From positions 70,543 to 134,542 of the forward strand of contig JBGSHK010000008.1 in NCBI GenBank assembly GCA_041752275.1: a stretch of DNA of 64,000 nt, given 5' to 3'. The position numbers were made by a program, and so were the translations under genes. The DNA comes from Minisyncoccia bacterium. Lineage in GTDB: Bacteria > Patescibacteriota > Minisyncoccia > Phycocordibacterales > CAIZLB01. The notes below the pieces were generated by a model that ran no database searches, was not told where the DNA came from, and worked only from the letters and a program-made list of their open reading frames with translations. Below, piece after piece: positions 1-64,000 of the stretch. Numbering within the stretch: position 1 is the stretch's first letter; each line of letters begins with the position of its first letter.

Positions 1-156
1 GGAAAAAATGGGTATAAATTCATACGAAAAAAAAGATGTTAAGTATATTCGTAATATTTTAGATCAATTAAATATAAAACTAGAAAGACAAGGAATAAAG
101 GATCTTTTTATAAGATCAGGTGAATCTGTTCAGATAAATAAAAAGTCTCTGTAATG

Positions 157-188
157 ACTTAAGTCGACTTAAGTAATTCTAAGTCGCT
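157..188. repeat. Three tandem copies of a 9-11 bp motif CTTAAGTCG/CTTAAGTAA/TCTAAGTCGC, containing GTCGAC and CTTAAG palindromes.
   Basis: Read directly from the sequence at 157-188. Confidence 0.5.
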
Positions 189-222
189 CAAATGATACAT
201 TCATAATGCCCGCAGGGTATTT

Positions 223-450
223 ATGAATAGTTCACAAACAAATTCAAAACAAAAAATATTGACTGATAAACTCGGTCTTGTTTTAAGTGATGATGAAATA
301 ATTGAACTATCTAAAAAACTATCCAGGCTAGCAACATTAATAAATAAACATCAAATTAGAATCAAAACCAATCTCGAGAGAGATCTTTGTCAACCCTGGG
401 ATGAATCCCGCGAGGGGGTTGTAAAACAAACAGCTCGTGGGCGAAAGTAG
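223..450 (+). CDS. Hypothetical small protein (element-borne).
   Basis: 75-aa ORF with no recognisable motif. Confidence 0.3.
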   Translation: MNSSQTNSKQKILTDKLGLVLSDDEIIELSKKLSRLATLINKHQIRIKTNLERDLCQPWDESREGVVKQTARGRK

Positions 451-703
451 GCCTCTGGTGTACGGGAAGAATGCAGGAGCTTGCCACCTAGGTCGTCATA
501 TACCAAATAATTTCTGAAATTTACTTTTTGACGACATGTGTACCACAGTCTTTTTCAAGAGACGGTGAAATAAGTAAATGAATTAATAAAGTTTTAATTT
601 TCCTTCAAGTATTCTCTTGGGGGTAGGGGGGGGATTCTCAGTCTCCTTGGTCCCAGGAAGAATGTGTAAGTGAGAAAAAAATAATTATATATAATCTAAA
701 ACT

Positions 704-1087
704 ATGAAGAATACAAAAATATTTAAATTATTTCAACAAAACAGAATGATTTATGCGGGTAGGTTATTCGCAAGATTGCAGGAGATGAGGTGTTTAAAGT
801 GTGATAATGGTAATTTAATAGATAATTTAATGAAAAAGAGGGTTGAATGTAATCAATCATGTTGCAATTTCAGTATTCCAAATAAAGAGATTAGTGAATC
901 AATGGCAAATCTTAAAAATATATCAGAACACCTTATAGGGAAGAATTCTTTTAGGGGACGGAAAAAGAAACGCGATAAAAAAATAAAGTATGTGTTAAAA
1001 CAATATGTAAATAGGGTTATTCAAAGGGATGTAGAAAAACAAAACAAAACAAGATTAAACTCTAACCCAATGCAACAAAATGGATAA
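704..1087 (+). CDS. Hypothetical Lys- and Cys-rich protein (element-borne).
   Basis: 127-aa ORF with a CLKCDNG...CNQSCC cysteine pattern and a basic C-terminus. Confidence 0.3.
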   Translation: MKNTKIFKLFQQNRMIYAGRLFARLQEMRCLKCDNGNLIDNLMKKRVECNQSCCNFSIPNKEISESMANLKNISEHLIGKNSFRGRKKKRDKKIKYVLKQYVNRVIQRDVEKQNKTRLNSNPMQQNG

Positions 1088-1101
1088 TTTTATAAAAATA
1101 T

Positions 1102-1141
1102 AAATGTCGCCAAATGTCGCGATTTTAAAAAAACAAATGTC
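1102..1141. promoter_or_regulatory. Direct repeats AAATGTCGC x2 plus AAATGTC, spanning the start codon of the HTH gene.
   Basis: Copies at 1102-1110, 1112-1120 and 1135-1141. Candidate operator or recombinase-accessory site. Confidence 0.35.
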
Positions 1142-1682
1142 TAAAAAAACAACAAAAAACAAAGATGAACACAGAATAGAAATGAGACAAAAGCAGGTAT
1201 TCATACTGCATCTCCAAGGTGTATCTATACCTATGATAGCTGAGGCTCTTAAGGTAAATACAAGGACTATAGACAGGGACCTGAGTGCATTCAGGGAGAA
1301 TAAGGTTAAATGGTTAAATGAGCAGATAAAAAAGTTCAACGTAGAGGAATATTGGGTTAAGAGAATAGAGGTAATGGAGAATATTATAAAGACTAACTGG
1401 TCACACTTAGCAGAGTCAGATGCACGAGACCGGGTGAGACTGTCGGCTGAGATAAGAGAATGTTACAAAGAGATGGATTTATTACTCCGATCAGCAGGTG
1501 TAAAGACAACACTAGTAGATCCAAACGACATAGCACAAGACACTATCAAAATAATATATCAAGGAACAGAATCACCCGTACAAACTAGAAACAGAATATT
1601 ATTAGCCAAAAGAGAGGAAAGAAGAAAAAGAGAACAAAGGGAAAAGTCGCTCCGGGACGAAAATGAAGAAGAAGATTACTAG
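1104..1682 (+). CDS. HTH-domain protein (putative regulator or recombination directionality factor). Acidic/basic coiled C-terminus.
   Basis: Helix-turn-helix-like segment GVSIPMIAEALKVNTRTIDRDL. Sits immediately upstream of the recombinase. Confidence 0.4.
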   Translation: MSPNVAILKKQMSKKTTKNKDEHRIEMRQKQVFILHLQGVSIPMIAEALKVNTRTIDRDLSAFRENKVKWLNEQIKKFNVEEYWVKRIEVMENIIKTNWSHLAESDARDRVRLSAEIRECYKEMDLLLRSAGVKTTLVDPNDIAQDTIKIIYQGTESPVQTRNRILLAKREERRKREQREKSLRDENEEEDY

Positions 1683-1738
1683 ACTTAACCTCCATAAAAT
1701 AATAGTGTGTTAACTAATCAAAAAGTAACAACAAACAT

Positions 1739-3460
1739 ATGCAACAAGACATAATCAAATCAACAAAATTTATAATTTATTCACGTAAATCATCAGAGGA
1801 CTCATCTGATAAACAAGCACTGTCGATTCAGTCTCAAATCAATGAAAATAACAGACTTATTAAAAGGTATAATATCCCACAATCAAGTGTTGAATACATG
1901 CAAGAATCTAAGTCTGCTAAAAAGTCAGGTACAAGACCTATATTCAATAGTTTGGTCCAGAAAATAGAGAGTGGAAAGATCGACGGAATAATAGTCTGGC
2001 ATCCTGATAGACTATCAAGAAACGCAGGTGATGTTGGCAGGCTAATAGACCTCATGGATGACGGTAAACTAAAGTGCATAGTCACACATCAACAAACATA
2101 CTTAAACAGACCATCTGACAAAGCATTCTTTGGAATGATATGCACCCAAGCAAAGATGGAAAACGATAACAAAAGTGAAAATGTAAAAAGGGGATACAAA
2201 AGAAAATGCGAACTAGGATATTTGCCTACATCAGCCAAGGTTGGATACAAAAATGACTTCGGTGAAAAGGGCTATTGTAAAATGCTCGATGACCCCGAGA
2301 GATTGCCTCTTGTTCAAAAAGCCTTGAAGATGTTTCTAACAGGAAACTATTCTATAAACAGCATGTATGAAGTATGTAGGGATCAGTTAAAGATAGTAAC
2401 AGTTCAGAAAAGAAGATTGGGAGGTAGACCACTATCAAGATCGGCGGTCCATAACATGTTAAGGGATTCATTCTATGCGGGATTTTTCTATCACAAAGAC
2501 GAGTTCGGAGAAAGTATCAGATATGAGACAAACAAATCCCTGACCAGAATAATCACTGAAGCTGAACATTACAAGATACAAGCATTACTTGGAAACAGGG
2601 GTAAGCCAAAACCAAAGACATATGTAAAACAATTTCCATACAAGAGGTTTAGTAAAACACCTGACAACATACCTTTCACCGCAGAACCAAAGTTTCAAGT
2701 TATATGTCCAACATGTAAATACAAATTTGCATATCAAAACAAAACTCATTGTCCAAAATGTAATCTGAAAGTATTGGAGATGATAAATGCAAAGTATCTA
2801 GACTATGTGTACTATCACCCAATAAAAAGAGATACAGGCGGTCCAAAGAATGTCTGTATCACAGAAAAAGAGATCACCGAGCAAGTTCTGAAGCATTTTG
2901 ACAGTAGCTGGATAGCACACCCAGTTTTCACAGAATGGATCGTAGAAAAACTTAAAGAATCAGAGTCAGAAGAAAAACAACTACAAACAACCATCAAAGA
3001 TACAGTAAACAACCAAGTTGAAGACCTTAAGCTCAAACTAGACAAATTGACCGACATGAAGCTCCGAGACATGATAGATGATGACGAATTCTTGGCAAAA
3101 AAAGACGCTTTAAAGGCACAAATAAAGTCAGTCGAGCAAAGTAACGAGTATGGAGAAAAAACGCAATCTGAAGCCAAAATTGACCTCTACAGAGCCTTCT
3201 CGGTAACCCAGGACATAGAGAGTATATTGAAGAAAGGAGACTATGACGAGGTGGTGGAGCTACTCTCAATATTTGGTTCGAACCTAAAGATAAATGGAAA
3301 AGTAGTCAATGTTTACAACGATATTTTGATACAGAAAATCGAAAAGGCATTCTCTGAAATTAAACAGAAGAATGCCTTGTTCGAACCTAAAAATCTTCAG
3401 GATTTATCGGACTCAAATCCAGTTTTCGTGGATGTCCGTCCTGACTTGCTCCTCCGGTAG
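1739..3460 (+). CDS. Large serine recombinase (resolvase/invertase-type N-domain, recombinase domain, zinc ribbon, coiled coil).
   Basis: N-terminal YSRKSSEDSSDKQALSIQSQ and GIIVWHPDRLSR motifs. Cys4 ribbon CPTCKYKF...HCPKCN. C-terminal coiled-coil region. The last 12 nt including the stop lie within the tRNA-Asn 3' end. Confidence 0.85.
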   Translation: MQQDIIKSTKFIIYSRKSSEDSSDKQALSIQSQINENNRLIKRYNIPQSSVEYMQESKSAKKSGTRPIFNSLVQKIESGKIDGIIVWHPDRLSRNAGDVGRLIDLMDDGKLKCIVTHQQTYLNRPSDKAFFGMICTQAKMENDNKSENVKRGYKRKCELGYLPTSAKVGYKNDFGEKGYCKMLDDPERLPLVQKALKMFLTGNYSINSMYEVCRDQLKIVTVQKRRLGGRPLSRSAVHNMLRDSFYAGFFYHKDEFGESIRYETNKSLTRIITEAEHYKIQALLGNRGKPKPKTYVKQFPYKRFSKTPDNIPFTAEPKFQVICPTCKYKFAYQNKTHCPKCNLKVLEMINAKYLDYVYYHPIKRDTGGPKNVCITEKEITEQVLKHFDSSWIAHPVFTEWIVEKLKESESEEKQLQTTIKDTVNNQVEDLKLKLDKLTDMKLRDMIDDDEFLAKKDALKAQIKSVEQSNEYGEKTQSEAKIDLYRAFSVTQDIESILKKGDYDEVVELLSIFGSNLKINGKVVNVYNDILIQKIEKAFSEIKQKNALFEPKNLQDLSDSNPVFVDVRPDLLLR

Positions 3461-3520
3461 GGATCGAACCTACGACCAATCGCTTAACAGGCGACTGCTC
3501 TACCGCTGAGCTACAGAGGA
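3449..3520 (-). tRNA. tRNA-Asn (anticodon GTT). CCA is not encoded.
   Basis: Reverse complement reads TCCTCTG-TA-GCTC-AGCGGTA-GAGC-A-GTCGC-CTGTTAA-GCGAT-TGGTC-GTAGG-TTCGATC-CCTAC-CGGAGGA-G. Gives a 7-bp acceptor stem, D-, anticodon- and T-arms, and a GTT anticodon. Confidence 0.85.
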
Positions 3521-3635
3521 ATGAATTAGGATGGGCTGAAGTCTTTTCGATTAAATATACCCAGGGGGCATAATAAATGAAACAACCTCAACCCAACCTG
3601 TTGAAATATTATCAAAAAAACAGAGATAACGCAAT

Positions 3636-3995
3636 CTATACAATTTCCTTATCAACATGTCTTCCATAATCATCTTCAAGTCTGACTATATCATTTTCAT
3701 CAAATTCACCAAAGGCTATTTCCAAGACTTTCCCGGGTATATTTTTACCAATCAGTCTATGTGTCATGTTTTTTTCAATAATATACTCATCTCCGATTTT
3801 GACATCAATTTTTTTACCATCTATTTCAAAAATAGCTTCACCTTCAATTAATTTCCAAAATTCTTGTCTATTGTTGTGATACTGTAAACTTAATCTTTGA
3901 TTAGGTTTTATTGTTAATATTTTTACTGTACTTATTTCATTCTGTGTAAATATTTCTTCTGATCCCCAAGGTCTTTCATCGTATTTTATATTCAT
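3636..3995 (-). CDS. Cupin-type mannose-6-phosphate isomerase (stand-alone type II PMI cupin domain).
   Basis: RPWGSEEIF...LQYHNNRQEFWKLIEGEA matches the ManC/PMI cupin core. Confidence 0.6.
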   Translation of the reverse strand: MNIKYDERPWGSEEIFTQNEISTVKILTIKPNQRLSLQYHNNRQEFWKLIEGEAIFEIDGKKIDVKIGDEYIIEKNMTHRLIGKNIPGKVLEIAFGEFDENDIVRLEDDYGRHVDKEIV

Positions 3996-4014
3996 AGCTA
4001 TATTCTATCTTATT

Positions 4015-4770
4015 TTATTTAATATTAATAATATTTTTTATTATTTCTTTTGTTTCATTATGATCTTTGACTTTAATATAAGGTATTTCTGTTCTAACTA
4101 TGGAATAATCATTACCTCCTTCAAATATTGCATCACCGATAAACAATAGCTCTTCTTTTTTAAAATTGAGTAATTCTTCAATCTTGTTTATAGCATAACC
4201 TTTATCTATAGATTTTTTATTTATATCTATAGATGTTGATCCACCTATTTTAACTTCAAATTCTGGTAAATATTTATCTAAACATGCTTTTATCATCTTT
4301 CTTTTTTCCATGTTTTTATCCCATTCTTTTTTTAAATCTATAGGGGCTTGTTGTCCTAAAGCTGAAAAAGTAAACTGAGTATTTCTATCTTCGAGTCTTT
4401 CTCCATATATATCTTTTGGTAAAAAATCTATTTCAGCATACATTTTATCAAAACTATCTTTAATCTTTGTTTTTTCCTCTTCGTTAAAAGGATTTTCATA
4501 TACCTTACTCCACTTTTCATCAAAAGAATACATCATAGCCCCCGAAGTAGGAAATATATATAAGTTTTTAAATATTTTTTGATCACAATCTAACTTGTCT
4601 ACAACTTGTTTTTTTAACTGTTCAAAACCACCACCGCTTATAATGGCTACTTTTTTAATTTTTAATAATTCAATAAAAAGTAAAGACATGGCCATGTCAA
4701 TTTCCTGCTTGCTTTCAGTTAATGTGTCGTCCAAATCAAATACCACTACCTTAGTTTGAGTGAAATTCAT
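4015..4770 (-). CDS. HAD-superfamily phosphomannomutase (eukaryotic PMM/Sec53-like).
   Basis: N-terminal VVVFDLDDTLT phospho-Asp motif. C-terminal FIGDAIFEGGNDYSI resembles the PMM GDKT..GGNDYEI motif. Confidence 0.6.
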   Translation of the reverse strand: MNFTQTKVVVFDLDDTLTESKQEIDMAMSLLFIELLKIKKVAIISGGGFEQLKKQVVDKLDCDQKIFKNLYIFPTSGAMMYSFDEKWSKVYENPFNEEEKTKIKDSFDKMYAEIDFLPKDIYGERLEDRNTQFTFSALGQQAPIDLKKEWDKNMEKRKMIKACLDKYLPEFEVKIGGSTSIDINKKSIDKGYAINKIEELLNFKKEELLFIGDAIFEGGNDYSIVRTEIPYIKVKDHNETKEIIKNIINIK

Positions 4771-4843
4771 ATTTTGTAATTATAACTTTTTATTGATTAG
4801 TTGTAAACTTTGATTGTTTGTCGTATGATATTATCATAGTAAT

Positions 4844-6745
4844 ATGTTTATGTTTTTAAATACTAATAAAAAAAAATTTAAAATCAACAAAAAAATAGAC
4901 ACCACCCTACCTATAGGTTTTTTAAAGAAAGATAATGACTACTCAATATTTTGCAAATCATCCAATACGCCAGAGAATATATTTATTATAAAAAATAAAA
5001 AAGGGAATATAAATGAATTCTCAATAAATAAAGAAAAATTAAATATAAAAAATAAGCTTTTTAGGAGTAAATTAGATATAGATAAAATTGATAATGTTAT
5101 TTATTCTATAAATAAAAAAAAAGAAATCATAAACTTTATATATAAAGAAGATAAAAAGCAAAAACTTTATTTAGCAATCAAGAAAAATAAAAACGATTGG
5201 ATAATTCAAAATCAAGTTTTAGATATACAAGAGAGGGGTGGTTTAGTGTCTGACTATATCAACAATAAAAAATATTATATGTATTTTGGTGAATCAAATA
5301 TAAGTACAGCCAATACCTTAAATCTAAGTAAGTGGAATATTAGTCAAGATCCTGTTCTTAAGCCTAGACCAGGTTTTTTTGATAAAAGCAATTTAAAATT
5401 TCTAGCAACTAAAGTTATCGACAGAGGAATATTGGTTTTTTATGACGCTTCATATAAAGATAAAATAAGTAAAAAATTGAAAATACAAATAGGTTTAGCG
5501 ATGTTTTCTTTAAGTGATCCCAATAAAATAATCTGGAGATCTGATGATGCAATTTTTGAAAATGAAATATCATATGAAAAAGATTTTGAAGTAAAGGGTA
5601 TTATATTTGATCAAGATAATTTTACTATTTATTGGTATTCAAAAAAAACTGGTATATTGAGTGTTACTTTAAATTTACCTTTTAACAATAGTTTGAAGTT
5701 AGAATCATTTAAGAATCTAGAAAAGCATGATAATAATCCAATTATTTCACCGAATGATAACCATTCATTATCAACACAAAAGTGGCTATTAAATGGTACT
5801 TTTAATCCAACAGCTATTAATATTGATGAAAAAATTCATTTATTATTTCGTGCTGTTGGAGAAGATGGTATATCAAGAATTGGTTATTCTGAAAGTGTAG
5901 ATGGAGTTAATTTTGCAAACATTCATCCAAAACCTGTTTTTTCTTTAAAAAAATCTCACTTTGGAAATGGTCATATTAAAAATAAATATGACCCTGTGCT
6001 ATACGAATCTGGTGGTAGTTGGGGAGGTTGTGAAGATCCTAGACTTACAAAGATAGGTGACACTATATATATGATATTTAATGCTTTTGACGGTTGGGAT
6101 TTTATAAGGGTTGCATATACTTCCATAAAAGAGAAAGATTTTATAGATAAAAGATGGAATTGGGATAGACCTAGGCTAATTTCACCTCAAGGTGAGATAA
6201 ATAAAAATTGGGTTATATTCCCAGAAAAAATTAATGGGAAATTTGCAGTTTTACATAGCCTTACACCTAATATACAAATAGATTATTTAAAAAACTTAGA
6301 AGATCTAGAAATAGGTAAATCAAAAATAAAAAGTAAATATGAAAGAAAATTTAAATCAAAATCGTGGGATACTTGGGTACGTGGAGTAGGGCCAGCTCCA
6401 TTAAAAACACCTGAAGGTTGGTTAGTTTTTTATCATGCTGTCACAGCTGATGAAACCCATAAGTATAAACTTGGTGTTTTACTTTTAGATTTAAATGATC
6501 CTACAAAAATAATTTCAAGGGCAACTGCACCTATATTGACTCCTGACATGTGGTATGAAAATGATTCAAAGCCGGGTATAGTATATGCTTGCGGGGCCAT
6601 CATAAAAAAAGATATGTTATATATTTATTATGGCGGTGGTGATAAACATGTTTGTGTTGCCACCTCATCATTAAAAGAATTTATAGACAATTTAAAAAAT
6701 AGTAAAAATCAAACACCATCAATAAAAAAAGTGATATTGTCCTAA
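4844..6745 (+). CDS. GH130-family beta-mannoside phosphorylase/glycosidase-like protein. Degenerate N-terminal GH130-like half plus a complete C-terminal GH130 domain.
   Basis: GGCEDPRLTKIGDTIYMIFNAFDG catalytic-region motif. C-terminal block (LVFYHA...LLLDLNDPTKII) repeated in weaker form near the N-terminus (ILVFYDA...FSLSDPNKII). Confidence 0.6.
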   Translation: MFMFLNTNKKKFKINKKIDTTLPIGFLKKDNDYSIFCKSSNTPENIFIIKNKKGNINEFSINKEKLNIKNKLFRSKLDIDKIDNVIYSINKKKEIINFIYKEDKKQKLYLAIKKNKNDWIIQNQVLDIQERGGLVSDYINNKKYYMYFGESNISTANTLNLSKWNISQDPVLKPRPGFFDKSNLKFLATKVIDRGILVFYDASYKDKISKKLKIQIGLAMFSLSDPNKIIWRSDDAIFENEISYEKDFEVKGIIFDQDNFTIYWYSKKTGILSVTLNLPFNNSLKLESFKNLEKHDNNPIISPNDNHSLSTQKWLLNGTFNPTAINIDEKIHLLFRAVGEDGISRIGYSESVDGVNFANIHPKPVFSLKKSHFGNGHIKNKYDPVLYESGGSWGGCEDPRLTKIGDTIYMIFNAFDGWDFIRVAYTSIKEKDFIDKRWNWDRPRLISPQGEINKNWVIFPEKINGKFAVLHSLTPNIQIDYLKNLEDLEIGKSKIKSKYERKFKSKSWDTWVRGVGPAPLKTPEGWLVFYHAVTADETHKYKLGVLLLDLNDPTKIISRATAPILTPDMWYENDSKPGIVYACGAIIKKDMLYIYYGGGDKHVCVATSSLKEFIDNLKNSKNQTPSIKKVILS

Positions 6746-6762
6746 TTTATTAAAATAAAAAA

Positions 6763-8676
6763 ATGTTTACAGTTAAAAAATCTTTACATAATCCATTATT
6801 ATCACCAAACACAAATGATCCATGGGAGGCAAAGGCTGTTTTTAATTGGTGTCCTGTTAAAGATGGTTTAATAACTCATTATGTCTATAGAGCTATGTCT
6901 TCTCATGAATCATATTTTAATAATACAATAAGTATTTCATCGATCGGGTACACATCAAGTGTAAACGATATTGATTTTTCAGAAACAAAACAGCTTATTG
7001 CCCCAGAATATGATTGGGAAAAATTTGGTTGTGAAGATCCGAGAGTTACAAAAATTGATGATAAATTTTATATTTTTTATACAGCATTATCAAATTACCC
7101 ATTTGATTCCAATAGTATAAAGATTGCCGTGGCTGTAACCAAAGATTTTAAAACTATTGAGGAAAAACATTTGGTCACACCGTTTAATGCTAAAGCTATG
7201 GCATTATTCCCAGAAAAAATAAATGGTAAATATGTTGTTGTGTTATCAGTTAATACTGATATGCCACCAGCTAAGATTTGTTTTGCTGAATTTGATAACA
7301 TAGAAGATATTTGGAATCAAAAATATTGGCAAAAATGGTACAAAGAATTGGATAAACATAGTATAAACATAAGTCGTTCCGACAAAGATCATGTTGAGGT
7401 TGGGGCTGTGCCTTTAAAAACAGATAAAGGTTGGCTACTTGTTTATAGTCATATTGAAAATTATTTTAGAGACAATAATCCATATCCCCGAGTTTTTGGT
7501 ATTGAAGCCTTACTGCTAGATTTAAATGATCCAAAAAAAATAATAGGCATAACGAATTGGCCCATTATTGTACCAAATGAAGTTTATGAAAAAAACGGAC
7601 AATTTCCAGATATAGTTTTTCCTTCAGGTGCATCTATTGATAAAGAAAATTTAAATATTTACTACGGTGCAAGTGATACATTTTGTTGTAAGGCTACTAC
7701 AAATTTACAAAATCTTTTGAACAGTATGTCAGAAAAATCTATGACAGAATATGTTTTGAGATATAAAGACAATCCTATACTTAAACCGAGACCAAATATT
7801 GCTTGGGAGGCACATGGTGTATTTAATCCAGCCGTTCTTCAGGTTGGAAATAAAATAAGCATACTTTACAGAGCGATGTCGGATGACGACACCTCATATG
7901 TTGGATTTGCATCTACTACAGATGGATACAATATTATAAAAAGAGAAGATCAACCAATATATATACCAAGAGAGTCATTTGAAAATAAACGTCGACCTGG
8001 AAACTCAGGTTGTGAAGATCCACGTTTAACCCTTATCGATAAAAAAGTTTATATGTGTTATACCGCATACGATGGAGAAAACCCACCTAGAGTAGCTCTC
8101 ACATTTATAACTTTAAAAGATTTTGAAAAAAATAATTGGAATTGGAGTAAACCTATATTGGTTTCACCTGAAAATAAAGATGATAAAGACGCCTGTGTTT
8201 TTCCTGAAAAAATTAATGGAAAATATTTGATATTACATAGAATAAACGGAGATATTTGTGCTGATTTTGTAAAGTCATTAGATTTTCCTGATGGTCCATT
8301 AAAAACATCTACACCTATAATGTTACCAAGAAAGGGTATGTGGGATGCTGAAAAAATTGGTATTTCATCTCCGCCTATAAAAACAAAAAAAGGCTGGCTA
8401 TTGCTTTATCATGGTGTGTCATCTCAAAATCATATTTATAGAGTTGGCGTAGCTCTACTCGATTTAAAAAATCCATTGAAAGTTTTATCAAGAACAAGCG
8501 CACCAATATTTGAACCTGAAACATACTATGAAAAGGTTGGAATAATACCAAATGTAGTTTTTCCTTGCGGTGCTTGTATTAGAGATGAAAAAATATTTAT
8601 TTATTATGGCGGTGCTGACGATGTGGTTGGTGTGGCTACTGTTTCAGTTGAAAAAGTTTTACAGTCTTTATTATAA
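6763..8676 (+). CDS. Tandem double GH130-family glycoside phosphorylase-like protein.
   Basis: Two complete repeats, each with GCEDPR(V/L)T...Y..YTA and (L)LLDL(N/K)(D/N)P.K motifs. Confidence 0.65.
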   Translation: MFTVKKSLHNPLLSPNTNDPWEAKAVFNWCPVKDGLITHYVYRAMSSHESYFNNTISISSIGYTSSVNDIDFSETKQLIAPEYDWEKFGCEDPRVTKIDDKFYIFYTALSNYPFDSNSIKIAVAVTKDFKTIEEKHLVTPFNAKAMALFPEKINGKYVVVLSVNTDMPPAKICFAEFDNIEDIWNQKYWQKWYKELDKHSINISRSDKDHVEVGAVPLKTDKGWLLVYSHIENYFRDNNPYPRVFGIEALLLDLNDPKKIIGITNWPIIVPNEVYEKNGQFPDIVFPSGASIDKENLNIYYGASDTFCCKATTNLQNLLNSMSEKSMTEYVLRYKDNPILKPRPNIAWEAHGVFNPAVLQVGNKISILYRAMSDDDTSYVGFASTTDGYNIIKREDQPIYIPRESFENKRRPGNSGCEDPRLTLIDKKVYMCYTAYDGENPPRVALTFITLKDFEKNNWNWSKPILVSPENKDDKDACVFPEKINGKYLILHRINGDICADFVKSLDFPDGPLKTSTPIMLPRKGMWDAEKIGISSPPIKTKKGWLLLYHGVSSQNHIYRVGVALLDLKNPLKVLSRTSAPIFEPETYYEKVGIIPNVVFPCGACIRDEKIFIYYGGADDVVGVATVSVEKVLQSLL

Positions 8677-8713
8677 TTTTTAATGACAAAATCTTAAAAA
8701 TAGTGTATGGTAT

Positions 8714-10192
8714 ATGAATATGTCAACGAACTGGGGAGAATCAATTGTAAGTTTTGATGAGGTCTCATACTCTCATGTTAAAAATAAACCTATATTAACA
8801 GAGGCTTCATTCAACATACGTAAAAACGCCAAGATAACCCTTATGGGTCAAAACGGGGCAGGAAAGTCTACTATTTTTAAACTTATAACAGGAGAACTTG
8901 AAAACGATGAGGGAGATATAAATATAAAGAAAGATCTTACTATAGCTGTGTCTCGTCAGGTTATACCTCGCACGGAACTTGAGTTTACAGTTCGTGATTT
9001 TTTCCAAAATGTATTTGATAAAAAGATTTATGATATAGATCCTCGTATTGATGAAGTGTTGGGTATAGTACATCTAAAGGCTGATAAAGAAAAAAAGATA
9101 AAAGATTTTTCTGGAGGACAACAAGCTAGACTTTTACTTGCTCAAGCTTTGATACAAAAAGCAGATCTTATACTACTGGACGAACCTACAAACAATCTTG
9201 ATAAAGCAGGTATTGATCATTTAACAAAATTTTTAAAAGAATATACAAAAACAGTTATAGTTATTTCTCACGATGCAGACTTTTTAAATAGTTTTACTGA
9301 AGGAGTTATTTATCTTGATATACATACGCAAAAAGTTGAACAATATGTTGGTACTTATAACACGGTGGTAGCTGAGATATCAGCCCGTGTTGAAAAAGAA
9401 AGAAGAGCCAATGCTCAAGCTGAAAAGAAAATACAAGAAAATAAAGATAAAGCTAACTTCTTTGCTAACAAAGGAGGTGGTATGAGACTTGTGGCTAAGC
9501 GTATGCGTGAAGATGCAGAAGAGGCGGAAGAAAATATGGTTGATGTTAGAAGAGAAGATAAGACTATAAAACCTTTTACTATAGAATCACAACAAGATTT
9601 GTCTGGTATACTATTTTCTCTTTCATCTGTTGAAATCATGGACATACATAAAAATGATGGATCTTTAAAAACAAAAAAAGTTCATGTTGAACTTAGAAAA
9701 GGAGAGCATTTACTTTTGAAAGGACCAAATGGTATTGGTAAAACAACACTTTTGGAAAACTTAGCTGGAGGTCATGCTAAAGGTGAGGCTGTAAAAGAGG
9801 GTGTGAAGATAGGATATTATAGACAAGATTTTTCAAACTTGGATTTTGATAAATCAGCATATGACATCATAAAAGAATGTGCAGATAAAGATGACAGTGA
9901 GCATTTTATAAGAAAAACATTGGCACAGTTTTTGATAGCGGGGGATGCAGCTTATACTCCTATTGGTCGTTTGTCAGAGGGTCAAAAGGGATTAGTTGCT
10001 TTCGCTAGACTTGTGGCACTTCGCCCAGGACTGCTTATACTTGATGAGCCAACAAACCATATAAACTTCCGTCACCTTCCAGTGATAGCAGAATCTTTGA
10101 AAAAGTTTCAAGGTGCCATGATAGTGATATCTCACATGCAAGAGTTTGTTGATCAGATTGGGATTGAGACGACACTTGACCTCAGTAAATAA
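8714..10192 (+). CDS. ABC-F family ATPase (two fused ABC domains, no TM domain).
   Basis: Walker A GQNGAGKST and GPNGIGKTT. Signatures FSGGQQARL and LSEGQKGLV. Walker B LLDEPTNNLD and LILDEPTNHI. Confidence 0.8.
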   Translation: MNMSTNWGESIVSFDEVSYSHVKNKPILTEASFNIRKNAKITLMGQNGAGKSTIFKLITGELENDEGDINIKKDLTIAVSRQVIPRTELEFTVRDFFQNVFDKKIYDIDPRIDEVLGIVHLKADKEKKIKDFSGGQQARLLLAQALIQKADLILLDEPTNNLDKAGIDHLTKFLKEYTKTVIVISHDADFLNSFTEGVIYLDIHTQKVEQYVGTYNTVVAEISARVEKERRANAQAEKKIQENKDKANFFANKGGGMRLVAKRMREDAEEAEENMVDVRREDKTIKPFTIESQQDLSGILFSLSSVEIMDIHKNDGSLKTKKVHVELRKGEHLLLKGPNGIGKTTLLENLAGGHAKGEAVKEGVKIGYYRQDFSNLDFDKSAYDIIKECADKDDSEHFIRKTLAQFLIAGDAAYTPIGRLSEGQKGLVAFARLVALRPGLLILDEPTNHINFRHLPVIAESLKKFQGAMIVISHMQEFVDQIGIETTLDLSK

Positions 10193-10318
10193 ATTTATAA
10201 GTTTTGATCTAGCTTTGTTTCGAAGTATTTTTTGAGAAAATCAGAATTTAGAATTTCTTTGGCAATTTTACGGTTATTCTTTATGAGAATTTCATGATTG
10301 TTTTGATATTGTTTTTAT

Positions 10319-10720
10319 ATGAATAATAAAAACTACGATCAGTGGAATATTTTAAAAAAGAGAATAAATTTTTCCCATAGAAAAATACATTATCCAAAAA
10401 TTAGAGAAATCTGGTGGATTAACATAGGTTTAAATGTTGGTTCTGAAATATATGGAAAAACAGATCAATACACTAGACCTGTTTTAATATTGAAAATACA
10501 CAATAATATGTTTATCTGTTTACCTATATCCAGTAAGATAAAAAAGGGTAGATTTAAGTTTAAGATTTATACAGATGATTTAAAGTGTCATTGTGTAATT
10601 TTTGATCAAATTCGAGTTTTTGATAGAAAAAGATTTATTAAAAGAAAGTATACAATATCTAAAAATAAATTTAAGAGAATTATAAGAAAATTTAAAAATA
10701 TGATAACCACCGGTGTTTAG
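10319..10720 (+). CDS. PemK/MazF-family toxin-like protein with no adjacent antitoxin ORF.
   Basis: REIWWINIGLNVGSE...TRPVLIL and FICLPISSK align with the MazF GDLIWVDFDPTKGSE...HRPAVVLS / CLCVPCTT blocks. Confidence 0.5.
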   Translation: MNNKNYDQWNILKKRINFSHRKIHYPKIREIWWINIGLNVGSEIYGKTDQYTRPVLILKIHNNMFICLPISSKIKKGRFKFKIYTDDLKCHCVIFDQIRVFDRKRFIKRKYTISKNKFKRIIRKFKNMITTGV

Positions 10721-10818
10721 TCGGTGGTTATTCGGCCCGAGGGCAAAGAGAGGTTAACTCCCATGTGTATATAATATCAAATATTCAAAGCATGTCAAAT
10801 CCGTGATATAATATAAAA

Positions 10819-12537
10819 ATGTTTAAATTCTTAAAAAGACTATTCGAGCCTGCTTTAAATAGAAAAATGAAATCATTCAAACTGGTTTCAGATGCATTTA
10901 TTTCATATCTTTGGTATGATCTTATACCTATAATATCTATTCCAATATTGATTGGTTATATAAACAATGGTGAATATGGTAACATACAAAAATTTTCTCT
11001 TATTATATTACTTATAACTATTATACTTTGGGTTGTGGGAACATTTACAGTTCGTTGGCAGGTTGATGCAAGATATGCTTATGAGATTTATTCAGTCAAC
11101 AAGTATTTTAGAAAAAGTATTTTAAAAAATCCGACTGCGATGGAAAAGATTGGTTCTGGAAAATTGCAATCTATTATAAAAACAGGTATAAGAAATTGGA
11201 CAACAGTAAACGCAAATATACTTTACGGTTTAACTCGTGTTATAACAGGTGTAGGAACAGGTATATATATCCTTATAAACTTTGATGCAAAATACATACC
11301 ATATTTTATTCTTGTAGTTATAGTTTCTTGTACAGGATATTATTATTTTGGAAAAAAGAAACTTAAACATGATGAAAGAGCTATAGATATGGAAAATGAG
11401 ATGGATAAAGATTATGTTCGTGTGATGATGTCTAGACAAGAAGTTATTTTGAGTGTGAACGAGAATAAAGAAAGTGAAAATATAATTTCCATAACAAAAA
11501 AACAATCAAAAGAGGATAGAATAAGTTCTGTTTATAAACATTTATCAGAACTCTTTACCGCAGGTATTTCAGTTATTCTGCCGGTACTCGGCGTTATGTT
11601 TATTATTCAAGACATAGAATTAAACCCTGTTAATGCGGCATTTTTAGTATCATTTATCTATTTTACGACTCGTTTTACAGGTACTTTGTATAATATGGTG
11701 TGGGTAGTAAGTCAGGTATTTGATTCTTATCCAAAAATAAAAAAGTTATGGAACTTTCTTGATGCGACTGCAGATTTTGAAAACTATTATAAAGGTGATA
11801 AGTTTCAACACGGAAATGGTTCTATAGAATTAAATAATATTAACTTTTCTTATGATGACAAAAAAATATTAGATAATTTTAATCTTAAAATAAATGGCGG
11901 GCAAAAAATAGCTTTTGTTGGAAAATCAGGCTCAGGTAAAACGACTATTGCTAAGCTTATTACTGGATTTGTAACTCCACAAGAAGGTCAAGTTCTTATA
12001 GACAGCCAAGATTTATCTCGTACTGCACTTAAGACATATTATCCTTATGTTGGGTATCTTACACAAAAACCGATGGTTTTTGATGGAACTATAAAAAATA
12101 ACTTGCTATATTCTTTATCTGATAAAGTCGCGAGTACGATAACTGATCAACAACTATATGAAGCACTTAAAAATGCAGAGTGTGATTTTATAACAGACTT
12201 AAATGCCGAAATAGGTGAAAAAGGTATAAGGCTTTCAGGTGGAGAAAGACAGAGATTGGCTATTGCAAAACTGATGCTTAAAAATCCGGAGATTATTATA
12301 CTTGATGAACCAACGTCGGCACTAGACTCGTTTTCTGAAGAAGCTATAACTCGAGCACTTGATCGTTTGTTTAAAAATAAAACAGTTATCATTATTGCAC
12401 ATAGACTACAAACTGTTAAAAAAGCAGATACTATTGTAGTACTTGAACATGGAAAGATTATTGAGCAAGGAACAAGTTTGGAGTTGATAGAAAAGGGTGG
12501 GCAGTACAAGAGAATGCTAGAATTACAAAGCTTTTAA
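10819..12537 (+). CDS. ABC exporter, fused permease-ATPase (MsbA/MdlB-like).
   Basis: N-terminal multi-TM region. Walker A GKSGSGKTT, signature LSGGERQRLAIAK, Walker B IILDEPTSALD. Confidence 0.8.
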   Translation: MFKFLKRLFEPALNRKMKSFKLVSDAFISYLWYDLIPIISIPILIGYINNGEYGNIQKFSLIILLITIILWVVGTFTVRWQVDARYAYEIYSVNKYFRKSILKNPTAMEKIGSGKLQSIIKTGIRNWTTVNANILYGLTRVITGVGTGIYILINFDAKYIPYFILVVIVSCTGYYYFGKKKLKHDERAIDMENEMDKDYVRVMMSRQEVILSVNENKESENIISITKKQSKEDRISSVYKHLSELFTAGISVILPVLGVMFIIQDIELNPVNAAFLVSFIYFTTRFTGTLYNMVWVVSQVFDSYPKIKKLWNFLDATADFENYYKGDKFQHGNGSIELNNINFSYDDKKILDNFNLKINGGQKIAFVGKSGSGKTTIAKLITGFVTPQEGQVLIDSQDLSRTALKTYYPYVGYLTQKPMVFDGTIKNNLLYSLSDKVASTITDQQLYEALKNAECDFITDLNAEIGEKGIRLSGGERQRLAIAKLMLKNPEIIILDEPTSALDSFSEEAITRALDRLFKNKTVIIIAHRLQTVKKADTIVVLEHGKIIEQGTSLELIEKGGQYKRMLELQSF

Positions 12538-12547
12538 TCAAAAAAAC

Positions 12548-13684
12548 ATGAAATACTTCCTCATATCAACATTTATACTCATAAACATTTTAACTCTAAA
12601 ACCTGCGCACGCAGAAGAGTTATATGTTGACTATCAAGGTACTTTTAAGGCCAAGATTTTAACAATATCAGAAGGTAGAGAAGAAAATATAGGCTTCTCT
12701 GATGTCTTGGCAAAATATCAAAACCTGGAAGTTAAGTTTTTAAACGGACCTAAGAAAGATCAAACTATAGCTTTTGAATCTGATTTTCCAAATATAAAAG
12801 AAGGTCAAAAAATATATATAAATTACAATATAAACTCTGGAAATGATGTTTACACTATTACAAATATAGATAGAGTAAATTCTATATTATTTTTTGTATT
12901 ACTTTTTATATTGATAATAATATTGTTCGGTGGCTGGCAAGGTTTTAGATCCGTCATCTCTCTAGGTTTTTCTTTTGTTGCGATATTTTACATACTTTTA
13001 CCAATACTTCTAAAAGGTTATAACCCTATATTGTCGAGTTTTGTCATAGCTGCTGCTATACTGTTTTTAGCCATATTTTTCACACATGGTTTTAACAAAG
13101 AGTCAGGCGTTGCTTATGGTGGAACCATGATAGCTGTATTACTTACATCTCTCCTGGCCATGGCTGCTGTTAAAATAACAAATCTTTCAGGTTTTACAGG
13201 TGATGAGTCAACGTATCTAAATATGAATACTGGAGGTGTACTTGATTTCTCCGGCTTGCTCTTGGCAGCTATGATAGTTGGTGTACTAGGAGTATTGGAT
13301 GATATTGCTGTGACGCAAGCATCTGTAGTGACTGAACTTTTCCACACAGATAGATCTTTGACCAGAAGACAAGTTTATCTCAAAGCTATAAGGGTTGGAA
13401 AAGAGCATGTGTCAGCTTTGGTAAATACTTTAGTCTTGGCTTATGTTGGTACAGCTTTACCTTTGTTACTTCTCATAAAAACATATGGATATGATATGCA
13501 AACAATACTCAATATGGAAGGTGTTTCAACCGAGATTATAAGAGCTATAGTTGGAAGTATTGGTTTGATTATGACTGTACCTATTGTGACTTTGCTGGCT
13601 GTGTTTTATTTGAAAAATTATGAACATAAGAAAGATAGAAAAGGGCATGGGCATAGTCACTCTCACAGTCACTCACACCAATAA
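12548..13684 (+). CDS. Polytopic membrane protein (YibE/F-like) with a secreted N-domain and a C-terminal (HS)n His-rich tail.
   Basis: Signal peptide, then a soluble domain, then about 6-7 TM helices. C-terminus KGHGHSHSHSHSHQ. Confidence 0.4.
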   Translation: MKYFLISTFILINILTLKPAHAEELYVDYQGTFKAKILTISEGREENIGFSDVLAKYQNLEVKFLNGPKKDQTIAFESDFPNIKEGQKIYINYNINSGNDVYTITNIDRVNSILFFVLLFILIIILFGGWQGFRSVISLGFSFVAIFYILLPILLKGYNPILSSFVIAAAILFLAIFFTHGFNKESGVAYGGTMIAVLLTSLLAMAAVKITNLSGFTGDESTYLNMNTGGVLDFSGLLLAAMIVGVLGVLDDIAVTQASVVTELFHTDRSLTRRQVYLKAIRVGKEHVSALVNTLVLAYVGTALPLLLLIKTYGYDMQTILNMEGVSTEIIRAIVGSIGLIMTVPIVTLLAVFYLKNYEHKKDRKGHGHSHSHSHSHQ

Positions 13685-13727
13685 AATATTTTCAAAATAG
13701 TCAAAAAAAGGTTATAATATAACCAAC

Positions 13728-16010
13728 ATGCGACTAAAATCAATTCACATCATCGGTTATAAATCCTTTGCAAAAAAGACTGATTTAGTTTTTAATACAC
13801 CTATCACTTCGATCGTAGGACCAAACGGATCTGGAAAATCAAACGTAGTAGAAGCTTTTCGTTTTGTTTTAGGCGAGCAATCTTTGAGATCTATGCGAGG
13901 TAAAAAGGGTGAGGATATGATTTTTAACGGTGGACGAGATCTTTCTAAGTCTAACCGTGCGTCAGTTAAAATAGTTTTCGACAATAGACTACTTGAAGAA
14001 AACGCTGAGTTCAATAGACTTTTTAACACACATAGCTTTGATGAGGTAACTATAGAAAGAGCTGTAAACAGAGATGGAACAAATGAGTATAGTATAAACG
14101 GCAACTCAGTCCGTCTTCGTGACATCATAGAGCTTTTAGCTGAGGCTAACATTGGTTCATCAGGACATCACATCATCTCTCAAGGTGAAGCAGATAGACT
14201 TCTATCATCATCAAACAAAGATAGAAAAGAAATGATAGAGGAAGCACTTGGTCTTAAACTTTATCAATACAGAAAAGAAGAATCACAAAAAAGACTTGTT
14301 AAAACCGAAGAGCATATGAAAGAGGTTGAGTCTTTAAGACGTGAGCTTGCACCACACATTAGATTTTTAAAAAAGCAGATTGAGAAAATAGAAAAAGCAC
14401 GAGAGATCAGAGATGAATTAAAAAATCTGTACAAAGAGTATTTTGCATATGAAAAAGTTTTTCTTGATTCAGAGAAAAATGATATTAAAGAGTCTCGTAT
14501 ATCTCCAGAGCAAGAGTTGTCAAGTCTTGATAGTAAGTTGACAGAGGTAAAAAAAATATTGGCTCAAAATCAAACATCAACAGAGTTTACAAATGAGTTG
14601 TTTGAACTAGAGGGTGAACTTAAAAATATTCGTTTTAATAAAGAAGAACTATCTCGTTCTATGGGACGCTTTGAAGGTGAGATAAACTATATAAATAAAA
14701 ACATAGATAAAAGAAAGTTAGATCTTGAAAATAAAGACAATACAGATATAAAAGTTTCATTTTTCGAAATAAAAAACCTTATAAATAAAATAAAAACTGT
14801 TTTAGGTGATATAAAATCAGGAGTGTACAAAGATGAGTCTGAAATAAAACAAGTATCAAATGATCTTATAAACGAGTGTGAATCTTATGTAAAATCAAAA
14901 AATAATGAAGGAGAAAAGGTTGATTTTGAAACTGACTATAATGAAATAGATCGTATAAAACTTTTGATTGTAAATATAGAAGATGACATTAAGGCTTTAA
15001 ACGATAAAGAGGTTAATATTTTAGAAAAATATACAGAAACAAAAAATAAAATAGAATCATTTAAAAATGAAAATGTTGAAGCTGAAAAAGACTTGTTAAA
15101 AGTTATGTCTCGTAAACACGAAATACAGTCAGAGTTGGATAAACTAAAAGTTCGTGAAATCGCCTTTACAGAAAGAAATGCAGAATACGAAAGAGATATG
15201 ATGGAGGCTACAGCAATTATTGGTGTTGAGGCTATAAGATTTGATGATATACAAGCTCATGATTTTGATAAACAAAAACAACATGATAGAAAGTATCAAG
15301 TTGAAAAGTTCAAGATAAGACTTGAAGAGCTTGGTGGTGCAGGTGATGAGTTGGTTGTTAGGGAATATAATGAAGTGAATGAAAGAGATGAATTTTTACT
15401 AAAAGAGATGGAAGACTTGACTAAGTCCATGCAAGATCTGGAACAGCTTATAGCTGAAGTTATTGAACAAATAAATAATCTTTTCAATGAAGGTGTTAAA
15501 AAAATAAACCTACAGTTCTCAACATTTTTCAAACAAATGTTTGGAGGAGGAGAGGCAAGACTTGTTGTTACTGAAGAAAAGAAAAGAAAGAAAAGAATAA
15601 CAGATATAGATGATGAGGATATGGAAGAGGAAGTTGATGAAAATGAAACTAAAGAGTTTGGTATAGATGTGTTTGTTTCTCTTCCTCATAAAAAACTAAA
15701 GGGACTGTCTATGCTTTCAGGTGGTGAAAGAGCTCTTACTTCTATAGCGTTGCTGTTTGCTATGAGTCAGGTAAATCCACCACCGTTTATAATACTTGAT
15801 GAAACTGATGCGGCACTTGATGAGGCTAACTCAAGGCGTTATGGTGACATGATAGAGCTTTTGTCTAAGCACTCTGAACTTATACTAGTAACTCATAACA
15901 GAGAGACTATGAGTAGGGCAGGAGTGCTGTACGGAGTTACTATGGGTAGTGTTGGGTATTCACAGTTGTTATCGATAGGTTTTGAGGAGGCGTCACTTAA
16001 TGCTAAATAG
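13728..16010 (+). CDS. SMC-family chromosome partition ATPase, short form (760 aa).
   Basis: N-terminal FKSFAKKT...IVGPNGSGKSNVVEAFRFVLGEQS. C-terminal LSGGERALTSIALLFA...FIILDETDAALD. Confidence 0.65.
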   Translation: MRLKSIHIIGYKSFAKKTDLVFNTPITSIVGPNGSGKSNVVEAFRFVLGEQSLRSMRGKKGEDMIFNGGRDLSKSNRASVKIVFDNRLLEENAEFNRLFNTHSFDEVTIERAVNRDGTNEYSINGNSVRLRDIIELLAEANIGSSGHHIISQGEADRLLSSSNKDRKEMIEEALGLKLYQYRKEESQKRLVKTEEHMKEVESLRRELAPHIRFLKKQIEKIEKAREIRDELKNLYKEYFAYEKVFLDSEKNDIKESRISPEQELSSLDSKLTEVKKILAQNQTSTEFTNELFELEGELKNIRFNKEELSRSMGRFEGEINYINKNIDKRKLDLENKDNTDIKVSFFEIKNLINKIKTVLGDIKSGVYKDESEIKQVSNDLINECESYVKSKNNEGEKVDFETDYNEIDRIKLLIVNIEDDIKALNDKEVNILEKYTETKNKIESFKNENVEAEKDLLKVMSRKHEIQSELDKLKVREIAFTERNAEYERDMMEATAIIGVEAIRFDDIQAHDFDKQKQHDRKYQVEKFKIRLEELGGAGDELVVREYNEVNERDEFLLKEMEDLTKSMQDLEQLIAEVIEQINNLFNEGVKKINLQFSTFFKQMFGGGEARLVVTEEKKRKKRITDIDDEDMEEEVDENETKEFGIDVFVSLPHKKLKGLSMLSGGERALTSIALLFAMSQVNPPPFIILDETDAALDEANSRRYGDMIELLSKHSELILVTHNRETMSRAGVLYGVTMGSVGYSQLLSIGFEEASLNAK

Positions 16011-16026
16011 AAGCCTCTCAAAAAAA

Positions 16027-16057
16027 AGTCTTCCAAGAAATGAAGACTATTTTTTTG
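16027..16057 (+). terminator. Rho-independent terminator after the SMC-like gene.
   Basis: Hairpin AGTCTTC / GAAGACT followed by a TTTTTTT run. Confidence 0.55.
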
Positions 16058-16104
16058 TTCGGATTTAGAGGATCTTGTTTCGAAAATAAATTTTAGTATA
16101 AACC

Positions 16105-18093
16105 TTACATCAACACCAAAAAATCAATCGTTTTCAAATCCATATCAACACCACGAAGTTTTACTCTAACTTTGTCTCCGAGACTTATGACTTTTTTTCC
16201 ATCTTGTGATTTTACAAGATAACTTTTTTTATCAACTTCCCAAAAATTATTTTCTCCTAGATCTTTCAAACGTATCAAACCTTCAGCAAGTGACTCCGGT
16301 TCTTGTATAAAAACTCCAAAGTCAGATATACCTGAAACTGTACAGTCAAACTCTTGTCCTATTTTATTAGATAAGTACTCAACTTGCTTATATTTGGTAC
16401 TTGCTCTTTCAGCCTCAGCGGCTTTAACTTCTTGAGAAGATGAATGTTCACAAATCTTGTCTAGGGACGCAAGGTATACAGGGGATAGTTTTTGATTATC
16501 TAGTAGTTTAGATAGTATACGATGTACACAAAGGTCAGGATAACGACGTATAGGGGAAGTGAAGTGTGTATAAAACTCAAAACCAAGACCAAAGTGCCCT
16601 ATGTTATTTGTTTGATACACTGCTTTCGCCATAGAGCGAAGAGTTGCTGTTTTTATGATTGTTTCAGATGGTAAACCAATACATTGCTGCAAAAGTTTCT
16701 GTATGTCTCTACTATGTATGTTTTTGTGAGGACTGAAATCAAGTCCAAGAGCATTAACAAATATAGATAGGTCAAGTATTTTCTCAGAGTCTGGAAGATC
16801 ATGGACACGATATACTCCGGGTAACTTTTTATTTCCCTCAACGTTGTGTGTAAATATATAGAGTGCTGTTTCTCTGTTAGCCAAAAGCATAAACTCTTCA
16901 ACAAGGTGATTTGTCCATATTCTCTCTTTTTTATACACCTGCGTTGGGAAGCCTTTGTCATCTAACACAAACTTAATCTCATCAGTTTCAAAATCTATTG
17001 CCCCAGCTTTTTTTCTTTCTGCATTTAGTATCTTTGAAAAACGAGATAGTTCAAACAGTTCTGGATACTCTGACTCATCGCCTTTATCAAGTACCGCCTG
17101 CGCCTCTTCATATGAAAATCTTTTATCTGAATGTATTATAGACTTTGATATTTTTTTACTTATTATATGACCTTCTTGATTCATTTCAAAAACTGTAGAA
17201 AATGCATATCTATCCTCGTTCGGGTTTAGTGAACAAAAACCATTTGAAAGCACTTCAGGAAGCATGGGTATGGTTCTATCTACTAGATATACCGAGAAAG
17301 CTCTGTCTTTAGCTTCATCATCGAGCGCGTTGCCTGGTCTAACAAAATGAGACACATCAGCTATGTGTATTCCAATCTCAACATTGCCATTATCAAGTTT
17401 GCGAAAAGATAGAGCATCATCAAAATCTTTTGCATCAACTGGGTCTATGGTACATGTAAAAACTCCTCTCATATCAAGTCTTTTCGAAACTTCTTCCTCT
17501 GTTATTTTTCCATATTCTTCCACAGCAGCTTTAGCATCTATCTCTGTTTGAGGATTATGTTCAACACTAAAACCAAAATCAGCCACTATAGAATGCATCT
17601 CAGCATTGTTTTCACCTTTGTCTCCAAAAACTTGAGACACATTTCCATAAAAAGTTCTCACTACAGTTATGTCTGTATATCCGCGATCATTGACAGATTT
17701 ATTGACTGTAACTTTTGGATTTTTTGTAAAGTCTAAAGTAACTAGTATTTTTTTATTTACAGCTATTTCAAAACCTTTAGGGTTTTGTATTTCAAATGAG
17801 CAATTTAATTTATTGTTGTCAGGTATTGCAATAATAACATTATCCTTGATTTCTTTGACTGTTGCAGAAAAGTCAGTTTTATATCTTTCTATAATTTTAA
17901 CAACTTTACCTTCTATTTCACCCCATTTGTTAGGTCTTGGAAATGTTTCTATTTCAACTTTGTCTTGTGGAAGAGAAGAGTCTATAAAGTTGTGGGGGAT
18001 TGCTATATCTTTTTCATCTTTGTTTGACTTTTCTTTTCTTAAAAACCCTTTACCTTTATTGTTTAATATTAGTTGACCTATGAATCGATGCAT
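16105..18093 (-). CDS. rnr: Ribonuclease R / RNase II family exoribonuclease.
   Basis: RNB-domain motif HFGLGFEFYTHFTSPIRRYPDL. C-terminal S1 domain. Confidence 0.85.
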   Translation of the reverse strand: MHRFIGQLILNNKGKGFLRKEKSNKDEKDIAIPHNFIDSSLPQDKVEIETFPRPNKWGEIEGKVVKIIERYKTDFSATVKEIKDNVIIAIPDNNKLNCSFEIQNPKGFEIAVNKKILVTLDFTKNPKVTVNKSVNDRGYTDITVVRTFYGNVSQVFGDKGENNAEMHSIVADFGFSVEHNPQTEIDAKAAVEEYGKITEEEVSKRLDMRGVFTCTIDPVDAKDFDDALSFRKLDNGNVEIGIHIADVSHFVRPGNALDDEAKDRAFSVYLVDRTIPMLPEVLSNGFCSLNPNEDRYAFSTVFEMNQEGHIISKKISKSIIHSDKRFSYEEAQAVLDKGDESEYPELFELSRFSKILNAERKKAGAIDFETDEIKFVLDDKGFPTQVYKKERIWTNHLVEEFMLLANRETALYIFTHNVEGNKKLPGVYRVHDLPDSEKILDLSIFVNALGLDFSPHKNIHSRDIQKLLQQCIGLPSETIIKTATLRSMAKAVYQTNNIGHFGLGFEFYTHFTSPIRRYPDLCVHRILSKLLDNQKLSPVYLASLDKICEHSSSQEVKAAEAERASTKYKQVEYLSNKIGQEFDCTVSGISDFGVFIQEPESLAEGLIRLKDLGENNFWEVDKKSYLVKSQDGKKVISLGDKVRVKLRGVDMDLKTIDFLVLM

Positions 18094-18106
18094 TTATTTT
18101 TTTATT

Positions 18107-19291
18107 TTAAAGTATTTTTTTAATATATTCTATCAAGTTTTGCAACTCAACACTTTCTTGTGATAAGTTTTTCATATTACGAACCATTACTGAGTTTTGC
18201 AAGGATTCTTTATGTCCAACAAGTAACAGGTATGGCACATTTAGTTTTTCTGCATATTGTAATTGCATAGATATTTTATCTTTTGATAAATCATGATGTA
18301 TAAGTATGTTGGCATGATGCAACATGTCTAAAACATGAAGTGTTTTAAAACGAGCCTCATTACCGAATTGTGCATAAAAAAACTTTACATCATGATCATC
18401 TATTGATTTTATTGAAGTTAAAGGTTTAAGATTTTTAGATATATTCTTTAAACCTTCTATATATACACTCAGTGTAGGTATTTCTTTTTTTCCAAGTATT
18501 TTTTTAGAAATTATGTCATGTCTACCTCCTTTTATTGTTAACACAGGTTTTGCTTCATCTGCATTTTGAACTCTAAAAATAATACCTGAATATAAGTCAG
18601 AGCTATTAAATAGAAAAGTATTTATTTTAAAATTTAGGTTTAGATTTTCTATGTATTCTAATATATCTTTAAACTCTAATCTAGATATTTCAGATAAATA
18701 ATCTATTGGATTCGGTATTGAAATATCCTCTTTCACACCTTTTTTATTTTCAGAAATTATATTTACATTTTCAAGTTCAGCAAAAGCTGCATATATATTT
18801 TTTTTAGATAATAACAATATGTTTTTGGGAATATTCTTTTGATTTTTTTTGAAAAATTGATTTAATTCTTTATTAAATTTTTGAACAGATTCTTTGTCAC
18901 CGATAAAGTTTATATCAACTACAATATTAGATTTTTTACCATACATTTCTTGCATTATTGAATAAGCAGTTTGCACTACCATTGCATCATATATATTTTT
19001 TTTAGTACCTACTATGTGATATACAAAATTATTTTCGTCTTTACTATATGCTATACTTGCAGGAAATTGAAAACCTTCAAATTTTTTATCAATAACTTTC
19101 TTTTGAAAAGAAAGTGTATCTATTAGATTCTCTTGATCATATTTTGACAATAATTTTTTTTCTAAATTTGTGTATTCAGGTTTCTGAGTATGTCTAAAAC
19201 CAAAATGCTGTAATATTTTAAATATTCTATAATGGTTTGGTAAAACACTTTCAATTGTTGTTATTTTTTTTGTGATTACAATTTTTTTCAT
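18107..19291 (-). CDS. Histidyl-tRNA synthetase-like protein (HisRS/HisZ family). The motif 3 region and anticodon-binding domain are conserved. Motifs 1 and 2 are divergent.
   Basis: YSGIIFRV...GGRHD matches the HisRS VFE...GGRYD block. C-terminal QLQYAEKLNVPYLLLVG matches the HisRS anticodon-binding domain. Confidence 0.45.
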   Translation of the reverse strand: MKKIVITKKITTIESVLPNHYRIFKILQHFGFRHTQKPEYTNLEKKLLSKYDQENLIDTLSFQKKVIDKKFEGFQFPASIAYSKDENNFVYHIVGTKKNIYDAMVVQTAYSIMQEMYGKKSNIVVDINFIGDKESVQKFNKELNQFFKKNQKNIPKNILLLSKKNIYAAFAELENVNIISENKKGVKEDISIPNPIDYLSEISRLEFKDILEYIENLNLNFKINTFLFNSSDLYSGIIFRVQNADEAKPVLTIKGGRHDIISKKILGKKEIPTLSVYIEGLKNISKNLKPLTSIKSIDDHDVKFFYAQFGNEARFKTLHVLDMLHHANILIHHDLSKDKISMQLQYAEKLNVPYLLLVGHKESLQNSVMVRNMKNLSQESVELQNLIEYIKKIL

Positions 19292-19303
19292 ATTTTTATT
19301 TTA

Positions 19304-19879
19304 TTATTTAGTATTCATATACTCCCTTATACCTGGAAATACTTGTATTTTATCAAACGGATATAGACGTAATAAAACTCTACCTTCTATAGCTTCTTTT
19401 GTTACAGGACCCCAATAACGAGAATCAAAACTAGCAAATCTGTTATCACCCATGACAAAATATTCATCTTTCTTTAGATTTATTAAAGGTGAAGTTTTTG
19501 GACTTTTGTAATAAATAAAATTCTCAGGTATTAATTCATTATTAATAAAAGTATTATCATCTTTAACTTCTATTTTTTCACCTGGTTTTGAAATAATTCT
19601 TTTTATAAATCTATTTGTATTTTCAGCTTCTGCTGGAGGGTTGAAAACTACAACGTCACCTTTTTCTGGGTTTTTGAATCTATAAGATATTTTGTCCACT
19701 ATAACATAGTCACCGTTTTTGAAAGTATTATCCATAGATGAGCCTGAAACCGTATGAGGTTCAAGAATAAATACTCTAAAAATAACAATAAAAACCAGTA
19801 TTATAAAGAAACTTGTCCAAGACATGTCTCCACTCTTATTTTTAGGTTTTGAAATGTTTATATTGTCTATTTCACTCAT
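19304..19879 (-). CDS. lepB: Signal peptidase I.
   Basis: SGSSMDNTF (Ser box) and GDNRFASFDSRYWG (GDNR box). Confidence 0.85.
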   Translation of the reverse strand: MSEIDNINISKPKNKSGDMSWTSFFIILVFIVIFRVFILEPHTVSGSSMDNTFKNGDYVIVDKISYRFKNPEKGDVVVFNPPAEAENTNRFIKRIISKPGEKIEVKDDNTFINNELIPENFIYYKSPKTSPLINLKKDEYFVMGDNRFASFDSRYWGPVTKEAIEGRVLLRLYPFDKIQVFPGIREYMNTK

Positions 19880-19903
19880 ATTTTGCTATATTATATCATA
19901 TAC

Positions 19904-20428
19904 ATGAAATATATAATAGGATTGGGAAATCCGACCAAAAAGTACAAAAATACAAGACATAATATCGGTCAAGATGTGGTTTTTCGACTTATGGATGATA
20001 TGGGGGATATAGCCGGTGTTAAGTTTATAAACCCAGAGTGCTATATGAACGAGTCTGGGGTTGCTTTGAAGAAGCTTTTGAAAAATGTTAAAGCTGGTAG
20101 TGAAAATAAGAACGTACTCGTTATACATGATGATTTGGATCAAACTATAGGAAAGGTGAAAATGAGTTATGGAGGGAACTCTGGTGGGCACAATGGTATA
20201 AACTCTATATACTCAATAATAGGTATAAAAGACTATTATAGATTGAAGATTGGTATATGCCCTGAGGTTAAGCCAAGTAAGGATGAGATTTCTGATTTTG
20301 TTGTGGGGAAATTTGGTCCTGATGAGAAAGAGGTGATGAAGAAACTGTATTCAAAAATATTGGATGGGGTGAAGCTGTTTGTGGGTGGGGAGGTTGATAG
20401 GGCTGTGGAAAGTGTAAATAAAAAATAA
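19904..20428 (+). CDS. pth: Peptidyl-tRNA hydrolase. I moved the start to the internal Met.
   Basis: IIGLGNPTKKYKNTRHNIG N-terminal signature. Confidence 0.85.
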   Translation: MKYIIGLGNPTKKYKNTRHNIGQDVVFRLMDDMGDIAGVKFINPECYMNESGVALKKLLKNVKAGSENKNVLVIHDDLDQTIGKVKMSYGGNSGGHNGINSIYSIIGIKDYYRLKIGICPEVKPSKDEISDFVVGKFGPDEKEVMKKLYSKILDGVKLFVGGEVDRAVESVNKK

Positions 20429-20465
20429 AAATTGTTAAAGAAAACACTTAATAAAACTTAAGATA

Positions 20466-20807
20466 CTATATTGTAAATATAAAAAATATATGAATTAATA
20501 TTGATATAAATAAAATAAAACTTAATATTAAATTAATATACCAACCTAATTTTGTTTCAAAATTATCTTCTCCTAAAAAGATTTCCTCAACTCTTAATTT
20601 TTTTGCTCGAAAAAGTGTTACAATACTTGCTGATTGAAATATTAAACCTATTGTTATAAATAGTATTGAAAGAAATACTGTAATCCCATCATCAGAACTA
20701 ACACTAAGTGCAGAACTGGCTATGATACCAAGGATTATAAAATAAATAATATAAGATAATGTAAAGTATAATAAACAAAGTAAGTTAAGTTTTAAGCTCT
20801 TTTTCAT
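20466..20807 (-). CDS. Small membrane protein (hypothetical).
   Basis: Three predicted hydrophobic helices. No other motif. Confidence 0.3.
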   Translation of the reverse strand: MKKSLKLNLLCLLYFTLSYIIYFIILGIIASSALSVSSDDGITVFLSILFITIGLIFQSASIVTLFRAKKLRVEEIFLGEDNFETKLGWYINLILSFILFISILIHIFFIFTI

Positions 20808-20829
20808 ACAAATATTTTAACATAGGAAA

Positions 20830-20865
20830 TAAAAAAATACATCCTATTGTCGGATGTATTTTTTC
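20830..20865. terminator. Bidirectional terminator hairpin flanked by an A-run and a T-run.
   Basis: ATACATCC / GGATGTAT stem. AAAAAAA upstream and TTTTT downstream. Confidence 0.5.
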
Positions 20866-20875
20866 AAAATCATCT

Positions 20876-21964
20876 TTAGTTCAATTTCAATATCATCCTC
20901 TGTTTCTCAGGCTCAAAGATAGAAATCTTGAAAGAATATGTCTTTCCAATCTCAACTTTCTCCTTCATAGTCTTGTCATCACCAAATTCTGATATATGTA
21001 CAAGTCCTGAAACACCTTCTTCTATAGAAGCCAATGCTCCATGTTTATTATATTTGATTATAATACCTGTAACCTCATCATCTTTTTTGTATTTTGCTGA
21101 AGCCTCAGTCCATGGATTTTCTTTTCTAGCTTTTAGAGATAGAGACACTTTTCCATCTTTAAAGTCTATGATACGAGCCTTAACTACATCACCAACTTTA
21201 AACATAGTTCTAGGGTCGTCGATCAAGCCCCAGTCTAACTCTGAGATATGGGCCAAACCTTCAAGTTCGTCGTTTATCTTTATGAAGATACCAAAGTCTA
21301 CTGTTCCTGTGATAACACCATCAACATCATCACCTACAGAGTATTTAGCACTCATTTCTGCCATCTTAGCAGCATTTCCTCTACTTTGATTAGCGTTATT
21401 TACATGAGTTCCATCAAAGTCTTTTTCAGAGAAAATAAGCTTATTTTCCTTTGCGTCAGCAGTTATAATATATACTGATATTTTTTTACCAATAAGTTTT
21501 TTAAGCTCATCTTGTATTCTATCTTTGTTACCATCTTCAACTTTAGGATAGTTTTCTGTCTTAAGTTGAGAAGCAGGAAGAAAACCTTGTATACCTTGCC
21601 ATGACATCATAAGTCCTCCTTTGTTAGCATCCTGTACAGCTAAATCAAAATGAGTTTTTTCAAGTACAGCTTGCTCAGCATCTTTCCATAGAAGTGCCTG
21701 TCTTGCTTCTTTAAGTGAAAGCTCTATATATCCATCTTTTTCATCATAGCCTGATATTTTAGCAGTTATAAGATCACCTGAGTTAACTTTTCTGATAATA
21801 TCTCTGGCTATGATAAATTCTTTACCATATATAACTCCTGTTCCATATGGTGATAAGTCTACGAAAAGTCTACTCTTATATAGAGTAATAACTTTTCCTT
21901 CAATATCATCACCAATACTTGGTGGATTAGGAATATCTTTAAATTGTTCTTCTAATGTTGTCAT
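20876..21964 (-). CDS. rpsA: 30S ribosomal protein S1, short four-S1-domain form.
   Basis: Repeated S1 domains, for example GDVVKARIIDFKDGKVSLSLK and GDDVDGVITGTVDFGIFIKI. Confidence 0.8.
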   Translation of the reverse strand: MTTLEEQFKDIPNPPSIGDDIEGKVITLYKSRLFVDLSPYGTGVIYGKEFIIARDIIRKVNSGDLITAKISGYDEKDGYIELSLKEARQALLWKDAEQAVLEKTHFDLAVQDANKGGLMMSWQGIQGFLPASQLKTENYPKVEDGNKDRIQDELKKLIGKKISVYIITADAKENKLIFSEKDFDGTHVNNANQSRGNAAKMAEMSAKYSVGDDVDGVITGTVDFGIFIKINDELEGLAHISELDWGLIDDPRTMFKVGDVVKARIIDFKDGKVSLSLKARKENPWTEASAKYKKDDEVTGIIIKYNKHGALASIEEGVSGLVHISEFGDDKTMKEKVEIGKTYSFKISIFEPEKQRMILKLN

Positions 21965-22067
21965 TTGTCTAATTGGGTATTTTCTAATTGTTCTTATTGC
22001 GGTTAATGGTCTTTGTGATGAACAAAGGGGATGAATAAGGGTTACAAAGAGAAAAGGGTTTTTAATA

Positions 22068-22340
22068 TTATTTAACGTGAACTATTTTCTTAACAGAAAC
22101 AGTGTTGTCTATGTTAATCTTTCTTTTTGAGCCAAAAGTAACTATCCCTTGTTTAGTTGCAAAAAGAGTATGGTCTTTACCCATAGATACATTTGTACCA
22201 GGTAAAACCTTACTGCCTCTTTGTCTTATGATTATTGATCCAGCAGAAGCTTTTTCACCACCATAAAGTTTAACTCCAAGATATTTTGGCTGTGAATCCT
22301 TTAAGTTCTTTGACGATCCACCTGCTTTTTTTGTTGCCAT
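22068..22340 (-). CDS. rpmA: 50S ribosomal protein L27.
   Basis: [12 protein letters not shown]...LGVKLYGGE...IIIRQRGSK...[15 protein letters not shown]. Confidence 0.9.
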
Positions 22341-22583
22341 ATTTCTTTATTTTTAATTTATATTTTCTTAATAATTTCTTTAGAATTTCTCCTGAAAAAT
22401 TTTACATTATCTATGGTAAAGATAATAGCATGAGTATACACGACATAATCACAAAAATCAATACAGATAAAAGGGAAATCGGGTTTTCGAGGTGTAAGGC
22501 TTGTTGGGTGCTTTTTTTGAGTGTGGGGATGATTTTAGGGCAGGTAGGACTATTTATTTACATATATTTAACGTTTAAATGAT

Positions 22584-22976
22584 ATGGATCAGATTTTATC
22601 CCTAATCGAGAAATACTACTATATGAAAGATGGTGAGTTTATAGAAAATCATCAGAGCTTTTTTGTGGTGCATGATGATGAGATAGATATAAGGTTAAAA
22701 TATAAGACTATAAAGCATATAGTGGAAAAGAGGAAGAAGGATGGATATAGTATTGGGGAATTAGATAATTTGATTAAGAAAGTGATTAAATTACTTGAAT
22801 CTTATGAATATAATTTTGTTCAAGATATAAAAAATAATAGCTATTTGTTGATTGAAAAAGGATATAAACTTAAAGCCTTGATTGTTGTTGTGGATATAAA
22901 CCTTGAGGACGAATCAATATGTATTAAAACAGCTTTTATCAAGTCTGCTACAAAAACAGATAAGTATATAAAGTAA
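22584..22976 (+). CDS. Hypothetical protein.
   Basis: 130-aa ORF with coding-like composition and no motif. Confidence 0.35.
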   Translation: MDQILSLIEKYYYMKDGEFIENHQSFFVVHDDEIDIRLKYKTIKHIVEKRKKDGYSIGELDNLIKKVIKLLESYEYNFVQDIKNNSYLLIEKGYKLKALIVVVDINLEDESICIKTAFIKSATKTDKYIK

Positions 22977-23116
22977 AAAACCCACCTAAGTGAGTGTTTT
23001 ACGACTGGGAGGACGGAAGACCCCTCCATTGCCACGCAGGCCAGCGGATACTCCGATTTCCCGCTTTTCAGTGTGGTTATTATATAACAGGTGCGTTTTG
23101 AATGCAAATAGAAAAA

Positions 23117-23151
23117 CACACGAACTATATGAGAACGTGTGCTTTATTTTT
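23117..23151. terminator. Hairpin terminator between convergent genes.
   Basis: CACACG / CGTGTG stem followed by CTTTATTTTTT. Confidence 0.45.
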
Positions 23152-24040
23152 TAAACTTAGCCTTGAAGGCTGAAGGTACTGTGATGACACCAAGATGCTT
23201 TCCAGAGACTTCATGACGATGTCGAGTGAAAGGACCTTTGCATTGGGTGTATATTGGGCAAATGTTACTCATATTTGATCCAACACATCTATTGCATCCA
23301 TATCTACCTAAGATCCAGGTTGCATTGACCGAACTGATGTCTTTTCTGAACTCTTTATGAAGCCTGGACATAAGTGGTCTCAATTCTTTTTCAAGACTTG
23401 AAACTTTTATCTGTCCCTTGCCTTTGAGAATACTAGTAGATGATACAATTGCCTGGACCCACACATCGATAGGTACTATATCAGCAAAATCAAAGTCAGA
23501 GAGTTCGCTTAAAAACATAGCTAACAAAGAAAATATTTTTACCTTTGCTCCTGGAAACAGGTTTTTGACAGCATGTTTTCTAGCAATCTTTTTGAGTTTG
23601 TGTATAAGTTCATCAATATTTGAAACTCCTTCATATATCTTTCTTGGGTCACCATTGAAAAATCGGTCCAAGTGATCCTTTCTTTTGATGAAAAAACCGA
23701 TCTCACCAAGTGGAAGTGCTGTTTGGTATTGTCGGAAGAGTTTAGTCATTTCATCAATAGAGGGAGAGAATCCGACAGTGAAGAGATGTGGATTTTCACT
23801 GAACATCAAAGCAAAGTTTCTGTAGAGAACTCTACTGTTGGTACGACGGTCTGACATAGCTACGAGAGCTAGCCAATAGATATGTTTTTCATCACCGGGT
23901 TTGAGACCAAGGGGAATGTAGAGTTTTTGAGGTCCAGAGTTCTCAGCGTTAAGGGATGAGAAGATGCCAGTTTTTTCTTTGTAAGCTCTGAAAATAAGTC
24001 GGAATATCTTTCGAAAACGAAGTTTGTTGATGGTTATCAT
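23144..24040 (-). CDS. Hypothetical protein with a C-terminal four-Cys cluster, possibly an HhH-GPD-like Fe-S DNA glycosylase.
   Basis: LFPGAK...DFADIVPIDVWV is HhH/Gly-Pro/Asp-like. C-terminal C-X2-C-X8-C-X5-C (CNRCVGSNMSNICPIYTQC). The assignment is tentative. Confidence 0.35.
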   Translation of the reverse strand: MITINKLRFRKIFRLIFRAYKEKTGIFSSLNAENSGPQKLYIPLGLKPGDEKHIYWLALVAMSDRRTNSRVLYRNFALMFSENPHLFTVGFSPSIDEMTKLFRQYQTALPLGEIGFFIKRKDHLDRFFNGDPRKIYEGVSNIDELIHKLKKIARKHAVKNLFPGAKVKIFSLLAMFLSELSDFDFADIVPIDVWVQAIVSSTSILKGKGQIKVSSLEKELRPLMSRLHKEFRKDISSVNATWILGRYGCNRCVGSNMSNICPIYTQCKGPFTRHRHEVSGKHLGVITVPSAFKAKFKK

Positions 24041-24149
24041 GGTTGTAGAAGGTTCGTATTAATGTAGAGTATTGGTTTATAAGGAAGTTGTCAATGAAAA
24101 AACGCCGGACCTTTTTTGGGTCCGACGCGATTCGTGGTTTATTTCGAAT

Positions 24150-24638
24150 CTATTTTTGAATGATTGGATTGCGGCAAGGATCATTGAGATCCAAGATTTG
24201 TCCAATTGTTGGCTCTACATTGGCAAGCCGTTTTTTCTCTCCGGGAGTAGCACGCTCACCTAAGGATCTCACTAATGCACGCTTCAAGGGATCCAGGATA
24301 TTACGAGCGAACTCGTAGTGGGCTAGGGTTTGATATTTGCCGTAGCTCGATTCTATTTGACCCACCTTACACTCAGGGAATGTAATTCCCCAAACTGCAT
24401 TCATGGCACCCCAAGCCCCATCGTAATGGGCGTAACCCCAACTTGGAATTATATAAGAGTCTTCATTTTCGGTCCAGCTTTGGAACCTTGTGTTACCACA
24501 ATGTGAATCAAGCTGGAGATATCCATCCCGAACACCAACAGTGTCCCTGAAGATAGTGTTGTCGTTCTCTTCACACTTCGCGTGTGGGAGGAGTTTTGGA
24601 ATAGTAAACTCTACACTGTACCTGATCACTGCTTTCAT
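24150..24638 (-). CDS. Hypothetical Trp-rich protein.
   Basis: 162-aa ORF, SWGYAHYDGAWGAMNAVWGITFPEC. No known motif. Confidence 0.35.
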   Translation of the reverse strand: MKAVIRYSVEFTIPKLLPHAKCEENDNTIFRDTVGVRDGYLQLDSHCGNTRFQSWTENEDSYIIPSWGYAHYDGAWGAMNAVWGITFPECKVGQIESSYGKYQTLAHYEFARNILDPLKRALVRSLGERATPGEKKRLANVEPTIGQILDLNDPCRNPIIQK

Positions 24639-25368
24639 ATTTTGATTTAGTTTCGATTTTTGGATAATCGGAAAGATTTCTGCCTTTCGGCGAAGCTGAT
24701 TTTTTGTCCCCTTTCCAGTTAAGACTCAGCTTTAATGATACATAGTAAATATATATCTATAAAGCTAGGTCTAACGTTCGACTTACCTATATCGGTGTTA
24801 ATGACCTACTTTTATATTATATCATATTGAATGAAAAAGTCAAAAAACACCCAGAAACCACATCAACATGGCAGGGGATAAAACCCTTTAATATCAAGCT
24901 ATTTCACCCATTTTGTAGACATTTTTACATATCCATGACCTAGTATGCTCACATTTGACACACCGTGATTATAATGACATAACTTGCATTTTATCTCAGT
25001 ATGTGCTACAATGACATTGCCACTGTAAGAGTGGTTTTCAATTTGTGCAACCTATACATTATCTCAGACGGCCTCAGTTTTCAGGATTATAGTCTTACAT
25101 AATCAATCTGGTTTTGGCCCTTCAGATGCGGGTAGATAAAGTAATAGAGATTACAAGTTAAGAAACGCTTATTTTACAAATTACAACAATAGCCTTTGTA
25201 TCTTTAGTATCAGCTGGTTTTATTAACACAACTGATATTGATACAAATGCTACTCAAAATAGTATTATTTCTACAAGTACGGAAATAGTAAGTACTTCAA
25301 CAATTAAGACAAAAACTAACTCTGGTTTAGAATCAAAAGTAAAAGTTTATTTCTCTGATACACCAATC

Positions 25369-25641
25369 ATGCAAAAAATTGCATATTGTGAGTCAAGAAA
25401 CAGACAATTTGAAAAAGATGGTTCTTCACTTAGAGGCGTTGTTAACTCTCGTGACGTTGGAATCTTTCAAGTGAATGAAAAATATCACTTAGCTGATTCT
25501 AAAAAAATGGGTATTGATATACACACAGTTGATGGAAACATGAAGTACGCCAGACACTTATATGAGAGTCAAGGTACTAGACCATGGAATTCATCACGTC
25601 CTTGTTGGGGTAAGTATCAAAATCTTGCTTTAAACAAATAA
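25369..25641 (+). CDS. Rpf-like / lysozyme-like transglycosylase domain protein. The probable true N-terminus lies further upstream from a non-ATG start (see findings).
   Basis: IAYCESRNRQF...DVGIFQVNEKYH...YARHLYESQGTRPW...C matches the Rpf transglycosylase-like and C-type lysozyme catalytic blocks. The upstream in-frame 25162-25368 encodes a hydrophobic signal-like segment plus a Thr/Ser linker. Confidence 0.55.
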   Translation: MQKIAYCESRNRQFEKDGSSLRGVVNSRDVGIFQVNEKYHLADSKKMGIDIHTVDGNMKYARHLYESQGTRPWNSSRPCWGKYQNLALNK

Positions 25642-25719
25642 TATAACAAAAAGCGTCACTATCTTAAGGTGAGGCTTTTTGTTTTGATTTTTTTTGAATA
25701 TAAAAATAGCCGTTACCTT

Positions 25720-25749
25720 AAAATGGGGTAACGGTTTTATGTGTATATA
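25720..25749. terminator. Bidirectional terminator.
   Basis: CCGTTACC / GGTAACGG 8-bp stem followed by TTTT. Confidence 0.5.
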
Positions 25750-25754
25750 GTGTG

Positions 25755-26342
25755 TTAGGATGCTACAAGACTTTGACTTGGAGACCATTCTTCTCCGACA
25801 ATTATTTGAGCTCCTTTATATACCTCACTAGCTTCAACTGTGTTAGGGCTAGGATTTAAATACGATAATGCTAAAATTACCTGATTAGGCAAAATTTCAT
25901 TTTTATTTAAAATAAAGGTTTCAATAATTGAACCTTTATCAGTTAAAAAATTTCCAATATAAACAACTTGACCACGATAGTTAAAAGCTAGCATTTGTCC
26001 TAATCGAAGTCTGAAAATCATTTTTTCTGTAACGAGTACTTTTTTGGTTTCTGCACTGGTTTTTATTTCTTTAATCGCAGGTTGATTCCGACCATTAAGG
26101 CTGGATTCGAAAAGGTTAAAACTTGAACCTTCTTTTATTTCAAATGATTTAAGGTGAATAAAATGATCTCCCGGTTTTTCTCTGTGTCTTACTTTACTTA
26201 ATGTAAGGGACACGTCTATTTTTATTCCTATAGAAACCCTTGTTTTTAATTTTCCTTTTCCATCCTCAATTAATTTGACCGTTGTAAATCTCAATGGATT
26301 TGTTTTCTTTACTGCAACTTTAGCTCGTCTCATGTTATGCAT
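25755..26342 (-). CDS. Hypothetical protein.
   Basis: 195-aa ORF with no recognised motif. Confidence 0.35.
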   Translation of the reverse strand: MHNMRRAKVAVKKTNPLRFTTVKLIEDGKGKLKTRVSIGIKIDVSLTLSKVRHREKPGDHFIHLKSFEIKEGSSFNLFESSLNGRNQPAIKEIKTSAETKKVLVTEKMIFRLRLGQMLAFNYRGQVVYIGNFLTDKGSIIETFILNKNEILPNQVILALSYLNPSPNTVEASEVYKGAQIIVGEEWSPSQSLVAS

Positions 26343-26433
26343 TGTTGTTTATTTACTTATTTCTCTCAAAGTTCGGCCTCTGTATATTAATACTAAATAC
26401 TGATTCTGTCAAATAATGTTGCAATGTTAACAA

Positions 26434-27282
26434 CTAAAATCCTGTAAAATCACTTTCATTTTTACCTTCAACAACTATTCTTTCTATCTTGTCCGCACTC
26501 ATTTTTTTTATCTTAACTCTTTTACCATCTTTGTTTATATAAAACACTCCAGGCCATATACTATAGGCTTGATATTTTTTGTATATATCTGAGATAGAGT
26601 CTTTGTCAGGAAATATTTCACCTTCAGATTTTTGTATCATTTTTGTATATGTTGCACTATCGTGATTTTGTTCTATGTATTTTATTTCATCGTTCTCATA
26701 TTTTTCCAAAGTTTCTATAAGCATATCAGCTGAAATTTTTGCCAACATTTCAGACAGTTCTTTTGTAGAACAAGGCCATATATTTTCATCGATAGAATAT
26801 TTCTTTTGCAAGACTATAGGACCATGATCCATAAGTTCGTCCACTTGTATAATAGTCACACCTGTATGACGCTGATCTTCTAAAATCGTGTTTTGTAACG
26901 GGGCCGGACCACGGAAACGCGGTAACAGAGAAGGGTGTATATTTATAAAATCAATAGTTTTTAAATCAAGTAATACTTGAGGTAAAATCTTTCCATAATC
27001 AGCAACAACACAAACGGTATTTTCTTTTATTATTTCTTTAAACTTTTGCAATGAATCTTCCGTTTTAAGTTTTTCAGGTTGAATGTATGGAATATTATAC
27101 TCCGTAGCTAGTTTTTTTATAGGTCCAGCTTCTATGATCTGATGACGTCCCACAGGTTTGTCTGGGGAGGTTATGATATATGATGGGATTTTTTTTTGCG
27201 CGAGTAAATTTTTTAAAACAGCAAGACCGAAAAAACCTGTTGAAAAAAATATAAAATTGTTTTTTTGCTCTGTATTATTCAT
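26434..27282 (-). CDS. fmt: Methionyl-tRNA formyltransferase.
   Basis: NIHPSLLPRFRGPAPLQNTIL motif. Adjacent to def. Confidence 0.85.
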   Translation of the reverse strand: MNNTEQKNNFIFFSTGFFGLAVLKNLLAQKKIPSYIITSPDKPVGRHQIIEAGPIKKLATEYNIPYIQPEKLKTEDSLQKFKEIIKENTVCVVADYGKILPQVLLDLKTIDFINIHPSLLPRFRGPAPLQNTILEDQRHTGVTIIQVDELMDHGPIVLQKKYSIDENIWPCSTKELSEMLAKISADMLIETLEKYENDEIKYIEQNHDSATYTKMIQKSEGEIFPDKDSISDIYKKYQAYSIWPGVFYINKDGKRVKIKKMSADKIERIVVEGKNESDFTGF

Positions 27283-27790
27283 GATCGTTTGGATCTAGAT
27301 ATTCTATATCTTTAGCTTTGTCTATAAAAAGTTCTCCTTTGAGATGGTCACATTCATGTTGAAATATATGAGCCAAAAGTCCACCAGCACCACGTGATTG
27401 TTTTGTTCCATTTTCATCATAGTATTCTAGAGTGACATTAGTTGATCTAAGTACTCGACCATAAAACCAACGAACAGAAAGACAACCTTCACCGTCAAGC
27501 CATTTTTTTGTTTTAGAAAATTTTACTATTTTTGGATTTATACAAACTATATCTTTATCGGCCATTTTTTCTCCTTTAACAAGGACTCTTTTTGAAACTA
27601 TAAATATTTGCAGCGGTAGATTTACCTGAGGTGCGGCCAATCCAACACCGTCGCCAATAGAGGCTAAAGTCTCTTTCATATCTGCTATGATTTTTTGTAT
27701 TTTAGGATTTTTAATATCATCTATCGGCACCAGGTTTGCAGGTGTGTCGAGTATAGGATTTCCTTTTTCTATAATAGTAAGAATAGACAT
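27275..27790 (-). CDS. def: Peptide deformylase.
   Basis: GVGLAAPQV, EGCLSV and HECDHL motifs. Confidence 0.9.
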   Translation of the reverse strand: MSILTIIEKGNPILDTPANLVPIDDIKNPKIQKIIADMKETLASIGDGVGLAAPQVNLPLQIFIVSKRVLVKGEKMADKDIVCINPKIVKFSKTKKWLDGEGCLSVRWFYGRVLRSTNVTLEYYDENGTKQSRGAGGLLAHIFQHECDHLKGELFIDKAKDIEYLDPNDHE

Positions 27791-27802
27791 ATATTGATAT
27801 TA

Positions 27803-29434
27803 CTACAGTAGTTTTCTACTATCAACCTCAATTTTTATATATTGAGGCAGGGATTTTAGATAATATATAATCGGATTTTTCAAATAATCTTTTTTACCTA
27901 TGAGTATATGTATGGTTGTTTTTATCTTGTCGTCAGCTTCAAAAAAGGTTGTATAATGTTTTAAATATTCTTTTATTGTTTCTAAAAGTTTTATACTTTT
28001 TTCTGTTGGAATGGATATTTGTATATGAGTAGAGTAAGGGGGTAGGTTTAACTCTTTTAATTCATCTTCATTTTTTATTTTATTTATATTATTTTCTTGG
28101 AGATTTTTCCAAAAAAGATTTTCTATATCCCGAGTTTGTATTATGAAGTTTTTATTTGTTTGATGTGATAGTAATGATATTTTTTTATACACCTCATACT
28201 CCATAGAATGAAGTGGTATCGCAAATAAACTTTCAAAAGATACAACTGCTATATTATCAAACTTGAAATCAAGGCCAATACTTTGATTTATTAAATAATC
28301 ATTACCTATAAAGATTGTGGACTTTTTCTTGTCTTTATTGTTTATATATTCGTTTAAAGTTTTTTTAACCTGGCTTTTAGTGTTGTTTTCATTGTCTATT
28401 TTTATTATGTCTATGTCAAATTCTTTTTGTATTTCTTTATATATAACTTCAATAGACGCTCCAAGTGGTAAAAGATTTTCATTTGAGCAAATAGGGCAGG
28501 GTGCATCTATTTTTATAGGGACATGATTATTTTTACATTTAAAAACATAAGCATTTCCTTTAAGATCTATTTCCAAATCTTCAAAACACTTAGGGCAACG
28601 CATCACATGCTTACAGTCAGGACATATAGTTTTAGGTGCATAACCTTTTTTCAGGGTATATAGTAAAAATGATTCGTTATTTTTCTCACTTTTTTTGAGA
28701 GCTGAAAAAAGTTCAGGTGAAATAAGGTTTAGTCTGTCTTTATATACTTCATTGTCTAAATTTTTCTTTTTTATAGCAGTTCTGTTTTGTGAACTTTGTT
28801 CTATTATATATAAGTTTTTGTTTTTTAGCTCAAGCTTTGTTTCTATTTCGTTTAGTTTTATTTTTCGTCTTGTACAGTATTCTTTTATAAAATATCTATA
28901 ATCAAACTTTTTGAATAAATGACGATAGTATTCTGACTCGGCTGAGTATATATTTATAGTTTTTATTGTCTCAGTATCTATTTTATACAGGTCTATAGGT
29001 AATATTTTATTTTCTAAAGAATTCGCTTGTAAATATTCTTGTACAGGAAAAATATTTATTTCTTTGGTATATGATTTTGTTATCTCTATACTATTGGATA
29101 AATTTTCTAGTATCTTTTTAGGAATCATTTCTGAAAATACTTCGCCAAATGGTTTTATATAATAGTTAGCAGTTTTAAGTACGGAAAAAATAAAATCTTG
29201 ACTGAAAAGATTCAGCCTGTTTATTTTTTCAATTTTTCTTATTGTAAAGTTTTGCGATTTTATAAACTCTTTGGCTTCATTTACAGAAATAACAGAATCA
29301 ACTACCACCCAGATCTTTCTGTTTTGTAGTGGTGCTTCTATTATATCGGCAATCTCAACATCTTCATTTATCCAATAGGTTAATGAATCAGAAAAAGTTT
29401 TTTTTAGTATGGGGTAGACTTTGATACATTTCAT
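27803..29434 (-). CDS. PriA-like primosomal protein homolog with a Cys4-Cys4 zinc-binding region and no recognisable helicase ATPase motifs. Start uncertain, with alternative Met codons at 29464 and 29497.
   Basis: CPDCKHVMRCPKC...FKCKNNH...CPICS zinc-ribbon pattern typical of PriA. Conserved priA-def-fmt gene order. I found no GxxxxGK[ST] or DExH motif. Confidence 0.45.
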   Translation of the reverse strand: MKCIKVYPILKKTFSDSLTYWINEDVEIADIIEAPLQNRKIWVVVDSVISVNEAKEFIKSQNFTIRKIEKINRLNLFSQDFIFSVLKTANYYIKPFGEVFSEMIPKKILENLSNSIEITKSYTKEINIFPVQEYLQANSLENKILPIDLYKIDTETIKTINIYSAESEYYRHLFKKFDYRYFIKEYCTRRKIKLNEIETKLELKNKNLYIIEQSSQNRTAIKKKNLDNEVYKDRLNLISPELFSALKKSEKNNESFLLYTLKKGYAPKTICPDCKHVMRCPKCFEDLEIDLKGNAYVFKCKNNHVPIKIDAPCPICSNENLLPLGASIEVIYKEIQKEFDIDIIKIDNENNTKSQVKKTLNEYINNKDKKKSTIFIGNDYLINQSIGLDFKFDNIAVVSFESLFAIPLHSMEYEVYKKISLLSHQTNKNFIIQTRDIENLFWKNLQENNINKIKNEDELKELNLPPYSTHIQISIPTEKSIKLLETIKEYLKHYTTFFEADDKIKTTIHILIGKKDYLKNPIIYYLKSLPQYIKIEVDSRKLL

Positions 29435-29464
29435 AATAGGAATATATGTATTATAATAACACAT

Positions 29465-30997
29465 ATGAAACCCGAAGAAGATTATATAGAAACACATAGT
29501 ACAGATTCAAGTATTTTTAAAGTTTATCCAAAGCAAGTTATTTTTCCGAAAGACGAAATAGAAATAGTTGATATTATAAAGCATGCAAAGGTAAATAAAA
29601 GGCATATATCAGTGCGTGCCGGTGGAAGTTGCATGGATGGAGGATCGTTGAACAATGATATTATAATGAATTTAACCAGGCATTTTACTGATATAAAAAT
29701 AAATCAATACGCCAAGTCAGTTGATATTGATATGGGTGTTTACTATAGAGATCTTGAACATGAAGTGTCAAAACTTGGACTTATGTTTGCACCATATACA
29801 TCGTCAAAAGACGTTTGCGGTATAGGTGGTATGCTTGGAAACAACGCGTCAGGTGAGAAAAGTATACGCTTCGGTGCAACTATAGATAACGTTTTATCTG
29901 CTCGTGTTTTTTTGTCCGACGGTAACTTGTATAACTTTGAAGAAATAACTGAAGATCAATGTTTAAAGTTGTCAGAGCAAAAAACTTTTATTGGAAATAT
30001 TCATAAAGAAATACGGGAAATATATAAAAATTATGCAAATGATTATGTAGAAGCTATTGGCAATGTCATCAAATCAGCTTCGGGCTATAAACTTGATAAG
30101 ATATTTAATAAAGAAAAAAATACTTGGAACTTGGCAAAGATTTTTATAGGAGCTCAGTCAACTTTGGGTATTATTCATTCTGCTAAACTTAAACTTGTAG
30201 ATATGCCAACTCACACAAGACTTATTGCCATACCTGTCAACTCCCTTGCCTCATTGCCACTCTTGTTGCAAAAAATAATGCAAAATGATCCAGAAAGTGT
30301 TGAAACATTTGATGTAAACACTTACATATCAGCAAAACCATTTTTACCTGAGGATACTTTGAAAATACAAAAATATTTTGCAAACGGTGAGCATCTCATA
30401 ATCCTGGCTCAGTTTGACGAAGACGATTTGGCTCATAAAGTTTTTTTGGAGTTGAAAGAAGTAGAACCTAAAACAGAATATATATATGATGATTCTGTTG
30501 CTACAAGTTTATGGAAAGTTAGACGATCATCTTTTGGTGTGATGAGAGATAGGGTTTATGATAAAGTGACAAAAAAAGCTGTGCCTTGTATAGAAGATAT
30601 TATTGTTCCTATAGATAAGTTTGATGAGTTCATACCAAGACTTATGGAGATCTTAAATCTGAACAATATAGAATATGGATATCACGGTCATATAGGGGAT
30701 GGTGCTATAAGAGTTATACCTATCATAGACTTTGAACATCATAAAAAAGCAATAGAGAAAATAGTGTTGTTATGTGATCAGGTTTTTGATCTCGTGAAAG
30801 AGATGGGTGGAAACATGTCCGCGGACCACAGTGATGGAATAATAAGAACACCTTTTTTGAAAGAGTTTTATGGTGTTGATCTTTATGAGGGGGTGGTTGT
30901 GGGGATTAAAAATCTGTTTGATCCAGATAGGATTTTTAATCCAGGGAAGAAGGTGGGGTTGAGGAAGGAGGATTTGGAAGGGTTTGGGTTGAGATAA
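29465..30997 (+). CDS. FAD-linked oxidase (GlcD/D-lactate dehydrogenase-like).
   Basis: FAD-binding PCMH-type N-domain VRAGGSCMDGGSLNNDIIMNL. About 500 aa, typical of the family. Confidence 0.7.
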   Translation: MKPEEDYIETHSTDSSIFKVYPKQVIFPKDEIEIVDIIKHAKVNKRHISVRAGGSCMDGGSLNNDIIMNLTRHFTDIKINQYAKSVDIDMGVYYRDLEHEVSKLGLMFAPYTSSKDVCGIGGMLGNNASGEKSIRFGATIDNVLSARVFLSDGNLYNFEEITEDQCLKLSEQKTFIGNIHKEIREIYKNYANDYVEAIGNVIKSASGYKLDKIFNKEKNTWNLAKIFIGAQSTLGIIHSAKLKLVDMPTHTRLIAIPVNSLASLPLLLQKIMQNDPESVETFDVNTYISAKPFLPEDTLKIQKYFANGEHLIILAQFDEDDLAHKVFLELKEVEPKTEYIYDDSVATSLWKVRRSSFGVMRDRVYDKVTKKAVPCIEDIIVPIDKFDEFIPRLMEILNLNNIEYGYHGHIGDGAIRVIPIIDFEHHKKAIEKIVLLCDQVFDLVKEMGGNMSADHSDGIIRTPFLKEFYGVDLYEGVVVGIKNLFDPDRIFNPGKKVGLRKEDLEGFGLR

Positions 30998-31001
30998 CAG
31001 G

Positions 31002-31292
31002 TTATTCCTTATTCTCAGCTATTCTAGGTAAATCATTTCTAATAAAATCTTCTATATCTCCATCTGGTGTGTCAAAAACCGTATTGCTATCATTTGTTGT
31101 ACTACCTATAACAAGATGCCACAATAAACAGTGTTGATATTGACCTGATGTATATTTCCGTTGAATTTTTTCATAGAATTTTTGTATTTCTGGGTCAAAA
31201 TATTTAAGTTCTATTTTGTTTATTGAGTTAAGAAATAATTCTCTGACTTCTGTGTACTTATCTTTATTTGATTCTTGTGAATATGATTCCAT
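31002..31292 (-). CDS. Hypothetical protein.
   Basis: 96-aa ORF. Confidence 0.3.
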   Translation of the reverse strand: MESYSQESNKDKYTEVRELFLNSINKIELKYFDPEIQKFYEKIQRKYTSGQYQHCLLWHLVIGSTTNDSNTVFDTPDGDIEDFIRNDLPRIAENKE

Positions 31293-31344
31293 TTAGCTAG
31301 TATACCATAGATTCAGATTTGTTATAAACTATAAAAAATAAACC

Positions 31345-32709
31345 CTAAAACACCACCGTCATAGTCGTTCCACAATTAAACTCACTCTCAACAAATATTT
31401 TTCCACCTAAATATTTCTCCGTATAATACTTCGCTGAAGATAAGCCTACACCGCAATTTTCTTTTTCTTTATTTTTACTCGAGTAAAAATGATCAAATAT
31501 AATCTCAAGATTTTCATCTTTGATACCAATGCCATTGTCGGACACGGATACATAGTTTTTATTACCATGTTTACCTAAAAGTATTTCAATCTGATATTTT
31601 TCCTTATAATTTACTTCTTTGTCCTGCAAACAAGCTTCATATGCATTTGATATTAAATTTAAAATTATATGATTTAGTATCGATTTTTTTGTATACAGTA
31701 TTTGATCCACAACACTTTCATATTTTACTATTATTTCAACCTCATTTTTAAAATAATTATTCTTTACAAGTTGAATCAATTCATTTACTTCTGTAACAAG
31801 GTTAAACTTCTCATCCTCAATCTTAAGCCCTATTTGTTTTCTTATATTTTGCAACATAGATACGAGTTTTTCATGTGTATTTTTAATACTTAAAATTGTA
31901 TTTTTTAATTCTTTATCTGTTGATATGTTTTCATGATTTAAATTTTCTAAATGAAGACTCATTGTCTGTATAGGTGTTATGAGATCATGATAAAGTCCAC
32001 CAGATAATTTACCAAATTCTATCATGTGATACATTTTAGATATTTTTTCCATTTGCATTTGTTTTATTTCATATGTTTTTTCTCTAACGATTATCTCTAG
32101 ATTATCTCTTTCTTTTTTGAGAATATTTTCAACTCTCATAGCTCTATTTAAGGTTTTATTTTGTTCTTGATTAAATTTTATTAATAAGAATGATATAAAA
32201 ATAAACATTATTGAAAATTCTATAATATCATTTATTCCAAAAGATGAATTGTTATGCCAAGATGTTTTTATATTTAAATAATTACGCAAATAATTTCCAA
32301 TAAAAATTGAAGCTATCAAAATAAAATTATAGATAAAATTTTCCTTAGTTTTTGAAGTTAGTGACAGTATAACAACACAAAATAAATATGAGATTAAAAT
32401 AGAAGGTAAATCAAAACCCCACCATATACCGGCTATAAAATTTAAAATTAATATTGTTGATATTAGTATAATTTTTGATAAATAAATTTTATTTTTTAAA
32501 TTTAAAATATAAGAAATTAAGAATATTATAGGAATAATTATGGAAAAATATAAAGGAAATAATTTTACTGTTTTATTTTCTATAAAATTATTTATATAAC
32601 TTAAGATTAAAAGTATTGAATATAATACAGAAAAACATAAAGCAAATATGTTTACATAAGACAATATTAACTTTATGCGATTTTTTTCTGCATTATTTAT
32701 ATAATTCAT
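31345..32709 (-). CDS. Membrane sensor histidine kinase.
   Basis: About 6 N-terminal TM helices. H-box GGLYHDLITPIQTM. HATPase motifs VSDNGIGI and GVGLSSAKYY. Confidence 0.75.
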   Translation of the reverse strand: MNYINNAEKNRIKLILSYVNIFALCFSVLYSILLILSYINNFIENKTVKLFPLYFSIIIPIIFLISYILNLKNKIYLSKIILISTILILNFIAGIWWGFDLPSILISYLFCVVILSLTSKTKENFIYNFILIASIFIGNYLRNYLNIKTSWHNNSSFGINDIIEFSIMFIFISFLLIKFNQEQNKTLNRAMRVENILKKERDNLEIIVREKTYEIKQMQMEKISKMYHMIEFGKLSGGLYHDLITPIQTMSLHLENLNHENISTDKELKNTILSIKNTHEKLVSMLQNIRKQIGLKIEDEKFNLVTEVNELIQLVKNNYFKNEVEIIVKYESVVDQILYTKKSILNHIILNLISNAYEACLQDKEVNYKEKYQIEILLGKHGNKNYVSVSDNGIGIKDENLEIIFDHFYSSKNKEKENCGVGLSSAKYYTEKYLGGKIFVESEFNCGTTMTVVF

Positions 32710-32956
32710 ATCTATAAATATACATATTTAATTATTCCAAGGCAAAGAGGTGATGTTTTTCATATTTTTATTTCCATAATCTTTAAAATAATATGTGAAT
32801 CGATTAAGTTCACGTATTTATTATATATAAGTCTATATTAAATAAATTTTAAGAAATAATAAAGATTTAAAAGTAAAAATAAACCTTAACGGTAGTCTGA
32901 AAATAAATATATAAATATTTTGCCCCCGACCCACCCCTCATGCTACAATACTCCAT

Positions 32957-33565
32957 ATGATAATAAACTTTTACGGCAATCAATTTACAAAACTTCAAGT
33001 AGGGGACACAACCCTAGCCTTGGACCCTTTCAAGGGCACAAAGTTCGGGGCTGACATCGTTCTTCAAACTACTCTACATGAAGATATGGGTGCGGGTGAA
33101 GATATGTTTTTTGGTAACAAAGTACCACATATTATAAAAGGACCAGGCGAGTATGAAGTAAAAAATATATTTATAAAAGGTCATGAAGCCTATACTAACT
33201 ATGATGGTATTGATCATATCTCAGGCACCACTTACTATACTTTTGAGTTTGACGGTATGAGAATACTTTTCTTAGGCGCGGCCGCAAAATCAGAAAAGAA
33301 AATCATCCTCGATGGGGAAGTAGATATTATTTTTATACCCGTATCAGGAGATGGACGTTTTTCTGCAAAAGAGGCAGCGGCTTTTTTGAAAGATATTGAT
33401 TGTAAAGCGGTTATACCTATGGGATTCACAGACAGTAAAGACAAATGTTTAGAAGATTTTATAAAGGAAACTGGATCAGAAAAAACAGAGGTGATTGATA
33501 AATTAACAATAAAGAAAAAAGATTTAGATGGTCAAGATCAAAAAGTATATATTATTAAATCATAG
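32957..33565 (+). CDS. MBL-fold (UPF0173-like) protein with a divergent metal-binding motif.
   Basis: TTLALDPF and later blocks resemble UPF0173 metallo-hydrolases. The expected HxHxDH is replaced by TLHEDM. Confidence 0.45.
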   Translation: MIINFYGNQFTKLQVGDTTLALDPFKGTKFGADIVLQTTLHEDMGAGEDMFFGNKVPHIIKGPGEYEVKNIFIKGHEAYTNYDGIDHISGTTYYTFEFDGMRILFLGAAAKSEKKIILDGEVDIIFIPVSGDGRFSAKEAAAFLKDIDCKAVIPMGFTDSKDKCLEDFIKETGSEKTEVIDKLTIKKKDLDGQDQKVYIIKS

Positions 33566-33583
33566 TATTGTATAATAAAAGTA

Positions 33584-33904
33584 ATGAATAATATTAATTA
33601 TCGAAATGAACTTTTGCATCACAAGCTACATAGACATGCAAAACATCATGTTCATAGACTTCGAGGTAAGTCAGAGGCACATAGAAAAGCCTTTGCTTTT
33701 TCTTTTGCTTTTACTATAACTTTTGTTATTTTTACACTTTGGTATTTTTTATCTCTACCAAAGATATTGGAAAGTTATGAGGTTACCAAGTCTGAAAATG
33801 AAAGGTTAAATGAAGATATTTTTGGTAAATTAAAAAATGCATTTACAGGATCGGATATAGAAAGTGGTGGATTAAATATAGAAATTAGTGAATATAATAA
33901 ATAA
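33584..33904 (+). CDS. Small membrane protein with a His-rich N-terminus.
   Basis: HHKLHRHAKHHVHRLRG followed by one TM helix. Confidence 0.3.
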   Translation: MNNINYRNELLHHKLHRHAKHHVHRLRGKSEAHRKAFAFSFAFTITFVIFTLWYFLSLPKILESYEVTKSENERLNEDIFGKLKNAFTGSDIESGGLNIEISEYNK

Positions 33905-36269
33905 ATATATAAAAACAATGAAAACAATAAAAATAATCACATTAATCTTTATCTTCGTATCAACTTTAAGTTATAAGGGTGGTATTGAAGCGTCAGTTAT
34001 ACAGGCTGATCCAAATTATGTGGCCGAATTTGAAACTGTAGCCAACACTACTATTGATCATGACTCCAGCGTAACAAATTCAAATTTAACTACTATTGTA
34101 GAAAATGATGATAAAATCATAACATTTGCTACTTATTTTGATACAATAAATTTGAGTGGTTATTTGTATTTATTACGTCTAAACAAAGATAGAACTATAG
34201 ATAATACTTTTAGTAAATATAATTATGGTGTGCAAAATGAAACAGCTTTATATGGTCTTACAAAGCAATCAGATAGTAAACTCCTTTTAGGAGGAAGAAA
34301 CGTGGAAGGTTATGGATATAAAATATTGATTAGATTAAACGCTGACGGAACTGTTGATTCAGGTTTTAGTCAAGGTTTTAGTGATCTTGAAGATGCTGAG
34401 CAAGTAGAACAAATAATAATGCAACCCGATAATAAAATCTTAGTAAGAGGAACTTTTCTTAGATACAATGGTTTTAATAGAAAGTATTTAACACGTTTAA
34501 ATACTGATGGAACTCGTGATACAGGATTCAATTTAGGTACAGGATTTAGTTCCAGTGTATCAAATATAGTTCTACAGGATGATGGCAAAATAATAGCTGT
34601 TGGTAATTTTATAACATACAGTGGAGTATCTGCAAATCGTATAATACGTCTAAACTCTGATGGAACGAGAGATAATACTTTTGATATGGGTACAGGTTTT
34701 GATCAGAATCCTACTAAAACATTAATACAGTCTGATGGTAAAATATTAGTATTTGGGAATTTTACAACATACAACGGAGTATCCGCAAATCGAATAATAC
34801 GCCTAAATAGTGATGGAAGTAGAGATAATACTTTTGATATGGGTACAGGTTTTAATAGTAGACCAACTATAGTCTTACAAGATGATGGTAAAATATTGGC
34901 TGTCGGACATTTTATAACATACAACGGAGTATCTGCAAATCGAATAATACGTCTAAACTCTGATGGAACGAGAGATAATACTTTTGATATGGGTACAGGT
35001 TTTTCTGCTGAACCTATTTTTGTAAAAATACAATCAGATGGTAAATATTTAATTAGTGCAAGATTTCCTGGGATAACATATAACGGAGTATCTACAAATG
35101 GTTTAATACGTCTAAATACTGATGGAAGTCGTGATACTACTTTTGACATAGGTACAGGCTTTGGTGTTATTGTGTCAGAAGCAATAATACAAAACAACGG
35201 TGATATACTTGTAGGAGGATCACTTCAGAACTACAATGGTTCCCCAGTAAAAAACCTCATCCGCCTAGAAAAAGACATAGTTTCAACACCTACAAATCCA
35301 GTAGACTTAAAAACATCATCAGACACAGGAACATCAACCATAGACAATATAACAAATGACAACACTCCAACATTTACACTAGGATGTGATGCAACTGCAT
35401 ACACTGTATCTTTGTATATAAACAGTGTGTTAAATGCAACAACAACATGTTCTTCAGCTTCAGTTGACATTACTACAGCAACAACATTAACAGATGATGT
35501 ATACACAGTACAATACAGTCAATCAAATAACATAAGAGAAACAACACTTTCACCATCCATATCTGTTACTGTAGATACTACAGACCCAACAACATCTATT
35601 GTATCTGTAGATACAGACTCAACCTCACCTTACAGTAGCTTAAACACATCACCTCAAATAGCTCTATCTTCTGTTGTAGATGACACTATCTCAATACCTG
35701 ACTTCACATGTTTGCCAACACCGGCAACAAGTCTTGTTGTTGTATGTACAAGAACAACTCCATATTCAATAGGAGCTAAGACAGAGATTGTAACTATTCA
35801 AGACCTTGCAGGTAATCAGGCAACTACATCTATATCATTTAGTATAGAATCAGCACCTGTTGTCTCATCAGGTGGGGGAGGAGGTTTCTCTGGTGGTGGA
35901 TCTTCATCATCATATGTACATCCTTCACTAACATCATTTACAACAACAAATAACACTCAAGCGACATCAACACTCAACCCTATTTCAACATCAACAACTT
36001 CAACAACATCAAACATCGCAAACATCATTTTCTCAACAAATCTTAGACAAAACTCAAGAGGTCAAGATGTAAAAAACCTACAAATATTTCTAAACACTAC
36101 GGGATACATAGTCTCAACAAGAGGCAACGGATCAAAAGGAAATGAGACAAACTTCTTCGGTCCTGCAACACGTGCAGCTTTGATAAGATTTCAAAAAGCA
36201 TACAATATTAAACCTGCATACGGTTTCTTTGGACCTATTACAAGAAATGTGATCAACGGTTTGAAATAG
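33888..36269 (+). CDS. Secreted surface protein: delta-60/propeller-type repeats, Thr/Ser-rich Ig-like region, Gly linker and a C-terminal peptidoglycan-binding domain.
   Basis: Signal peptide. At least 6 repeats of ...RIIRLNSDGTRDNTFDMGTGF.... GGGGGFSGGGSSSS linker. C-terminal QDVKNLQIFLN...FFGPATRAALIRFQKAYNI is PG_binding_1-like. Confidence 0.6.
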   Translation: MNIINKYIKTMKTIKIITLIFIFVSTLSYKGGIEASVIQADPNYVAEFETVANTTIDHDSSVTNSNLTTIVENDDKIITFATYFDTINLSGYLYLLRLNKDRTIDNTFSKYNYGVQNETALYGLTKQSDSKLLLGGRNVEGYGYKILIRLNADGTVDSGFSQGFSDLEDAEQVEQIIMQPDNKILVRGTFLRYNGFNRKYLTRLNTDGTRDTGFNLGTGFSSSVSNIVLQDDGKIIAVGNFITYSGVSANRIIRLNSDGTRDNTFDMGTGFDQNPTKTLIQSDGKILVFGNFTTYNGVSANRIIRLNSDGSRDNTFDMGTGFNSRPTIVLQDDGKILAVGHFITYNGVSANRIIRLNSDGTRDNTFDMGTGFSAEPIFVKIQSDGKYLISARFPGITYNGVSTNGLIRLNTDGSRDTTFDIGTGFGVIVSEAIIQNNGDILVGGSLQNYNGSPVKNLIRLEKDIVSTPTNPVDLKTSSDTGTSTIDNITNDNTPTFTLGCDATAYTVSLYINSVLNATTTCSSASVDITTATTLTDDVYTVQYSQSNNIRETTLSPSISVTVDTTDPTTSIVSVDTDSTSPYSSLNTSPQIALSSVVDDTISIPDFTCLPTPATSLVVVCTRTTPYSIGAKTEIVTIQDLAGNQATTSISFSIESAPVVSSGGGGGFSGGGSSSSYVHPSLTSFTTTNNTQATSTLNPISTSTTSTTSNIANIIFSTNLRQNSRGQDVKNLQIFLNTTGYIVSTRGNGSKGNETNFFGPATRAALIRFQKAYNIKPAYGFFGPITRNVINGLK

Positions 36270-36304
36270 ATGATGTTGGATGTTAAGTGTGGTATGATGG
36301 TGTA

Positions 36305-37732
36305 ATGCCACAATCAAATCTATATACAAACAGAGTTTTTACAAGTCAGCTTAAGGATAAACTAGGTGAAGAGGTTCAAATATTTGGCTGGATACATGTA
36401 CGTCGCGATCAAGGTAAAATGATTTTTTTTGAGATACGCGACAAAGATGGCCTTATTCAAGCTGTTGTTTTACCAAATAAAACAGAGGCTCTTTCCATTG
36501 CAAAAAACTGTCGTGACGAATACGTTATCAAGGCAACTGGTTTGATAAATAAAAGACCTGACAAAAATGTGCAGGAAGGTGTTTTCAATGGAGACATAGA
36601 GATGGAAATAAATGAGATTACTATTATAAATGAGTCAGAGACTCCGCCTTATAACATACATGATTCGAAAGATGTAAATGAAGAAGTGAGGCTAAAATAT
36701 AGATATCTAGATCTTCGTGGAAAAAGAATGCATGAAAACATAATAATGCGTGATAAGATTATAGCTTTTTTTAGAAACTATATGAGGGCTGATGGTTTTG
36801 TTGAAATAGAAACTCCTATACTTATGAAAGGAACCCCAGAGGGTTCAAGAGAGTTTTTGGTACCATCAAGACTACATAATGGTACTTTCTATGCACTACC
36901 TCAATCACCGCAACAGTTTAAACAACTACTTATGGTATCTGGTTTTGAAAGATATTTTCAAATAGCTCGTTGTATGCGTGACGAAGATCAAAGAGGCGAT
37001 AGACAACCTGAGTTTACACAACTAGACTTCGAGATGTCATTTATTGATCAAGAAACGATACTACAATACACAGAGAAAATGTTTATAGACTTAGTTAAAG
37101 GTTTATATCCAAATAAAAAGTTTACAACTATACCATTTACAAGATTAACTTACGCCGAGTCTATGGAAAAGTATGGTTCTGATAAACCAGACCTTAGAGT
37201 CAACAAAGAAGATCTGGATGAATTAGCATTTTGTTGGATTACAGATTTTCCAATGTTTGAGAAAATGAAAGATGGATCCATATCAGCAGCGCACCATCCT
37301 TTTTGTTCAACACATCCTGATGATGAAGAATTGTTCATGTCGTCAAATGCAGGTGATGAAAATCTTTTGAAAATACGCGCCAACTCATATGACTTAGTTT
37401 TGAACGGTTATGAACTTTCATCGGGAAGTATACGTATACATAAAAAAGAAGTACAAAATCATGTGTTTAAACTTCTTGGTATGAATGAAGAGCAAATACA
37501 AGCTAAGTTCGGACACATGTTAGAAGCATTTACTTTTGGATGTCCACCACATGGTGGTTTTGCACCTGGTATAGACAGAGTTGTTATGCTTTTGCAAAAT
37601 GAGCCGAACATACGCGAAGTAATAGCATTTCCAAAGACTGGTGAGGCAAGAGATCTTATGACTGGAGCTCCGGCCACTATGGGTGTGGAGCAGTTGGTTG
37701 AGTTGGGTATAAAGATTGTGGAGGGAAAATAG
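36305..37732 (+). CDS. aspS: Aspartyl-tRNA synthetase, bacterial type, lacking the GAD insertion domain.
   Basis: FGWIHVRRDQG, FEIETPIL, CMRDEDQRGDRQPEFTQLDFEMSF, YGSDKPDLR and GGFAPGIDRVVMLL motifs. Only a short linker sits where the GAD domain would be. Confidence 0.85.
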   Translation: MPQSNLYTNRVFTSQLKDKLGEEVQIFGWIHVRRDQGKMIFFEIRDKDGLIQAVVLPNKTEALSIAKNCRDEYVIKATGLINKRPDKNVQEGVFNGDIEMEINEITIINESETPPYNIHDSKDVNEEVRLKYRYLDLRGKRMHENIIMRDKIIAFFRNYMRADGFVEIETPILMKGTPEGSREFLVPSRLHNGTFYALPQSPQQFKQLLMVSGFERYFQIARCMRDEDQRGDRQPEFTQLDFEMSFIDQETILQYTEKMFIDLVKGLYPNKKFTTIPFTRLTYAESMEKYGSDKPDLRVNKEDLDELAFCWITDFPMFEKMKDGSISAAHHPFCSTHPDDEELFMSSNAGDENLLKIRANSYDLVLNGYELSSGSIRIHKKEVQNHVFKLLGMNEEQIQAKFGHMLEAFTFGCPPHGGFAPGIDRVVMLLQNEPNIREVIAFPKTGEARDLMTGAPATMGVEQLVELGIKIVEGK

Positions 37733-37820
37733 AAATATATATTTCAAAATTTGCACGTGTTATAAAATAAAAACCTCTCACAGATTCGTTCCATGAGAGG
37801 TTGAAGTGTTATTTTTTATA

Positions 37821-38618
37821 TTATCGTTTACGGCGAAGTAATCCAATAATACTAAAAACACTGATGAGTATATTTGTTGATGGTTCAGGTATAACTTCAA
37901 AATTTGAGAGTATACTGTTTCCAGAAAATCCAATAGAAGTATTATCAACAGCACCCTCGAATATGCCATTCCACCCACTTCCGGAATCAACAATCACTCC
38001 GTAAATATAAGTGTTGGCCGAAAGTGGAGTACTATTTGCATGATTTAATCCACCACCAGTTATCCACTCACTTATATCAACGTTATAGTTTTCATTTGCT
38101 CCTTTACCTGTAGTCCATTGCCACAAGTTTGAAGAAATAACATTCTGTGTTTGCCATGTGTCAGTTGGTACAGCGGTATTTCCAGGATTGCTGTTGTAAA
38201 CACTTTCCCAGACGAGGAAACCACTAGTATCACCAACTGTGAAGTTGTTATTACTGTCATTATCATTCCACCACATAATCTTGATTGATGGTTGTAAATG
38301 ATTTGGTACCGTACTTGAAGAGTTTCGGAGCCAATGATATCCCAAGGTGTCAATATTTCCAAGTGTGGTTGCAGTATCAAAAGGGTTTACACCTATAGGA
38401 TTCCATTGATAAGCAAAACCTGCTTTATCTGTCGACGTTGTCAGGTTAAGCTTTAGAGAACCATCTCCGTTTAAAGGATGATTTGCAGTGATTACAGCTG
38501 TTCCGGCACCACGAATGTCATAAGGTGCCCAACCTTGAATATTTGACGGTGTAATTGTAAGGGATGCACCCTTTGCAGAGACATATATCGCCGCTATGAT
38601 AATAATTATTTTTTTCAC
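37821..38618 (-). CDS. Secreted protein with a C-terminal PEP-CTERM-like sorting signal.
   Basis: N-terminal signal peptide MKKIIIIIAAIYVSA. C-terminus VIPEPSTNILISVFSIIGLLRRKR (PEP motif, TM helix, basic tail). Confidence 0.5.
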   Translation of the reverse strand: MKKIIIIIAAIYVSAKGASLTITPSNIQGWAPYDIRGAGTAVITANHPLNGDGSLKLNLTTSTDKAGFAYQWNPIGVNPFDTATTLGNIDTLGYHWLRNSSSTVPNHLQPSIKIMWWNDNDSNNNFTVGDTSGFLVWESVYNSNPGNTAVPTDTWQTQNVISSNLWQWTTGKGANENYNVDISEWITGGGLNHANSTPLSANTYIYGVIVDSGSGWNGIFEGAVDNTSIGFSGNSILSNFEVIPEPSTNILISVFSIIGLLRRKR

Positions 38619-38732
38619 TTTACTTTGTTGTTATTTTTCAGTATCCAGCTACTTAACTAGATTACATTATAATAACATATTTTAATTATATAGTCAAAAT
38701 AAAACCATTGACACACATGTTATAATATCCCT

Positions 38733-39599
38733 ATGAATCAACAAAATTTATTTAAAAATCAATTTCAAAACACTTTAAAGACGTCTCTGCTTATGGCGGG
38801 AATATTTCTCATAGTTGGTGTTTTAGGTTATGGTATATCACTTCGAACAGGTAATATTAACTACTTATATATATTTCTAGTTATAGGTGTTATACAAAAC
38901 ATCATTGCTTATTGGTTTTCTGGATCTATAGCTATAAAGTATTCTGGAGCTATTAAGACTGATCTCAGTACTCCTGATGGTGCTAAGCTACAAAGAACTG
39001 TAGAAAGACTTTCAAATCAAGCTGGGTTACCAACTCCGGAAGTGTACATTATTCCTGATCAAAATATGAATGCTTTTGCCACAGGTAGAAATCAAGCACA
39101 TGCAAAGGTTGCAGCTACACAAGGTTTGATAAATAAACTATCTCAAGACGAACTTGACGGTGTTATGGCGCATGAATTAGCCCACATTGGAAATAAAGAC
39201 ATACTCATATCATCTATGGTTGCTGTTATGGCAGGTATGATAACTCACATGATATATATATTTGCATCAAGAGGGGAAAATAAAAATCCTATTGTTGGTA
39301 TTGCTATCATGATACTTGCTCCATTTGTTGGGTTTATGATACAGATGGCGGTTTCTCGTAGTCGAGAGTTTCAGGCTGATGCGGGTGCCGCTAAGATAAC
39401 AAACAATCCACAAGGATTGATTAATGCGCTTGAAAAGATACATCAAAACAATGTAGAACCTATGCTAAAAGCTGACGAGTCTATGGCACACATGTATATA
39501 GCAAATCCTTTCTCAGGGCAGAATAGTATAAGCAGATTTTTTATGACTCACCCACCTGTTGAGGAGAGGTTAGAGAAGTTGAGGAGTTTGTATTTTTAA
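38733..39599 (+). CDS. htpX: HtpX-like M48 zinc metalloprotease.
   Basis: HELAHIGNKD HExxH motif with TM helices. C-terminal MTHPPVEERL. Confidence 0.85.
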   Translation: MNQQNLFKNQFQNTLKTSLLMAGIFLIVGVLGYGISLRTGNINYLYIFLVIGVIQNIIAYWFSGSIAIKYSGAIKTDLSTPDGAKLQRTVERLSNQAGLPTPEVYIIPDQNMNAFATGRNQAHAKVAATQGLINKLSQDELDGVMAHELAHIGNKDILISSMVAVMAGMITHMIYIFASRGENKNPIVGIAIMILAPFVGFMIQMAVSRSREFQADAGAAKITNNPQGLINALEKIHQNNVEPMLKADESMAHMYIANPFSGQNSISRFFMTHPPVEERLEKLRSLYF

Positions 39600-39653
39600 A
39601 ATAAATATAATAAAAAATGCCAGGACGTTTTAGGTCCTGGAATTGGTTTGGAT

Positions 39654-40115
39654 TTAAATACTATTCGTTTCCATCATAATGTATGTTTCTGGATTAATTA
39701 TTGTGTTCATATCTAACACCTCAACAGAAGATGTTAATGGGTTTATTTTTAATAATCTATCTACACATATTACTAAAATAGTATCTGTGTGCATTGCTGG
39801 TAAAAGTAAAGTATTCAAATCTTCTAGAAGGAATCTAATTAGAGTTGAAATACGACAAGGTCTAATTACTTTTTTTATTTTCATTTTTTCCAACAACTTA
39901 TCATGAGTTGTTGTTGTGCTATTGTCCATAACATACATCATTAATTGAAGTTTGATGGTTATAAAATATTCAAACTCAATCAACAAGATATCATCATTAG
40001 GAAATATTTGACTGAGAGTGGAATCTTTAAATCTCCTTTTTACAAATCTTAAACTTTTTTTGGATTTGGGTAATCCACAAATAATCTGAGGATGTTCAAA
40101 AAATCTTATATCCAT
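39654..40115 (-). CDS. Hypothetical protein.
   Basis: 153-aa ORF. Confidence 0.3.
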   Translation of the reverse strand: MDIRFFEHPQIICGLPKSKKSLRFVKRRFKDSTLSQIFPNDDILLIEFEYFITIKLQLMMYVMDNSTTTTHDKLLEKMKIKKVIRPCRISTLIRFLLEDLNTLLLPAMHTDTILVICVDRLLKINPLTSSVEVLDMNTIINPETYIMMETNSI

Positions 40116-40177
40116 AATATGTATTGGTTGTAGGTTCTACTTAAATGAGTATAATGTTATTATTGATAAAATCAATA

Positions 40178-40264
40178 GGAGAGATGGCTGAGCGGTTTAA
40201 AGTACCACCTTGGAAAGGTGGCGTATGCGAAAGTGTACCGGGAGTTCGAATCTCCCTCTCTCCG
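40178..40264 (+). tRNA. tRNA-Ser (anticodon GGA) with a long variable arm. CCA is not encoded.
   Basis: GGAGAGA acceptor stem. Anticodon stem-loop CCACC-TTGGAAA-GGTGG. Long extra arm. T-arm GGGAG-TTCGAAT-CTCCC. 3' acceptor TCTCTCC plus discriminator G. Confidence 0.85.
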
Positions 40265-40314
40265 CAAATTGTGCTAATATATAAACATAAATTAATTATT
40301 AATAAACAAAAATC

Positions 40315-40725
40315 ATGGCAATATTAAAAATATTATTATTAACAGTTATAACTTTCACGGGAGGGTCCTTATGGTTTTCAAAACTATTTGGTAAAACATG
40401 GATGAAAATACATCATGATAAAGACAAAACTCCAGAAGAGATAAAGAAAGATATGAAAGGTATGTGGAAATTTATGACTGCAGAGTTTGTATTAACTTTT
40501 ATTATAAACTTAACTCTATTTTTCATAGCTAGTGCATCTGATAGCCTATATGTTGCTTTGATATCTACATTTATATTGTGGTTTGGTTTTATTTTACCAA
40601 CAACGGTATCCAATATTATATGGGGAGGGGATGCACATAAATGGATGGTTAAAAAAATAGCTATCAGCTCAGGTTATAGATTGCTTGCTATGTTGTTTAC
40701 GGTTTGGATTTTGTTTGTTTGGTAG
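40315..40725 (+). CDS. Membrane protein (hypothetical, four TM helices).
   Basis: Hydrophobic segments only. Confidence 0.35.
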   Translation: MAILKILLLTVITFTGGSLWFSKLFGKTWMKIHHDKDKTPEEIKKDMKGMWKFMTAEFVLTFIINLTLFFIASASDSLYVALISTFILWFGFILPTTVSNIIWGGDAHKWMVKKIAISSGYRLLAMLFTVWILFVW

Positions 40726-40771
40726 GAATAATGTTGTTGGTCTAATTTAAATTCATATGTATTCATATGTA

Positions 40772-40806
40772 TAAAAAAAGCTCCACCGGATTTTATGTCC
40801 GGTGGT
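40772..40806 (-). terminator. Rho-independent terminator for the minus-strand 129-aa gene.
   Basis: CCACCGGA / TCCGGTGG stem. The T-run on the minus strand is the AAAAAAA at 40773-40779 on the plus strand. Confidence 0.55.
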
Positions 40807-40820
40807 CTTTGAGGTTAAAT

Positions 40821-41210
40821 TCACACTCGCCTGGGAACAAGTGTGCTTGTATCGACAGATTGATTTTTCTTTAACTCTTCTATAATTTTTTCGATCAAAT
40901 CATCATTCAATACTAAAGATTGATCAATTTCTTGGCTTCCGGGATTTATTATTTCTGCCACTGAATTTTCTGGATCAGTAAGCATTTGTGTTGAAGTATC
41001 CTTAGCTAATATCAATATCCCTTTTATTCCCTCGATTGCCTCCTCAAGGGTTTTAAAATAAGGTATAGAGCTTAATATTGGCCTATAACGTTTATCTTTT
41101 TCGTGAATAATTGCAAAGGAAAATAAACTACCTTCCTCCGAACCTTGTCCAACGCTTAAATGGATATTATAAGCGTTTGTAAAAATAACTAAAGCACTGT
41201 GCCTGTTCAT
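40821..41210 (-). CDS. Hypothetical protein.
   Basis: 129-aa ORF. Confidence 0.35.
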   Translation of the reverse strand: MNRHSALVIFTNAYNIHLSVGQGSEEGSLFSFAIIHEKDKRYRPILSSIPYFKTLEEAIEGIKGILILAKDTSTQMLTDPENSVAEIINPGSQEIDQSLVLNDDLIEKIIEELKKNQSVDTSTLVPRRV

Positions 41211-41352
41211 GTTTGTATATGTTAATGTTTTATTCTGACTTTTTTCATACTATCAAAAACCATATGATTTGCAACCAATTATATAAATATTTTGATTATT
41301 TGTTATGTTTATAAAAAATTACTATTGTTGATTTTTATGATATAATCCACTT

Positions 41353-42534
41353 ATGTCATCCGATAACCAAAGTAAAATAGACCAACTTTTAACTCGTGGA
41401 GTTGCTGAAATCATAGATAAAGATAATTTACTAAAAAAACTTAACTCAGGAAAAGAGCTGAGAATAAAGCTCGGCATAGATCCAACTAGTCCAAACATAC
41501 ACTTAGGACGCTCTATTCCACTTTTAAAACTTCGAGATTTTCAAGATTTAGGTCATAAGATAGTTTTACTCATAGGTGATTTTACAGGACTTATTGGAGA
41601 TACATCGGATAAAGAAAGTGAAAGACCTATGCTTTCAAAGGAGACTATAAAAACTAACTTAGAAACATATATAGAACAAGCTGGAAAAATACTTGATATA
41701 TCAAAAGTTGAAGTTGTTTATAACAGTACATGGTTATCTAAGTTAAACTATTTTGACATTTGTGAGCAAGCTGATTTATTTTCTATAAACCAGTTTATAT
41801 CTCGTGAAAATATTTCGAAAAGATTTGATGAAGGTAAAAGAGTGTCACTTCGTGAATTGATGTATCCACTTATGCAAGGCTATGATTCTGTAGAATTAAA
41901 GGCTGATGTTGAGATTGGTGGAACTGATCAAAAGTTTAATTTACTTGCAGGACGTGATTTACAGAGACATTATAAACAAGAGACTCAAGATATTATTATG
42001 GGTCCAATCATAGAAGGATTGGATGGAAGAAAAATGAGTTCAAGTTATGGAAATGGTGTAAATCTTATGGATACTGCAAATGATATGTTTGGAAAAATAA
42101 TGTCGTTAAATGATGAGTTTATTATTAAATATTTTAAACTTGCAACTCGTGTTGATTTAGGGAAAATAAAAGAATATGAAGATGAGTTGAAAAAACCAGA
42201 AACAAACCCTCGAGACATAAAAATCCTCTTAGGAAAAGAGATTGTTAAAATGTATCACTCAGCTGAAGATGCTGATAAAGCAGAACAATATTTTATAAAT
42301 ACATTTACAAAAAAAGAGATTCCTGATGATATAGAGGAGATTACACCTACAGATTACAATATTATAAGTGTACTTTTAGAGTCTAAACTTGTTGAGTCAA
42401 AAGGCGAGGCAAAACGTGTGATAGAGCAGGGTGGAGTTAGGGTAAACAGTGAGGTTGTGTCAAGTCTTGACGTCAATATTGACAAGGATTCTGTTATACA
42501 AAAAGGTAAGATGGGATTTGTAAGAGTAAGGTAG
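41353..42534 (+). CDS. tyrS: Tyrosyl-tRNA synthetase (class I, with a C-terminal S4-like domain).
   Basis: HIGH-region PNIHLGR. KMSSS motif. C-terminal S4-like EAKRVIEQGGVRVN. Confidence 0.65.
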   Translation: MSSDNQSKIDQLLTRGVAEIIDKDNLLKKLNSGKELRIKLGIDPTSPNIHLGRSIPLLKLRDFQDLGHKIVLLIGDFTGLIGDTSDKESERPMLSKETIKTNLETYIEQAGKILDISKVEVVYNSTWLSKLNYFDICEQADLFSINQFISRENISKRFDEGKRVSLRELMYPLMQGYDSVELKADVEIGGTDQKFNLLAGRDLQRHYKQETQDIIMGPIIEGLDGRKMSSSYGNGVNLMDTANDMFGKIMSLNDEFIIKYFKLATRVDLGKIKEYEDELKKPETNPRDIKILLGKEIVKMYHSAEDADKAEQYFINTFTKKEIPDDIEEITPTDYNIISVLLESKLVESKGEAKRVIEQGGVRVNSEVVSSLDVNIDKDSVIQKGKMGFVRVR

Positions 42535-42784
42535 ATTTTATGTTTTCTTTATAATTCCTTCATTATTTATTTGGAAAATCTTTATGAGAACTTTATCTCC
42601 GGTGTTTTATTATGTGTAAATGATAAACAAAAATATTTATGATCAATGGAATAATAAAAAGAAGAATATAACTCAAAATAACATTTTTTTAGAGAAAGAG
42701 ATGTTTGGTGGTGTAAGTTGGGTAAAAATAATGTTAATTTGATGTCAAATTTATAAAAATAATCAAATATGATATAATCCCCAT

Positions 42785-44398
42785 ATGCAAGACATCATCA
42801 ACAAAATCTTCCCTGAAAACCTTCCTTCAATACAAGAACTTGAGGCAAAATACCCCCTAAGGGATTTGTCACCTACAGCCATGGTAACTCGTATCTGCCC
42901 ATCACCAACAGGGTTTATGCATCTGGGTACTATTTATGCTTCATTACTTAATAAAAAATTTGCTGATCAAACAAACGGAGTTTTTTACCTGAGAATAGAA
43001 GATACTGATAAAAAAAGAGAAGTTGAAGGTGCTAAGGAAATAATCCATAGTTCATTAAAGGATTATGATTTAACTTATGATAAAAATCCTGAATACGGAC
43101 CATATATACAGTCAGAAAGAAAAGATATTTATGCCGCATATGCAAAACATTTATTTTCCAAGGGAGACGCTTACTTATGTTTTTGTACAGAAGACGAGCT
43201 TAAAATCGCCACAGAAGAACAAGAGAGATTGAAAATGAAAAGAGGATATTATGGAAAATGGGCAATATGGAGAGATGCTCCGATAGAAAAAGTTCTGGCA
43301 GAGCTCTCTAAGGGAATACCGTACGTTATACGTTTCAGATCTCATGGAAATGGTGAAAAAACTTTTACACATAAAGATTTATTAAAAGGTGATATTACTT
43401 TACCAGAAAACGATATGGATGTACCATTACTTAAAAAAGATAATGGTTTACCGACTTATCATTTGGCACACGTTGTTGATGACCATCTGATGAGAACAAC
43501 AGACGTACTTCGAGGTGATGAATGGTTATCATCTATTCCTCTTCATTATGATTTATTCCAATCCCTTGGTTTTCCTATAGTTCGATATGGTCATATTTCT
43601 CCAATAAATAAAATGGATGGATCAAGTCGTAGAAAATTATCAAAAAGAAAAGATCTAGAGGCCAACGTTGCTTTTTTTAAAGAAAAAGGTTTTGTTGTAT
43701 CAGCTGTTATTGAATATCTACTAAACCTTGCTAACTCAAACTTTGAAGATTGGCGAAAGGAAAACCCTGAAAAAGATTATACTGAATTTAATCTTACGAT
43801 AGAAAAATTGGCAAAAAGTAATGGACCACTATATGACGAAACAAAACTTAGGGATATTGCAAAAGAAAAGATTGCTTTGATGACATCAGAAAAAGTTTTT
43901 GAACATGTTTTGATCTGGGCACAAACTTATGATCAGTATTTTTATGAACTATTAAATTCAAATTCAGAATATTGGCATAAAATTTTCAATATAGAAAGAG
44001 GAGGAGATAGTATACGTAAAGATATCGCTATATGGTCTGAGGTTTATGATTTCTATAGTTTTTTTGATATAGAAAAATTTAGCAAACCTGATTGGGGTAA
44101 CTTAAAAACAGTTTTTACAGTTGATGAAATAAAAAATATATTATCAGAGTACAAAGATATATATGATGAATCTGATACTAAAGATATATGGTTGGGTAAA
44201 GTTAAAGGCTTGTGTCCAAAGTTTGGTTTAGCACCCGATATAAAGGCTTATAAAGCCGATAAGGATGCTTATAAAGGGCATGTTGGTGAGTTAACTCAAG
44301 TGTTACGTTTTGCTATTACAGGACGAACACAGAGCCCGGATATCTATGAGATATTGCAGGTTTTGGGGAGGGAGGTTGTTATAAAAAGACTTTCTTAA
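42785..44398 (+). CDS. gltX: Glutamyl-tRNA synthetase (GluRS/GlxRS).
   Basis: PSPTGFMHLG HIGH motif and KLSKR motif. Confidence 0.85.
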   Translation: MQDIINKIFPENLPSIQELEAKYPLRDLSPTAMVTRICPSPTGFMHLGTIYASLLNKKFADQTNGVFYLRIEDTDKKREVEGAKEIIHSSLKDYDLTYDKNPEYGPYIQSERKDIYAAYAKHLFSKGDAYLCFCTEDELKIATEEQERLKMKRGYYGKWAIWRDAPIEKVLAELSKGIPYVIRFRSHGNGEKTFTHKDLLKGDITLPENDMDVPLLKKDNGLPTYHLAHVVDDHLMRTTDVLRGDEWLSSIPLHYDLFQSLGFPIVRYGHISPINKMDGSSRRKLSKRKDLEANVAFFKEKGFVVSAVIEYLLNLANSNFEDWRKENPEKDYTEFNLTIEKLAKSNGPLYDETKLRDIAKEKIALMTSEKVFEHVLIWAQTYDQYFYELLNSNSEYWHKIFNIERGGDSIRKDIAIWSEVYDFYSFFDIEKFSKPDWGNLKTVFTVDEIKNILSEYKDIYDESDTKDIWLGKVKGLCPKFGLAPDIKAYKADKDAYKGHVGELTQVLRFAITGRTQSPDIYEILQVLGREVVIKRLS

Positions 44399-46992
44399 CT
44401 CTTTACAAACCTCATAAACACCCATTTCGTCAACTCAATCAAAGCTATATTCAACACATTCCAAAGAACAATAATCCAAACATGTTCCATTCCAACAAAA
44501 GATAAATCAAAAATATCTCTCATAAAAGCAAAGCTTGTTGTTGCAACAATCAACACATAACCTATAAGGTTTGCAATGTTTAATCTTATATTTGAAAATG
44601 GATTGTATTGAAAAATAAGTTTATCTAGGTTTTTAAATGAATAAGATATAGTTAAAGCATATGTTGCAAAACATGTAAATAATATAGTTTTAGCCAAGCC
44701 AGTGTCTTGTATGTTTTTTTGTAATATAAAATACAGAATAAATAAAAGTATAGAGGAAACTGTACCTATACCAAGGGCCATAAATTTTACTTTAAAGTTA
44801 AAAATCTTTTCATTTATCTTATTTTTATTAAAACTATAATCCTTATCATAGGCAAAAGCTAAAGCGGGAAGTGTACCTGTAAGTATATTTATCCATATGA
44901 TTTGCAATGCGTTGAGTGGAATAGATAAACCAACAATCAAAGCACCTGTAACAACAAACACAGCATCGAGCGATGCTGACATAAGATAAATAAAAACTTT
45001 TTGTATATTTGATTTTATTTTATGTCCCTCTGATATAGTATTTACTATAGTTTTAAAATCATTGTCTATAAGTATCATATCTGCTGCACCTTTGGCCACG
45101 TCCGTTGCTGAGGCAAGTGATATACCTATATCCATAGCATTCAGTGCTGGAGCGTCATTAACGCCGTCACCGGTCATGGCAACTATTTCACCTAAACTCC
45201 TATATAGATTTCCAATACGTAGCTTATCTTCAGGTGTAACACGTGCAAATATTTTCACATACGGAAGTGTTTTAATAAGCTCATCATCGCTCATACTTTT
45301 TATTTGATCACCGGTCAAGATCTCATCATCTGTAGTTTTTATACCAACTTGTTCACCGATGTATTTTACAGTACCGGCAAGATCACCTGATATTATTTTA
45401 ACTTTTACACCTTTAGATTGTATTTCTTTAACATAAGTGTGTATGTGTGGTCTCAATATATCTGAAAAAGAAAACATACCTAAAAGCTCAAGGTTTTCTA
45501 TACTGTCTTTTATATGTGTATGAGAACTAAGTTTACCTACAGCCACAAGTCTTTTACCTTGCTCAGATAATGTTTTAAGATGATTAATAAGTAAGTTTTG
45601 CTGCTGGGGATTTAACTTTGAGTTTTTGATAAGTACATCAGGTGCACCTAGTATTATTTTTTCTTTAGTATGCAAACTTTCAGATACAGAATATTTATTT
45701 GACGAGTTAAAAGGTAGAGTAACTTTATTTTTAATAATATTTTCTATATCAATGTCTAATACATATAAACTTTTTAAAATAACTATATCGAAAGCACTAC
45801 CTGTGTATATCCAATTGTCTTTATTGTCAGTTATTTTATCTACATCAGACTGTATGTTTAAATATGCAGTTTTTAATAAATCTTTATGTTTTGTGTGTAG
45901 GAGCTTTATATCACGAGTTTCTATTTTGGAGTCAAGTAACTCTTCTAGAGTGTATATATTTTCCAAAGATAACTGAGCCTTAGTAAGAGTACCTGTTTTG
46001 TCAGTTAATATAAGTGTTGTAGAACCGAGTGTCTCTGCAGCAGATAGTTTACGTACAAGACCTCCTTTTTTAGATATGTTTAAAACTCCTATAGAAAGTA
46101 TAACTGTCAAAGCTATAGGCAAGGCTTCGGGAACAGCTCCAACGGCAACAGCTGAAGCAAGTACAAGCATGTCAAGCATACTTTCACCTCGACTTACTCC
46201 AAGAGAAAATATAAGAATAACTATAGCTACGGCAACAACTAATATATACCAAGATATTTGCTTAACAGCTTTTTGTGTAGGTGTTTCCGCTTTTTCTGTT
46301 TGTGATATAGAAGACGCTATTTTTCCTATCTCTGTGTTACTACCAGTATTTGTAACTATAGCAAGCCCATTACCATTGGTTACATATGTACCCGCATAGA
46401 GATAATTGTGTCTATCAATAAGGGCATTTGATGTAGATATCTCTATGTTTTTACTTGAAGGTATTGATTCACCGGTTATTATTGATTCATCTATTTTTAA
46501 ATCGTTGGCTTCTATGATTGAAGCGTCGGCAGGTATACGAGATCCGTAGGCTATAACAAGTATGTCACCAGGAACTATATCGGCTGCATCTATATCTTGT
46601 ACTTTATCATTTCTTAAAACTTTTGCTTTATCTTTTATAAATGATTTTAGTTTTTCTACAGTGTTTTCTGCTTTAAACTCTTGATAGGTTGAAAAAGATA
46701 CGTTTATAAGCACAGCTCCAAATATAACAATAGACTCAATAACTTCTTTTAAATAAAGAGTAACACCACCTGCAAATATAAGTATAAAAATAAGTGGACT
46801 TAAAAACTGTATGAAGAAAAGTTTTAAAAGACCATTTTTCTTTTTATCTTCTATTGTGTTCTTACCGTATTTATCGAGCCTTTCTTTTGCATCATTGTCA
46901 TTTAAACCCTCATCACAGGATTCCTGTATTTCAAATAATGTTTCTTTTTGCAATAACCAATATTCAGTATTCATATGTGTGTATTGTAACAT
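44395..46992 (-). CDS. P-type cation-transporting ATPase (P2/P3 type).
   Basis: ILTDKTGTLT phosphorylation motif. MTGDGVNDAPAL hinge motif. Ten TM helices. The true start may be the internal MNTEYW Met. Confidence 0.85.
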   Translation of the reverse strand: MLQYTHMNTEYWLLQKETLFEIQESCDEGLNDNDAKERLDKYGKNTIEDKKKNGLLKLFFIQFLSPLIFILIFAGGVTLYLKEVIESIVIFGAVLINVSFSTYQEFKAENTVEKLKSFIKDKAKVLRNDKVQDIDAADIVPGDILVIAYGSRIPADASIIEANDLKIDESIITGESIPSSKNIEISTSNALIDRHNYLYAGTYVTNGNGLAIVTNTGSNTEIGKIASSISQTEKAETPTQKAVKQISWYILVVAVAIVILIFSLGVSRGESMLDMLVLASAVAVGAVPEALPIALTVILSIGVLNISKKGGLVRKLSAAETLGSTTLILTDKTGTLTKAQLSLENIYTLEELLDSKIETRDIKLLHTKHKDLLKTAYLNIQSDVDKITDNKDNWIYTGSAFDIVILKSLYVLDIDIENIIKNKVTLPFNSSNKYSVSESLHTKEKIILGAPDVLIKNSKLNPQQQNLLINHLKTLSEQGKRLVAVGKLSSHTHIKDSIENLELLGMFSFSDILRPHIHTYVKEIQSKGVKVKIISGDLAGTVKYIGEQVGIKTTDDEILTGDQIKSMSDDELIKTLPYVKIFARVTPEDKLRIGNLYRSLGEIVAMTGDGVNDAPALNAMDIGISLASATDVAKGAADMILIDNDFKTIVNTISEGHKIKSNIQKVFIYLMSASLDAVFVVTGALIVGLSIPLNALQIIWINILTGTLPALAFAYDKDYSFNKNKINEKIFNFKVKFMALGIGTVSSILLFILYFILQKNIQDTGLAKTILFTCFATYALTISYSFKNLDKLIFQYNPFSNIRLNIANLIGYVLIVATTSFAFMRDIFDLSFVGMEHVWIIVLWNVLNIALIELTKWVFMRFVKS

Positions 46993-47012
46993 TTTTATGT
47001 TATATTATAAAA

Positions 47013-47486
47013 ATGAAAATAAAACTAAACACAAACAAAGGAACAATAGAATTAGAATTATTTGATCAACTTAAACCTAACACTGTTGCAAACTTCGTTA
47101 AACTGGCAAAAGAAGGGTATTATGATGGTGTAAAATTTCACAGAGTTATAAAAGGTTTTATGATACAAGGTGGGGATCCGCTTACAAAAGACGATTCACA
47201 ATCTTTTGCGTGGGGAACTGGAGGTCCTGGATATATGTTTAATGATGAAATAGGAAGTGAAAATAGTAATGCTCGAGGTACTATATCTATGGCGAATGCT
47301 GGTCCAAACACAAACGGCAGTCAATTTTTCATAAATGTAAATGATAATAATTTTCTAGACCCAAAGCACACAGCTTTTGGAAAAGTTGTAAGTGGTATGG
47401 ATGTTGTTGAGGCTATAGAAAATATCGCTGTTGGAGCAGGAGATAGACCTGTTGAGGCTGTGGTGATAGAGGGTGTAGAGTTGTAA
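47013..47486 (+). CDS. ppiB: Cyclophilin-type peptidyl-prolyl cis-trans isomerase.
   Basis: FHRVIKGFMIQGGDP and MANAGPNTNGSQFFI. I set the start at the internal Met because the upstream ORF extension overlaps the ATPase gene. Confidence 0.85.
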   Translation: MKIKLNTNKGTIELELFDQLKPNTVANFVKLAKEGYYDGVKFHRVIKGFMIQGGDPLTKDDSQSFAWGTGGPGYMFNDEIGSENSNARGTISMANAGPNTNGSQFFINVNDNNFLDPKHTAFGKVVSGMDVVEAIENIAVGAGDRPVEAVVIEGVEL

Positions 47487-47528
47487 GACTGTTTGACTTT
47501 CTCTGTATTTATTATATAATATAGGTAT

Positions 47529-48179
47529 ATGAACTTTGAAACAAATCTCTTCGTTATGAGGGTTTTCTTTATTGCAACCCTTATTATTTTCTTTTCATTC
47601 TTAGAATGGTGGGTACATAGATATCCAATGCATAACAAAAAGTTTAAAAAACTTCCTGTTCTTGGATTACTTTTTGAAAGTCATGTTGGTTCAGGGGGAC
47701 ATCATAGTCGTTATGGCTATTGTCCAAATCATCCCGAGTGTCATGACGAAGATCATGAACATGAACCGATTTTGCAAAAAATTTGGTTTGGGTTTTTGGT
47801 AGCTTTTGCTGGAAGTATTCCTTTCTTTAGTTTGGAAATCCTGACTACTTTTGAATACAATCTTACTGCCATATGCGCTCTTGGAATCTATACCTACTAC
47901 TGGCTCTTTGAGTTAGTACATGTGGCAACACATGATGGAAAGCATTGGCAAAGGGTTTTACTTAAAAAGATTGATTACTTTGATATCATGCTGAGTCATC
48001 ATATGATACACCACACTATCAAGTTCAACATGAACTTTACTTTGGTAAATCATTGGTGTGATTATTTGTTTGATACCAAGTATGAGGCTAAAAAAAGTTC
48101 AGTGTTGATGGTCCGGATTATTACTTGCGTAGTCTTACTTGGACTCTTGATATCATTTCTGACTCTGGTTTACAGGTGA
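47529..48179 (+). CDS. Membrane His-box protein (fatty-acid hydroxylase/desaturase superfamily-like).
   Basis: HRYPMH, HVGSGGHH, HDEDHEH, HVATHDGKH and SHHMIHH histidine clusters with TM helices. Confidence 0.4.
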   Translation: MNFETNLFVMRVFFIATLIIFFSFLEWWVHRYPMHNKKFKKLPVLGLLFESHVGSGGHHSRYGYCPNHPECHDEDHEHEPILQKIWFGFLVAFAGSIPFFSLEILTTFEYNLTAICALGIYTYYWLFELVHVATHDGKHWQRVLLKKIDYFDIMLSHHMIHHTIKFNMNFTLVNHWCDYLFDTKYEAKKSSVLMVRIITCVVLLGLLISFLTLVYR

Positions 48180-48273
48180 GATTTTCACTGCGGCGTGTCC
48201 TTTCGGGGATGCGTCGTTTTTGTATTATTTTAAAAGTTTTGGAAATAAACTCAAGTAGTCTATAATACTCAAC

Positions 48274-49566
48274 ATGACATTAAAATTCGACCCCTACTTA
48301 TTTGAACAAAAAACCATAGACGGAGTTACTGTGCTCTATAAAAAAATAGATACAGCTCCGTGTATACATATAAGACTTGTTTTTGATTTTGGTGCTTTTA
48401 GTGACCTTGAAGGGAAAGAAGGTGTTGCGCACTTTTTAGAACATATGCTACTTAAAGGTTGTGACACATATCCAACAAAAAAAGATGTTAAACAGTTTGG
48501 TAAAAAATACATGTTAAACACTTTAAATGCGGCTACAGGTTTTTTCTCTATGTGGTTAAACGGTAAAACTTTACCAGAAAATTATGAAAAAGTTATAGAG
48601 GGGATGTTTGATATGATATTAACCTCAAAAATAACTCAAAAAGATTTTGATGAAGAAAAACCAGTGATTATAGAAGAAGCTTGGGGAAGGTACAAAAATG
48701 ATAAATATTTAAATTATGTAAAAGAGTTGATAAATAATAATGACACTATACCTGATAGAAAACGTATATCTTCACCTTTAGGTTGGCCTGAAACTATAGA
48801 AAAGTTTACAAGACAAGATATAGTGGATTGTTACAAAAAAAATATAATCAAAGAAAATTTTTCTATTGTAATAGTTGGAAATATAGATGACACACATATA
48901 GATATTTTGGAACAATATATAAAGCAGTTAAAGTCCGGTCAAAAAAACAAAGAGGTGTATATACCAGAATCTTTATTGCCTGACAAAGTTAAACTATTTA
49001 GAAATAAAAGAGTTGATATAGGTTTAGCAGATAAAAATCAAGTTTATTTGGAATACTGTATAAATTTTCCAAGAATAATAAATGATATAAATGCAGATAA
49101 TAAAAACTCTGCAATTGCTCAGGTTTTTAGAGGATTACTACAAGAAGTTTTACATGAAAGATTTAGAATAGACAACAGTTGGTGCTACAGTATCTCAGCA
49201 AGTTTATCCATGCAAAAAGATCTATCGTATCTGTATATATACTCTGATATAAACAAAGATAAAGAGACAGAAGGTTTAAAAATGCTTAATGAAATACTTG
49301 AGGATTTTAAAACAGATAAATATGCTGACAGATTTGAGGATTCAAAGAAAATGCAAATGGACCAGACGGTTTCTGCAGAAAGATTGTCTTTGGACATAGC
49401 AGATGCTGCTTTATGGGATTATGCTAAGCATGGAAAGGTGTACTCTTTGGCTGAGATGTTGCCGTATGTAGAGGCGGTTACATATGATGATATTAAGAAA
49501 TTTGCGGTAGAAAATTTTGTTGAGGAGAGAATTTTTGTTGAGGTGTTGTTGCCGAGTGGGGAATAG
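48274..49566 (+). CDS. M16-family (pitrilysin/insulinase-like) zinc peptidase.
   Basis: Inverted zinc motif HFLEHMLLKG (HxxEH). Confidence 0.7.
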   Translation: MTLKFDPYLFEQKTIDGVTVLYKKIDTAPCIHIRLVFDFGAFSDLEGKEGVAHFLEHMLLKGCDTYPTKKDVKQFGKKYMLNTLNAATGFFSMWLNGKTLPENYEKVIEGMFDMILTSKITQKDFDEEKPVIIEEAWGRYKNDKYLNYVKELINNNDTIPDRKRISSPLGWPETIEKFTRQDIVDCYKKNIIKENFSIVIVGNIDDTHIDILEQYIKQLKSGQKNKEVYIPESLLPDKVKLFRNKRVDIGLADKNQVYLEYCINFPRIINDINADNKNSAIAQVFRGLLQEVLHERFRIDNSWCYSISASLSMQKDLSYLYIYSDINKDKETEGLKMLNEILEDFKTDKYADRFEDSKKMQMDQTVSAERLSLDIADAALWDYAKHGKVYSLAEMLPYVEAVTYDDIKKFAVENFVEERIFVEVLLPSGE

Positions 49567-49624
49567 TAAGTAGGTGCTACAGATATTGTATTGTTGTGGT
49601 ATAATCATTATATGAGATATATAT

Positions 49625-49951
49625 ATGAAAAAAATAGAGTTTACAGATAATCAAAAAGAGGTTGTGAAAAAATTTGATTTAGATATCAAAGAATGTCTTT
49701 TTTTGTTGAAAAAAAACCAAGAAGAAGCTAGAGATTTTTTTAATTCGGAAATATATTTTAAATATAAGGATTATATATTTAATAGTGATGGATTTATGAG
49801 TAAATTTCAATTATCAATAATTGAAATGGATGAATATTTTAATAATGAAGGTGCAAAAGTTGCAATGTTGTATAGCACTGAAAAAAATTTTATTCTAAAT
49901 ATAGATAAAGAAGAAGAATATGTGTCTGCTATAAAAGAGTTTTTTGAATGA
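49625..49951 (+). CDS. Hypothetical small acidic protein.
   Basis: 108-aa ORF followed by a hairpin plus T-run at 49966-50002. Confidence 0.3.
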   Translation: MKKIEFTDNQKEVVKKFDLDIKECLFLLKKNQEEARDFFNSEIYFKYKDYIFNSDGFMSKFQLSIIEMDEYFNNEGAKVAMLYSTEKNFILNIDKEEEYVSAIKEFFE

Positions 49952-49965
49952 GATATATTATTAAA

Positions 49966-50002
49966 ATATACCACCGCAAGCAATGGTATATGTGAGTTTT
50001 TT
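49966..50002 (+). terminator. Rho-independent terminator.
   Basis: ATATACCA / TGGTATAT stem followed by GTGAGTTTTTT. Confidence 0.55.
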
Positions 50003-50269
50003 AGATGTAATTTAAATTACGATTTATTTTTTTTATTGTAGCTTCTGTCGGAAGAGTTATCTCCGCCACGATATTCCTTATATTCTCCATAAGATTATCC
50101 TCTCAACAACTAGAGCAACTTTTTCGTCAGTGTCAATTATTATTGCCTTACCAGTTAATCTATCAACATAATCGACATCTAGACTTAATTTTAACAAATA
50201 ATTTCTCAGTCTTTACTTATTAATTAGATATTTTTTATTTTTTTATGCTAGAATAACATTAAATAACTT

Positions 50270-51532
50270 ATGAAAGAAATAATCACACATTCACCAATTC
50301 AGGTCAGACCAATGGAGAATATTACCCATGAAAGATTACTTAGCTTACTTTCGGCTGAATCAGCTAATAATCTTTTAGAAGCACTCACGGAACAAGACAG
50401 AACACGTTTAGATGTGTGGAATACTTATCTTAAAAATGAGACTTTCGATGATCTATCTGAAGAGGGTAGAGATAAATTAATAACAGAATTAATTGACACC
50501 CGATACTCAATACTTGCAGATAATTATGATATTAAAATTGATAAAAGATTAGTTTTAAGAGACGATAAAGAAAACTACATTCATACATTAAAAGAAATAA
50601 TCTCTAGATTGTTTGACGAAAAAGTTTTAATAGTTAAACCTGAAAATTTTCATATATGTAAAAATTGTTCTTTTATTATTGCACCCAAAGATGCGAAAAT
50701 AACCGCCTGTCCCGACTGTTCATCTACAGATTTAAGCACAGTAGAAAAGAACGGAATGTTTTTAAATGTTGATACAGGTAAAATGTCTGAATTTGAAACC
50801 AGAGGGTTTGATGTGCTATCTGCAGAAGGGAGAAATAGAGTTAAATCTGCTATGTTGATGATGCCACTTGTAGTTAGTGTTGCAAAACATAGAGAACATG
50901 GTGTTTCTTTAGAAGAATTTGGTGTTAGTCCAGAATTTAAACTAGACCCAAAGATTTCTATAGCACTATCTGGAGCAGTTGCCAGAGAGGCGGGGATTGG
51001 AGAAGTCGGAATTTCTATACAAGGTATTGATTCATTAAAAAACAATGTTCCCTTTACTCTTTTATTAGACCCTGATACACAAACTAAATTTCTTAATATA
51101 GGAATGGTCCCTACTTTTTCAACCCCTGAATTAGAAAAATATAGCTCTTTATTTTATTTTCCTTTTTTAGCTTTGGTAATTGCCGGTAAATCAAAAAAAA
51201 TGAGTAGTGATGAAATTCAATTACAGTTAAAGCAATTTGAAAAAACAAGGACAAAGCTATCATCCTGTGTAGAGGCGCTGAGAAAAACAACAGAGACCTA
51301 TGCTGCAGGAAATATAAGTCTTACAAAAGATGAAATGAATAGACTTTCAGATACTCTTAAAGATGATTTAAAAGATGGTAAATTTAAACACGCTGTTGAA
51401 GCCATGCATAGTTTTATTTTTGATTGGCTTTCTCGTGTATATATAAATCAATGTAAAGATTCTGGGTCTAGAGCAGATCCTGAACTGCTTCAATACATAG
51501 AAAAGATTCTTTCGCCAATTTTTAAAAAATAG
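50270..51532 (+). CDS. Hypothetical protein with an internal CxxC...CxxC zinc ribbon.
   Basis: CKNCSF...CPDCSS. No other recognised domain. Confidence 0.4.
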   Translation: MKEIITHSPIQVRPMENITHERLLSLLSAESANNLLEALTEQDRTRLDVWNTYLKNETFDDLSEEGRDKLITELIDTRYSILADNYDIKIDKRLVLRDDKENYIHTLKEIISRLFDEKVLIVKPENFHICKNCSFIIAPKDAKITACPDCSSTDLSTVEKNGMFLNVDTGKMSEFETRGFDVLSAEGRNRVKSAMLMMPLVVSVAKHREHGVSLEEFGVSPEFKLDPKISIALSGAVAREAGIGEVGISIQGIDSLKNNVPFTLLLDPDTQTKFLNIGMVPTFSTPELEKYSSLFYFPFLALVIAGKSKKMSSDEIQLQLKQFEKTRTKLSSCVEALRKTTETYAAGNISLTKDEMNRLSDTLKDDLKDGKFKHAVEAMHSFIFDWLSRVYINQCKDSGSRADPELLQYIEKILSPIFKK

Positions 51533-51542
51533 TAAAGTTATT

Positions 51543-52292
51543 TTAAACAGATTTTTTTAAATATTCTAAATCTTCCGGTGTGTTAATGGTTAATATCTCA
51601 TCTTTGTCAACGATTTCAAAAGAAACATTTTTGAATTGATTGATTGCTACTTCAATTATCCTGCTAACTGCATATTCACCATTTGGCAGTTGTGGTATCA
51701 AATGTTTATTGTTCTCAAAATAATATTTATTTAAACAAATTATTCCTGTACCAGATAAGTGTCCATATTCACCAATTTCTTCTTTATTTACAGGTCTGAC
51801 ACCTAAAACTCTTTTTTTATCTGTTAGATATCCAACCTTATGTAACCCTTCATTAAACTCTCTTGTTAAAAGTAAACTAACCATAGCTTTTGTGCTTGTG
51901 TGTGTTTTAATTAACCTCTCTAATGTTTGAGGTTTAAGAAACCAGCCATTATCAGCAGGTAAAACTAAAACTAGATCAGTATTATTTGAAATTTTATTCA
52001 TTCCTGAAACAACAGCACCTAAAGTACCGTCTAAAATTTCCTGTATGGCAAATAAAATATTTGACAAATGATTTAAATTTTTTTTTACATGGTCTTCAAC
52101 ATCTTTAGATTTATAACCAATTACAATTATAATATTTTCAATTTTTAATTTGCTTACCGTATTAATAATTTTAACTAGAATAGATTGATTCTTAATTGTT
52201 GTAAGTGGTTTAGGAATTTGCCCACCCAATCTAGTACCTTTTCCTGCGGCCATTATTATTACAGATGTTTTTTTATCATTAATCATAGACAT
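51543..52292 (-). CDS. IspD/TarI/LicC-like cytidylyltransferase (NTP_transferase fold).
   Basis: N-terminal VIIMAAGKGTRLGGQIPKPL matches the AAG.G.R...PKQ signature. Overlaps the upstream gene by 14 nt, so probably one operon. Confidence 0.6.
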   Translation of the reverse strand: MSMINDKKTSVIIMAAGKGTRLGGQIPKPLTTIKNQSILVKIINTVSKLKIENIIIVIGYKSKDVEDHVKKNLNHLSNILFAIQEILDGTLGAVVSGMNKISNNTDLVLVLPADNGWFLKPQTLERLIKTHTSTKAMVSLLLTREFNEGLHKVGYLTDKKRVLGVRPVNKEEIGEYGHLSGTGIICLNKYYFENNKHLIPQLPNGEYAVSRIIEVAINQFKNVSFEIVDKDEILTINTPEDLEYLKKSV

Positions 52293-54594
52293 TATTCAAT
52301 AATACAGAAATATTTCTATTTAATAAAGTTGCAATTTCTTCTATCTTTGATTCTTTTGATGATTTTTCTAAATTGTTAATTATCTTAGAATACAAGTTTA
52401 ACATATCAAAAATTGCCATAATAATCGACTCTTTTGCAACTTCTTTATTGTAAATTTTCTCAACTTTTTTAATAATAAAATCTAATTCTTTATTTAAAAT
52501 ATTTGAATTTACTAAAATGATTCTTGATAAGAATTTTCCAATATCACAGCTATGTTTTCCTAATGCAAGCATTGGGTCAAGAAGGGTAAATTTATTTTCC
52601 AATTTAGAATAAATTATATTTTCAGGTTTAAAGTCACCAAAAATAATATCACACTTATTAAGTAGTTCAGGTTTTTCTTCTAGAATAGAATTTAGTTTAT
52701 TAATAATTTCTTTTAATTTATTTACTTCATCAGTATTACTTAAACCTAAATAATTTGGTAGGGATAATAATTTAAAATTTCTGGCACAATGATAATTTAA
52801 ATCATCAGTCTCAATTAATAAATTAGAGTCTACAGGGATATTTGTCAACAAATGGTGGGTATTTTTAAGTACGTCTAGAGTCTCAGAAACCATAGATATT
52901 GTTTCTGGGTTATATGATTTTATAATATTATCTAAGACTTCACCCTCAACTTGATCCATAAGTATCGCTGTACCATCTTCAATTAACTTAATATTTTTTG
53001 GTACATTAACACCGATTTTTGAAAGTTCAAAAAGCTGACTAGCATGTGTATTTATTCTTTTAATATCTCTAACCTGTTCTTTGGAGTCACTAAAATACAT
53101 TTTAAGTATCTTTCGGGTCACGTTCGACAATACAACTTTACTTTTTTCAGGAGTACCTATTCTGAATACTTTATCACTTAAATCGAGACCATACTGACCG
53201 TAATTTATATTAAGAATTTTCTCTTCCTCTTTGAGGATAATTTCCATTGTGTTTAAAATCACCAACCATTCCTGATCAATTATTTTTTCTTGACCACCAT
53301 TTAATATTTTTCTTGATAATTCTAACGCTTTTATTATTTCCTTGTCTTTTGATTTATCTAACCACCGATCCAGATCATTCATATCTATATTATTAATATT
53401 CCTAATATGTAAAAGATAGAAAACCGATATAGAAAATAATTTTGCAAATCTTCTCATCTGCTCATCTGAATTATTTAATCTTGAAATCTTCTTTTCACAT
53501 TCTCTGTAGTTTATTAAACTAGCCCTGTAACAATCATACTTAATATCTTGCACACTAACATCAATTTTAATTTTCTTTTTATCTATTGAAAAGAAGTGTT
53601 GATTTACTCCATGTGCTAAAATTGGACCTCGATTGAATCTCGAGATTTTTTCACTTAGTAAATCACTTAAATTATTAATACTTAAATCTAATTTAGTATC
53701 AAATTGTTCCTTAAACCTAAGTTGTAAATCACTTAATTCGGAAAAATGTGCTAGATACCCATCTGATAGAATATATAAATCGATATCGGAACAACCATTC
53801 TTAAAGAAGTGTGTGATTTGTGAACTACCCCAGATAAACATGTAAGTATCACTACCTAGAAGACCTATAACTCGCTCTCTCGCTATAAAACTTAAAAGAA
53901 CATTTCTAATAGGATTAGAATAATAAGTATCGATTCTGTGATCACCTTCATTCATTTCAATTGAAAATATAACACCTTGCCCATACAGATCTTTGTATTC
54001 CTGAATAGATTTAGACAGTTTAGATACATCAAGAGCACTATCATTTTTGGAATAAAATAAACTAATCGGCAAACCTGTTTTAACTAGTACATCTAAACCA
54101 TCAAAACAGTATCTCGGTTTCATTAGATCTTGGAGTTCAAAGTTCATTGATTCAGCGGGTTTGCAATTTCCTTCAGACACTAAAAATTTTATTGAATCAT
54201 TAAAGTCTTCATGAATCCAATCTGAACCAAGTCCAAAAACTGGGGAGAATAAGCTTACTCCTTTTAAATACTTATACTTAGATAAATCAATTTTTTGTAT
54301 AATTAAAGACGAGAACGAATAAGCTATTATAACAAATGACTTTTCAGAACTTTCTAGACTCTGTAGTAATAGTTCGATATTTTTGACTGTGTTTGTGACT
54401 GAAAATTCACCAATCTCTTCATATAGTCCAGGATGTCGGTATTCGTGAACAGTAAGACCTTTACCTCTAAGATCTGTCATGAATAAAAAATCTTTTTTTC
54501 TACCAGGAACACCTGGCAAGAAAACATATTCCACAGTCTCATTGTTTTTTTTCATATTTGAATATATTCTACTACGAAAATTACTACTTAGCAA
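52279..54594 (-). CDS. Three-domain protein: alpha/beta-hydrolase-like N-domain, minimal nucleotidyltransferase (pol-beta superfamily) domain, and a C-terminal APH/choline-kinase-like phosphotransferase.
   Basis: IAYSFSS nucleophile-elbow-like segment. NTase motif GSSQITHFFKNGCSDIDLYIL. Kinase Brenner motif IIFGDFKPENII and downstream LLDP. Confidence 0.55.
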   Translation of the reverse strand: MLSSNFRSRIYSNMKKNNETVEYVFLPGVPGRKKDFLFMTDLRGKGLTVHEYRHPGLYEEIGEFSVTNTVKNIELLLQSLESSEKSFVIIAYSFSSLIIQKIDLSKYKYLKGVSLFSPVFGLGSDWIHEDFNDSIKFLVSEGNCKPAESMNFELQDLMKPRYCFDGLDVLVKTGLPISLFYSKNDSALDVSKLSKSIQEYKDLYGQGVIFSIEMNEGDHRIDTYYSNPIRNVLLSFIARERVIGLLGSDTYMFIWGSSQITHFFKNGCSDIDLYILSDGYLAHFSELSDLQLRFKEQFDTKLDLSINNLSDLLSEKISRFNRGPILAHGVNQHFFSIDKKKIKIDVSVQDIKYDCYRASLINYRECEKKISRLNNSDEQMRRFAKLFSISVFYLLHIRNINNIDMNDLDRWLDKSKDKEIIKALELSRKILNGGQEKIIDQEWLVILNTMEIILKEEEKILNINYGQYGLDLSDKVFRIGTPEKSKVVLSNVTRKILKMYFSDSKEQVRDIKRINTHASQLFELSKIGVNVPKNIKLIEDGTAILMDQVEGEVLDNIIKSYNPETISMVSETLDVLKNTHHLLTNIPVDSNLLIETDDLNYHCARNFKLLSLPNYLGLSNTDEVNKLKEIINKLNSILEEKPELLNKCDIIFGDFKPENIIYSKLENKFTLLDPMLALGKHSCDIGKFLSRIILVNSNILNKELDFIIKKVEKIYNKEVAKESIIMAIFDMLNLYSKIINNLEKSSKESKIEEIATLLNRNISVLLNNVYD

Positions 54595-54639
54595 CTCAGG
54601 GTGTTTTACATACTTTGTTCTGGGTGATAAAATAATCCA

Positions 54640-55266
54640 ATGAATAAAGTTATTTTAATCAGACACGCTGAAAGCGAAAGTAATATAGGTATAGTATTTA
54701 GACATCAAAATATTATAAAAATAACTGAAAATGGTATTAAACAAGCAAATGATTTGCTTGAGATACTTGATAAGCCAGATAAAATTATCTGTTCTAAGTA
54801 TTTACGAACTATCGAAACAGCAGAGCCTATGATGTTAAAGTTTCCAGAAGTAGAAACGCATATTTGGATAGACATACATGAGTTTAAACCTGTAAATACA
54901 GACAAACATGTTGGAATAACAAGAGAAATAAGAGATAGTTTTGCAAAAGAGTATTGGGATAAAATAGATCCTATCTACTGTGACGGTGGAGATGCTGAAA
55001 GTTTTAAAGACTTTGTAAACAGAGCTAATCAATCAATTATAAAAATGAAAAATCTCAAGGGAGTTAATTATATTTTTTCACATGAAAACTTTATTCGCTG
55101 TGTTTTGATTTTATTAAATGAATTTAAAGAATTTAATAATGAAGAAAAAACAAAAGATTTATATGAACGTATAATGAAAAAATTCACTGAATCATATAAG
55201 ACAAGTGAACCATCTATTAAAAATACTGATGTTTTTGATGTGTCTGGTTTACTTATAGAGTATTAA
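54640..55266 (+). CDS. Histidine phosphatase superfamily (phosphoglycerate mutase-like) protein.
   Basis: N-terminal ILIRHAESESN (RHG-type catalytic His motif). Confidence 0.6.
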   Translation: MNKVILIRHAESESNIGIVFRHQNIIKITENGIKQANDLLEILDKPDKIICSKYLRTIETAEPMMLKFPEVETHIWIDIHEFKPVNTDKHVGITREIRDSFAKEYWDKIDPIYCDGGDAESFKDFVNRANQSIIKMKNLKGVNYIFSHENFIRCVLILLNEFKEFNNEEKTKDLYERIMKKFTESYKTSEPSIKNTDVFDVSGLLIEY

Positions 55267-55348
55267 ACGTTTTATTTTTTTGTAGTAATATATTATATTC
55301 TAAATCAAAATACCACCCCATCAAATTTTATGCTAAAATAAACCCATT

Positions 55349-56392
55349 ATGTTCACAGACTTACTTTCACTTATATTTAACAGAAACCTATCGACAAGAA
55401 AAATAGAATTTGCTTTTATAGTCCACCCCAGAAACACATATGACATTTTTCGTAAATACAAATTACTAAAAATATTTCCCAAAAAGGTTGTTGATTTATT
55501 TCTACTAATAATGTGGCCGACATACGGGGGAAGTATAAAAATTGATCAAGGTGAAAAAGGTACTAAGTGGGGAGCAATTATAATAAGTCCTTTGACAGGT
55601 AAACAGATGTTAAGATACAGAAAACTAGCTGCAAACACTGTGTTTATGGCTAGTAAGCTGGCTAAAATATATGGTTCAAAAGTTATAGGATTAGGTGCAC
55701 TTACGTCAGTTGTCACAGACGGGGGAATATATGTGAGTGATAAACTAAAAGGTTTACATTTTACATCAGGTAACGGCTTAACTGCAGCAACAACATCAAA
55801 CGATATTTTAAGAATAATAAAAGATAAAAATATTACAGGACCGATATCTGTTATTGGTGCCACTGGATCAATAGGAAAGGGTATAACAAAAGTTTTGGAT
55901 GAAGGTTGTAAAAATGATTTGATATTAATCGGAAAAAATAAAGAAAGAACAATTGGTCTGGCTCATGAGTTGTCAAGAAATAATGTTATTTGTACAACTG
56001 ACATAGAAGAAAATAACAAAGCTGAAATAGTTATTGTTACAACAAGTGCAAATGGAGCAATAATTGATCATCATTTATTAAAAAATGCTAAAATAATATA
56101 TGATATAACTCAGCCAAAAAATACTCCTGATCACATAATGGAAGGTGATGCTATATCATATATAGATGGTGGCTTAATACAGTTACCTGAAAATATCAGA
56201 ATAGGTATGGACATAAGTTTACCAAAAGGAATTGCTTTTTCTTGTCTTTCTGAAACCCTGCTTATAGCCATATCAGAAAAATATTACCTAAAATCAGAAA
56301 AAGATTTAAAAATTGAAAACATTAAAGAATTGTCTAAATTAGCAATGGAAAATAATTTTAATTCTTATTTAATCCAAAATGGAAATAAATAA
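55349..56392 (+). CDS. NAD(P)-binding oxidoreductase, acyl-ACP reductase (AAR)-like / amino-acid dehydrogenase-like.
   Basis: Rossmann motif VIGATGSIGKGITKVL at mid-protein. AAR-like length and layout. Confidence 0.4.
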   Translation: MFTDLLSLIFNRNLSTRKIEFAFIVHPRNTYDIFRKYKLLKIFPKKVVDLFLLIMWPTYGGSIKIDQGEKGTKWGAIIISPLTGKQMLRYRKLAANTVFMASKLAKIYGSKVIGLGALTSVVTDGGIYVSDKLKGLHFTSGNGLTAATTSNDILRIIKDKNITGPISVIGATGSIGKGITKVLDEGCKNDLILIGKNKERTIGLAHELSRNNVICTTDIEENNKAEIVIVTTSANGAIIDHHLLKNAKIIYDITQPKNTPDHIMEGDAISYIDGGLIQLPENIRIGMDISLPKGIAFSCLSETLLIAISEKYYLKSEKDLKIENIKELSKLAMENNFNSYLIQNGNK

Positions 56393-58025
56393 TTTTTTTA
56401 CATTTGAAAACATAGTTTTAGCTTCAACTGCTTTAGTAAATTTTATATTATTTATTATAATATTTGTTAGAAGAAACAAAAGCAAAAACACTTATTTTTT
56501 TTTAGGTTTTATACTTTCTGTTATGGGTTGGGTTTTAGGAGTTTTATTTTTTAGAGTTTTAGAAGGTAAGTATTTATTACTAGTAACAAGGTTTGTTTAC
56601 TTTGCTGCAACACTTATACCTTTTTTTATAATTTTATTTACCCAAACTTTTCCTAAAAGAGATTTAGGTTTTTCAAAAAAGAAAACTATTATATTTTTAA
56701 CATTTCCCATACTATTTTTAATTCTAACATCTATACCTGGGGCTATTATCAAAGATATCAATGAAATAAATGGATATAAATCAATTATTTTTGGACCATT
56801 TTATTATTTATATTTTGTATACATAATAACTTATTTTTTGATTGGAATAATTTTGATGATAAAAAATTATTTTAAACTAAAAGGTATTGAAAGAAATCAG
56901 ATTGAAATTATATTCTTAAGTATACTAGTTTCTTCTTTCGTGGGTATGTCAACCAACTTAATTATGCCTGCATTTAATAATTTTTCTCTTTTTTGGGTTG
57001 GGCCATTTTTTAGTGGATATATGGTTTTAACAATAGGTTATGCCATGATCAAATATGGCCTGTTTAATATAAAACTTATAGCCACAGAGTTTGCAGCCCT
57101 GTCTACTTGGGTATTAATGTTTGTTAAATTGATGTTAGATGAAAGTCTAACAGATAAACTTATAGATGGTGTAGTTTTGATAATTTTAATTATAAGTGGT
57201 TTATATGTTATAAGAAGTGTTATGAAGGAAATAGAGCTTCGTGAAAAAGATGATCAACTTGTAAGTGATATGGCCGGATTGAATCAAACTCTTGAAAAAA
57301 CAAATGTAAAACTCCAAGAACTCGACCAAAAAAAGTCCGAGTTCATGTCACTTGCCACCCATCAACTCCGCGCACCCTTAACCGCCATGCGTGGATACTA
57401 CTCCATGATACAAGATGGAACTTTTGGTAAGATCAACAACCCTGAACTAGAAGATGTCATCGGTAAAATTTCACGCTCAACTACAGACCTAACCATGATA
57501 GTGGAGGACTATCTTAACATCTCACGTATAGAGCAAGGTAAAATGCAATACAATTTTGTAAGTATAGACGTTGCAGAAATAGTGCAGGATGTTGTGAAAG
57601 AGGTAACTCCAACTGTTGCACATGCGGGACTCAAACTAAATTTGGAATATGATCAAAAACAAAAATATATTGTAACTGTAGATAAAGGAAAAATTAAACA
57701 AGTTATATTTAACATAATAGATAACTCTATAAAATACACACCAAAGGGGAGTGTGGACATTTCTATCAAGAAAACAGATAGTGATAAAAAAGTTGTTATA
57801 TCCATTAAAGACACAGGTGTTGGCATAAAACCAACTGTATTACCTCAATTATTTCAAAAATTTACCCGAGCACCGGATGCATCTGAAACAAATATACTTG
57901 GTACAGGACTTGGTTTATATGTTGCAGATCAAATACTGAAGGCACATCATGGTCGAGCATGGGCCGAGTCAGAAGGTCAAGGGAAAGGGTCTCAATTTTA
58001 TATAGAATTAAACTTATTAAAATAA
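56379..58025 (+). CDS. 7TM-receptor sensor histidine kinase (paralog A).
   Basis: Seven N-terminal TM helices. Coiled coil. H-box LATHQLRAPLTAMRGY. HATPase IKDTGVGIK and GTGLGLY. Confidence 0.7.
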   Translation: MEINNFFTFENIVLASTALVNFILFIIIFVRRNKSKNTYFFLGFILSVMGWVLGVLFFRVLEGKYLLLVTRFVYFAATLIPFFIILFTQTFPKRDLGFSKKKTIIFLTFPILFLILTSIPGAIIKDINEINGYKSIIFGPFYYLYFVYIITYFLIGIILMIKNYFKLKGIERNQIEIIFLSILVSSFVGMSTNLIMPAFNNFSLFWVGPFFSGYMVLTIGYAMIKYGLFNIKLIATEFAALSTWVLMFVKLMLDESLTDKLIDGVVLIILIISGLYVIRSVMKEIELREKDDQLVSDMAGLNQTLEKTNVKLQELDQKKSEFMSLATHQLRAPLTAMRGYYSMIQDGTFGKINNPELEDVIGKISRSTTDLTMIVEDYLNISRIEQGKMQYNFVSIDVAEIVQDVVKEVTPTVAHAGLKLNLEYDQKQKYIVTVDKGKIKQVIFNIIDNSIKYTPKGSVDISIKKTDSDKKVVISIKDTGVGIKPTVLPQLFQKFTRAPDASETNILGTGLGLYVADQILKAHHGRAWAESEGQGKGSQFYIELNLLK

Positions 58026-58026
58026 T

Positions 58027-59673
58027 ATGATTTTACACGAAATAGTAACAATTGAATCAGTAGCTTTATTGTCTACAGCTTTTTTAAATATAGTACTTTT
58101 TATTATTTTAATAACAAATGATAAAAAAAACAAAAATATATATTTTTTTTCAGGATTTATATTTTCCATGTTTTTTTGGGTAGCAAACACTTTTTTATTT
58201 TATATAATAAATGATAAAGATGTTTTACTGATAAATACTCATCTAATATACCTAGCACCACCTTTTATACCTGTTTTCATGATACTTTTTGCAAAAACTT
58301 TTCCCAAAGAAAAATTAAATTTTTCAAGAAGAAAACTGGCTATTTTTCTAACCCCTGCTTTTATTGTTTCTACAATATCTTTGATACCCAATGCTGTTAT
58401 AGACGATGTTGTTATCATAAATGAATATTATAAATATATTACATATGGACCTTTATATCCTTTATATTTTATATATATAACATTTTATTTTTACATGGTT
58501 ATAGATGTAATGATTAGAAAATATTTAATACTTAAAGGTTTACAAAGAAATCAAGTTGAAACCATTTTCTTAACATTAATTATAGGTTCTTTTGTTGGTG
58601 TATTTTCAAGTTTAATCATGCCAACATATGGAAATTTTGATTTATTCTGGGTAGGATCTTTTTATAGTGGATACTTAGCCGTTGCAGCATTTTATGGAAT
58701 AATAAAATATGGTCTTTTTGACATAAAACTTGTAGCAACGGAGTTCTTAGCTTTTTCAACATGGGTATTGTTACTTATAAAAATATTTTTTAATGATAGT
58801 TTACAGAACAGAATAATAGACTCAGTAATCCTTGTAATAATAATTATATCCAGTATATTATTAATAAAAACAGTTAAAAAAGAGATAAAATTAAGAGAGA
58901 AAGATGACACATTACTAATTGATATAACCAATTTGAATGCAAGACTCGAAAACACAAACATAAAACTTAAAGAGTTAGACCAAAAAAAATCTGAATTTAT
59001 ATCATTGGCAACACATCAGCTTAGAACACCATTAACTTCGATGAAAGGATATTCTTCCATGTTACTTGATGGAACTTTTGGTAAAATAAATAATCCAGAA
59101 ATAGAGGAAGCTATAAGTAAAATACATAGATCATCTATAGATTTATCTATGATAGTTGAAGACTATTTAAACATATCACGTATAGAGCAAGGTAAAATGC
59201 AATACAATATTTCAAGTATAAATTTAATAGATTTAATAAAAAATATTTTAGAGGAATTTAAATCTACAGCAAACAGATTACATCTTAATTTAAATTTACA
59301 TTATGATAATAATTTTGATTATAAAATAAGAGCTGATGAAGGTAAAATAAAACAAGTTTTTGTAAACATTATAGACAATGCCATTAAATATACTCCAGCA
59401 GGGGATATTGATGTTTTTATAGAAAAAATAGATGCACAAAAGAAAATATTAGTTAGAATAAAAGATACAGGAATAGGTATAAAAAAAGAAGTTTTACCAA
59501 ATCTTTTTCACAAATTTGTTCGAGCGCCGGACGCATCTCGTGTTAATATACTTGGTACAGGATTAGGACTTTACGCTGCAGGGGAAATATTAAAAGCTCA
59601 CAAATCTCGCGCATGGGTAGAATCAAACGGTGAAGGACATGGGTCAACTTTTTATGTAGAGATAAATATTTAA
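58027..59673 (+). CDS. 7TM-receptor sensor histidine kinase (paralog B). Same length as A and a tandem duplicate of it.
   Basis: Architecture collinear with 56379-58025. H-box LATHQLRTPLTSMKGY. HATPase IKDTGIGIK and GTGLGLY. Confidence 0.7.
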   Translation: MILHEIVTIESVALLSTAFLNIVLFIILITNDKKNKNIYFFSGFIFSMFFWVANTFLFYIINDKDVLLINTHLIYLAPPFIPVFMILFAKTFPKEKLNFSRRKLAIFLTPAFIVSTISLIPNAVIDDVVIINEYYKYITYGPLYPLYFIYITFYFYMVIDVMIRKYLILKGLQRNQVETIFLTLIIGSFVGVFSSLIMPTYGNFDLFWVGSFYSGYLAVAAFYGIIKYGLFDIKLVATEFLAFSTWVLLLIKIFFNDSLQNRIIDSVILVIIIISSILLIKTVKKEIKLREKDDTLLIDITNLNARLENTNIKLKELDQKKSEFISLATHQLRTPLTSMKGYSSMLLDGTFGKINNPEIEEAISKIHRSSIDLSMIVEDYLNISRIEQGKMQYNISSINLIDLIKNILEEFKSTANRLHLNLNLHYDNNFDYKIRADEGKIKQVFVNIIDNAIKYTPAGDIDVFIEKIDAQKKILVRIKDTGIGIKKEVLPNLFHKFVRAPDASRVNILGTGLGLYAAGEILKAHKSRAWVESNGEGHGSTFYVEINI

Positions 59674-60479
59674 TTTAGTCTTAAAAATTGTTAAATTAAG
59701 ACTAACAGGGGAGTACGATATCATTTTTGTAAAGTTTTAATACATACATACAATGTTCTATAATGATTATGTCATGCAAACACAACAACAAGAACTGTTT
59801 TTTGATTTTTTTGGCGAATGGATTTATCAAGTTAATTTCTCAATTTAAGATTAACTAGATTCATTTCATTTAAATAAACTCATAGGTGGGGAAATATAAA
59901 CTAATAATTTATAAACCCCACCTTTTTTATTTGTCTGGGTTTATAGAGGCTACATATTCGCACCACGGGGAGTACTTCTAGTTTACTAACTCACTTTGTT
60001 CGTAAGTAAACTATGTCGCACAATATATCTTTTGCGACATTATATATTAAATATAATTATAATGCATCTAATAAATAAACCTGGCTTAGTCTACATATAT
60101 CTGTGGCCGACTTTATGTATATTTTCAATTAATCAATATGATCACTTATATCAGATATTTATATAATTTGGCTAAATTTGGAATTTTTTGATTTTTCTTA
60201 TATTTATAGATTTCACTCGATTATATAGCTTTTTTGAGGCAAAATTTGCCCGTTTAAGCACCGTTGTTTTATAAAGTGATACTTTGATACCTTTTGATTT
60301 AATCTCAAACATCCCCTATTTTACTTTTTTTCTAAAACTTGACATAAGTACTTATATGTTATAAATTATTTAGGTTAAGCATTAAAATAATAAAAAAATG
60401 ACAATATTAATTTCCATAATCTGTGTAGCTTTAGCACTTTTATTATACTGAACTCAAATTATTATTATTTGTATTAGGT

Positions 60480-60516
60480 TATGCCATGATTATAGGAATG
60501 TTAAAATCATGGCATA
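60480..60516. promoter_or_regulatory. Perfect 12-bp inverted repeat TATGCCATGATT...AATCATGGCATA with a 13-nt spacer.
   Basis: Read directly. Lies downstream of the minus-strand NRAMP gene. No T-run follows it, so it is not a classic terminator. Confidence 0.4.
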
Positions 60517-60554
60517 TAAGAAAAAAAATTTTAAATAAATAGATAAATAGTCAA

Positions 60555-60590
60555 ACACAAAAAACCTCGCAGGTAATAAATCTGCGAGGT
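60555..60590 (-). terminator. Rho-independent terminator of the NRAMP gene.
   Basis: ACCTCGCAG / CTGCGAGGT 9-bp stem. On the minus strand a T-run follows it (the A-run at 60559-60564 on the plus strand). Confidence 0.55.
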
Positions 60591-60631
60591 AAAATTTTGT
60601 CCGTTTTTTTTGAAAGTTCTATATAAACAAA

Positions 60632-61936
60632 CTATATAAACAAACTCACAATAGTCGCAATAGATGTTAGTCCCATAAGCACAGCTATAACCCAACCAAC
60701 AACATTTACAAGCTTAGAGTTTTTAAATTCTCCCATAATCTTTTCTTTACTACTTATATAAACTATACAGATAATAATCACAGGTGCTATTATACCGTTT
60801 GCTACAGCTGAATATATAAGTGCCTTGATTGGATTTATACCTAAAAAGTTTATAAGTATACCTATAACTATAGATATAATAATAACTCCATAAAAAGCCT
60901 TTGCTTCTTTTAAACGTCTATATAAACCCTCCTTCCAGTTCATACTTTCTGATATAGCGTATGCTGTTGATCCAGCTAAAACAGGTATAGAAAGTAAACC
61001 TGTGCCAATAATACCTAAGGCAAACAAAAGACTAGCAAATGGGCCACCAAATGGCTCCAGAGCTTTTGCAGCGTCTGCAGCGGTATCTATGTTAGTTATT
61101 CCTGAGGAAAACAGGGTGTTTGCTGTAACTGCTATGATAAAGAACATAACAAGGTTTGATAAAAACATTCCCGTCCAGACATCATATCTCATTTCTTTTA
61201 TCTCTGCTTTATTTGTACCTAAGCGTGATTCATCTGTAACTTTTCCCTGAGATATTTGTTCTTCAACTTCTTGAGATGTTTGCCAGAAAAATAAGTATGG
61301 TGATATAGTTGTACCCAATATACCAGTTATAAGTAAAAGTTGAGTTTTGGTAAAATCAATTTGTGGAATAAAACTGTCATGAAATATCTGTCCCCAATCC
61401 ATTTTTATAATAAAAGCTGTGGCAATGTATGAAAATAAACTTATAACTAGCCATTTTAAATATTTTGTATATTGTTTATATGGAATAAATATTTCTAAAA
61501 CTAAAATAAACAATCCTGTCGCTATAACAAGTAATGGAAAAGATAGTTGAGGGTACAAAAGTTCAACTGCTTTTGCCATAGCCCCCAGGTTGGCACCGAT
61601 GTTTAATGTGTTGGCTAAGAAAAGAAGTATTGTAGTTAAAAATAAAACTTTTTTAGAAAAAACTTTTTTTATGTTAGCGGCTAAACCTTGACCTGTAACT
61701 AAAGCTATGCGTGCACACATCTCTTGTATTGCTGCCATAAGAGGAAAAGTCCAGGCCGCCATCCAAAGCAAACCTGTGCCATATTGAGCTCCTGTTTGAG
61801 AATATGTGGCTATACCAGAAGGATCATCATCTGCTGCACCTGTTATGAGACCGGGTCCGAGTTTTTTAAAATAGTCTTCCCCTTTTTTTAAGTCTTTCTC
61901 GAGTTCTTTTTTTATTTCATCCATGATGTGAATCAT
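60632..61936 (-). CDS. mntH: NRAMP-family divalent metal (Mn/Fe) transporter.
   Basis: GPGLITGAADDDPSGIATYSQTGAQYG matches the NRAMP GPG...DPGN...AGAQFG signature. About 11 TM helices. Confidence 0.75.
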   Translation of the reverse strand: MIHIMDEIKKELEKDLKKGEDYFKKLGPGLITGAADDDPSGIATYSQTGAQYGTGLLWMAAWTFPLMAAIQEMCARIALVTGQGLAANIKKVFSKKVLFLTTILLFLANTLNIGANLGAMAKAVELLYPQLSFPLLVIATGLFILVLEIFIPYKQYTKYLKWLVISLFSYIATAFIIKMDWGQIFHDSFIPQIDFTKTQLLLITGILGTTISPYLFFWQTSQEVEEQISQGKVTDESRLGTNKAEIKEMRYDVWTGMFLSNLVMFFIIAVTANTLFSSGITNIDTAADAAKALEPFGGPFASLLFALGIIGTGLLSIPVLAGSTAYAISESMNWKEGLYRRLKEAKAFYGVIIISIVIGILINFLGINPIKALIYSAVANGIIAPVIIICIVYISSKEKIMGEFKNSKLVNVVGWVIAVLMGLTSIATIVSLFI

Positions 61937-62024
61937 TATAACCTTTTATTTATATATGTAAAAGAAAAATCGTATCAACATACACCAAGTTGTAAGAGAT
62001 ACGATTTTAAAATTACCTTTATTT

Positions 62025-62441
62025 TTAATTTTTTATTTTATTTTTTTTCTTTTTTATTCTCTTTCTGTGTATAACACGTTTTCTTATCATATTTGCTGAT
62101 CTTTCTATACCAAGAAAGTTTATCAAGGCAATATAATAGCCTGTAGATCTGAGTTTAAATCTTTTTCCAAAACTTACTTTACCTATAAAGCTTTCTACAG
62201 ACAGAATATAAAATTCCATTTTATCGTGACATTCACGACATAATGTAACTAAATCCACCTTACAATTCTCATCTTTTAGATGTACTTTTGGTATCACATG
62301 ATGCCAAGTAAGTTTGTTTTCATCACGACAATTACACTTTAAGCAAAAGTCAGTTTTCTTAAATTTGCGAACTATTATTATTTTGTGCTCCGGTTCTGGT
62401 TTAGATTCTGGTTTAGATTTTGGTTTTGATGATAGCTCCAC
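62025..62441 (-). CDS. HNH endonuclease domain protein.
   Basis: CLKCNCRDENKLTWHHVIPK...N...LCRECHDKME gives an HNH H-N-H motif plus zinc-binding Cys pairs. N-terminal KPESKPEPE repeats. Confidence 0.6.
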   Translation of the reverse strand: MELSSKPKSKPESKPEPEHKIIIVRKFKKTDFCLKCNCRDENKLTWHHVIPKVHLKDENCKVDLVTLCRECHDKMEFYILSVESFIGKVSFGKRFKLRSTGYYIALINFLGIERSANMIRKRVIHRKRIKKKKNKIKN

Positions 62442-62495
62442 AACATAAGTTCCTTTCCGTATTTAGTTATACACCCAAAACAAGAAAACTACAAA

Positions 62496-63953
62496 TTAAA
62501 AATCATCGTGGCCACTAGGTTTATTGTTTAACAATCCATATCTTATCAAAGCCTCATTTCTAGCTAGTTTATGTTCTATAATTACTGGGACAATATAGTC
62601 TTTACCTAGCCATTTATCTCTGTAAACTCTATCTCCATCATAGTTTTCAGCCTGTGTGTATGGATTAAATATGCGTATAGGTTTTGGATCAGACCCAACA
62701 GATGCAGACCATTGCCACCCACCATTGTTTGAAGCTTCATCTAAGTCGGCAAGTATTGCTCTAAAGTACTCTTGTCCCCAGCGCCAATCTATACCAAGAT
62801 TTTTGGTTAATATACTCGCCACTATCATACGAGATCTGTTATGCATTTGACCGGTGTTTGCAACTTCTCGCATAGAAGCATCGACTATGTCATATCCTGT
62901 TTTACCTTGTATCCAAAATTTAAAAAACTTTATTGCTTCTTTGTTTTCACGCCATTCTATTTTGTTTTTATATCTTTTTTGAAATTCCTCATTTAAAACT
63001 GTAGGGTTGTGATAAAGAATATATTTATAAAACTCACGCCATACAAGTTCAGATATATAAGTTTGTATACCTAGCTGATGTATATTTTCATGACAGTTTT
63101 TTATTTCTCTCAACAATATGCGTGCTGATATTAAACCCCAAGTTAAACCTATAGCCATATCAGAGTTTGTGTTTTTTAGAAAATCTCTTTTGTCTTTATA
63201 GTTTAAAAGTCCATCATTTTTTATAAATTTTTTAAAAATAGTAAGTGCCTCTTTTTCTGTTGTGTAGACATGGTCAAGTTTTGGTCTTTCAATAAGTTCG
63301 TCTAAGTCCATGATGTTTTTACCAACTTTTATAAACCTTGTATCCGGAAACTGTTTTAATATATTTTTTTCATCTGGTTTTACTAACTGAGTTTTTGGAA
63401 AAATTTTCTCTATTTCTTTTTTAGATAAATAATTTATATCTTTATTTGGATTTGATTTTGAAGTTATAGGAGAGTCGACAAATTGAGGTAAAACATTATT
63501 TTTAAAAGGAGTAAAAATACTATAATAATTTCCAGTTATAGTTTTTGTCTCTTTGTTTACAGATATTGCATCTTCATAAACATTTATTTCGAGTCCGGCT
63601 TTTTTTAGCTTTTGTATTTGTTTATAAAAGTCTGGATGAATATCATCATTGACGTGGACCTTGACATTGTAAGATTTTGATAGTTTTGTCAATACTTGAC
63701 AAGTTTTACCTTTTATAACAAAAAAATCTTCAAAGTTTTCACCATACTGTGACAATATTTTTGATAACAAAACACGGGACGTATAACTGTATTGAAACTT
63801 AGGATCGCCCTCAGTCACATAGTCTTCAAGTATAAATAAAGGTAAAAACAAGTCATTCTCTCCCCTGCTCTTTTTCAAACAGTTGTATAAAGCCGGATTG
63901 TCATCTAAGCGAAAATCTCGTCTGGACCAGTAAATGTTGAGAACCTGCATCAC
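62496..63953 (-). CDS. phrB: Deoxyribodipyrimidine photolyase / cryptochrome family.
   Basis: N-terminal WSRRDFRLDDNPAL. C-terminal TGQMHNRSRMIVASIL...DWRWG...NNGGWQWSAS FAD-binding signature. Confidence 0.85.
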   Translation of the reverse strand: MMQVLNIYWSRRDFRLDDNPALYNCLKKSRGENDLFLPLFILEDYVTEGDPKFQYSYTSRVLLSKILSQYGENFEDFFVIKGKTCQVLTKLSKSYNVKVHVNDDIHPDFYKQIQKLKKAGLEINVYEDAISVNKETKTITGNYYSIFTPFKNNVLPQFVDSPITSKSNPNKDINYLSKKEIEKIFPKTQLVKPDEKNILKQFPDTRFIKVGKNIMDLDELIERPKLDHVYTTEKEALTIFKKFIKNDGLLNYKDKRDFLKNTNSDMAIGLTWGLISARILLREIKNCHENIHQLGIQTYISELVWREFYKYILYHNPTVLNEEFQKRYKNKIEWRENKEAIKFFKFWIQGKTGYDIVDASMREVANTGQMHNRSRMIVASILTKNLGIDWRWGQEYFRAILADLDEASNNGGWQWSASVGSDPKPIRIFNPYTQAENYDGDRVYRDKWLGKDYIVPVIIEHKLARNEALIRYGLLNNKPSGHDDF

Positions 63954-64000
63954 TATGCTTTTGGTTTAACTTGTTTTGGTTTTTTTATTTGTTTATTTTT

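Follow-up and report, generated by a model that had tools for sequence, protein, structure and literature searches.

Background

Serine integrases are the main enzymes for placing large DNA cargoes in genomes. To our knowledge, the characterised large serine recombinases (LSRs) insert into protein-coding genes or intergenic DNA, and tRNA genes have been considered to lie outside the natural targets of serine integrases. According to Mageeney et al. 2020 (PMC7192596), no integrase of this kind had been reported to use a t(m)RNA gene. The LSRs of LI/A118, Bxb1, PhiC31, SPbeta (SprA) and TP901-1 have the same domain order as the protein described here, i.e., resolvase, recombinase and zinc ribbon with an inserted coiled coil, and the LSRs of phages and ICEs likewise use att sites with a short shared core. 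Relative to attP, attB has its outer (zinc-ribbon) DNA motif shifted 5 bp towards the centre (Rutherford et al. 2013, PMC3783163).

Integration at the 3′ ends of tRNA genes has been described for other types of enzymes. The phiRSM-type small serine recombinases integrate there, as does the family studied here, but lack the large C-terminal part of the present protein (recombinase domain, zinc ribbon and coiled coil). In Islander-type islands, which carry tyrosine integrases, the integrase gene lies beside a regenerated tRNA gene of which the function is kept, and the elements are small and bear cargo; all of this is also seen here, whereas the displaced tRNA fragment repeat of such islands is missing and the integrase belongs to another family with a different chemistry. 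In Mx8 (IntP/attP) and the fusellovirus SSV, attP lies within the integrase coding sequence and the 3′ end of the gene is replaced on integration, as we infer for the present family, and Mx8 also targets a tRNA gene. The Mx8 and SSV enzymes are, however, tyrosine recombinases with extended attP/attB identity, whereas the family described here consists of serine recombinases with a short core, would exchange only the last few codons and would take its new stop codon from the tRNA T-stem. What sets it apart from the characterised LSRs is the tRNA 3′ end as target, a core inferred to lie in the integrase ORF, and extra T-arm-like boxes.

Here, we analysed a stretch of 64,000 nucleotides ("the window") and compared its integrase locus with 80 homologous integrase loci. 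With a probability of roughly 0.8, we read positions 1-3452 as the right portion of a small integrative element, up to and including its attR junction, which its own LSR inserted at the 3′ extremity of tRNA-Asn(GTT). The host is most likely a member of the Patescibacteria (CPR). Insertion at tRNA ends rests on comparison, and recombination has not been demonstrated for any member of the family.

The integrase and its overlap with tRNA-Asn

The features of the locus are as follows:

1..154, + strand: last 48 codons of a 415-aa element gene (full gene at 539..1786 of Logan contig L002)
223..450, + strand: 75-aa small protein with the motif LSDDE..EL...L.RL (HMM)
704..1087, + strand: 127-aa Cys-rich ORF
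1104..1682, + strand: 192-aa putative helix-turn-helix protein (weak; sub-threshold Pfam only)
1739..3460, + strand: large serine recombinase (integrase), 573 aa (Pfam, PHROG, alignment, AlphaFold, Foldseek)
3275..3286, no strand: Box 1, GGTTCGAACCTA, T-arm-like, codons G513 S514 N515 L516 (synonymous-position conservation)
3379..3388, no strand: Box 2, GTTCGAACCT, wobble base of codon 547 plus F548 E549 P550 (conservation)
3397..3444, - strand: hairpin directly 3′ of the tRNA, in integrase codons 553-569, followed by AAGAUUUUUA; overlaps the P arm
3448..3452, no strand: GCTCC, attR core region (tRNA nucleotides 70-73 plus one), which must hold the crossover dinucleotide (junction comparison)
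3449..3520, - strand: intact tRNA-Asn(GTT), host-derived (B′ arm) except for its last few bases (ARAGORN, Rfam)
3464-3470: T-arm box TCGAACC of the tRNA-Asn gene (3449..3520, - strand)

The 573-aa protein is an LSR, as it meets the resolvase, recombinase, zinc-ribbon and coiled-coil criteria. The motifs YSRKSS, SIQSQ and WHPDRLSR are present, the N-terminus matches Pfam Resolvase (PF00239, E 2.7e-22), and the domain after helix E matches Recombinase (PF07508; 25.5 bits against a cut-off of 21.1), and the protein matches PHROG 95, annotated as "integrase" (2.8e-52). Residues Y14, R16, K17, S18, R66, R91 and R94 as well as the zinc-ribbon cysteines C323, C326, C338 and C341 are invariant in a 27-member alignment. 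The AlphaFold model (pLDDT 81) has beta strands at 312-361, in the zinc ribbon region, and a long antiparallel coiled coil at 395-442/448-499. Foldseek aligns the model with full-length serine integrases, namely those of SPbeta, PhiC31, Bxb1 and LI, at E down to 1e-18; matches to 4bqq and 4kis support the recombinase domain. With 4,928 database proteins at E ≤ 1e-10, the family is large and apparently undescribed, and it targets tRNA gene ends.

The stop codon of the integrase gene (TAG, 3458-3460) lies within the minus-strand tRNA-Asn(GTT) gene, placed at 3448-3520 by ARAGORN and at 3449-3520 by Rfam (68.7 bits; no family besides the tRNA was found by Rfam in window 1-4000 or in L002). The overlap is 12-13 nt, i.e., the last three to four codons and the stop come from the tRNA gene. 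An initial annotation of the window from its letters alone had proposed both the resolvase-type recombinase with Cys4 motif and coiled coil and its overlap with this tRNA, and both proposals stood up to the analyses above.

Among the 80 homologous loci, mostly from Patescibacteria, 52 have an integrase that reads into a tRNA 3′ end. ARAGORN calls the overlapping tRNA in 42 of them (Asn 23, Gln 7, Ser 4, Pro 2 and one each of Arg, Met, Tyr, Phe, Lys and Asp), and the other 10, all Asn, show the overlap when a group I intron in the tRNA or truncation by a contig end is taken into account. All of them have the integrase in an identical frame relative to the tRNA end. Because the same overlap recurs in the same frame in 42 + 10 of 80 loci, it is, on this comparison, far beyond chance. 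A tyrosine recombinase gene alongside the integrase was found only in the Gln/Ser/Arg/Lys clade and is absent from the window.

Eight loci without a called tRNA (L003, L005, L009, L016, L020, L026, L027 and L054) were first taken for intact attP sites because their tRNA similarity ends in the anticodon loop and is followed by a conserved GTGGACTATATCATCA. Rfam instead found a group I intron (67-85 bits) that interrupts tRNA-Asn at position 35/36, and the attP reading was rejected. An intron at this position of tRNA-Asn was already known (PMC13011429). The same loci had seemed to favour the geometry that is the norm for tyrosine-integrase islands (Islander, PMC4383910), in which recombination takes place well inside the tRNA, in the T-arm or anticodon loop, and a displaced repeat of 12-45 nt, left because the element brings its own copy of the tRNA 3′ half, marks the far end, as several of them appeared to retain the tRNA 3′ half only. 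The introns remove that support; moreover, no tRNA-half repeat occurs within 10 kb upstream in any locus, the mapped junctions share far less sequence (see below), and the integrase next to the junction is by Pfam a serine and not a tyrosine recombinase, so the tyrosine-family criterion of Islander-type islands is not met. A crossover deep in the tRNA thus appears already contradicted by the sequences compared, and we consider it barely tenable.

Junctions, core and reconstructed attP

The reading of the locus as an element inserted at the extreme 3′ end of the tRNA draws on 16 relatives for which both junctions could be mapped. The far junction (attL) of these places their sizes at 4.1-11.5 kb. 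The identity between attL and attR is 4-9 nt in 15 of them and 15 nt in the remaining one (L054), with no longer repeat detected, and tandem arrays together with loci for which both junctions are available restrict it to GCTCC (Asn type) or GCTG (Gln type). A short shared core is the expectation for an LSR. The TCC/GGA inner motifs are arranged symmetrically about a point between T3450 and C3451, and we infer that the crossover dinucleotide lies at or beside T3450-C3451; the exact dinucleotide is not fixed. Scanning each locus for its own junction core followed by GTTCGAAC gave 17 matches on the integrase strand, 15 of which have exactly the +20 spacing, versus none on the opposite strand (18 versus 0 when the core was set to 4 nt and the spacing was fixed). 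In L017 and L026, the sequence to the left of attL contains a canonical terminator, which fits DNA that once lay downstream of the tRNA.

In three tandem arrays (L011, L046 and L051), a P-core-P′ junction separates the two integrases. The recombination core is placed inside the integrase ORF both by comparing the junctions and by the attP tails that were reconstructed, so that after integration the gene takes its stop codon from the tRNA. When the P and P′ arms are joined, the ORF is open again and continues into a conserved tail, ...LLR-(T/G)-W-D-D-V-R-T... (e.g., ...LLRTWDDVRT), in agreement with naturally tailed integrases. A core within the ORF and a change of the C-terminus upon integration are nevertheless inferences for the family and are not shown for the window copy, because its P′ arm is unknown. 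If they hold, this would be a second, independent case of an integrase C-terminus rewritten by integration, after Mx8 and SSV in the tyrosine family.

Measured from the junction anchor, TCGAACC occupies +17 to +23 in the tRNA arm versus +22 to +28 in the P′ arm, so that the T-arm box lies 5 bp nearer the core in the tRNA. This shift matches the attB/attP rule for LSRs, for the right-hand arms only. A mirror-symmetric outer box was looked for in the P arm and none was found, and the reconstructed attB sites show no conservation in their left (B) arms; the half-site model is for these reasons supported on one side only.

Conserved boxes and a hairpin within the integrase gene

Two more GTTCGAACC boxes occur within the integrase gene and are conserved at the DNA level. 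The third-position entropies of Box 1 (0.59, 0.45 and 0.00; 52 sequences) are among the lowest of the whole gene. In Box 2, the wobble base of codon 547 is G in 50 of the 52 sequences despite a varying amino acid (entropy 2.96), and the following GAA and CCT are found in 52 and 47 sequences, respectively. The T-arm-like boxes are read in three different frames (GSNL, FEP and VRT).

The hairpin at 3397..3444 has a dG of -17.4 kcal/mol (z -3.4). In 31 of 52 loci, an equivalent hairpin falls within the top 5% of the gene's 40-nt windows by stability, and compensatory changes are visible in the alignment. RNAalifold did not recover it from the 52-sequence alignment because its register shifts between clades, and it was therefore tested sequence by sequence. 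On these grounds it is likely to serve as the transcription terminator of the tRNA; the element would then swap the native terminator of the tRNA for a hairpin encoded in the last ~20 integrase codons.

From these features, a mechanism can be proposed. Comparison with the relatives shows that the family inserts in a fixed register at the 3′ ends of tRNAs. We infer that the zinc-ribbon domain binds the T-arm box, and as the distance between this box and the 3′ end does not vary among tRNAs, the family could switch tRNA species by altering only how the acceptor stem is read. In such a division of specificity, the T-arm box would be the common anchor and the acceptor stem the discriminator. More broadly, we put forward as a tentative hypothesis, which we would sooner expect to fail than to hold, that an undescribed clade of serine integrases reads the universal tRNA T-arm box by its zinc ribbon and hops between tRNA species, and that, because the integrase gene spans attP, a long-tailed protein is made from the circle and a tRNA-terminated one from the integrated element; this switch and the additional boxes could control directionality or expression. 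We know of no such built-in control in serine integrases. With thousands of members on the ends of at least 10 tRNA species in a fixed geometry, the family is a natural set of related enzymes whose target sites differ and are highly conserved.

Gene content and the left side of the element

The 415-aa gene starts 1094 nt to the left of the window. Its full sequence is available from the Logan contig L002, which is identical to window 1-1658 and runs 1632 nt further left, bringing the sequence available for the element to 5.08 kb; exact look-ups of the window proteins retrieved only two Logan contigs, both from SRR28170465. The 415-aa protein has no Pfam or PHROG match, and no conserved sequence was found in the regions upstream of genes of its type. 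A full-length homologue (28% identity) lies 2-3.3 kb upstream of the integrase in L061, and partial matches occur in L068 and L076. An HMM built from the 75-aa protein and eight relatives has hits in 43 of 80 loci; every hit shares the strand of the integrase and precedes an integrase gene by 0.2-4.6 kb. Excision by an LSR needs a separate directionality factor. The 75-aa protein is a conserved integrase partner and a candidate directionality factor or regulator without functional evidence; we infer it to be the best candidate for the excision factor.

The 127-aa Cys-rich ORF has no family match in Pfam or PHROG. Its position corresponds to that of an HTH_17/zinc-ribbon protein in elements of the L061 type, and homology has not been shown. 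The 192-aa ORF has sub-threshold Pfam matches to Sigma70_r4_2, HTH_23 and HTH_38 and a spurious-looking PHROG match (phrog_645, "RNase E").

The initial annotation had described an integrative element with co-oriented small ORFs upstream of the integrase, within which the window starts and of which the partner junction lies off-window to the left. This outline is supported by the 415-aa gene, the 75-aa family and the relatives, and the ORFs at 223-450, 704-1087 and 1104-1682 are indeed co-oriented (+), whereas the helix-turn-helix call for one of them has no more than the sub-threshold matches behind it. The test suggested with it, a search for a second copy of a 12-45 nt tRNA 3′ segment, found none in the window or in L002. 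The criterion was wrong for this family: since mapped attL and attR sites share so little, a copy of that length is not expected, and its absence would wrongly have refuted a correct interpretation.

The attL of the window element was not found in the 5.08 kb available, which puts the left end of this copy more than 1.6 kb outside the window. A GCTCC at L002 329-333 was considered as attL and rejected because it has no GTTCGAAC box at +20 and its read-through peptide is unrelated to the conserved tail. A partial 85-aa flank protein at the left of L002 has no database match. The window copy could be truncated, as attL is unfound and only 1.6 kb left of the window was recovered, and the data from this organism include neither an empty site nor a circular junction. 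The missing attL would also suit an immobilised remnant that kept the integrase and the right junction, lost or degraded its left end and became a fixed, possibly domesticated locus, and L020 shows that arrays of orphan P′ remnants occur in the family. However, the integrase has an uninterrupted ORF that retains every invariant catalytic and zinc residue, the 75-aa and 415-aa partner genes are present in their usual order, and a left end beyond 5.08 kb is normal given that mapped relatives reach 11.5 kb; we regard a remnant as unlikely, and favour an element with its left end outside the sequence recovered.

The integrase could also belong to a temperate phage with structural genes further left. 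A single-sequence scan of IMG/VR with the integrase gave no match, and a profile scan gave distant relatives only (28-31% identity), which lie on contigs called viral and of which two read into tRNA-Asn. Against a prophage, the only PHROG matches in the known 5.1 kb are the integrase and phrog_645 (the part left of L002 is unseen), and all 16 mapped relatives have the small sizes given above. The one relative that was annotated (L017) encodes anti-phage nucleases and defence domains and no capsid or terminase domain (Pfam), and several other loci carry restriction-modification genes upstream of the integrase. We give a prophage little credence and retain a small integrative element as the preferred reading. 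Such cargo shows a route by which CPR bacteria with very small genomes gain defence genes.

Large chromosomal contigs from Bacteroidota also carry tailed integrases that have an intact attP-like site and lack a tRNA within 10 kb; tandem insertion accounts for these only if the elements are large. LOOT RNA was detected in 7 of the 10 loci scanned. In the window, the G+C content falls from ~0.35-0.40 to 0.20-0.30 immediately beyond the tRNA.

A serine integrase gene ending in tRNA-Asn

The 573-aa open reading frame (ORF) at 1739–3460 (+) of the window is a large serine recombinase (LSR), and it meets every membership criterion that could be tested: it matches the Pfam families Resolvase (E = 2.7e-22) and Recombinase (25.5 bits, above the cut-off) as well as PHROG 95 "integrase" (2.8e-52). 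Its AlphaFold model (mean pLDDT 81) has the expected domain order, with a catalytic domain, a recombinase domain and a beta-rich zinc ribbon, plus a long two-helix coiled coil at residues 395–499, and Foldseek matched it to the full-length SPbeta, PhiC31, Bxb1, and LI integrases (E 1e-18 to 1e-8). An alignment of 27 members shows no variation at Cys 323, 326, 338, and 341 or at the catalytic-domain residues. The initial annotation had described a 573-aa LSR ending inside the 3' end of tRNA-Asn; Pfam, PHROG, and Foldseek confirm the enzyme and ARAGORN and Rfam the tRNA, and because the stop codon falls in the tRNA T-stem, the final 12–13 nt of the ORF are tRNA sequence:

3449–3520 (−), tRNA-Asn(GTT), Rfam 68.7 bits (3448–3520 according to ARAGORN)
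3458–3460 (+), integrase stop codon TAG, inside the tRNA T-stem

The G+C content is about 0.35–0.40 on the integrase side and 0.20–0.30 past the tRNA. Just upstream of the integrase gene, L001 and L002, the two Logan contigs of sample SRR28170465 covering this stretch, overlap by only 27 nt (window 1632–1658), which suggests a branch in the assembly graph caused by strain variation or a repeat.

tRNA overlap across the integrase family

The protein database holds 4,928 relatives of the integrase at E ≤ 1e-10, the closest of which (35–43% identity) come nearly all from Patescibacteria genomes. Together with the low G+C, these relatives lead to the inference that the host of the window element is also a Patescibacteria bacterium. 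Among 80 related loci fetched from species-representative genomes, the integrase ORF enters the 3' end of an opposite-strand tRNA detected by ARAGORN in 42 (Asn 23, Gln 7, Ser 4, Pro 2, and Arg, Met, Tyr, Phe, Lys, and Asp one each). The overlap is mostly 13 nt and reaches 31–96 nt in loci where the tRNA contains no early stop codon, and once an encoded CCA is allowed for, every integrase ORF meets the tRNA end in one and the same frame. Ten further loci with overlap carry a tRNA-Asn that is either interrupted by a group I intron or, in one case, cut by the contig end, which brings the window-type arrangement to 52 of the 80 loci. The overlap is a trait of a whole integrase family.

These ten loci were first taken as free attP sites, because the tRNA similarity stops in the anticodon loop, a reading rejected once Rfam RF00028 (67–85 bits) placed a group I intron at tRNA-Asn position 35/36 or the tRNA proved to be truncated by the contig end. 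ARAGORN misses the intron-bearing genes because the intron splits anticodon positions 35 and 36. Group I introns at this position of Patescibacteria tRNA-Asn have recently been described (PMC13011429). Intron-split tRNA-Asn(GTT) genes beside an integrase include:

L003 3034–3345 (−)
L005 11099–11340 (−)
L016 11730–12025 (−)
L020 11705–12016 (−)
L054 11607–11888 (−)

Some of the introns contain an HNH-type ORF (L003 3232–3573, L027 11862–12188), and the L054 tRNA lies in a metagenome-assembled genome labelled Gammaproteobacteria.

Element ends and crossover

A duplicated tRNA 3' segment upstream of the integrase had been proposed as the test for an integrated element. No second copy was found in the window, in an extra 1.6 kb to its left, or in the 10 kb upstream in any related locus, and the expectation is wrong for these elements: with a short core and no extended identity between the far junction (attL) and the integrase/tRNA junction (attR), as is the behavior of serine integrases, a search for repeats would give a false negative.

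The ends were instead found through the integrase C-terminus. Integrases without an adjoining tRNA continue into a conserved tail, ...LLR(G/T)(L/W)D(D/N)VRT, encoded by GCTCC-N14-GTTCGAACC. In three tandem arrays (L011, L046, L051), the upstream integrase has this tail and the downstream one ends in the tRNA, as would be expected if the two element arms (P and P') met around a core at the junction between neighboring elements. For every integrase linked to a tRNA, we then scanned the upstream sequence for a copy of that locus's junction core with GTTCGAAC after it. A core of 5 nt gave 17 matches on the integrase strand versus none on the opposite strand, 15 of the 17 at exactly +20; with a 4-nt core and fixed spacing, the counts were 18 and 0. 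These matches are attL sites, which in 16 loci bound elements of 4.1–11.5 kb. Joining the P arm at attR to the P' arm of the same element at attL restores an ORF with the conserved tail, so that two protein forms, tailed and tRNA-ended, are inferred by comparison. In L017 and L026, the DNA to the left of attL contains a canonical terminator, a hairpin with a T-run, on the tRNA strand; this is the DNA that followed the tRNA before insertion.

In Asn-type elements, attL and attR have GCTCC plus 0–4 more bases in common, and in Gln-type elements GCTG. Identity limited to this region would place the crossover within the last four tRNA nucleotides plus one, again a comparative inference. The inner motifs, TCC on the left and GGA on the right, mirror each other around a point between bases 3 and 4 of GCTCC, which in the window corresponds to the point between 3450 and 3451.

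Upstream of one integrase (L020), four core-plus-P' sites (GCTCCAGACTTGGGAGGATGTTCGAAT; at 987, 2009, 3080, and 3597) with differing left flanks occur within 2.6 kb and look like remnants or integrase-less mini-elements from repeated insertion at one tRNA. Long-tailed integrases with an intact attP-like site and no tRNA within 10 kb were found in nine loci (L022, L024, L035, L037, L038, L042, L045, L055, L065), which lie on megabase chromosomes (Bacteroidota and other large genomes) and carry the same accessory genes on both flanks; in L065 only the integrase gene has the opposite orientation with respect to these genes. Tandem insertion does not obviously explain the tailed integrases of this set.

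Attachment-site geometry

Counted from the G of GCTCC, the T-loop and T-stem word TCGAACC occupies +17 to +23 in the tRNA arm, and the same box lies at +22 to +28 in the P' arm. The zinc ribbon of the Listeria integrase binds a DNA motif that is 5 bp nearer the center in attB than in attP, an offset that underlies directionality (Rutherford et al. 2013, PMC3783163) and that the right-hand arms of the present family match exactly. The zinc-ribbon domain may thus read the T-arm box, although there are no binding data; the equal distance of this box from the 3' end in every tRNA would explain how ten tRNA species are used in one register. The left-hand arms fit less well, as the reconstructed target (B) arms lack conservation and no outer box is present in the P arm. 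All binding motifs proposed for these sites are deduced from comparison alone.

Apart from its target, the tRNA 3' end, the enzyme conforms to known LSRs. We know of no serine integrase whose gene spans attP, and no description of the present family was found in the literature searched. Use of tRNA genes by LSRs was seen in only 14 of 297 computed cases (Mageeney et al. 2020, PMC7192596). The integrase genes of Mx8 and SSV, both of the tyrosine family, do span attP and have their 3' end rewritten by integration (PMC4383910, PMC6070905), a gene arrangement that they have in common with the serine integrases studied here.

Constraint on the last codons and the adjoining hairpin

In a codon alignment of 52 family members, the third positions with the lowest variation in the whole integrase gene lie in its C-terminal part, where two T-arm-like words are conserved at synonymous positions:

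3275–3286, box 1, GGT TCG AAC CT (GGTTCGAACCTA), codons 513–516
3379–3388, box 2, xxG TTC GAA CCT (GTTCGAACCT), codons 547–550

The wobble G of box 2 is retained in 50 of 52 sequences despite a freely varying amino acid, and the third positions of codons 567 (T) and 570 (G), which adjoin the core, are also among the least variable; invariant residues elsewhere (N95, N172, Q26, Cys) show ordinary third-position variation. As box 1, box 2, and P' read the same word in three frames, as GSNL, FEP, and VRT, respectively, selection acts on the DNA (or RNA) word and not on the peptide. Lying about 172 and 69 nt from the core, boxes 1 and 2 are too distant for a minimal att site; we hypothesize, without binding data, that they are accessory integrase-binding sites.

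Between box 2 and the core, directly 3' of the tRNA on the tRNA strand, lies a hairpin with clear compensatory changes between loci (such as CGGAGG/CCTCCG, CCGACAC/GTGTCGG, and CGGACGC/GCGTCCG), and in most cases a T-run comes after it. In 31 of 52 loci the hairpin is among the top 5% of 40-nt gene windows, and the window copy has dG −17.4 kcal/mol and z −3.4. It would serve as a tRNA terminator brought in by the element to replace the native one, which is displaced to attL. AlphaFold confidence is low for residues 545–573, encoded over box 2, the hairpin, and the P arm, which fits a tail shaped mainly by its own DNA.

Gene content of the elements

The window starts inside a 415-aa gene that is complete in L002 and whose homologues in L061, L068, and L076 lie 2–3 kb upstream of the integrase; this upholds the earlier proposal that the window begins within the element. 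The suggested search of the upstream ORFs for phage or ICE genes returned no phage or conjugation genes in the known 5.1 kb of this element. No attL was found in the known 5.08 kb, and the element must therefore exceed this length. A 75-aa ORF (223–450) belongs to a small-protein family that in 43 of 80 loci is encoded upstream of, and on the same strand as, the integrase, and it is the strongest candidate for the role of directionality factor or regulator. A G+C-rich non-coding stretch preceding the 415-aa gene (L002 256–538, 1377–1095 nt left of the window start) folds much more stably than its shuffled versions (dG −77 versus −55 kcal/mol, z −5.0) and contains a 12-bp perfect inverted repeat (GTTACCATCAAC/GTTGATGGTAAC). 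No Rfam family matches it, and its sequence is not conserved in the corresponding regions of relatives; a structured RNA and an origin-like DNA element are both possible.

The elements are small integrative islands. The only complete relative annotated (L017, 9.6 kb) is dominated by defense-type nucleases, encoding a MrcB/NucS-type nuclease, a Shedu nuclease, and a Schlafen-like protein; L061 and several further loci have Type I/III restriction-modification genes upstream of the integrase. Of ten related loci scanned with Rfam, seven, all of the tRNA-Asn type, contain LOOT RNA (RF03000, 77–86 bits), an orphan Rfam motif that thereby acquires a genomic context:

L005 7741–7856, LOOT RNA
L013 8230–8345, LOOT RNA
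L016 7660–7775, LOOT RNA
L017 8033–8159, LOOT RNA
L020 9326–9457, LOOT RNA
L026 6659–6779, LOOT RNA
L050 8766–8892, LOOT RNA

The motif lies 0.5–3.3 kb upstream of the integrase and, in the six loci with a mapped attL (not L016), between attL and the integrase; neither the window nor L002 gave a match. Beside LOOT RNA and small ORFs, the 9.6-kb element also contains a SAM riboswitch match barely over threshold (RF00162, 48.3 bits, L017 8496–8596 (−)). In the Gln/Ser/Arg/Lys clade, a tyrosine recombinase gene (Phage_integrase, E 1e-14) and a gene for an Xis-like HTH_17 protein lie immediately upstream of the serine integrase (L061 8658–9761 and 12 other loci of these types), so that these elements hold two unrelated site-specific recombinases.

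Follow-up and report, generated by a model that had tools for sequence, protein, structure and literature searches.

Two divergent gene pairs between positions 3636 and 8676 of the window, the 64,000-nucleotide stretch of Patescibacteria DNA analysed here, raise the question of whether they encode a route by which beta-mannosides are phosphorolysed and fed into glycolysis, and of which of their GH130 modules could carry out such a reaction. An earlier note on this DNA had read them as a cupin PMI, a HAD-type PMM and two genes with two GH130 modules each. All four of the open reading frames that it claimed were borne out, two on the minus strand and two on the plus strand, and are divided here as follows.

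3636-3995, minus strand: cupin gene, 119 aa
4015-4770, minus strand: HAD gene, 251 aa
4771-4843, no strand: divergent intergenic region between the HAD gene and gene A, 73 bp, 19.2% GC, presumed bidirectional promoter region
4844-6745, plus strand: GH130 gene A (modules A1 and A2), 633 aa
4844-5713, plus strand: module A1, gene A residues 1-290, predicted GH130-fold five-bladed propeller, pseudo-enzyme domain
5714-6745, plus strand: module A2, gene A residues 291-633, GH130 with intact sugar site and rewired phosphate site
6763-8676, plus strand: GH130 gene B (modules B1 and B2), 637 aa
6763-7740, plus strand: module B1, gene B residues 1-326, GH130 with intact sugar site and dismantled phosphate pocket
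7741-8676, plus strand: module B2, gene B residues 327-637, canonical beta-1,2-mannoside phosphorylase-like GH130

Pfam searches assigned a PMI-type cupin, a PMM-like HAD protein and three GH130 modules, and at this level the proposed family memberships hold for all but A1. PF04041 (cut-off 26 bits) matched two stretches in gene B, with E-values of 7.8e-40 (137.2 bits) for B1 and 5e-62 (210.1 bits) for B2 when the gene was split, and one in gene A at residues 293-618, which corresponds to A2 (E 5.8e-40, 137.6 bits). The motifs GCEDPR and LLDLNDP.KII, cited earlier as GH130-like, are present in the translations. Among NCBIfam models, the best for both genes is beta-1,2-mannobiose phosphorylase (NF052550), although neither reaches its equivalog cut-off of 450 bits: gene A scores 217 bits and gene B 432 bits, the latter a whole-protein score summed over two modules. 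Against a model of the mannosidase BT3780 the scores are 119 bits for gene A and 202 bits for gene B. No hydrophobic N-terminal stretch usable as a signal peptide was found in either product.

Each module was then compared with characterised enzymes at the positions that define catalysis. The proton donor was taken as the Asp (UhgbMP D104) of the G-x-E/Y-D-P-R motif; the phosphate Arg as UhgbMP R168, equal to Uhgb_MS R202 and located 18 residues after the +1-site Lys/Arg; and the phosphate His and Tyr as UhgbMP H231 and the Tyr of the Y-R/K-x-G strand. Four phosphate contacts, Lys, Arg, His and Tyr, have been named for the GH130-type fold. The test for beta-1,2 linkage was a Glu beside the proton donor together with a Lys at the UhgbMP R150 position, a pair used by Li et al. 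2020 to predict GH130 beta-1,2 specificity. In the Uhgb_MS numbering frame, onto which the modules were mapped, the corresponding residues are E136, D137, K184, R202 and R242.

As judged from these residues, B2 is the only one of the four modules to keep the full canonical set of phosphate contacts. Its proton donor is D419 and its beta-1,2 pair E418 and K475; N355, R370, E418, D419, K475, R493, H550 and Y559 are present in 80/80 B2 species modules and D619 in 79/80. Through this half, gene B matches the solved structures 9fj8 (Teth514_1788) with an E-value of 2e-61 and 7fip (Teth514_1789, a beta-1,2-mannobiose phosphorylase) with an E-value of 2e-58 over residues 332-632.

The sugar site of A2 is likewise intact, with conserved N321, R336, E397, D398, K454, H531, Y541 and D600, including an invariant proton donor (D398), an invariant Glu/Lys pair (E397 and K454) and the phosphate-site His and Tyr (H531 and Y541). 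The canonical phosphate-binding Arg is missing, since position 472 (codon 6257-6259) is Ser; across 77 A2 species modules this position is S in 41, N in 20, A in 5, G in 4 and R in 7. Position 513, which adjoins the equivalent of Uhgb_MS R242 and lies one strand away from the canonical Arg, covaries with it: Arg513 occurs in 70/70 modules lacking Arg472, and 7/7 modules with Arg472 carry K512 and L, V or I at 513. This covariation could reflect as few as two or three evolutionary events; it suggests that the anion site of A2 is still complete, with Arg513 as a possible substitute for the canonical Arg.

In B1 the sugar-site residues N28, R43, E91, D92, K144 and D305 are invariant, among them the proton donor (D92) and the beta-1,2 pair (E91 and K144), a pattern more in keeping with catalysis than with a purely structural function. 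The phosphate-Arg position 162 is Ser (T39, S35, A4 and G1 among 79 species modules), the His position 229 is Ser (74 of 79) followed by H230, and the Tyr position 245 is Phe (77 of 79). A Glu specific to B1, E248, is nearly invariant (77/79), and in the AlphaFold2 (AF2) model residues 180-199 form a helical insertion that follows the strand on which the Arg is normally found. The AF2 model of the whole of gene B (pLDDT 94.6, pTM 0.90) indicates that its product would form a fixed two-propeller unit.

The first module of gene A had been called degenerate, and it is: A1 gave no Pfam match even at E<=10, so that the GH130 test with PF04041 failed at the level of sequence, and it lacks the catalytic Asp. 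Comparison of family profiles with hhalign nevertheless related A1 to B2 with a probability of 99.2% and an E-value of 1.5e-19 over 247 columns, and in this alignment the proton-donor Asp is replaced by Asn84 and the phosphate-site His by Asp201. The AF2 model of A1 (pLDDT 92.7, pTM 0.88) was searched with Foldseek, and its best 35 PDB matches were all GH130 (E down to 8e-14, TM 0.63-0.70), the nearest being the beta-1,2-mannosidases BT3780 and BACOVA_03624. The residues conserved within A1 itself (R175, F179, D180, Y200, G217, W231 and R232) align to structural fold motifs, and the module is found in 25/71 A-type genes. By profile and predicted structure, A1 is a true GH130-fold propeller whose catalytic Asp has been lost. 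A residue check module by module thus yields a full canonical site in B2 and altered sites in A2, B1 and A1.

The HAD protein is PMM-like, as had been noted (PF03332 PMM, E 9.5e-13, 48.9 bits against a cut-off of 22.4; TIGR01484 HAD-IIB, E 1.3e-19, 71.2 against 41.8 bits). Its motifs FDLDDT (the DxDxT nucleophile) and GGNDY are visible in the translation, and FD(L/V)DGTL, GD...GGND and other HAD motifs are conserved in 29 operon-linked homologues. It shares fold family and motifs with both eukaryotic PMM1/PMM2 and the L. lactis PgmH/APGM. The closest solved relative is the latter, Lactococcus lactis alpha-phosphoglucomutase (4bnd; E 2.4e-35 over residues 6-249), whereas solved eukaryotic PMMs reach only about 1e-14; membership of the PMM family stands, but because of this distance the specificity implied by the label PMM is a guess from context. 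The Lactococcus enzyme acts on glucose phosphates and reportedly does not use mannose phosphates, while the genomic context of the window protein points to mannose phosphates. In three loci a classical PGM/PMM phosphohexomutase (PGM_PMM_I-III) occupies the HAD slot, which supports a hexose-phosphate mutase step but no particular sugar. We propose the HAD protein as a putative mannose-1-phosphate/mannose-6-phosphate mutase of the eukaryotic-PMM/PgmH family.

The claimed PMI core of the cupin was recovered by PF01050 (MannoseP_isomer; E 2e-20, 73.5 bits against a cut-off of 23.6), with a further match to Cupin_2 (E 1.3e-8). Against TIGR01479 (GMP_PMI; the AlgA, XanB and ManC type) it aligned only to C-terminal positions 361-467 of 467 (E 2.4e-17) and remained below the bifunctional equivalog cut-off (62.9 versus 372.95 bits) because it lacks the nucleotidyltransferase domain. 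It thus resembles the C-terminal cupin of type II PMI/GMP enzymes in profile region and conserved motifs, but is free-standing at 119 aa. Across 49 operon-linked homologues the cupin retains RPWG, SLQxHxxRxEFW, a later His and DIxRxxDxYGR, and its nearest match among solved structures is 7zvm (E 7e-7), a protein of 113 aa whose deposited name is 'mannose-6-phosphate isomerase'. These features suggest a mannose-6-phosphate isomerase of the kind that forms the C-terminus of type II PMI/GMP enzymes; the literature yielded no stand-alone cupin of such size with demonstrated PMI activity.

The base composition of the block is less extreme than the 20-25% GC previously given, at 28.6% against 31.2% for the window; values that low occur only in A1 (22.6%) and in the 73-bp stretch between the divergent genes, and gene B stands at 31.8%. 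The best match of a sigma-70-like scan (11/12) lies in this intergenic stretch on the minus strand (4807-4779), and two 9/12 matches lie there on the plus strand. Since the scan as a whole was not above shuffles (37 matches versus 35.7 expected), this is weak evidence for a promoter. The locus belongs to the core chromosome, outside a neighbouring tRNA-Asn integrative element. No transporter adjoins it in the 64-kb window, the adjacent ABC protein being an ABC-F translation factor.

The four genes represent, in this genome, an operon that is conserved among ultra-small Patescibacteria. The fused B1-B2 gene occurs in at least 590 species genomes, the best 80 loci being all Patescibacteria-like, and an A2-type gene lies directly upstream in 71/72 loci. 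A cupin is found near the GH130 genes in 44/63 loci (70%), usually on the same strand and directly upstream of them and across a wide span of Patescibacteria, and a PMM-like HAD in 25/63; 17/63 have neither within 6 kb. The gene set recurs in relatives whose gene B identity ranges from 86% down to about 52%, indicating that the genes belong together. Natural fusions of the types A2-B1-B2, A1-A2-B1-B2 and A2-B2 exist. The fused GH130 pair and the stand-alone cupin, both earlier considered unusual architectures, are therefore the rule within Patescibacteria. Two loci have phosphoketolase, acetate kinase and PPDK among their neighbours, and two others have MFS transporters; 4/6 loci with annotated neighbours have no adjacent transporter. 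In 25/80 loci the operon is headed by a cytidylyltransferase-like nucleotidyltransferase, whose best NCBIfam match, below threshold, is a manno-heptose-1-P adenylyltransferase domain. The operon is also kept in very small genomes.

The sequence of GH130 followed by PMM and PMI was stated as a metabolic logic for Bacteroides by Chiku et al. 2014 (PMC4264767). We consider it somewhat better than an even chance that the present operon serves cytoplasmic beta-1,2-mannoside turnover, with phosphorolysis feeding glycolysis. B2 would convert beta-1,2-mannobiose or oligomannan and phosphate to alpha-mannose-1-phosphate with no ATP spent, and A2 probably does the same by means of its relocated arginine. 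The HAD-type phosphohexomutase would then form mannose-6-phosphate, and the stand-alone cupin fructose-6-phosphate for central carbon metabolism. A1 and B1 would be GH130 propellers no longer able to hold phosphate, most likely fixed partners of the active propellers that stand in for the second subunit of the homodimers which characterised beta-1,2 enzymes form; B1 may still bind the mannoside chain. Family membership, residue patterns and their conservation, gene linkage and a confident two-propeller model are supported directly. Of the pathway as originally read, the families and the gene linkage stand and the beta-1,2 signature lends support, while the phosphate sites in three of four modules and the label PMM call for correction. 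From this evidence we infer the substrate, which way the flux runs, the activity of each protein and what A1 and B1 contribute. We know of no beta-1,2-mannan source for these organisms.

The same genes could instead build and mobilise an intracellular beta-1,2-mannan reserve, like Leishmania mannogen, with PMI and mutase running towards mannose-1-phosphate, A2 and/or B1 acting mainly as mannosyltransferases with mannose-1-phosphate or nucleotide-mannose as donor, and B2 releasing mannose-1-phosphate when carbon is needed. Every step is reversible, GH130 beta-1,2 enzymes make oligomannan from mannose-1-phosphate (PMC4264767), and weak GDP-Man transferase activity has been published for beta-1,2 GH130 phosphorylases. 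A published decision tree moreover assigns a short L2 loop with only three phosphate contacts, the canonical count in A2, to a 'transferase with no or very weak phosphorylase activity', and the cytidylyltransferase-like gene at the head of some operons, the scarcity of adjacent transporters and the retention in very small genomes all fit such a cycle. Mutation of the very Arg that A2 lacks argues the opposite, however: in Uhgb_MS, R202A lowered phosphorolysis 16-fold but abolished transfer (PMC12814180). In GT108 the Arg/His position alone does not decide activity, the switch lying largely outside the active site; Arg513 suggests a full anion site in A2; and B1 lacks three of the four phosphate contacts, which a nucleotide-sugar donor needs too. 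The window holds no cytidylyltransferase-like gene, its sole nucleotidyltransferase resembling the GlmU N-terminal domain. We regard this cycle as unlikely, though deserving of consideration.

Less likely again is a mixed system in which B1, perhaps along with A2, would act as a beta-1,2-mannosidase, with water in place of phosphate like the GH130 hydrolases of Bacteroides, and trim substrates for B2. Beta-1,2-mannosidase activity has been demonstrated for GH130 enzymes that lack the basic residues for phosphate binding, and B1 lacks Arg, His and Tyr yet retains an invariant proton donor and sugar site, together with its own E248. The known hydrolases, however, have carboxylates in place of the basic residues, whereas the Arg position is Ser/Thr in B1 and Ser/Asn in A2, and the second basic position is His/Gln in B1 and Arg in A2; no Asp or Glu occurs at the Arg or R242-equivalent position of either module, the equivalence to BT3780 E227/E268 being by residue spacing only. 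Three residues further along the strand than the Tyr position, E248 faces the other way; it pairs with an Arg-to-Gly change two residues before it, and looks like a structural swap. The phosphorylase model outscores the BT3780 model for both genes, and hydrolysis would waste the ATP-saving advantage in a fermenting organism. It is also improbable, and the least favoured of these readings, that the accessory genes lack mannose specificity. The HAD protein would then be a general alpha-phosphoglucomutase and the cupin not a PMI, with no defined route from mannose-1-phosphate to fructose-6-phosphate. The HAD protein is indeed nearest to alpha-phosphoglucomutase by 20 orders of magnitude in E-value, no activity data for stand-alone cupins of this type came to light in the literature, and more than a quarter of loci (the 17/63 above) have neither gene nearby. 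Against this stand the frequent and widespread cupin-GH130 linkage, the PMI-domain motifs of the cupin and the replacement of the HAD gene by a classical PGM/PMM in three loci. PMM-family HAD enzymes, moreover, commonly accept both mannose and glucose phosphates.

Cytoplasmic phosphorolysis, the reading preferred here, can be set beside several known systems. The mannosidases BT3780 and BACOVA_03624 (Cuskin et al. 2015, PMC4599007) share the Lys that determines beta-1,2 specificity and are missing basic phosphate residues, as are B1 and, at the canonical Arg, A2; in the mannosidases Glu replaces these residues and some are secreted, whereas B1 and A2 have small polar residues and no signal peptide. 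Uhgb_MS and Lin0857 (GH130_4 beta-1,2-mannobiose phosphorylase/synthase; PMC12814180) have the same fold and the catalytic Glu-Asp, Lys and Arg and form dimers whose interface includes loop L2, and R242 of Uhgb_MS has been placed at the donor phosphates in the same study. The window modules lack the 48-residue GH130_4 lid loop, HMMER alignments to 5b0p and 9eqq beginning after it, and A2 and B1 lack R202. The Leishmania GT108 enzymes MTP1-7 (PMC10913872; cited in PMC12814180), likened here by description, are GH130-like propellers acting on beta-1,2-mannan whose paralogues differ in phosphate-site residues and divide synthesis and phosphorolysis between them, but they are eukaryotic single modules of another CAZy family.

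The closest parallel is Thermoanaerobacter sp. X-514, whose 1,2-beta-oligomannan phosphorylase Teth514_1788 (9fj8) and Teth514_1789 (7fip) rank first among solved structures for A2, B1 and B2. They share with the window modules the Glu/Lys signature and the short-loop type without the GH130_4 lid, and in both systems at least two adjacent GH130 units are cytoplasmic and linked to mannose-phosphate metabolism. Teth514_1788 is dimeric, as is Uhgb_MS, and in both loop L2 sits at the interface between active sites. Each of the two Thermoanaerobacter enzymes is a single-module protein in its own right, about 300 aa long and with a full phosphate site, whereas the window modules are fused in pairs, with altered phosphate sites in two of three catalytic-looking modules and one module dead. 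The Thermoanaerobacter cluster contains an ABC importer, GH5, mannose-1-P guanylyltransferase and GT4 and was proposed to feed GDP-mannose synthesis (PMC4264767), unlike the window operon, whose partners are a predicted mutase and isomerase. The multi-propeller GH130 architecture is an uncharacterised variant that is common in its lineage.

The four open reading frames that the earlier note had placed in the mannoside locus were confirmed at the following positions.

3636-3995, minus strand: cupin, 119 aa; PF01050 (PMI C-terminal domain), E 2e-20
4015-4770, minus strand: HAD protein, 251 aa; PF03332 (PMM), E 9.5e-13; NCBIfam HAD-IIB
4844-6745, plus strand: gene A (modules A1 and A2), 633 aa; one GH130 stretch, residues 293-618
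6763-8676, plus strand: gene B (modules B1 and B2), 637 aa; two GH130 stretches

For both genes A and B the top NCBIfam model was beta-1,2-mannobiose phosphorylase, with a score under the equivalog cut-off. The "extremely low" GC content of 20-25% ascribed to the block was overstated: the block has 28.6% GC versus 31.2% for the window, and values that low occur only in the 73-bp intergenic region between the divergent genes (19.2%) and in the first 870 bases of gene A (22.6%). A scan of positions 3400-8900 gave promoter matches no better than those in shuffled sequences, and no terminator.

The active sites of the modules were compared with those of characterised GH130 enzymes. In UhgbMP, the diagnostic positions are the proton donor D104 and the phosphate binders R168 and H231, while the +1 subsite is formed by R59, Y103, R150 and D304; the Y103 position is Glu in beta-1,2/1,3 enzymes and the R150 position is Lys in beta-1,2 enzymes (Li et al. 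2020). The equivalents in Uhgb_MS are E136, D137, K184, R202 and R242 (2025 ACS Catalysis paper, PMC12814180), and four phosphate contacts, Lys, Arg, His and Tyr, are named in work on GT108 (PMC10913872). Residues were mapped by HMMER alignments to 9eqq (a GH130_4-type structure), 9fj8 (Teth514_1788) and 7fip (Teth514_1789), using main-text residue numbers (PMC12814180), and a second time by a joint alignment of the A2, B1 and B2 families.

Active-site residues of the four GH130 modules (module; sugar site and E/K pair; canonical phosphate contacts).
B2; complete (R370, E418, D419, K475, D619); K475, R493, H550 and Y559 all kept
A2; complete; K454, H531 and Y541 kept, Arg position 472 is Ser
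B1; complete (N28, R43, E91, D92, K144, D305); K144 only
A1; lost, proton donor included; lost

At the other phosphate positions of B1, Arg is replaced by S162, His by S229 (followed by H230) and Tyr by F245. The same active-site pattern was found in 116 database relatives of gene B and 107 of gene A, and the patterns of A2, B1 and B2 are, as judged from these alignments, family traits rather than local mutations. Among modules from 80 species genomes, B2 keeps Arg, His and Tyr in 80 of 80, while in B1 the Arg position is Thr (39), Ser (35), Ala (4) or Gly (1), the His position is Ser in 74 and the Tyr position is Phe in 77. In A2 the Arg position is occupied by Ser (41), Asn (20), Ala (5), Gly (4) or Arg (7). 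All 70 A2 modules lacking Arg472 have Arg513, and all seven with Arg472 have the canonical Lys512, with Leu, Val or Ile at 513. Position 513 adjoins the equivalent of Uhgb_MS R242, a residue assigned to the donor phosphates (PMC12814180). The phosphate-binding arginine of A2 thus appears to have been relocated to another strand, at position 513, and on this reading of the 472/513 covariation A2 probably still binds phosphate; since the seven Arg472 exceptions may represent only two or three lineages, independent swaps between the two positions are few. The residues of B1 do not fit the phosphorylase pattern or, as far as residue spacing shows, that of known hydrolases, and a transferase pattern is not obvious, since a nucleotide-sugar would also require the phosphate contacts lost in B1. 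The invariant Glu248 of B1 was considered as a catalytic base and thought unlikely from its strand position.

Module A1 (residues 1-290 of gene A) gave no match in a Pfam search even at E<=10, and BLASTP aligned it only weakly with gene B, over 91 residues (E 2e-8). A profile built from 68 A1 homologues aligned to the B2 family profile over 247 columns with a probability of 99.2% (E 1.5e-19). The AF2 model of A1 is all-beta (pLDDT 92.7, pTM 0.88), and its best 35 PDB neighbours are GH130 structures throughout, with E down to 8e-14 and TM of ∼0.7. The claim of four GH130 domains therefore holds at the level of the fold, A1 being placed by profile alignment, AF2 model and PDB neighbours. In the A1/B2 profile alignment the proton-donor Asp corresponds to Asn84 and the phosphate-site His to Asp201, and the residues that A1 conserves (R175, D180, Y200, G217, W231 and R232) are structural motifs common to the GH130 fold. 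Since the catalytic positions are replaced and the conserved residues belong to the fold, A1 is predicted to be a maintained yet catalytically dead propeller. The A1-coding part of gene A (4844-5713) is more AT-rich than the rest of the gene (22.6% versus 30.6% GC) and encodes many Lys, Asn and Ile residues, a composition that fits a relaxed constraint on its sequence, though not on its fold.

Database relatives of gene B number in the thousands; the best 120 are nearly all 630-660 aa long with full coverage, and those with a named source fall in Patescibacteria groups. When one genome per species was scanned, at least 590 carriers of the fused B1-B2 gene were identified; the best 80 loci lie in Paceibacteria-, Nomurabacteria-, Wolfebacteria- and Moranibacteria-type genomes and in a few bins labelled otherwise. 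When the ORFs at these loci were typed with purpose-built module HMMs, an A2-type gene was found directly upstream of B1-B2 in 71 of the 72 loci whose upstream DNA was long enough; A1 accompanies it in 25 of these and is missing from 46. Of 63 loci, 44 have the cupin, 25 a PMM-like HAD and 17 neither. Only a handful of GH130-GH130 proteins were in CAZy in 2018 (Li et al. 2020). By these distribution and linkage counts the fused GH130 pair and the free cupin, which the earlier note had called unusual architectures, are normal for the lineage. Natural fusion proteins also occur, namely A1-A2-B1-B2 (1110 aa; P0024), A2-B1-B2 (971-996 aa; P0034, P0036 and P0039) and A2-B2 (∼700 aa; P0161, P0164, P0171, P0173, P0182 and P0184), which suggests that the modules work as one assembly.

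Other features vary among the related loci. An extra ORF of 183-198 aa lies between the A2 and B1-B2 genes, or overlaps their junction, at L048 and L050, and a 347-aa ORF that falls outside the cluster of these ORFs is found at the same junction in L031; such an ORF may represent a small inserted gene, if it is not a spurious frame. Phosphoketolase, acetate kinase and PPDK genes flank two loci, and MFS transporters flank two others. A cytidylyltransferase-like gene (PF01467) stands first in the operon at 25 of 80 loci. Its product, of ∼160 aa, is encoded on the same strand directly upstream of the mutase, cupin and GH130 genes (L019, L024, L031, L034, L036-L038, L042 and others), and its top NCBIfam match, under threshold, is the D-glycero-beta-D-manno-heptose-1-phosphate adenylyltransferase domain. 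Such a protein could make nucleotide-mannose. No gene of this kind was found in the 64-kb window.

The cupin aligns with bifunctional PMI/GMP models over their C-terminal PMI part alone, and its motifs RPWG, SLQxHxxRxEFW, a later His and DIxRxxDxYGR are kept in 49 operon-linked homologues. Among solved structures it is closest to a 113-aa protein deposited under the name mannose-6-phosphate isomerase, for which the search brought up no evidence of activity; the citing paper found deals with pressure adaptation. The HAD protein carries PMM-family motifs and matches L. lactis alpha-phosphoglucomutase (4bnd) with E 2.4e-35, versus ∼1e-14 for eukaryotic PMMs. The L. lactis enzyme (PgmH) is reportedly specific for glucose phosphates. 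In three related operons (L048, L050 and L076) the HAD slot holds a classical PGM_PMM_I-III alpha-D-phosphohexomutase of ∼535 aa, an apparent non-orthologous replacement, and since this enzyme fills the same slot, a hexose-phosphate mutase step is predicted to belong to the system. The slot is also occupied by a Cof-type HAD (∼252 aa) at ten loci, including L019, L054, L056, L064 and L066, and by a DUF1361 membrane protein (∼216 aa) at L044, L053, L068 and L071, with six loci in the cluster. No Cof-type HAD, DUF1361 or classical PGM/PMM gene of these kinds was found in the 64-kb window.

To the left, between the block and the gene for a large serine recombinase (1739-3460; Resolvase and Recombinase domains), lies a tRNA-Asn gene (3448-3520, minus strand); the end of the recombinase gene overlaps the 3′ end of the tRNA. 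Small ORFs lie upstream of the recombinase, one of them (1104-1682) encoding a small HTH protein. In the alignment with L002, a related locus whose gene B is 86% identical, homology begins exactly at the tRNA 3′ end and continues rightwards, and the left side is unrelated. The recombinase region is thus an element inserted at tRNA-Asn, with its left end outside the window, and the same alignment places the mannoside locus in the core chromosome. A mobile-element or horizontal origin of the block was rejected, since the recombinase lies beyond tRNA-Asn, the neighbouring genes are kept in L002 and the GC content is near the window mean. The neighbouring ABC protein (8714-10192) was considered as a mannoside importer and discarded, as it is an ABC-F protein without a membrane domain. 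Three genes occupy 10193-13727, between the ABC-F and SMC genes: a PemK/MazF-like toxin (10319-10720), beside which no obvious antitoxin ORF was called, an ABC exporter (10819-12537) and a YibE/F membrane protein (12548-13684) with a terminal His-Ser repeat tail, HGHSHSHSHSHQ. Since ABC-F is followed directly by SMC in L002, this region is either an insertion in the window or a deletion in L002.

Elsewhere the window carries the housekeeping genes usual for a bacterium with a small genome. A likely cell-surface protein of 793 aa (33888-36269) combines five DUF5122 beta-propeller repeats with a Big_13 Ig-like domain and, at the C-terminus, a peptidoglycan-binding domain. At 51543-54594 on the minus strand, the gene for a 249-aa nucleotidyltransferase (GlmU N-terminal domain-like) overlaps by 14 bases that for a 771-aa protein with no Pfam domain and weak similarity to Bud32-type kinases. 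Two adjoining 548-aa histidine kinases (56379-58025 and 58027-59673), both 7TM-HisKA-HATPase, look like a tandem duplication; beside the pair, no response regulator was seen.

In the mechanism that we propose, B2 would be a canonical beta-1,2-mannoside phosphorylase and A2 probably another such enzyme, its phosphate site rewired. The Man-1-P released would pass through the mutase and isomerase to Fru-6-P, a route described for other GH130 systems (PMC4264767). Since neither gene A nor gene B product has a signal-peptide-like N-terminus, the chemistry would be cytoplasmic. Beta-1,2 enzymes that have been characterised form dimers in which loop L2 sits between the active sites (PMC12814180). The AF2 model shows the whole gene B product as one rigid body with high confidence (pLDDT 94.6, pTM 0.90) and sets a helical insertion of B1 exactly at the location of loop L2; the mannoside-binding site of B1 is predicted to be intact. 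We infer that B1 and A1 would replace the second subunit of the dimer.

Other roles for these proteins were weighed against this mechanism. B1 is possibly a hydrolase, but at the positions matched by residue spacing its sequence lacks the carboxylate signature, and the possibility that the mutase and cupin serve a non-mannose role fits the linkage data poorly. A cycle of internal beta-1,2-mannan synthesis and mobilisation, to which the published decision tree and the cytidylyltransferase-like gene lend some support, is considered unlikely in view of the R202A result in Uhgb_MS (PMC12814180) and the Arg513 covariation in A2. We think it quite improbable that Patescibacteria hold an internal beta-1,2-mannan reserve, as a bacterial counterpart of Leishmania mannogen, that would be synthesised by A2 and/or B1 and mobilised phosphorolytically by B2, the fused and dead propellers forming an obligate hetero-oligomeric machine; the donor for synthesis would then be Man-1-P or, in many lineages, nucleotide-mannose from the cytidylyltransferase-like enzyme.

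Patescibacteria have tiny genomes with few sugar-active enzymes. Retention of a three- or four-propeller GH130 set in at least 590 species, usually with the isomerase and often with the mutase, suggests that beta-1,2-mannosides are an important source or reserve of carbon in a large, mostly uncultivated branch of bacteria. Literature on GH130 or mannobiose/oligomannan phosphorylases in Patescibacteria gave passing mentions, and no description of these proteins was found. The pathway logic and the GH130 family were already known; the architecture, for which no description was found in the literature, combines a fused canonical and altered propeller, a partner gene whose arginine appears relocated, a dead propeller that is optional, and wide conservation in Patescibacteria. 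Natural variants of the GH130 phosphate site occur together at the locus, with an apparently moved arginine (A2), a sugar site without a phosphate site (B1) and a dead propeller (A1), all fused or linked to a canonical phosphorylase, and these bear on the question of how the phosphorylase, transferase and hydrolase activities of GH130 and GT108 are set apart. The pairing of A2 with B2 recalls the two Thermoanaerobacter enzymes, which differ in chain-length preference (PMC4264767).

Follow-up and report, generated by a model that had tools for sequence, protein, structure and literature searches.

A conserved AUU start codon proposed for a leadered, lysozyme-like gene family of the Parcubacteria

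Here, we describe a gene of the Parcubacteria (CPR) that probably forms a transcription unit of its own at positions 24984-25745 of the window, the whole 64,000-nucleotide stretch of DNA that was analysed. As we read it, the unit consists of a sigma-70 promoter, a folded leader of 152 nt, a translation start at AUU 25171 and the coding sequence of an exported lysozyme-like enzyme of 156 aa. A terminator-like hairpin follows the gene and indicates that the unit is monocistronic. The coordinates of all features are collected in Table 1.

Table 1. Features of the lysozyme-like gene and its upstream region (window coordinates; paired strands of helices are separated by a colon)
Feature	Position	Strand	Remarks
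Divergent promoter	24816..24843	-	TTGACT-16-TATAAT, TG-extended; 11/12 consensus matches; for gene 24150-24638
Inter-promoter region	24844..24983	.	Conserved among close relatives
Sigma-70-type promoter of lysozyme-like gene	24984..25012	+	-35 TTGCAT 24984-24989, 17-nt spacer, TG-extended -10 TACAAT 25007-25012
Structured 5' leader RNA, 152 nt	25019..25170	+	Covariation; predicted TSS to AUU
Helix P1	25019-25024:25030-25035	+	Loop GUAAG, then U-run
P1 loop GUAAGA	25025..25030	+	Perfect 6-nt complement of P5 loop UCUUAC 25093-25098
Helix P2	25043-25047:25152-25156	+	UUGUG:UACAA, invariant
Helix P3	25052-25064:25134-25147	+	12/13 pairs covary
Helix P4	25070-25073:25116-25119	+	GGCC:GGCC
Helix P5	25086-25090:25099-25103	+	Loop AGUCUUAC
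Pre-start box AUUAC 25150-25154 and UAA 25159-25161	25150..25161	+	UAA is the stop closing the frame upstream
Proposed start codon ATT (AUU)	25171..25173	+	ATH/ATG equivalence at one codon, 82 distinct loci
Revised CDS (proposed)	25171..25641	+	156 aa and stop; start at ATT 25171
Hydrophobic N-terminal segment M(I)LQITTIAFVSLVSAGF	25171..25224	+	Signal peptide or membrane anchor; conserved at protein level across clades
Thr/Ser/Asn-rich low-complexity linker	25225..25311	+	Length and sequence variable; disordered in model
Lysozyme-like catalytic domain	25312..25638	+	Putative catalytic Glu in C-E-S motif, GAG 25390-25392
Terminator-like hairpin and T-run	25708..25745	+	3' of the lysozyme-like gene

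Open frame and start codon

The ORF listing gives an ATG-initiated ORF of 90 aa at 25369-25641 on the plus strand. A preliminary description of this DNA had pointed out that the same frame remains open back to 25162 and contains no ATG, GTG or TTG over that distance, and this holds: the frame opens directly after the TAA at 25159-25161, and its earliest canonical codon is codon 69, which is ATG 25369 itself. Translated from 25162, the frame begins with ETLILQITTIAFVSLVSAGFINTT... and continues into a Thr/Ser-rich linker; read from the same position as ETLILQITTIAFVSLVSAGFINTTDIDTNATQ..., it runs through a Thr/Ser-rich stretch into the domain. At the GC content of the window (31%), the chance of an open stretch of 69 codons is ~0.004 (~0.4%), as estimated from base composition, and the start-less open frame recurs at 68 independent loci. 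Of the window's stop-to-stop frames, 90 reach a length of at least 90 codons, and the frame described here is the only one among them with a long start-less N-terminus that is not antisense to a listed long ORF, frame coordinates and the list of long ORFs having been compared by eye.

Public calls of the homologues are shorter than the frame. They are either 141-147 aa long, beginning within the hydrophobic segment (MSLVSAGF.., MVSAGF..), or consist of the domain only, at 89-90 aa. These calls suggest that the start problem is common to the whole family.

Start codons were read from DNA, at 84 loci plus five from a metagenome scan; the relatives read in this way are 80 of the at least 536 found by genome scan, and the start-codon counts refer to 82 distinct loci. 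The codon aligned with 25171 is ATT in 56 of these, ATA in 6, ATC in 6 and ATG in 14. AUU or another AUH codon stands at this position across the orthologues, and between it and the upstream stop there is no in-frame ATG, GTG or TTG in 52 of the 68 non-ATG loci; the remaining 16 have an in-frame canonical codon upstream, at scattered, non-conserved positions within the leader. The upstream stop lies at most three codons before the AUH codon in 32 loci, and in five it immediately precedes CTT-ATT or CTT-ATC.

The frame typically opens 0-3 codons before a conserved x-L-I-L-Q/N motif. The codon preceding the Ile varies (CTT, CGT, TGT, AGT, TAT, TTT, GTT or ACT), and the Ile codon alone is constant. 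Relatives with an ATG start begin at the same aligned codon (IMLN, NMIN, YMIE, HMIE, YMLE and xMPF, giving proteins MIEL.., MLNL.. and MPF..). They are scattered on a neighbour-joining tree of the domain, a rough tree that is indicative only, with about seven AUH/AUG switches and a parsimony root of AUH. On the basis of these alignments, the translation start is most likely AUU 25171, read as initiator Met, and would be a conserved non-standard start. The preliminary description had listed a non-canonical start codon among its guesses, and ATT 25171, kept across the family, bears that guess out.

Other starts can be envisaged, and the same alignments weigh on each of them. Initiation at a neighbouring non-canonical codon, CUU 25168 or UUA 25174, is improbable: the nucleotides GCUU-AUU-UUA are indeed conserved beyond coding need, but the triplet before the ATT varies and is directly preceded by a stop in some loci, and only the ATH position is swapped for ATG in relatives. 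It is more improbable still that translation begins at ATG 25369 and yields the 90-aa domain only, with 25162-25368 untranslated and open by chance. This ATG is the only canonical start, and some public calls give an 89-90 aa product (P0027, P0031). In AT-rich genomes, however, the hydrophobic segment and its linker stay conserved at the protein level at 68 loci, uninterrupted by stops and in the one frame; many relatives have Leu in place of the Met of 'PIM' (PIL, AIL, HIL), which is hence not a conserved start; and a wall-cleaving enzyme needs export.

The preliminary description had also allowed for a sequencing error or an undetected frameshift. That the canonical start was lost in this way, through an assembly error, a frameshift or decay into a pseudogene, we regard as hardly conceivable: the missing start is the one thing in its favour, against which independent MAGs and metagenomes repeat the start-less arrangement, no catalytic residue varies and the domain is modelled with confidence. 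Just as implausible is a start at ATG 25126, in frame in the window (MRVDKVIEITS*ETLILQ..), with read-through or recoding of the in-frame TAA 25159. We rejected this candidate because the ATG is not conserved (it is ACG in L001 and AAG in L004), a 1-nt indel in relatives breaks the frame to the TAA, the covarying helix P3 has its 3' strand in this stretch, and the UAA lies 12-14 nt from the AUH depending on the locus, without keeping to one frame. Before this stop, the sequence is not coding.

The textbook example of a conserved AUU start is that of infC, where it serves the autoregulation of IF3, and pcnB is another bacterial gene in which an AUU start is conserved. The lysozyme-like gene resembles both in that selection has kept a near-cognate AUU as the start throughout an orthologous family, and such maintenance implies weak, IF3-sensitive initiation. 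It differs from them in that its product is unrelated to translation and has no obvious autoregulatory loop, and in that the gene is without an SD site, its leader is long and structured, and its host looks dominated by leaderless genes. infC itself is absent among the ten neighbouring ORFs examined. To our knowledge, deep conservation of an AUU or AUH start throughout a family is rare.

The encoded protein

The proposed protein would carry, from its N-terminus, a hydrophobic export or anchor segment, a low-complexity linker and a catalytic domain. Within the first of these, ITTIAFVSLVSAGF reads as a hydrophobic h-region with V-S-A followed by G, judged by eye against the -3, -1 rule. A basic n-region is absent, as neither K nor R occurs from the proposed Met up to the h-region, and the same is true of relatives with an ATG start (MIELTTG.., MPFALGL..). 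The segment is modelled with a pLDDT of <50. A signal peptidase I gene is located within the window.

The structure model, which is confident for the domain, confirms a lysozyme-like fold, in which a Glu-Ser motif ends the catalytic helix as in SLT-type domains. Invariant across the family is the pattern C-E-S...D-x-G...Q, including D98, G100 and Q103, along with the pair C76...C148. E77 and D98 are invariant in the lysozyme fold, as the Glu/Asp pair of GH22 would require. We infer that these two residues are catalytic and, from the model, that the domain is muralytic-like, the protein being a small, exported, lysozyme-like enzyme that would cleave peptidoglycan.

The preliminary description had seen an Rpf or C-type lysozyme-like domain here. 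Its muralytic-like character stands, on the fold and the invariant residues just given, but neither an Rpf nor a GH22 profile matches above threshold. PF06737 is absent from the Pfam matches even at E<=1, and PF00062 of GH22 aligns with just 22 residues and scores 13.2 bits (E=0.11), its cut-off being 27. Searches of the protein against PHROGs, NCBIfam and Pfam returned no family above threshold. Among the matches below it are SLT_3 (PF18896), with 14 bits against a cut-off of 27, and NCBIfam IagB, with E=0.059; the family profile matches the EtgA sequence with E=0.01, and one distant family member, P0100, carries PF18896.

Several known groups of enzymes can be compared with the family. The family 1 LTs of the EtgA/IagB/IpgF type share its lysozyme-like superfamily, although no Pfam SLT model passes threshold here. 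Unlike theirs, the gene described here does not lie beside a secretion system, its neighbours being def, fmt, priA and L27, and the protein differs in a conserved pair of Cys residues and in a C-terminal helix peculiar to it. C-type lysozymes (GH22) have eight Cys, whereas this bacterial protein has two. Rpf domains (PF06737) belong to the same superfamily and are likewise small, secreted muralytic domains with a catalytic Glu, which is predicted in the present case; they are not the closest structural neighbours of the lysozyme-like domain.

Promoters and leader RNA

The region at 24639-25160 had been described as empty of ORFs and of recognisable RNA. It holds only ORFs of 31-38 aa, and no Rfam family matches in it, the leader included, at E<=10 (4227 families, Rfam 15); to that extent the description was right, but the region contains two divergent promoters and most of a conserved, structured leader. 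At the gathering score, the whole window matches Rfam at two tRNAs only. The minus-strand promoter implies a 5'UTR of ~170 nt for the gene at 24150-24638, and its -35 element (AAAGTCAA on the plus strand) is conserved in L001 and L004. The inter-promoter region includes an additional promoter-like site at 24948-24975.

The promoter of the lysozyme-like gene is kept in 15/15 window-type leaders and places the predicted TSS near 25019. Over the wider family, a pair of the form TTGACA-like/16-18 nt/TAnnnT is found mostly 44-190 nt upstream of the start at nearly every locus, by a lax pattern in which a few hexamers are dubious. Leaders of the ATG-start members are mostly short, at 44-80 nt (one of 106), and those of AUH-start members mostly 70-190 nt. 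We also considered the UAA region as the -10 element of an internal promoter, which would give a leaderless AUU mRNA; this was rejected, TATAAT being present in few loci and the key positions being unconserved by eye.

The genomic setting makes such a leader unusual. An SD-like tetramer is found upstream of 2/48 long ORFs in the window, and in 24/48 a TATAAT (>=5/6) ends 4-11 nt upstream of the ATG, the commonest distance being 6 nt; such placement is a signature of leaderless mRNAs. In a host that is nearly SD-free and rich in leaderless genes, a gene that has a leader, lacks an SD site and is initiated at AUU would be doubly atypical.

The leader is more conserved than the coding sequence. 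In 15 leaders aligned with MAFFT, RNAalifold finds 33 pairs, 20 of them compensatory. A covariance-model alignment of 21 distinct leaders had 97.7% of its cells paired, with compensatory double changes in 21/33 pairs; these counts lean toward the model structure to which the alignment was fitted, and the unfitted MAFFT alignment of 15 agrees with them. Sliding the partners by 1-3 columns left 38-55% of cells paired, and 0/500 shuffles reached the observed values. In the window-type clade (21 sequences), the 5'UTR holds a structured, covarying leader, as would be expected of a cis-regulatory one, and the 'unusual leader' suggested in the preliminary description is real in this sense, lying directly upstream of ATT 25171.

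Folded as a single sequence, the leader has an energy no better than that of shuffles (z = -0.6). The consensus fold on the window sequence has -24 kcal/mol, and the optimum with the consensus enforced (-32.4) is equal to the unconstrained minimum (-32.1). This enforced optimum lengthens P2 to ~25036-47:25152-65 and leaves 25166-25191, including the AUU, single-stranded. In the alignment, the extension (25036-25042 with 25157-25165) is compatible in 86.6% of cells and has 0 compensatory changes; P2 itself is invariant and so gives no covariation signal in the 21 sequences.

The complementary loops of P1 and P5 could form a duplex of -7.5 kcal/mol. The five counted loop pairs (GUAAG with CUUAC) are unvarying in 21/21 sequences, which means that covariation cannot test the contact; a kissing interaction of the two loops is plausible from their complementarity.

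The leader is specific to this gene. Its covariance model has one match in the window, and in relatives it matches only upstream of the lysozyme-like gene. A scan of metagenome DNA with a signature of P1 plus GUGCA gave 10 matches, of which five were true, all upstream of the lysozyme-like gene, and five were due to chance. With the leader model, R1, scores range from 123 to 198 bits among window-type leaders and do not exceed 36 bits for the same gene in other clades, whose leaders have different cores and folds; the same aptamer core is not found wherever the element occurs, and the mechanism may differ between clades.

What the leaders of the other clades have in common is a strong promoter, a 5'-terminal hairpin with evident covariation in its stem and a following U-run, and a pre-start arrangement in which the box, RAUUA(C), sits around -22 to -24 and a UAA around -12 to -15, along with (G)CUU-AUH-UUA. 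The hairpin and U-run are also present in ATG-start members. The box at -22 to -24 was found in 59/68 non-ATG loci by a search pattern that missed D2-type 'CAUUAC' loci, and the UAA, searched from -18 to -9, in 63/68; both are absent from nearly all 14 ATG-start loci. In the window, the box AUUAC forms the 3' strand of P2, and in three clades it lies directly 3' of the 3' strand of a covarying helix. Since the UAA and the AUH do not share a fixed frame, the UAA appears to act as an RNA motif rather than as a stop codon. Two further ideas about this region were discarded after inspection by eye: a mini-ORF AUU-NNN-NNN-UAA at the box, the UAA being 9 nt from the box AUU in some clades and 8 nt in others, and CsrA-like GGA motifs upstream of the box, which occur in some clades only.

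Possible mechanism and meaning

From the arrangement of these elements, expression could proceed as follows. A strong sigma-70 promoter would fire at ~25019, and the first 152 nt of the transcript would fold into a leader of five helices. Ribosomes would initiate at AUU 25171, ~15 nt after the covariation-supported core of P2, or ~5 nt after it if the candidate extension of P2 forms, and the product would be the exported or anchored protein of 156 aa. In Escherichia coli, non-canonical starts yield 0.01-2% of the expression obtained from AUG (bioRxiv 10.1101/063800), and AUU mRNAs are poor competitors that are sensitive to context, temperature, nutrients, ppGpp and IF3 (PMC5499595). If these figures carry over, the near-cognate AUU would be a poor start discriminated against by IF3, and the combination of a strong promoter, a poor start and a structured, SD-less leader may keep a potentially self-lytic enzyme at a low level. 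By analogy with infC, the condition of the initiation machinery, or the fold of the leader, might also control its synthesis. Seen in this light, the gene looks translationally throttled or regulated.

The leader may be a static element that serves positioning or stabilisation. One refinement of this reading is that the leader is a true sensor, either a riboswitch or a switch responsive to a protein or to temperature, whose fold decides whether the AUU is used. We consider this possible but doubtful. A conceivable route would be a competition for the P1 loop GUAAGA between UCUUAC of the P5 loop and GCUUAU of the start region, the start region being the weaker partner (-3.4 against -7.5 kcal/mol) and the P5 loop the perfect 6-nt complement. 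The leader does resemble the cis-regulatory leaders and riboswitches of Rfam in its 5'UTR site, its multi-helix junction with invariant loop and junction nucleotides, its strong covariation and its linkage to one gene, and there is no SD site that it would have to occlude. It differs from known riboswitches in matching no Rfam family and in a core architecture that shifts between clades of the same gene family. No expression platform is obvious and there is no candidate ligand: we found no terminator or SD-sequestering alternative in the leader, where only the 5' hairpin with its U-run was flagged, and P1 with the U-run was rejected as a regulated attenuator, lying too near the TSS for an upstream antiterminator. 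As to the proposed competition, both loops are invariant and their contact is beyond a covariation test, and the complementarity of the P1 loop to the start region is inconsistent or missing in other clades, as judged by eye.

A more specific and rather unlikely version takes the leader for an RNA device by which initiation at the near-cognate AUU is licensed without Shine-Dalgarno contact, and which represents a new, CPR-specific class of translational control. Under this proposal, the RAUUAC...UAA box and the folded P2-P5 domain would position the ribosome at the AUU or release it there, perhaps with the participation of the kissing loops of P1 and P5. The signal to which the device responds might be a metabolite, a protein or the status of initiation factors.

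AUU starts and structured leaders are both of known kinds. What appears to be new is the deeply conserved, family-wide use of AUH in an exported, muralytic-like CPR enzyme. New as well are the leader motif, absent from Rfam 15, and its combination with an AUH start in an SD-free genome. Our literature searches found no prior description; they likewise found nothing specific on AUU starts or riboswitches in Patescibacteria or Parcubacteria.

For an abundant family of the Parcubacteria, all public calls examined are truncated at the N-terminus, starting inside the hydrophobic segment or at the 90-aa domain. Proteins called in this way look cytoplasmic, and a class of exported, wall-active enzymes is consequently missed in analyses of the CPR secretome and of host interaction. 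A family that uses AUU and other AUH codons, in a lineage that looks SD-free and is largely leaderless, also offers a natural handle on how ribosomes choose their start sites, and the 152-nt leader could prove to be a new cis-regulatory motif in the remodelling of the cell wall by ultrasmall bacteria. Should a licensing device in the leader indeed govern the gene, the wall-cutting enzyme under its control could play a part in cell division or in host attachment.

Family members and the hairpin at the predicted transcript start

In the public annotations of the lysozyme-like family (protein calls P0001-P0031), the N-terminus is truncated: many of the calls use an internal ATG, GTG or TTG as start codon, within the hydrophobic segment, and run to 141-147 aa, and others comprise the domain only (89-90 aa). 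A feature shared by all 82 family loci, including those whose members start with ATG, is a hairpin lying a few nucleotides past the predicted transcription start site (TSS), within ~30 nt of the 5' end predicted for the transcript. Its stem covaries across these loci, and a U-run comes next. At the 3' side of the lysozyme-like gene, weak Rfam matches to Thr_leader and to miRNA families were obtained on both strands at 25643-25749; these appear to stem from terminator-like hairpins and not from real members of those families.

The upstream stretch and neighboring genes

The stretch of ~140 nt that separates the two divergent promoters (24844-24983) is conserved in the window and in two related loci, L001 and L004, and this conservation holds despite a different upstream neighbor gene. 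The neighbor in the window, a 162-aa ORF, is absent from the equivalent position of L001 and L004, and searches of Pfam and NCBIfam with it returned no match. Since a promoter of its own is predicted for this ORF, its 5'UTR would be ~170 nt long. Right after the divergent promoter of L001, we noted by eye what may be an uncalled, leaderless 33-aa ORF (~2505-2612 of that locus, minus strand), which would encode a membrane peptide, MNEKQLSKAWIIMTVVIAILCILAMIFPLSPPQ.

Further away in the window, a signal peptidase I gene is present, so that Sec-type signal-peptide cleavage is available to the organism. A 130-aa ORF, also carried by the related locus L002, shows no more than a faint similarity to phage-type barnase/EndoU/RelE-like nucleases.

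Features of the window, with coordinates, strand and basis
Feature	Position	Strand	Basis or remark
Signal peptidase I gene	19304-19879	-	PF10502, E=7e-45
130-aa ORF	22584-22976	+	PBECR3, E=0.16
162-aa ORF	24150-24638	-	No Pfam or NCBIfam match
Near-consensus promoter of 162-aa ORF	24843..24816	-	Promoter scan
Small hairpin AGGGG...CCCUU	within 24844-24983		Sequence reading
Extra promoter-like site CTCACA-16-TATAAT	24948-24975		Inside the inter-promoter stretch 24844-24983
TSS-proximal hairpin and U-run of lysozyme-like gene	25019-25045		Flagged terminator-like by scan

Translation signals across the window

Among the 48 genes represented by long ORFs in the whole window, only two have a Shine-Dalgarno-like tetramer upstream, and half (24/48) have a TATAAT element, matching at 5/6 positions or better, that ends 4-11 nt 5' of the ATG, most often at 6 nt. 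Judged from these sequence signals, the host genome looks almost devoid of Shine-Dalgarno sites, and leaderless mRNAs look abundant in it.

Follow-up and report, generated by a model that had tools for sequence, protein, structure and literature searches.

A shortened PriA homologue predicted to lack the helicase motor, encoded beside def and fmt in a Parcubacteria-type genome

Introduction

According to reviews, the helicase motifs of PriA are conserved across bacteria, with Deinococcus-Thermus as the sole exception (PMC5778457, PMC4504706). In experiments, the PriA of Deinococcus radiodurans showed no ATPase or helicase activity but still bound DnaB as well as ssDNA and forks (Lopper et al. 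2015, PMC4504706). This pseudohelicase, a natural PriA that has lost the catalytic residues of Walker A and Walker B, is the closest precedent for the protein described here and serves as the conceptual model of a restart factor that works without ATP. The Deinococcus-Thermus proteins nevertheless keep a P-loop (GKT changed to GRT) and a full-size helicase core (PMC4504706), whereas in the present protein the P-loop segment, about 90 aa of helicase lobe 1 and motif VI are all deleted. Laboratory mutants of E. coli provide the other comparison: the priA300 allele (K230R) abolishes ATPase and helicase activities while leaving near wild-type behaviour and supporting restart in vitro, and K230R as well as K230A/D proteins, all ATPase-null, still assemble the primosome and support the PriA-PriB pathway, showing that the scaffold function is separable from catalysis (PMC5778457). 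These are point mutants with an intact fold, which cannot serve the PriA-PriC pathway or support Mu transposition (PMC5778457); unlike them, the protein considered here is natural, and its motor region is both remodelled and truncated.

In the E. coli PriA/PriB/fork structure, a pore for ssDNA is framed by the Cys-rich region (CRR), helicase lobe 2 (HD2) and the C-terminal domain (CTD), the 3' end of the leading strand is held by the 3'-end DNA-binding domain (3'BD), and a loop of helicase lobe 1 (HD1) is wedged at the junction (PMC10175261). The role of the aromatic-rich loop in E. coli PriA is treated in PMC5175346 and PMC10175261. A literature search of incomplete coverage on PriA in Patescibacteria, CPR or Parcubacteria returned nothing relevant, and an earlier description may exist; one candidate paper (PMC10849945) was set aside because the co-occurrence that it reports concerns the phylum UBP6.

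Results

Gene structure and genomic context

The window (the whole stretch of DNA that was analysed, 64 kb) contains two tRNA genes and no rRNA gene. The open reading frame at 27803..29497 on the minus strand, described in an earlier note as a PriA-like gene, is present and encodes 564 aa if counted from its first ATG, but the true start is probably the ATG at 29434 (MKCIKVYP...), because close homologues and independent gene calls begin there and the upstream extension overlaps a divergent FAD-oxidase gene. The complete gene thus probably spans 27803..29434 (minus strand) and encodes 543 aa followed by a TAG stop codon at 27803-27805. The in-frame extension of 21 codons (63 nt, 29435..29497, minus strand) is probably untranslated and is missing from most homologues and from the called genes; the FAD-oxidase gene that it overlaps starts at 29465, so that the start codons of the two divergent genes lie only 30 bp apart.

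The priA-def-fmt arrangement reported previously was borne out, with def followed by fmt on the same strand. The def gene (27275..27790, minus strand) lies 12 nt 3' of the PriA-like gene, matches Pfam PF01327 (E 2.2e-41) and TIGR00079 (over its cutoff), and its translation carries the GLAAPQ, EGCLS and HECDH motifs of the predicted peptide deformylase. The methionyl-tRNA formyltransferase gene fmt (26434..27282, minus strand) overlaps def by 8 nt and matches PF00551 (E 2.6e-29) and TIGR00460 (E 7.5e-56, 189.5 bits, slightly under the cutoff of 201.5). The order divergent FAD-oxidase, PriA-like gene, def, fmt is kept among relatives, including a 578-aa intermediate; a 642-aa intermediate, located on a short contig, also has def as the next gene. 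The ORF 3' of fmt was considered as a fourth conserved member of the operon and rejected, since the closest relative does not conserve it.

Assignment to the PriA family

The assignment to PriA was confirmed by profiles and structures. The protein matches NCBIfam TIGR00595 with an E value of 1.7e-25, although at 89.6 bits against a cutoff of 230.35 and only over profile positions 149-447 of 509; all scores against the PRK05580 and PRK14873 models fall far under their cutoffs. Pfam detected only a marginal PriA_3primeBD domain (PF17764, 21.9 bits against a gathering score of 22.7) in the 543-aa protein, and no DEAD or Helicase_C domain, while phmmer matches to PriA chains of the PDB are confined to lobe 2, the Cys-rich region and the C-terminal domain. 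The AlphaFold model is confident (pLDDT 84.1, pTM 0.82), and its best nine Foldseek matches are all PriA (8fak_H, E 1.7e-25), the next matches appearing only at E > 1e-3. Both the lobe 2 fold and the PriA C-terminal domain are present.

Domain organization

The protein begins with the 3'BD (residues 1-112; 29099..29434, minus strand), for which PF17764, marginal here, is recorded in many homologues. It is the most conserved domain, with 52% of positions invariant and a dN/dS of 0.055; Y18 of E. coli is matched by the invariant Y20 and K61 by R66/K67. Its pLDDT ranges roughly from 62 to 94 per 10-residue block, mostly 85-94, its fold fits full-length PriA, and it aligns over its full length through an hhalign chain leading from the short family over the ~630-aa relatives to canonical PriA (alignments A3, A5 and A4). 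The description of the N-terminal 290 aa as extremely AT-rich and of low complexity was therefore not upheld: the GC content of this part is 27.2%, against 25.7% in the rest of the gene and 31.2% in the window, and entropy, conservation and model confidence all speak against low complexity in a region that holds the most conserved and a confidently folded domain.

A remnant of HD1 follows (residues 115-212; 28799..29092, minus strand), delimited by the same hhalign chain and by a MAFFT alignment with E. coli PriA. It is about 98 aa long, where E. coli has about 210, opens with the strand of motif Ia (INIFP130), and carries 'INIYSAES' at the former motif II and 'KLNEIET' at the former motif III. 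In the model it forms four strands and three helices with pLDDT 85-97, and its dN/dS is 0.09. Within it, residues 167-182 (SEYYRHLFKKFDYRYF; 28889..28936, minus strand) occupy the position of the PriA aromatic-rich loop, as aligned to E. coli residues 324-339. The E. coli/window pairs are Y327/Y170, K328/R171, Y335/F177 and R338/R180, in a register uncertain by 1-2 positions between alignments. Residues S167, E168, Y169, Y170, H172, K175, K176, F177, D178, Y179 and R180 are invariant in the family, and R180 stays so as far as the 630-aa relatives. A Lys/Asn-rich linker between the remnant and lobe 2 (residues 213-237; 28724..28798, minus strand) differs in length among relatives and is the sole long low-confidence stretch of the model (pLDDT < 50 at 216-232).

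The N-terminal part of HD2 (residues 238-267; 28634..28723, minus strand), which aligns to K. pneumoniae PriA from residue 418 and, by hhalign, to canonical PriA with 99.5% probability, is separated from its C-terminal part (residues 321-445; 28100..28474, minus strand; placed by phmmer, alignments and hhalign) by the CRR (residues 268-320; 28475..28633, minus strand), whose Cys columns are invariant in motif-less and canonical PriAs alike. The pattern CxxC-x5-CxxC-x16-Cx3H-x8-CxxC (residues 271-316) supplies the predicted zinc ligands C271, C274, C280, C283, C300, H304, C313 and C316, of which the seven cysteines align with canonical ligands. What had been read as Cys4+Cys4 is consequently Cys4 plus Cys3His, with H304 at the eighth ligand position; all through the close family Cx3H stands where the third CxxC would be, and H304 is conserved in at least 90%. 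The C-terminal part of HD2 carries 'IGNDYLINQS' at the former motif V, 'LLSHQ' in place of motif VI and a conserved 'IIQTR' strand with invariant Q433, T434 and R435. The CTD (residues 446-543; 27806..28099, minus strand) starts near the invariant P465-P466.

Loss of the catalytic motifs

Regular expressions for [AG]xxxxGK[ST], DExH, [ST]AT and GRxGR found no match anywhere in the protein, which lacks even a single GR dipeptide. Alignments in E. coli numbering agree, substantiating the earlier report that Walker A and DExH are missing and extending it to SAT and the motif VI arginines. The Walker A region (E. coli K230 site) falls in a gap against E. coli and other canonical PriAs and is likewise deleted when the 630-aa family is the reference; D320-E-E-H323 of motif II aligns to Y163-S-A-E166 in the MAFFT alignment, with no acidic pair after the former motif II strand; GSAT(P) of motif III aligns to N-E-I-E(-T); and motif VI, QVAGRAGR, is reduced to 'LL', a deletion of 5 aa (5-6 aa depending on the alignment) that takes in both arginines, and 'SHQ'. 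Profile comparison revealed no intact Walker A or B that had escaped inspection by eye, the P-loop segment being deleted rather than diverged. Compared with canonical PriA (E. coli, K. pneumoniae; PDB 4NL4, 6DGD, 8FAK; TIGR00595), the protein is thus without motifs I, II, III, V and VI, its HD1 has about 100 rather than about 210 aa, one zinc ligand is His, and there is no winged-helix domain. The last point is not a special trait, as the small canonical PriAs P0048 (Saccharibacteria) and P0041 also lack this domain. Lobe 1 has lost two pieces, the P-loop together with helix alpha-1 and the beta-3/alpha-3 segment. These amount to about 90 aa, within a total shortening of about 190 aa against E. 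coli PriA.

Direct hhalign comparison of the short family with canonical PriA covers only residues 238-489 (99.5% probability) and aligns nothing before residue 238, so that the lobe-1 remnant is not matched directly to canonical lobe 1 by profile. The short family (A3) and the 630-aa family, as well as the 630-aa family and canonical PriA, align over their full length (100% probability each), and along this chain the canonical GxTGSGKT becomes Q..DEER.A in the 630-aa family and a deleted segment in the short one. The homology of residues 115-212 to lobe 1 is accordingly drawn from the 630-aa intermediates. As judged from these alignments, the ATP-binding machinery is gone from the protein, and no ATPase or helicase activity is predicted.

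A length series within Parcubacteria/Paceibacteria

The 543-aa form is the extreme end of a length series (about 640, 575 and 543 aa), which falls within a very large family of ~630-aa Parcubacteria/Paceibacteria proteins named "primosomal protein N'", the window protein representing one 50%-identity cluster (P0026) among thousands. Its relatives carry Parcubacteria or Patescibacteria labels. The catalytic motifs are missing from 118 of 119 and from all of 146 ~630-aa relatives, whereas the full set is present in 10 of 11 canonical controls; Walker-A-like regex matches in P0036, P0137, P0177 and P0303 were dismissed as chance, since they lie at non-homologous positions and are accompanied by neither DExH nor motif VI. 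All motif-less forms in the alignments share the same motif VI deletion (5-6 aa by alignment). The ~630-aa proteins (P0034, P0093, P0099; database entries only) are direct relatives that share this deletion and the Walker A/B loss but whose lobe 1 is still of full size, with a new invariant motif in place of the P-loop, LQxxDEERxxxYKSLIREEFAR; it is this element, together with the beta-3/alpha-3 segment, that the window protein has deleted. Most likely, catalysis was lost once, in the ancestor of a large Parcubacteria/Paceibacteria clade, and the further lobe-1 deletion is specific to the lineage of the window gene. Saccharibacteria PriAs are canonical, and among the proteins nearest to a canonical Patescibacteria PriA every label is Saccharibacteria or Saccharimonadales and none is Parcubacteria. 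Because canonical PriAs thus occur within Patescibacteria and the phylum differs, the origin of the motif-less form is probably independent of the Deinococcus-Thermus loss, Deinococcus being compared here by its published description.

Discussion

Alternative explanations

The earlier note had left room for a pseudogenising locus, that is, a dead priA remnant heading for loss in a reduced genome, in keeping with the heavy loss of catalytic motifs, the roughly 190 aa missing against E. coli PriA, the TIGR00595 score far under cutoff, and a gene GC content of 26.5% against 31-34% in neighbouring genes. This reading is rejected as scarcely credible because dN/dS is low (0.09 overall at dS 0.50, and the same 0.09 in the truncated lobe) and ORFs are intact: a genome-collection scan with the close-family alignment A3 gave ten complete gene copies at independent loci, all uninterrupted, and full-length homologues form 28 clusters with full coverage and 63-91% identity. 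The FAD-oxidase/priA-like/def/fmt synteny is conserved as well. The compact, confident model, the invariance of about half of the 3'BD positions and the tight packing with def and fmt also count against decay. The gene is then, to judge from its sequence, a genuine, selectively maintained, shrunken PriA homologue that has lost the ATPase/helicase motor and kept the fork-recognition parts. It is very improbable that the protein is a cryptic enzyme, binding and hydrolysing nucleotide through highly divergent or relocated motifs: the invariant charged and aromatic surface on the lobe-1 remnant (PIDLYK.D and SEYYRHLFKKFDYR) and a second, weaker nucleotide site proposed for E. coli PriA in older literature (mentioned in PMC5778457) would suit such an enzyme, but no glycine-rich loop with Lys-Ser/Thr was found anywhere by regex, the P-loop strand and helix are deleted and not merely diverged, the former motif II strand is without an acidic pair, the motif VI arginines lie in the 5-aa deletion, and the milder K to R change of D. 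radiodurans PriA already leaves no measurable ATPase (PMC4504706).

Some other helicase component might instead complete the protein, either an ATPase half acting in trans or a second, canonical PriA to which this one would be an accessory paralogue. The view covers 64 kb of the genome and, for relatives, flanking sequence of up to 10 kb, which leaves space for such a gene elsewhere; within the window and the conserved neighbourhoods, however, there is no candidate (in the window, the 20 largest of the other ORFs were scanned with Pfam and gave no second PriA or other restart/replication gene), the gene sits at the orthologous priA position with graded lengths at that same site, the closest proteins to canonical Patescibacteria PriA include none from Parcubacteria, and the lobe-1 remnant is predicted to be closed and confident and not an exposed half-domain. 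We regard a split or complemented helicase as improbable. Slightly less so, though still unlikely, is a neofunctionalised DNA-structure binder with another job, such as protecting 3' ends or dealing with DNA that comes in or recombines, while restart takes another route. Catalysis and part of lobe 1 were lost while new, strongly conserved surfaces arose, the former P-loop of the 630-aa family turned into its invariant motif, known partner genes are absent nearby (the same scans of the window gave no DnaC/DnaI, DciA, DnaD, PriB or DnaT gene), and the gene of one 630-aa protein is located about 2.4 kb upstream of a dprA-like gene. Against this, the domains kept are exactly those with which E. 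coli PriA recognises forks and forms the ssDNA pore (PMC10175261), the gene still sits at the ancestral priA-def-fmt position, helicase-dead PriA supports restart (PMC5778457, PMC4504706), and positive evidence for another role is absent. The lobe-1 remnant might nonetheless use its polar, strongly conserved surface for a function unrelated to forks.

Proposed role

The reading that we consider likely is that the gene occupies the place of priA, as its positional orthologue, in a Parcubacteria-type (Patescibacteria/CPR) genome rich in AT, and that its product has become a minimal pseudohelicase that serves as an ATP-independent scaffold for fork recognition and helicase loading. The fork-recognition parts (3'BD, aromatic segment, lobe 2, CRR and CTD) are retained in a PriA-like fold under strong purifying selection, and that they are exactly the parts contacting the fork in E. 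coli supports a role in fork recognition (PMC10175261). The earlier suggestion of a degenerate, non-catalytic PriA kept for fork binding or loading therefore stands as regards the loss of catalysis and the retained fork parts; the fork role itself we infer from the work on E. coli and Deinococcus (PMC10175261, PMC4504706, PMC5778457), as we do the binding of zinc, DNA and partners by this protein. Recognition and loading without ATP is the most likely role on this analogy. Abandoned forks or D-loops would be recognised without ATP, the aromatic segment of the lobe-1 remnant would occupy the fork junction, and the pore of CRR, lobe 2 and CTD would hold the ssDNA of the lagging-strand template. 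The complex on the fork might then be a platform for reloading the replicative helicase, directly or via an unknown adaptor, any needed unwinding being left to another helicase or being unnecessary.

Extended to the Parcubacteria/Paceibacteria branch of CPR (hundreds to thousands of protein clusters), the argument would make an obligate ATP-independent fork-recognition adaptor the only PriA there, the 543-aa form the smallest natural PriA, a minimal module (3'BD, aromatic wedge, HD2, CRR and CTD) that is enough for restart, and the former ATP site of the 630-aa proteins a new, conserved interaction surface; we advance this broader claim tentatively, as slightly more apt to fail than to stand. 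If true, a large part of bacterial diversity restarts replication without a PriA motor, possibly with an unknown partner set. By the sequence evidence, the loss of the motor, until now shown experimentally in Deinococcus only, extends to a large group of ultra-small bacteria. Parcubacteria add a second natural loss, apparently of independent origin and much larger, in which one lineage went further by deleting half of lobe 1 while keeping every fork-contacting element seen by cryo-EM in E. coli. Natural PriAs without a motor argue that the indispensable function of PriA is fork recognition and scaffolding, not unwinding, and bear on why the motor is generally retained although E. coli tolerates losing it; the short form would also offer a natural minimal PriA for structure-function work. 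In database records, pipelines annotate the ~630-aa proteins as PriA with PF17764 as the sole domain detected, and automated 'primosomal protein N'' or helicase labels in CPR genomes would overstate their activity.

Gene boundaries and neighbourhood

In the AT-rich window (31% GC), positions 27803-29497 (-), the extent first given to the gene, form an open frame that measures 564 codons from its first ATG. The frame itself was confirmed, but not the start at 29497: all close homologues begin at MKCIKVYP (29434), independent gene callers use the same start, and the upstream 21 codons run into a divergently oriented gene for an FAD-linked oxidase (29465-30997, +), overlapping its start. Because of these shared starts and this overlap, the predicted priA-like gene (hereafter priA*) is 27803-29434 (-), encoding 543 aa. 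The ATGs of priA* and the oxidase gene are 30 bp apart (29435-29464), with no obvious Shine-Dalgarno sequence before the priA* ATG. The same spacer carries 'ttataat', which resembles TATAAT, some 17 nt upstream of this ATG, so a very short leader, or none, would be expected for priA*. The previously recognised priA-def-fmt arrangement is present, with def (27275-27790, -; PF01327, E 2.2e-41) located 12 nt after priA*, and fmt (26434-27282, -; PF00551; TIGR00460, E 7.5e-56) overlapping def by 8 nt. Just 3' of fmt lies a 195-aa ORF (25755-26342, -) with no Pfam match; its positional counterpart in the closest relative (locus L011, 4720-5202) is essentially unrelated, the PriA-like genes of the two being 91% identical, and this position looks like a fast-evolving or replaceable slot.

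Absence of helicase motifs

The window protein matched the NCBIfam priA profile TIGR00595 with an E value of 1.7e-25 (89.6 bits; the curated cutoff is 230). Of the 509 profile positions, 149-447 are aligned, corresponding to residues 223-519 of the 564-aa ORF and 202-498 of the 543-aa protein, and the portion carrying Walker A, motif Ia and DExH is left unmatched. No Walker motif that was divergent yet intact, and so might have escaped the first inspection by eye, was revealed. Pfam detected only PriA_3primeBD, marginally (21.9 vs 22.7 bits), and neither DEAD nor Helicase_C domains in the window protein. In a phmmer search against PDB sequences, the PriA proteins of K. pneumoniae and E. coli aligned only over helicase lobe 2, the Cys-rich zinc region (CRR) and the start of the C-terminal domain (CTD), with PriA QVSGRAGRAGK paired with KISLLSHQTNKN. 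A regular-expression scan of the whole window protein found no [AG]xxxxGK[ST], DExH, [ST]AT or GRxGR, nor even a GR dipeptide. The E. coli PriA sequence was rebuilt from a PDB alignment and aligned with canonical and degenerate relatives. Walker A (E. coli K230) falls inside a deletion in the window protein, D320-E-E-H323 corresponds to Y163-S-A-E166, GSATP to NEIET, IGTQMLAKG to IGNDYLINQ, and QVAGRAGR to 'LL', a 5-aa gap and 'SHQ'. The earlier description of a PriA-like protein devoid of Walker A and DExH is therefore upheld by profile, scan and alignment alike.

Retained domains and predicted structure

The AlphaFold2 model, for which 38 homologues were used, reached a mean pLDDT of 84.1 and a pTM of 0.82, the sole long low-confidence stretch being a Lys/Asn-rich linker (residues 216-232). 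The model folds the remnant of lobe 1 (approximately residues 115-212) into four strands and three helices that pack compactly (pLDDT 85-97). The best nine Foldseek matches in the PDB were all PriA (8fak_H, E 1.7e-25, TM 0.69), and the next ones had E > 1e-3.

In the 3'-end DNA-binding domain (3'BD), the pocket tyrosine Y18 of E. coli PriA corresponds to Y20 of the window protein and is invariant in every aligned sequence, while E. coli K61 aligns with R66/K67. Putative zinc ligands are C271, C274, C280, C283, C300, H304, C313 and C316; as Cx3H stands in place of the third CxxC in the whole close family, and also in several intermediates, the region reads as Cys4 plus Cys3His rather than the Cys4 plus Cys4 originally assigned. 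An IIQTR strand past the former motif VI and a PP motif at the start of the CTD are also invariant. Residues 167-182 (SEYYRHLFKKFDYRYF), directly behind the former motif II, show near-complete invariance in the family and sit where PriA has its aromatic-rich loop (Y327/Y170, K328/R171, Y335/F177 and R338/R180, with the register uncertain by 1-2 residues). In E. coli PriA, this loop can be crosslinked to the junction of the fork, and the cryo-EM structure shows it as a wedge there (PMC5175346, PMC10175261).

Evidence of selection

Homologue clusters spanning the whole length number 28, at 63-91% identity, and ten complete copies of the gene, drawn from independent assemblies and loci, are uninterrupted ORFs. 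In a comparison with the closest orthologue (dS 0.50, 91% aa identity), the Nei-Gojobori dN/dS ratio was 0.092 for the whole gene, and 0.055, 0.091, 0.06-0.09 and 0.13 for the 3'BD, the lobe-1 remnant, lobe 2/CRR and the CTD, respectively. Conservation within the family is highest in the 3'BD (52% of positions invariant) and reaches the same level in the lobe-1 remnant as in lobe 2. The motor is gone, and the scaffold is kept and is under selection. A decaying pseudogene, which the earlier note had offered as one explanation of the lost motifs, is contradicted by the low whole-gene ratio, the full-length clusters and the uninterrupted copies, and its probability is negligible. Neither does the N-terminal 290-aa region stand out as extremely AT-rich and low-complexity, as had been thought: its GC content is 27.2%, versus 25.7% in the remainder of the gene, and its entropy is near that of neighbouring proteins.

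Distribution and staged loss of the motor

With the relative P0034 (623 aa, 'primosomal protein N' [Patescibacteria group bacterium]') as query, clusters of about 630 aa were retrieved, at least 439 in number, with labels including Patescibacteria, Paceibacterota, Vogelbacteria and Pacebacteria and a Pfam record consisting of PF17764 only. The contigs bearing this family include a near-complete one of 752 kb (Ga0453684_0000030). Walker A was absent from 118 of 119 such relatives and motif VI from all 119, while 10 of 11 canonical PriAs, used as controls, had every motif. When 1.84 billion representatives were searched with a profile, 13,504 matched (4,737 below 1e-30, canonical PriAs included); the best 150 all measured 541-709 aa, and the motif combination occurred in none of the 146 new ones. 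The rare Walker-A-like pattern matches lie at non-homologous positions.

The alignment of the short family matched that of canonical PriAs over residues 238-489 only (hhalign, 99.5% probability), but matched the ~630-aa family end to end (100%), which in turn matched canonical PriAs end to end (100%). Along this chain, the ~630-aa family represents step one: lobe 1 is full size, with GxTGSGKT changed to Q..DEER.A, DEEH to d-k-E-n-S, GSATPS to FGD.lLR, and QvaGRaGR to kiRalt with a deletion. In this family (P0034, P0049-P0167), the P-loop region has become a new, strongly conserved vLQxxDEERxxxYKSLIREEFARxxSVFFCLPT with several invariant residues; as the region is conserved and not degenerate, selective constraint acts on the former ATP site, presumably for some other function. 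In step two, the short family was cut by about another 90 aa, losing the strand and helix of the former P-loop as well as the beta-3/alpha-3 segment, so that the lobe-1 remnant begins at the motif Ia strand (INIFP130), whose Pro is invariant even among canonical PriAs. Staged deletion is visible in the intermediates P0030, P0031, P0168 and P0029 (642, 637, 578 and 572 aa, respectively). At the P0168 locus, FAD-oxidase, priA*, def and fmt are arranged as in the window, and on its 3.5-kb contig P0030 is followed by def and then an uncharacterised partial ORF; because of this shared order, the shrinkage is judged to have taken place in situ, within an orthologous gene. The missing winged-helix domain was rejected as a special trait, as the canonical small PriAs P0048 and P0041 lack it too.

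All motif-less forms share an identical motif VI deletion in the alignments, which points to one loss of the motifs within Patescibacteria. The short form constitutes one 50%-identity cluster and was found in nine MAGs among GTDB species genomes, labelled Candidatus Parcubacteria/Nomurabacteria (four), 'uncultured bacterium' (one) and 'Saccharibacteria' (four, third-party assemblies). Carriers of the short form include JAYUPL01, JACMMR01, JAYSOO01, CAIZLB01 and CALRFG01. Labels conflict between loci L001-L005 (Candidatus Parcubacteria/Nomurabacteria) and L006-L010 ('uncultured Candidatus Saccharibacteria', third-party assemblies), and for one protein, P0011, one source gives the label Arenimonas sp. 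Since PriAs that bear the Saccharibacteria/Saccharimonadales label elsewhere are of the canonical type, having intact motifs together with DEAD and Helicase_C domains, the 'Saccharibacteria' label is doubtful, and some taxonomic labels of short-form carriers are probably wrong.

Proposed role

In the structure of E. coli PriA with PriB and a fork, the 3'BD grips the nascent leading strand by its 3' end, a loop of lobe 1 is wedged at the junction, the CRR, lobe 2 and CTD frame a pore around lagging-strand ssDNA, and the CRR serves as docking site for the next factor (PMC10175261). Compared with this structure, the window protein keeps the fork-contact parts, and the parts lost are the nucleotide-binding elements. 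Motor activity is dispensable in two precedents: E. coli priA300 (K230R), without ATPase, helicase or translocase activity, is near wild type and supports in vitro restart via the PriA-PriB pathway (PMC5778457), and D. radiodurans PriA, without ATPase or helicase activity, has near-normal affinity for ssDNA and forks and binds DnaB (PMC4504706). On these grounds, the window protein likely acts as an ATP-independent sensor of forks and D-loops and would provide a platform for loading the replicative helicase. A protein that is functional yet catalytically dead is nearly certain; that its role is replisome reloading is reasonably probable by analogy with the published systems. Of the earlier proposal of a non-catalytic PriA kept for fork binding or loading, the first half agrees with the motif loss, the retained fork parts and the selection, and the second probably holds by the same analogy.

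Among the alternatives, the scaffold under selection might belong to a neofunctionalised binder of DNA structures, for which we see a small chance. It is rather unlikely that the missing activity is complemented in trans or supplied by a second canonical PriA; the analysis covered 64 kb of this genome and up to 10 kb of flanking DNA in relatives, and the 64-kb window contains no other replication-restart genes. A cryptic nucleotide site is highly improbable beside the deleted Walker A region and the replaced DEEH. The window protein is a more extreme form than the Deinococcus PriA pseudohelicase, and its origin is probably independent, judging from the phylogenetic distance and the canonical Saccharibacteria proteins. 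It belongs to a clade of Parcubacteria PriAs without the motifs that is very large and apparently undescribed; no paper on PriA in CPR bacteria was found in the incomplete literature collection searched. For specialists working on replication restart or CPR biology the finding is moderately interesting, and it overturns no principle, because PriA helicase activity was already known to be dispensable in E. coli and Deinococcus.

Other features of the window

A 573-aa large serine recombinase (1739-3520; PF00239) overlaps at its 3' end the opposite-strand tRNA-Asn(gtt) (3448-3520), which may mark the boundary of an integrated mobile element. Two adjacent proteins of about 635 aa (4844-8676, +) carry GH130 (mannooligosaccharide phosphorylase) domains and long N-terminal extensions, and a tandem pair of 548-aa histidine kinases (56379-59673, +), both with HisKA_7TM, HisKA and HATPase_c, look like a recent duplication. 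Two large ORFs (52279-54594, -, 771 aa; 50270-51532, +, 420 aa) match no Pfam family at E <= 1e-5, and an SMC_N-family protein of 760 aa (13728-16010, +) is short for a bacterial SMC.
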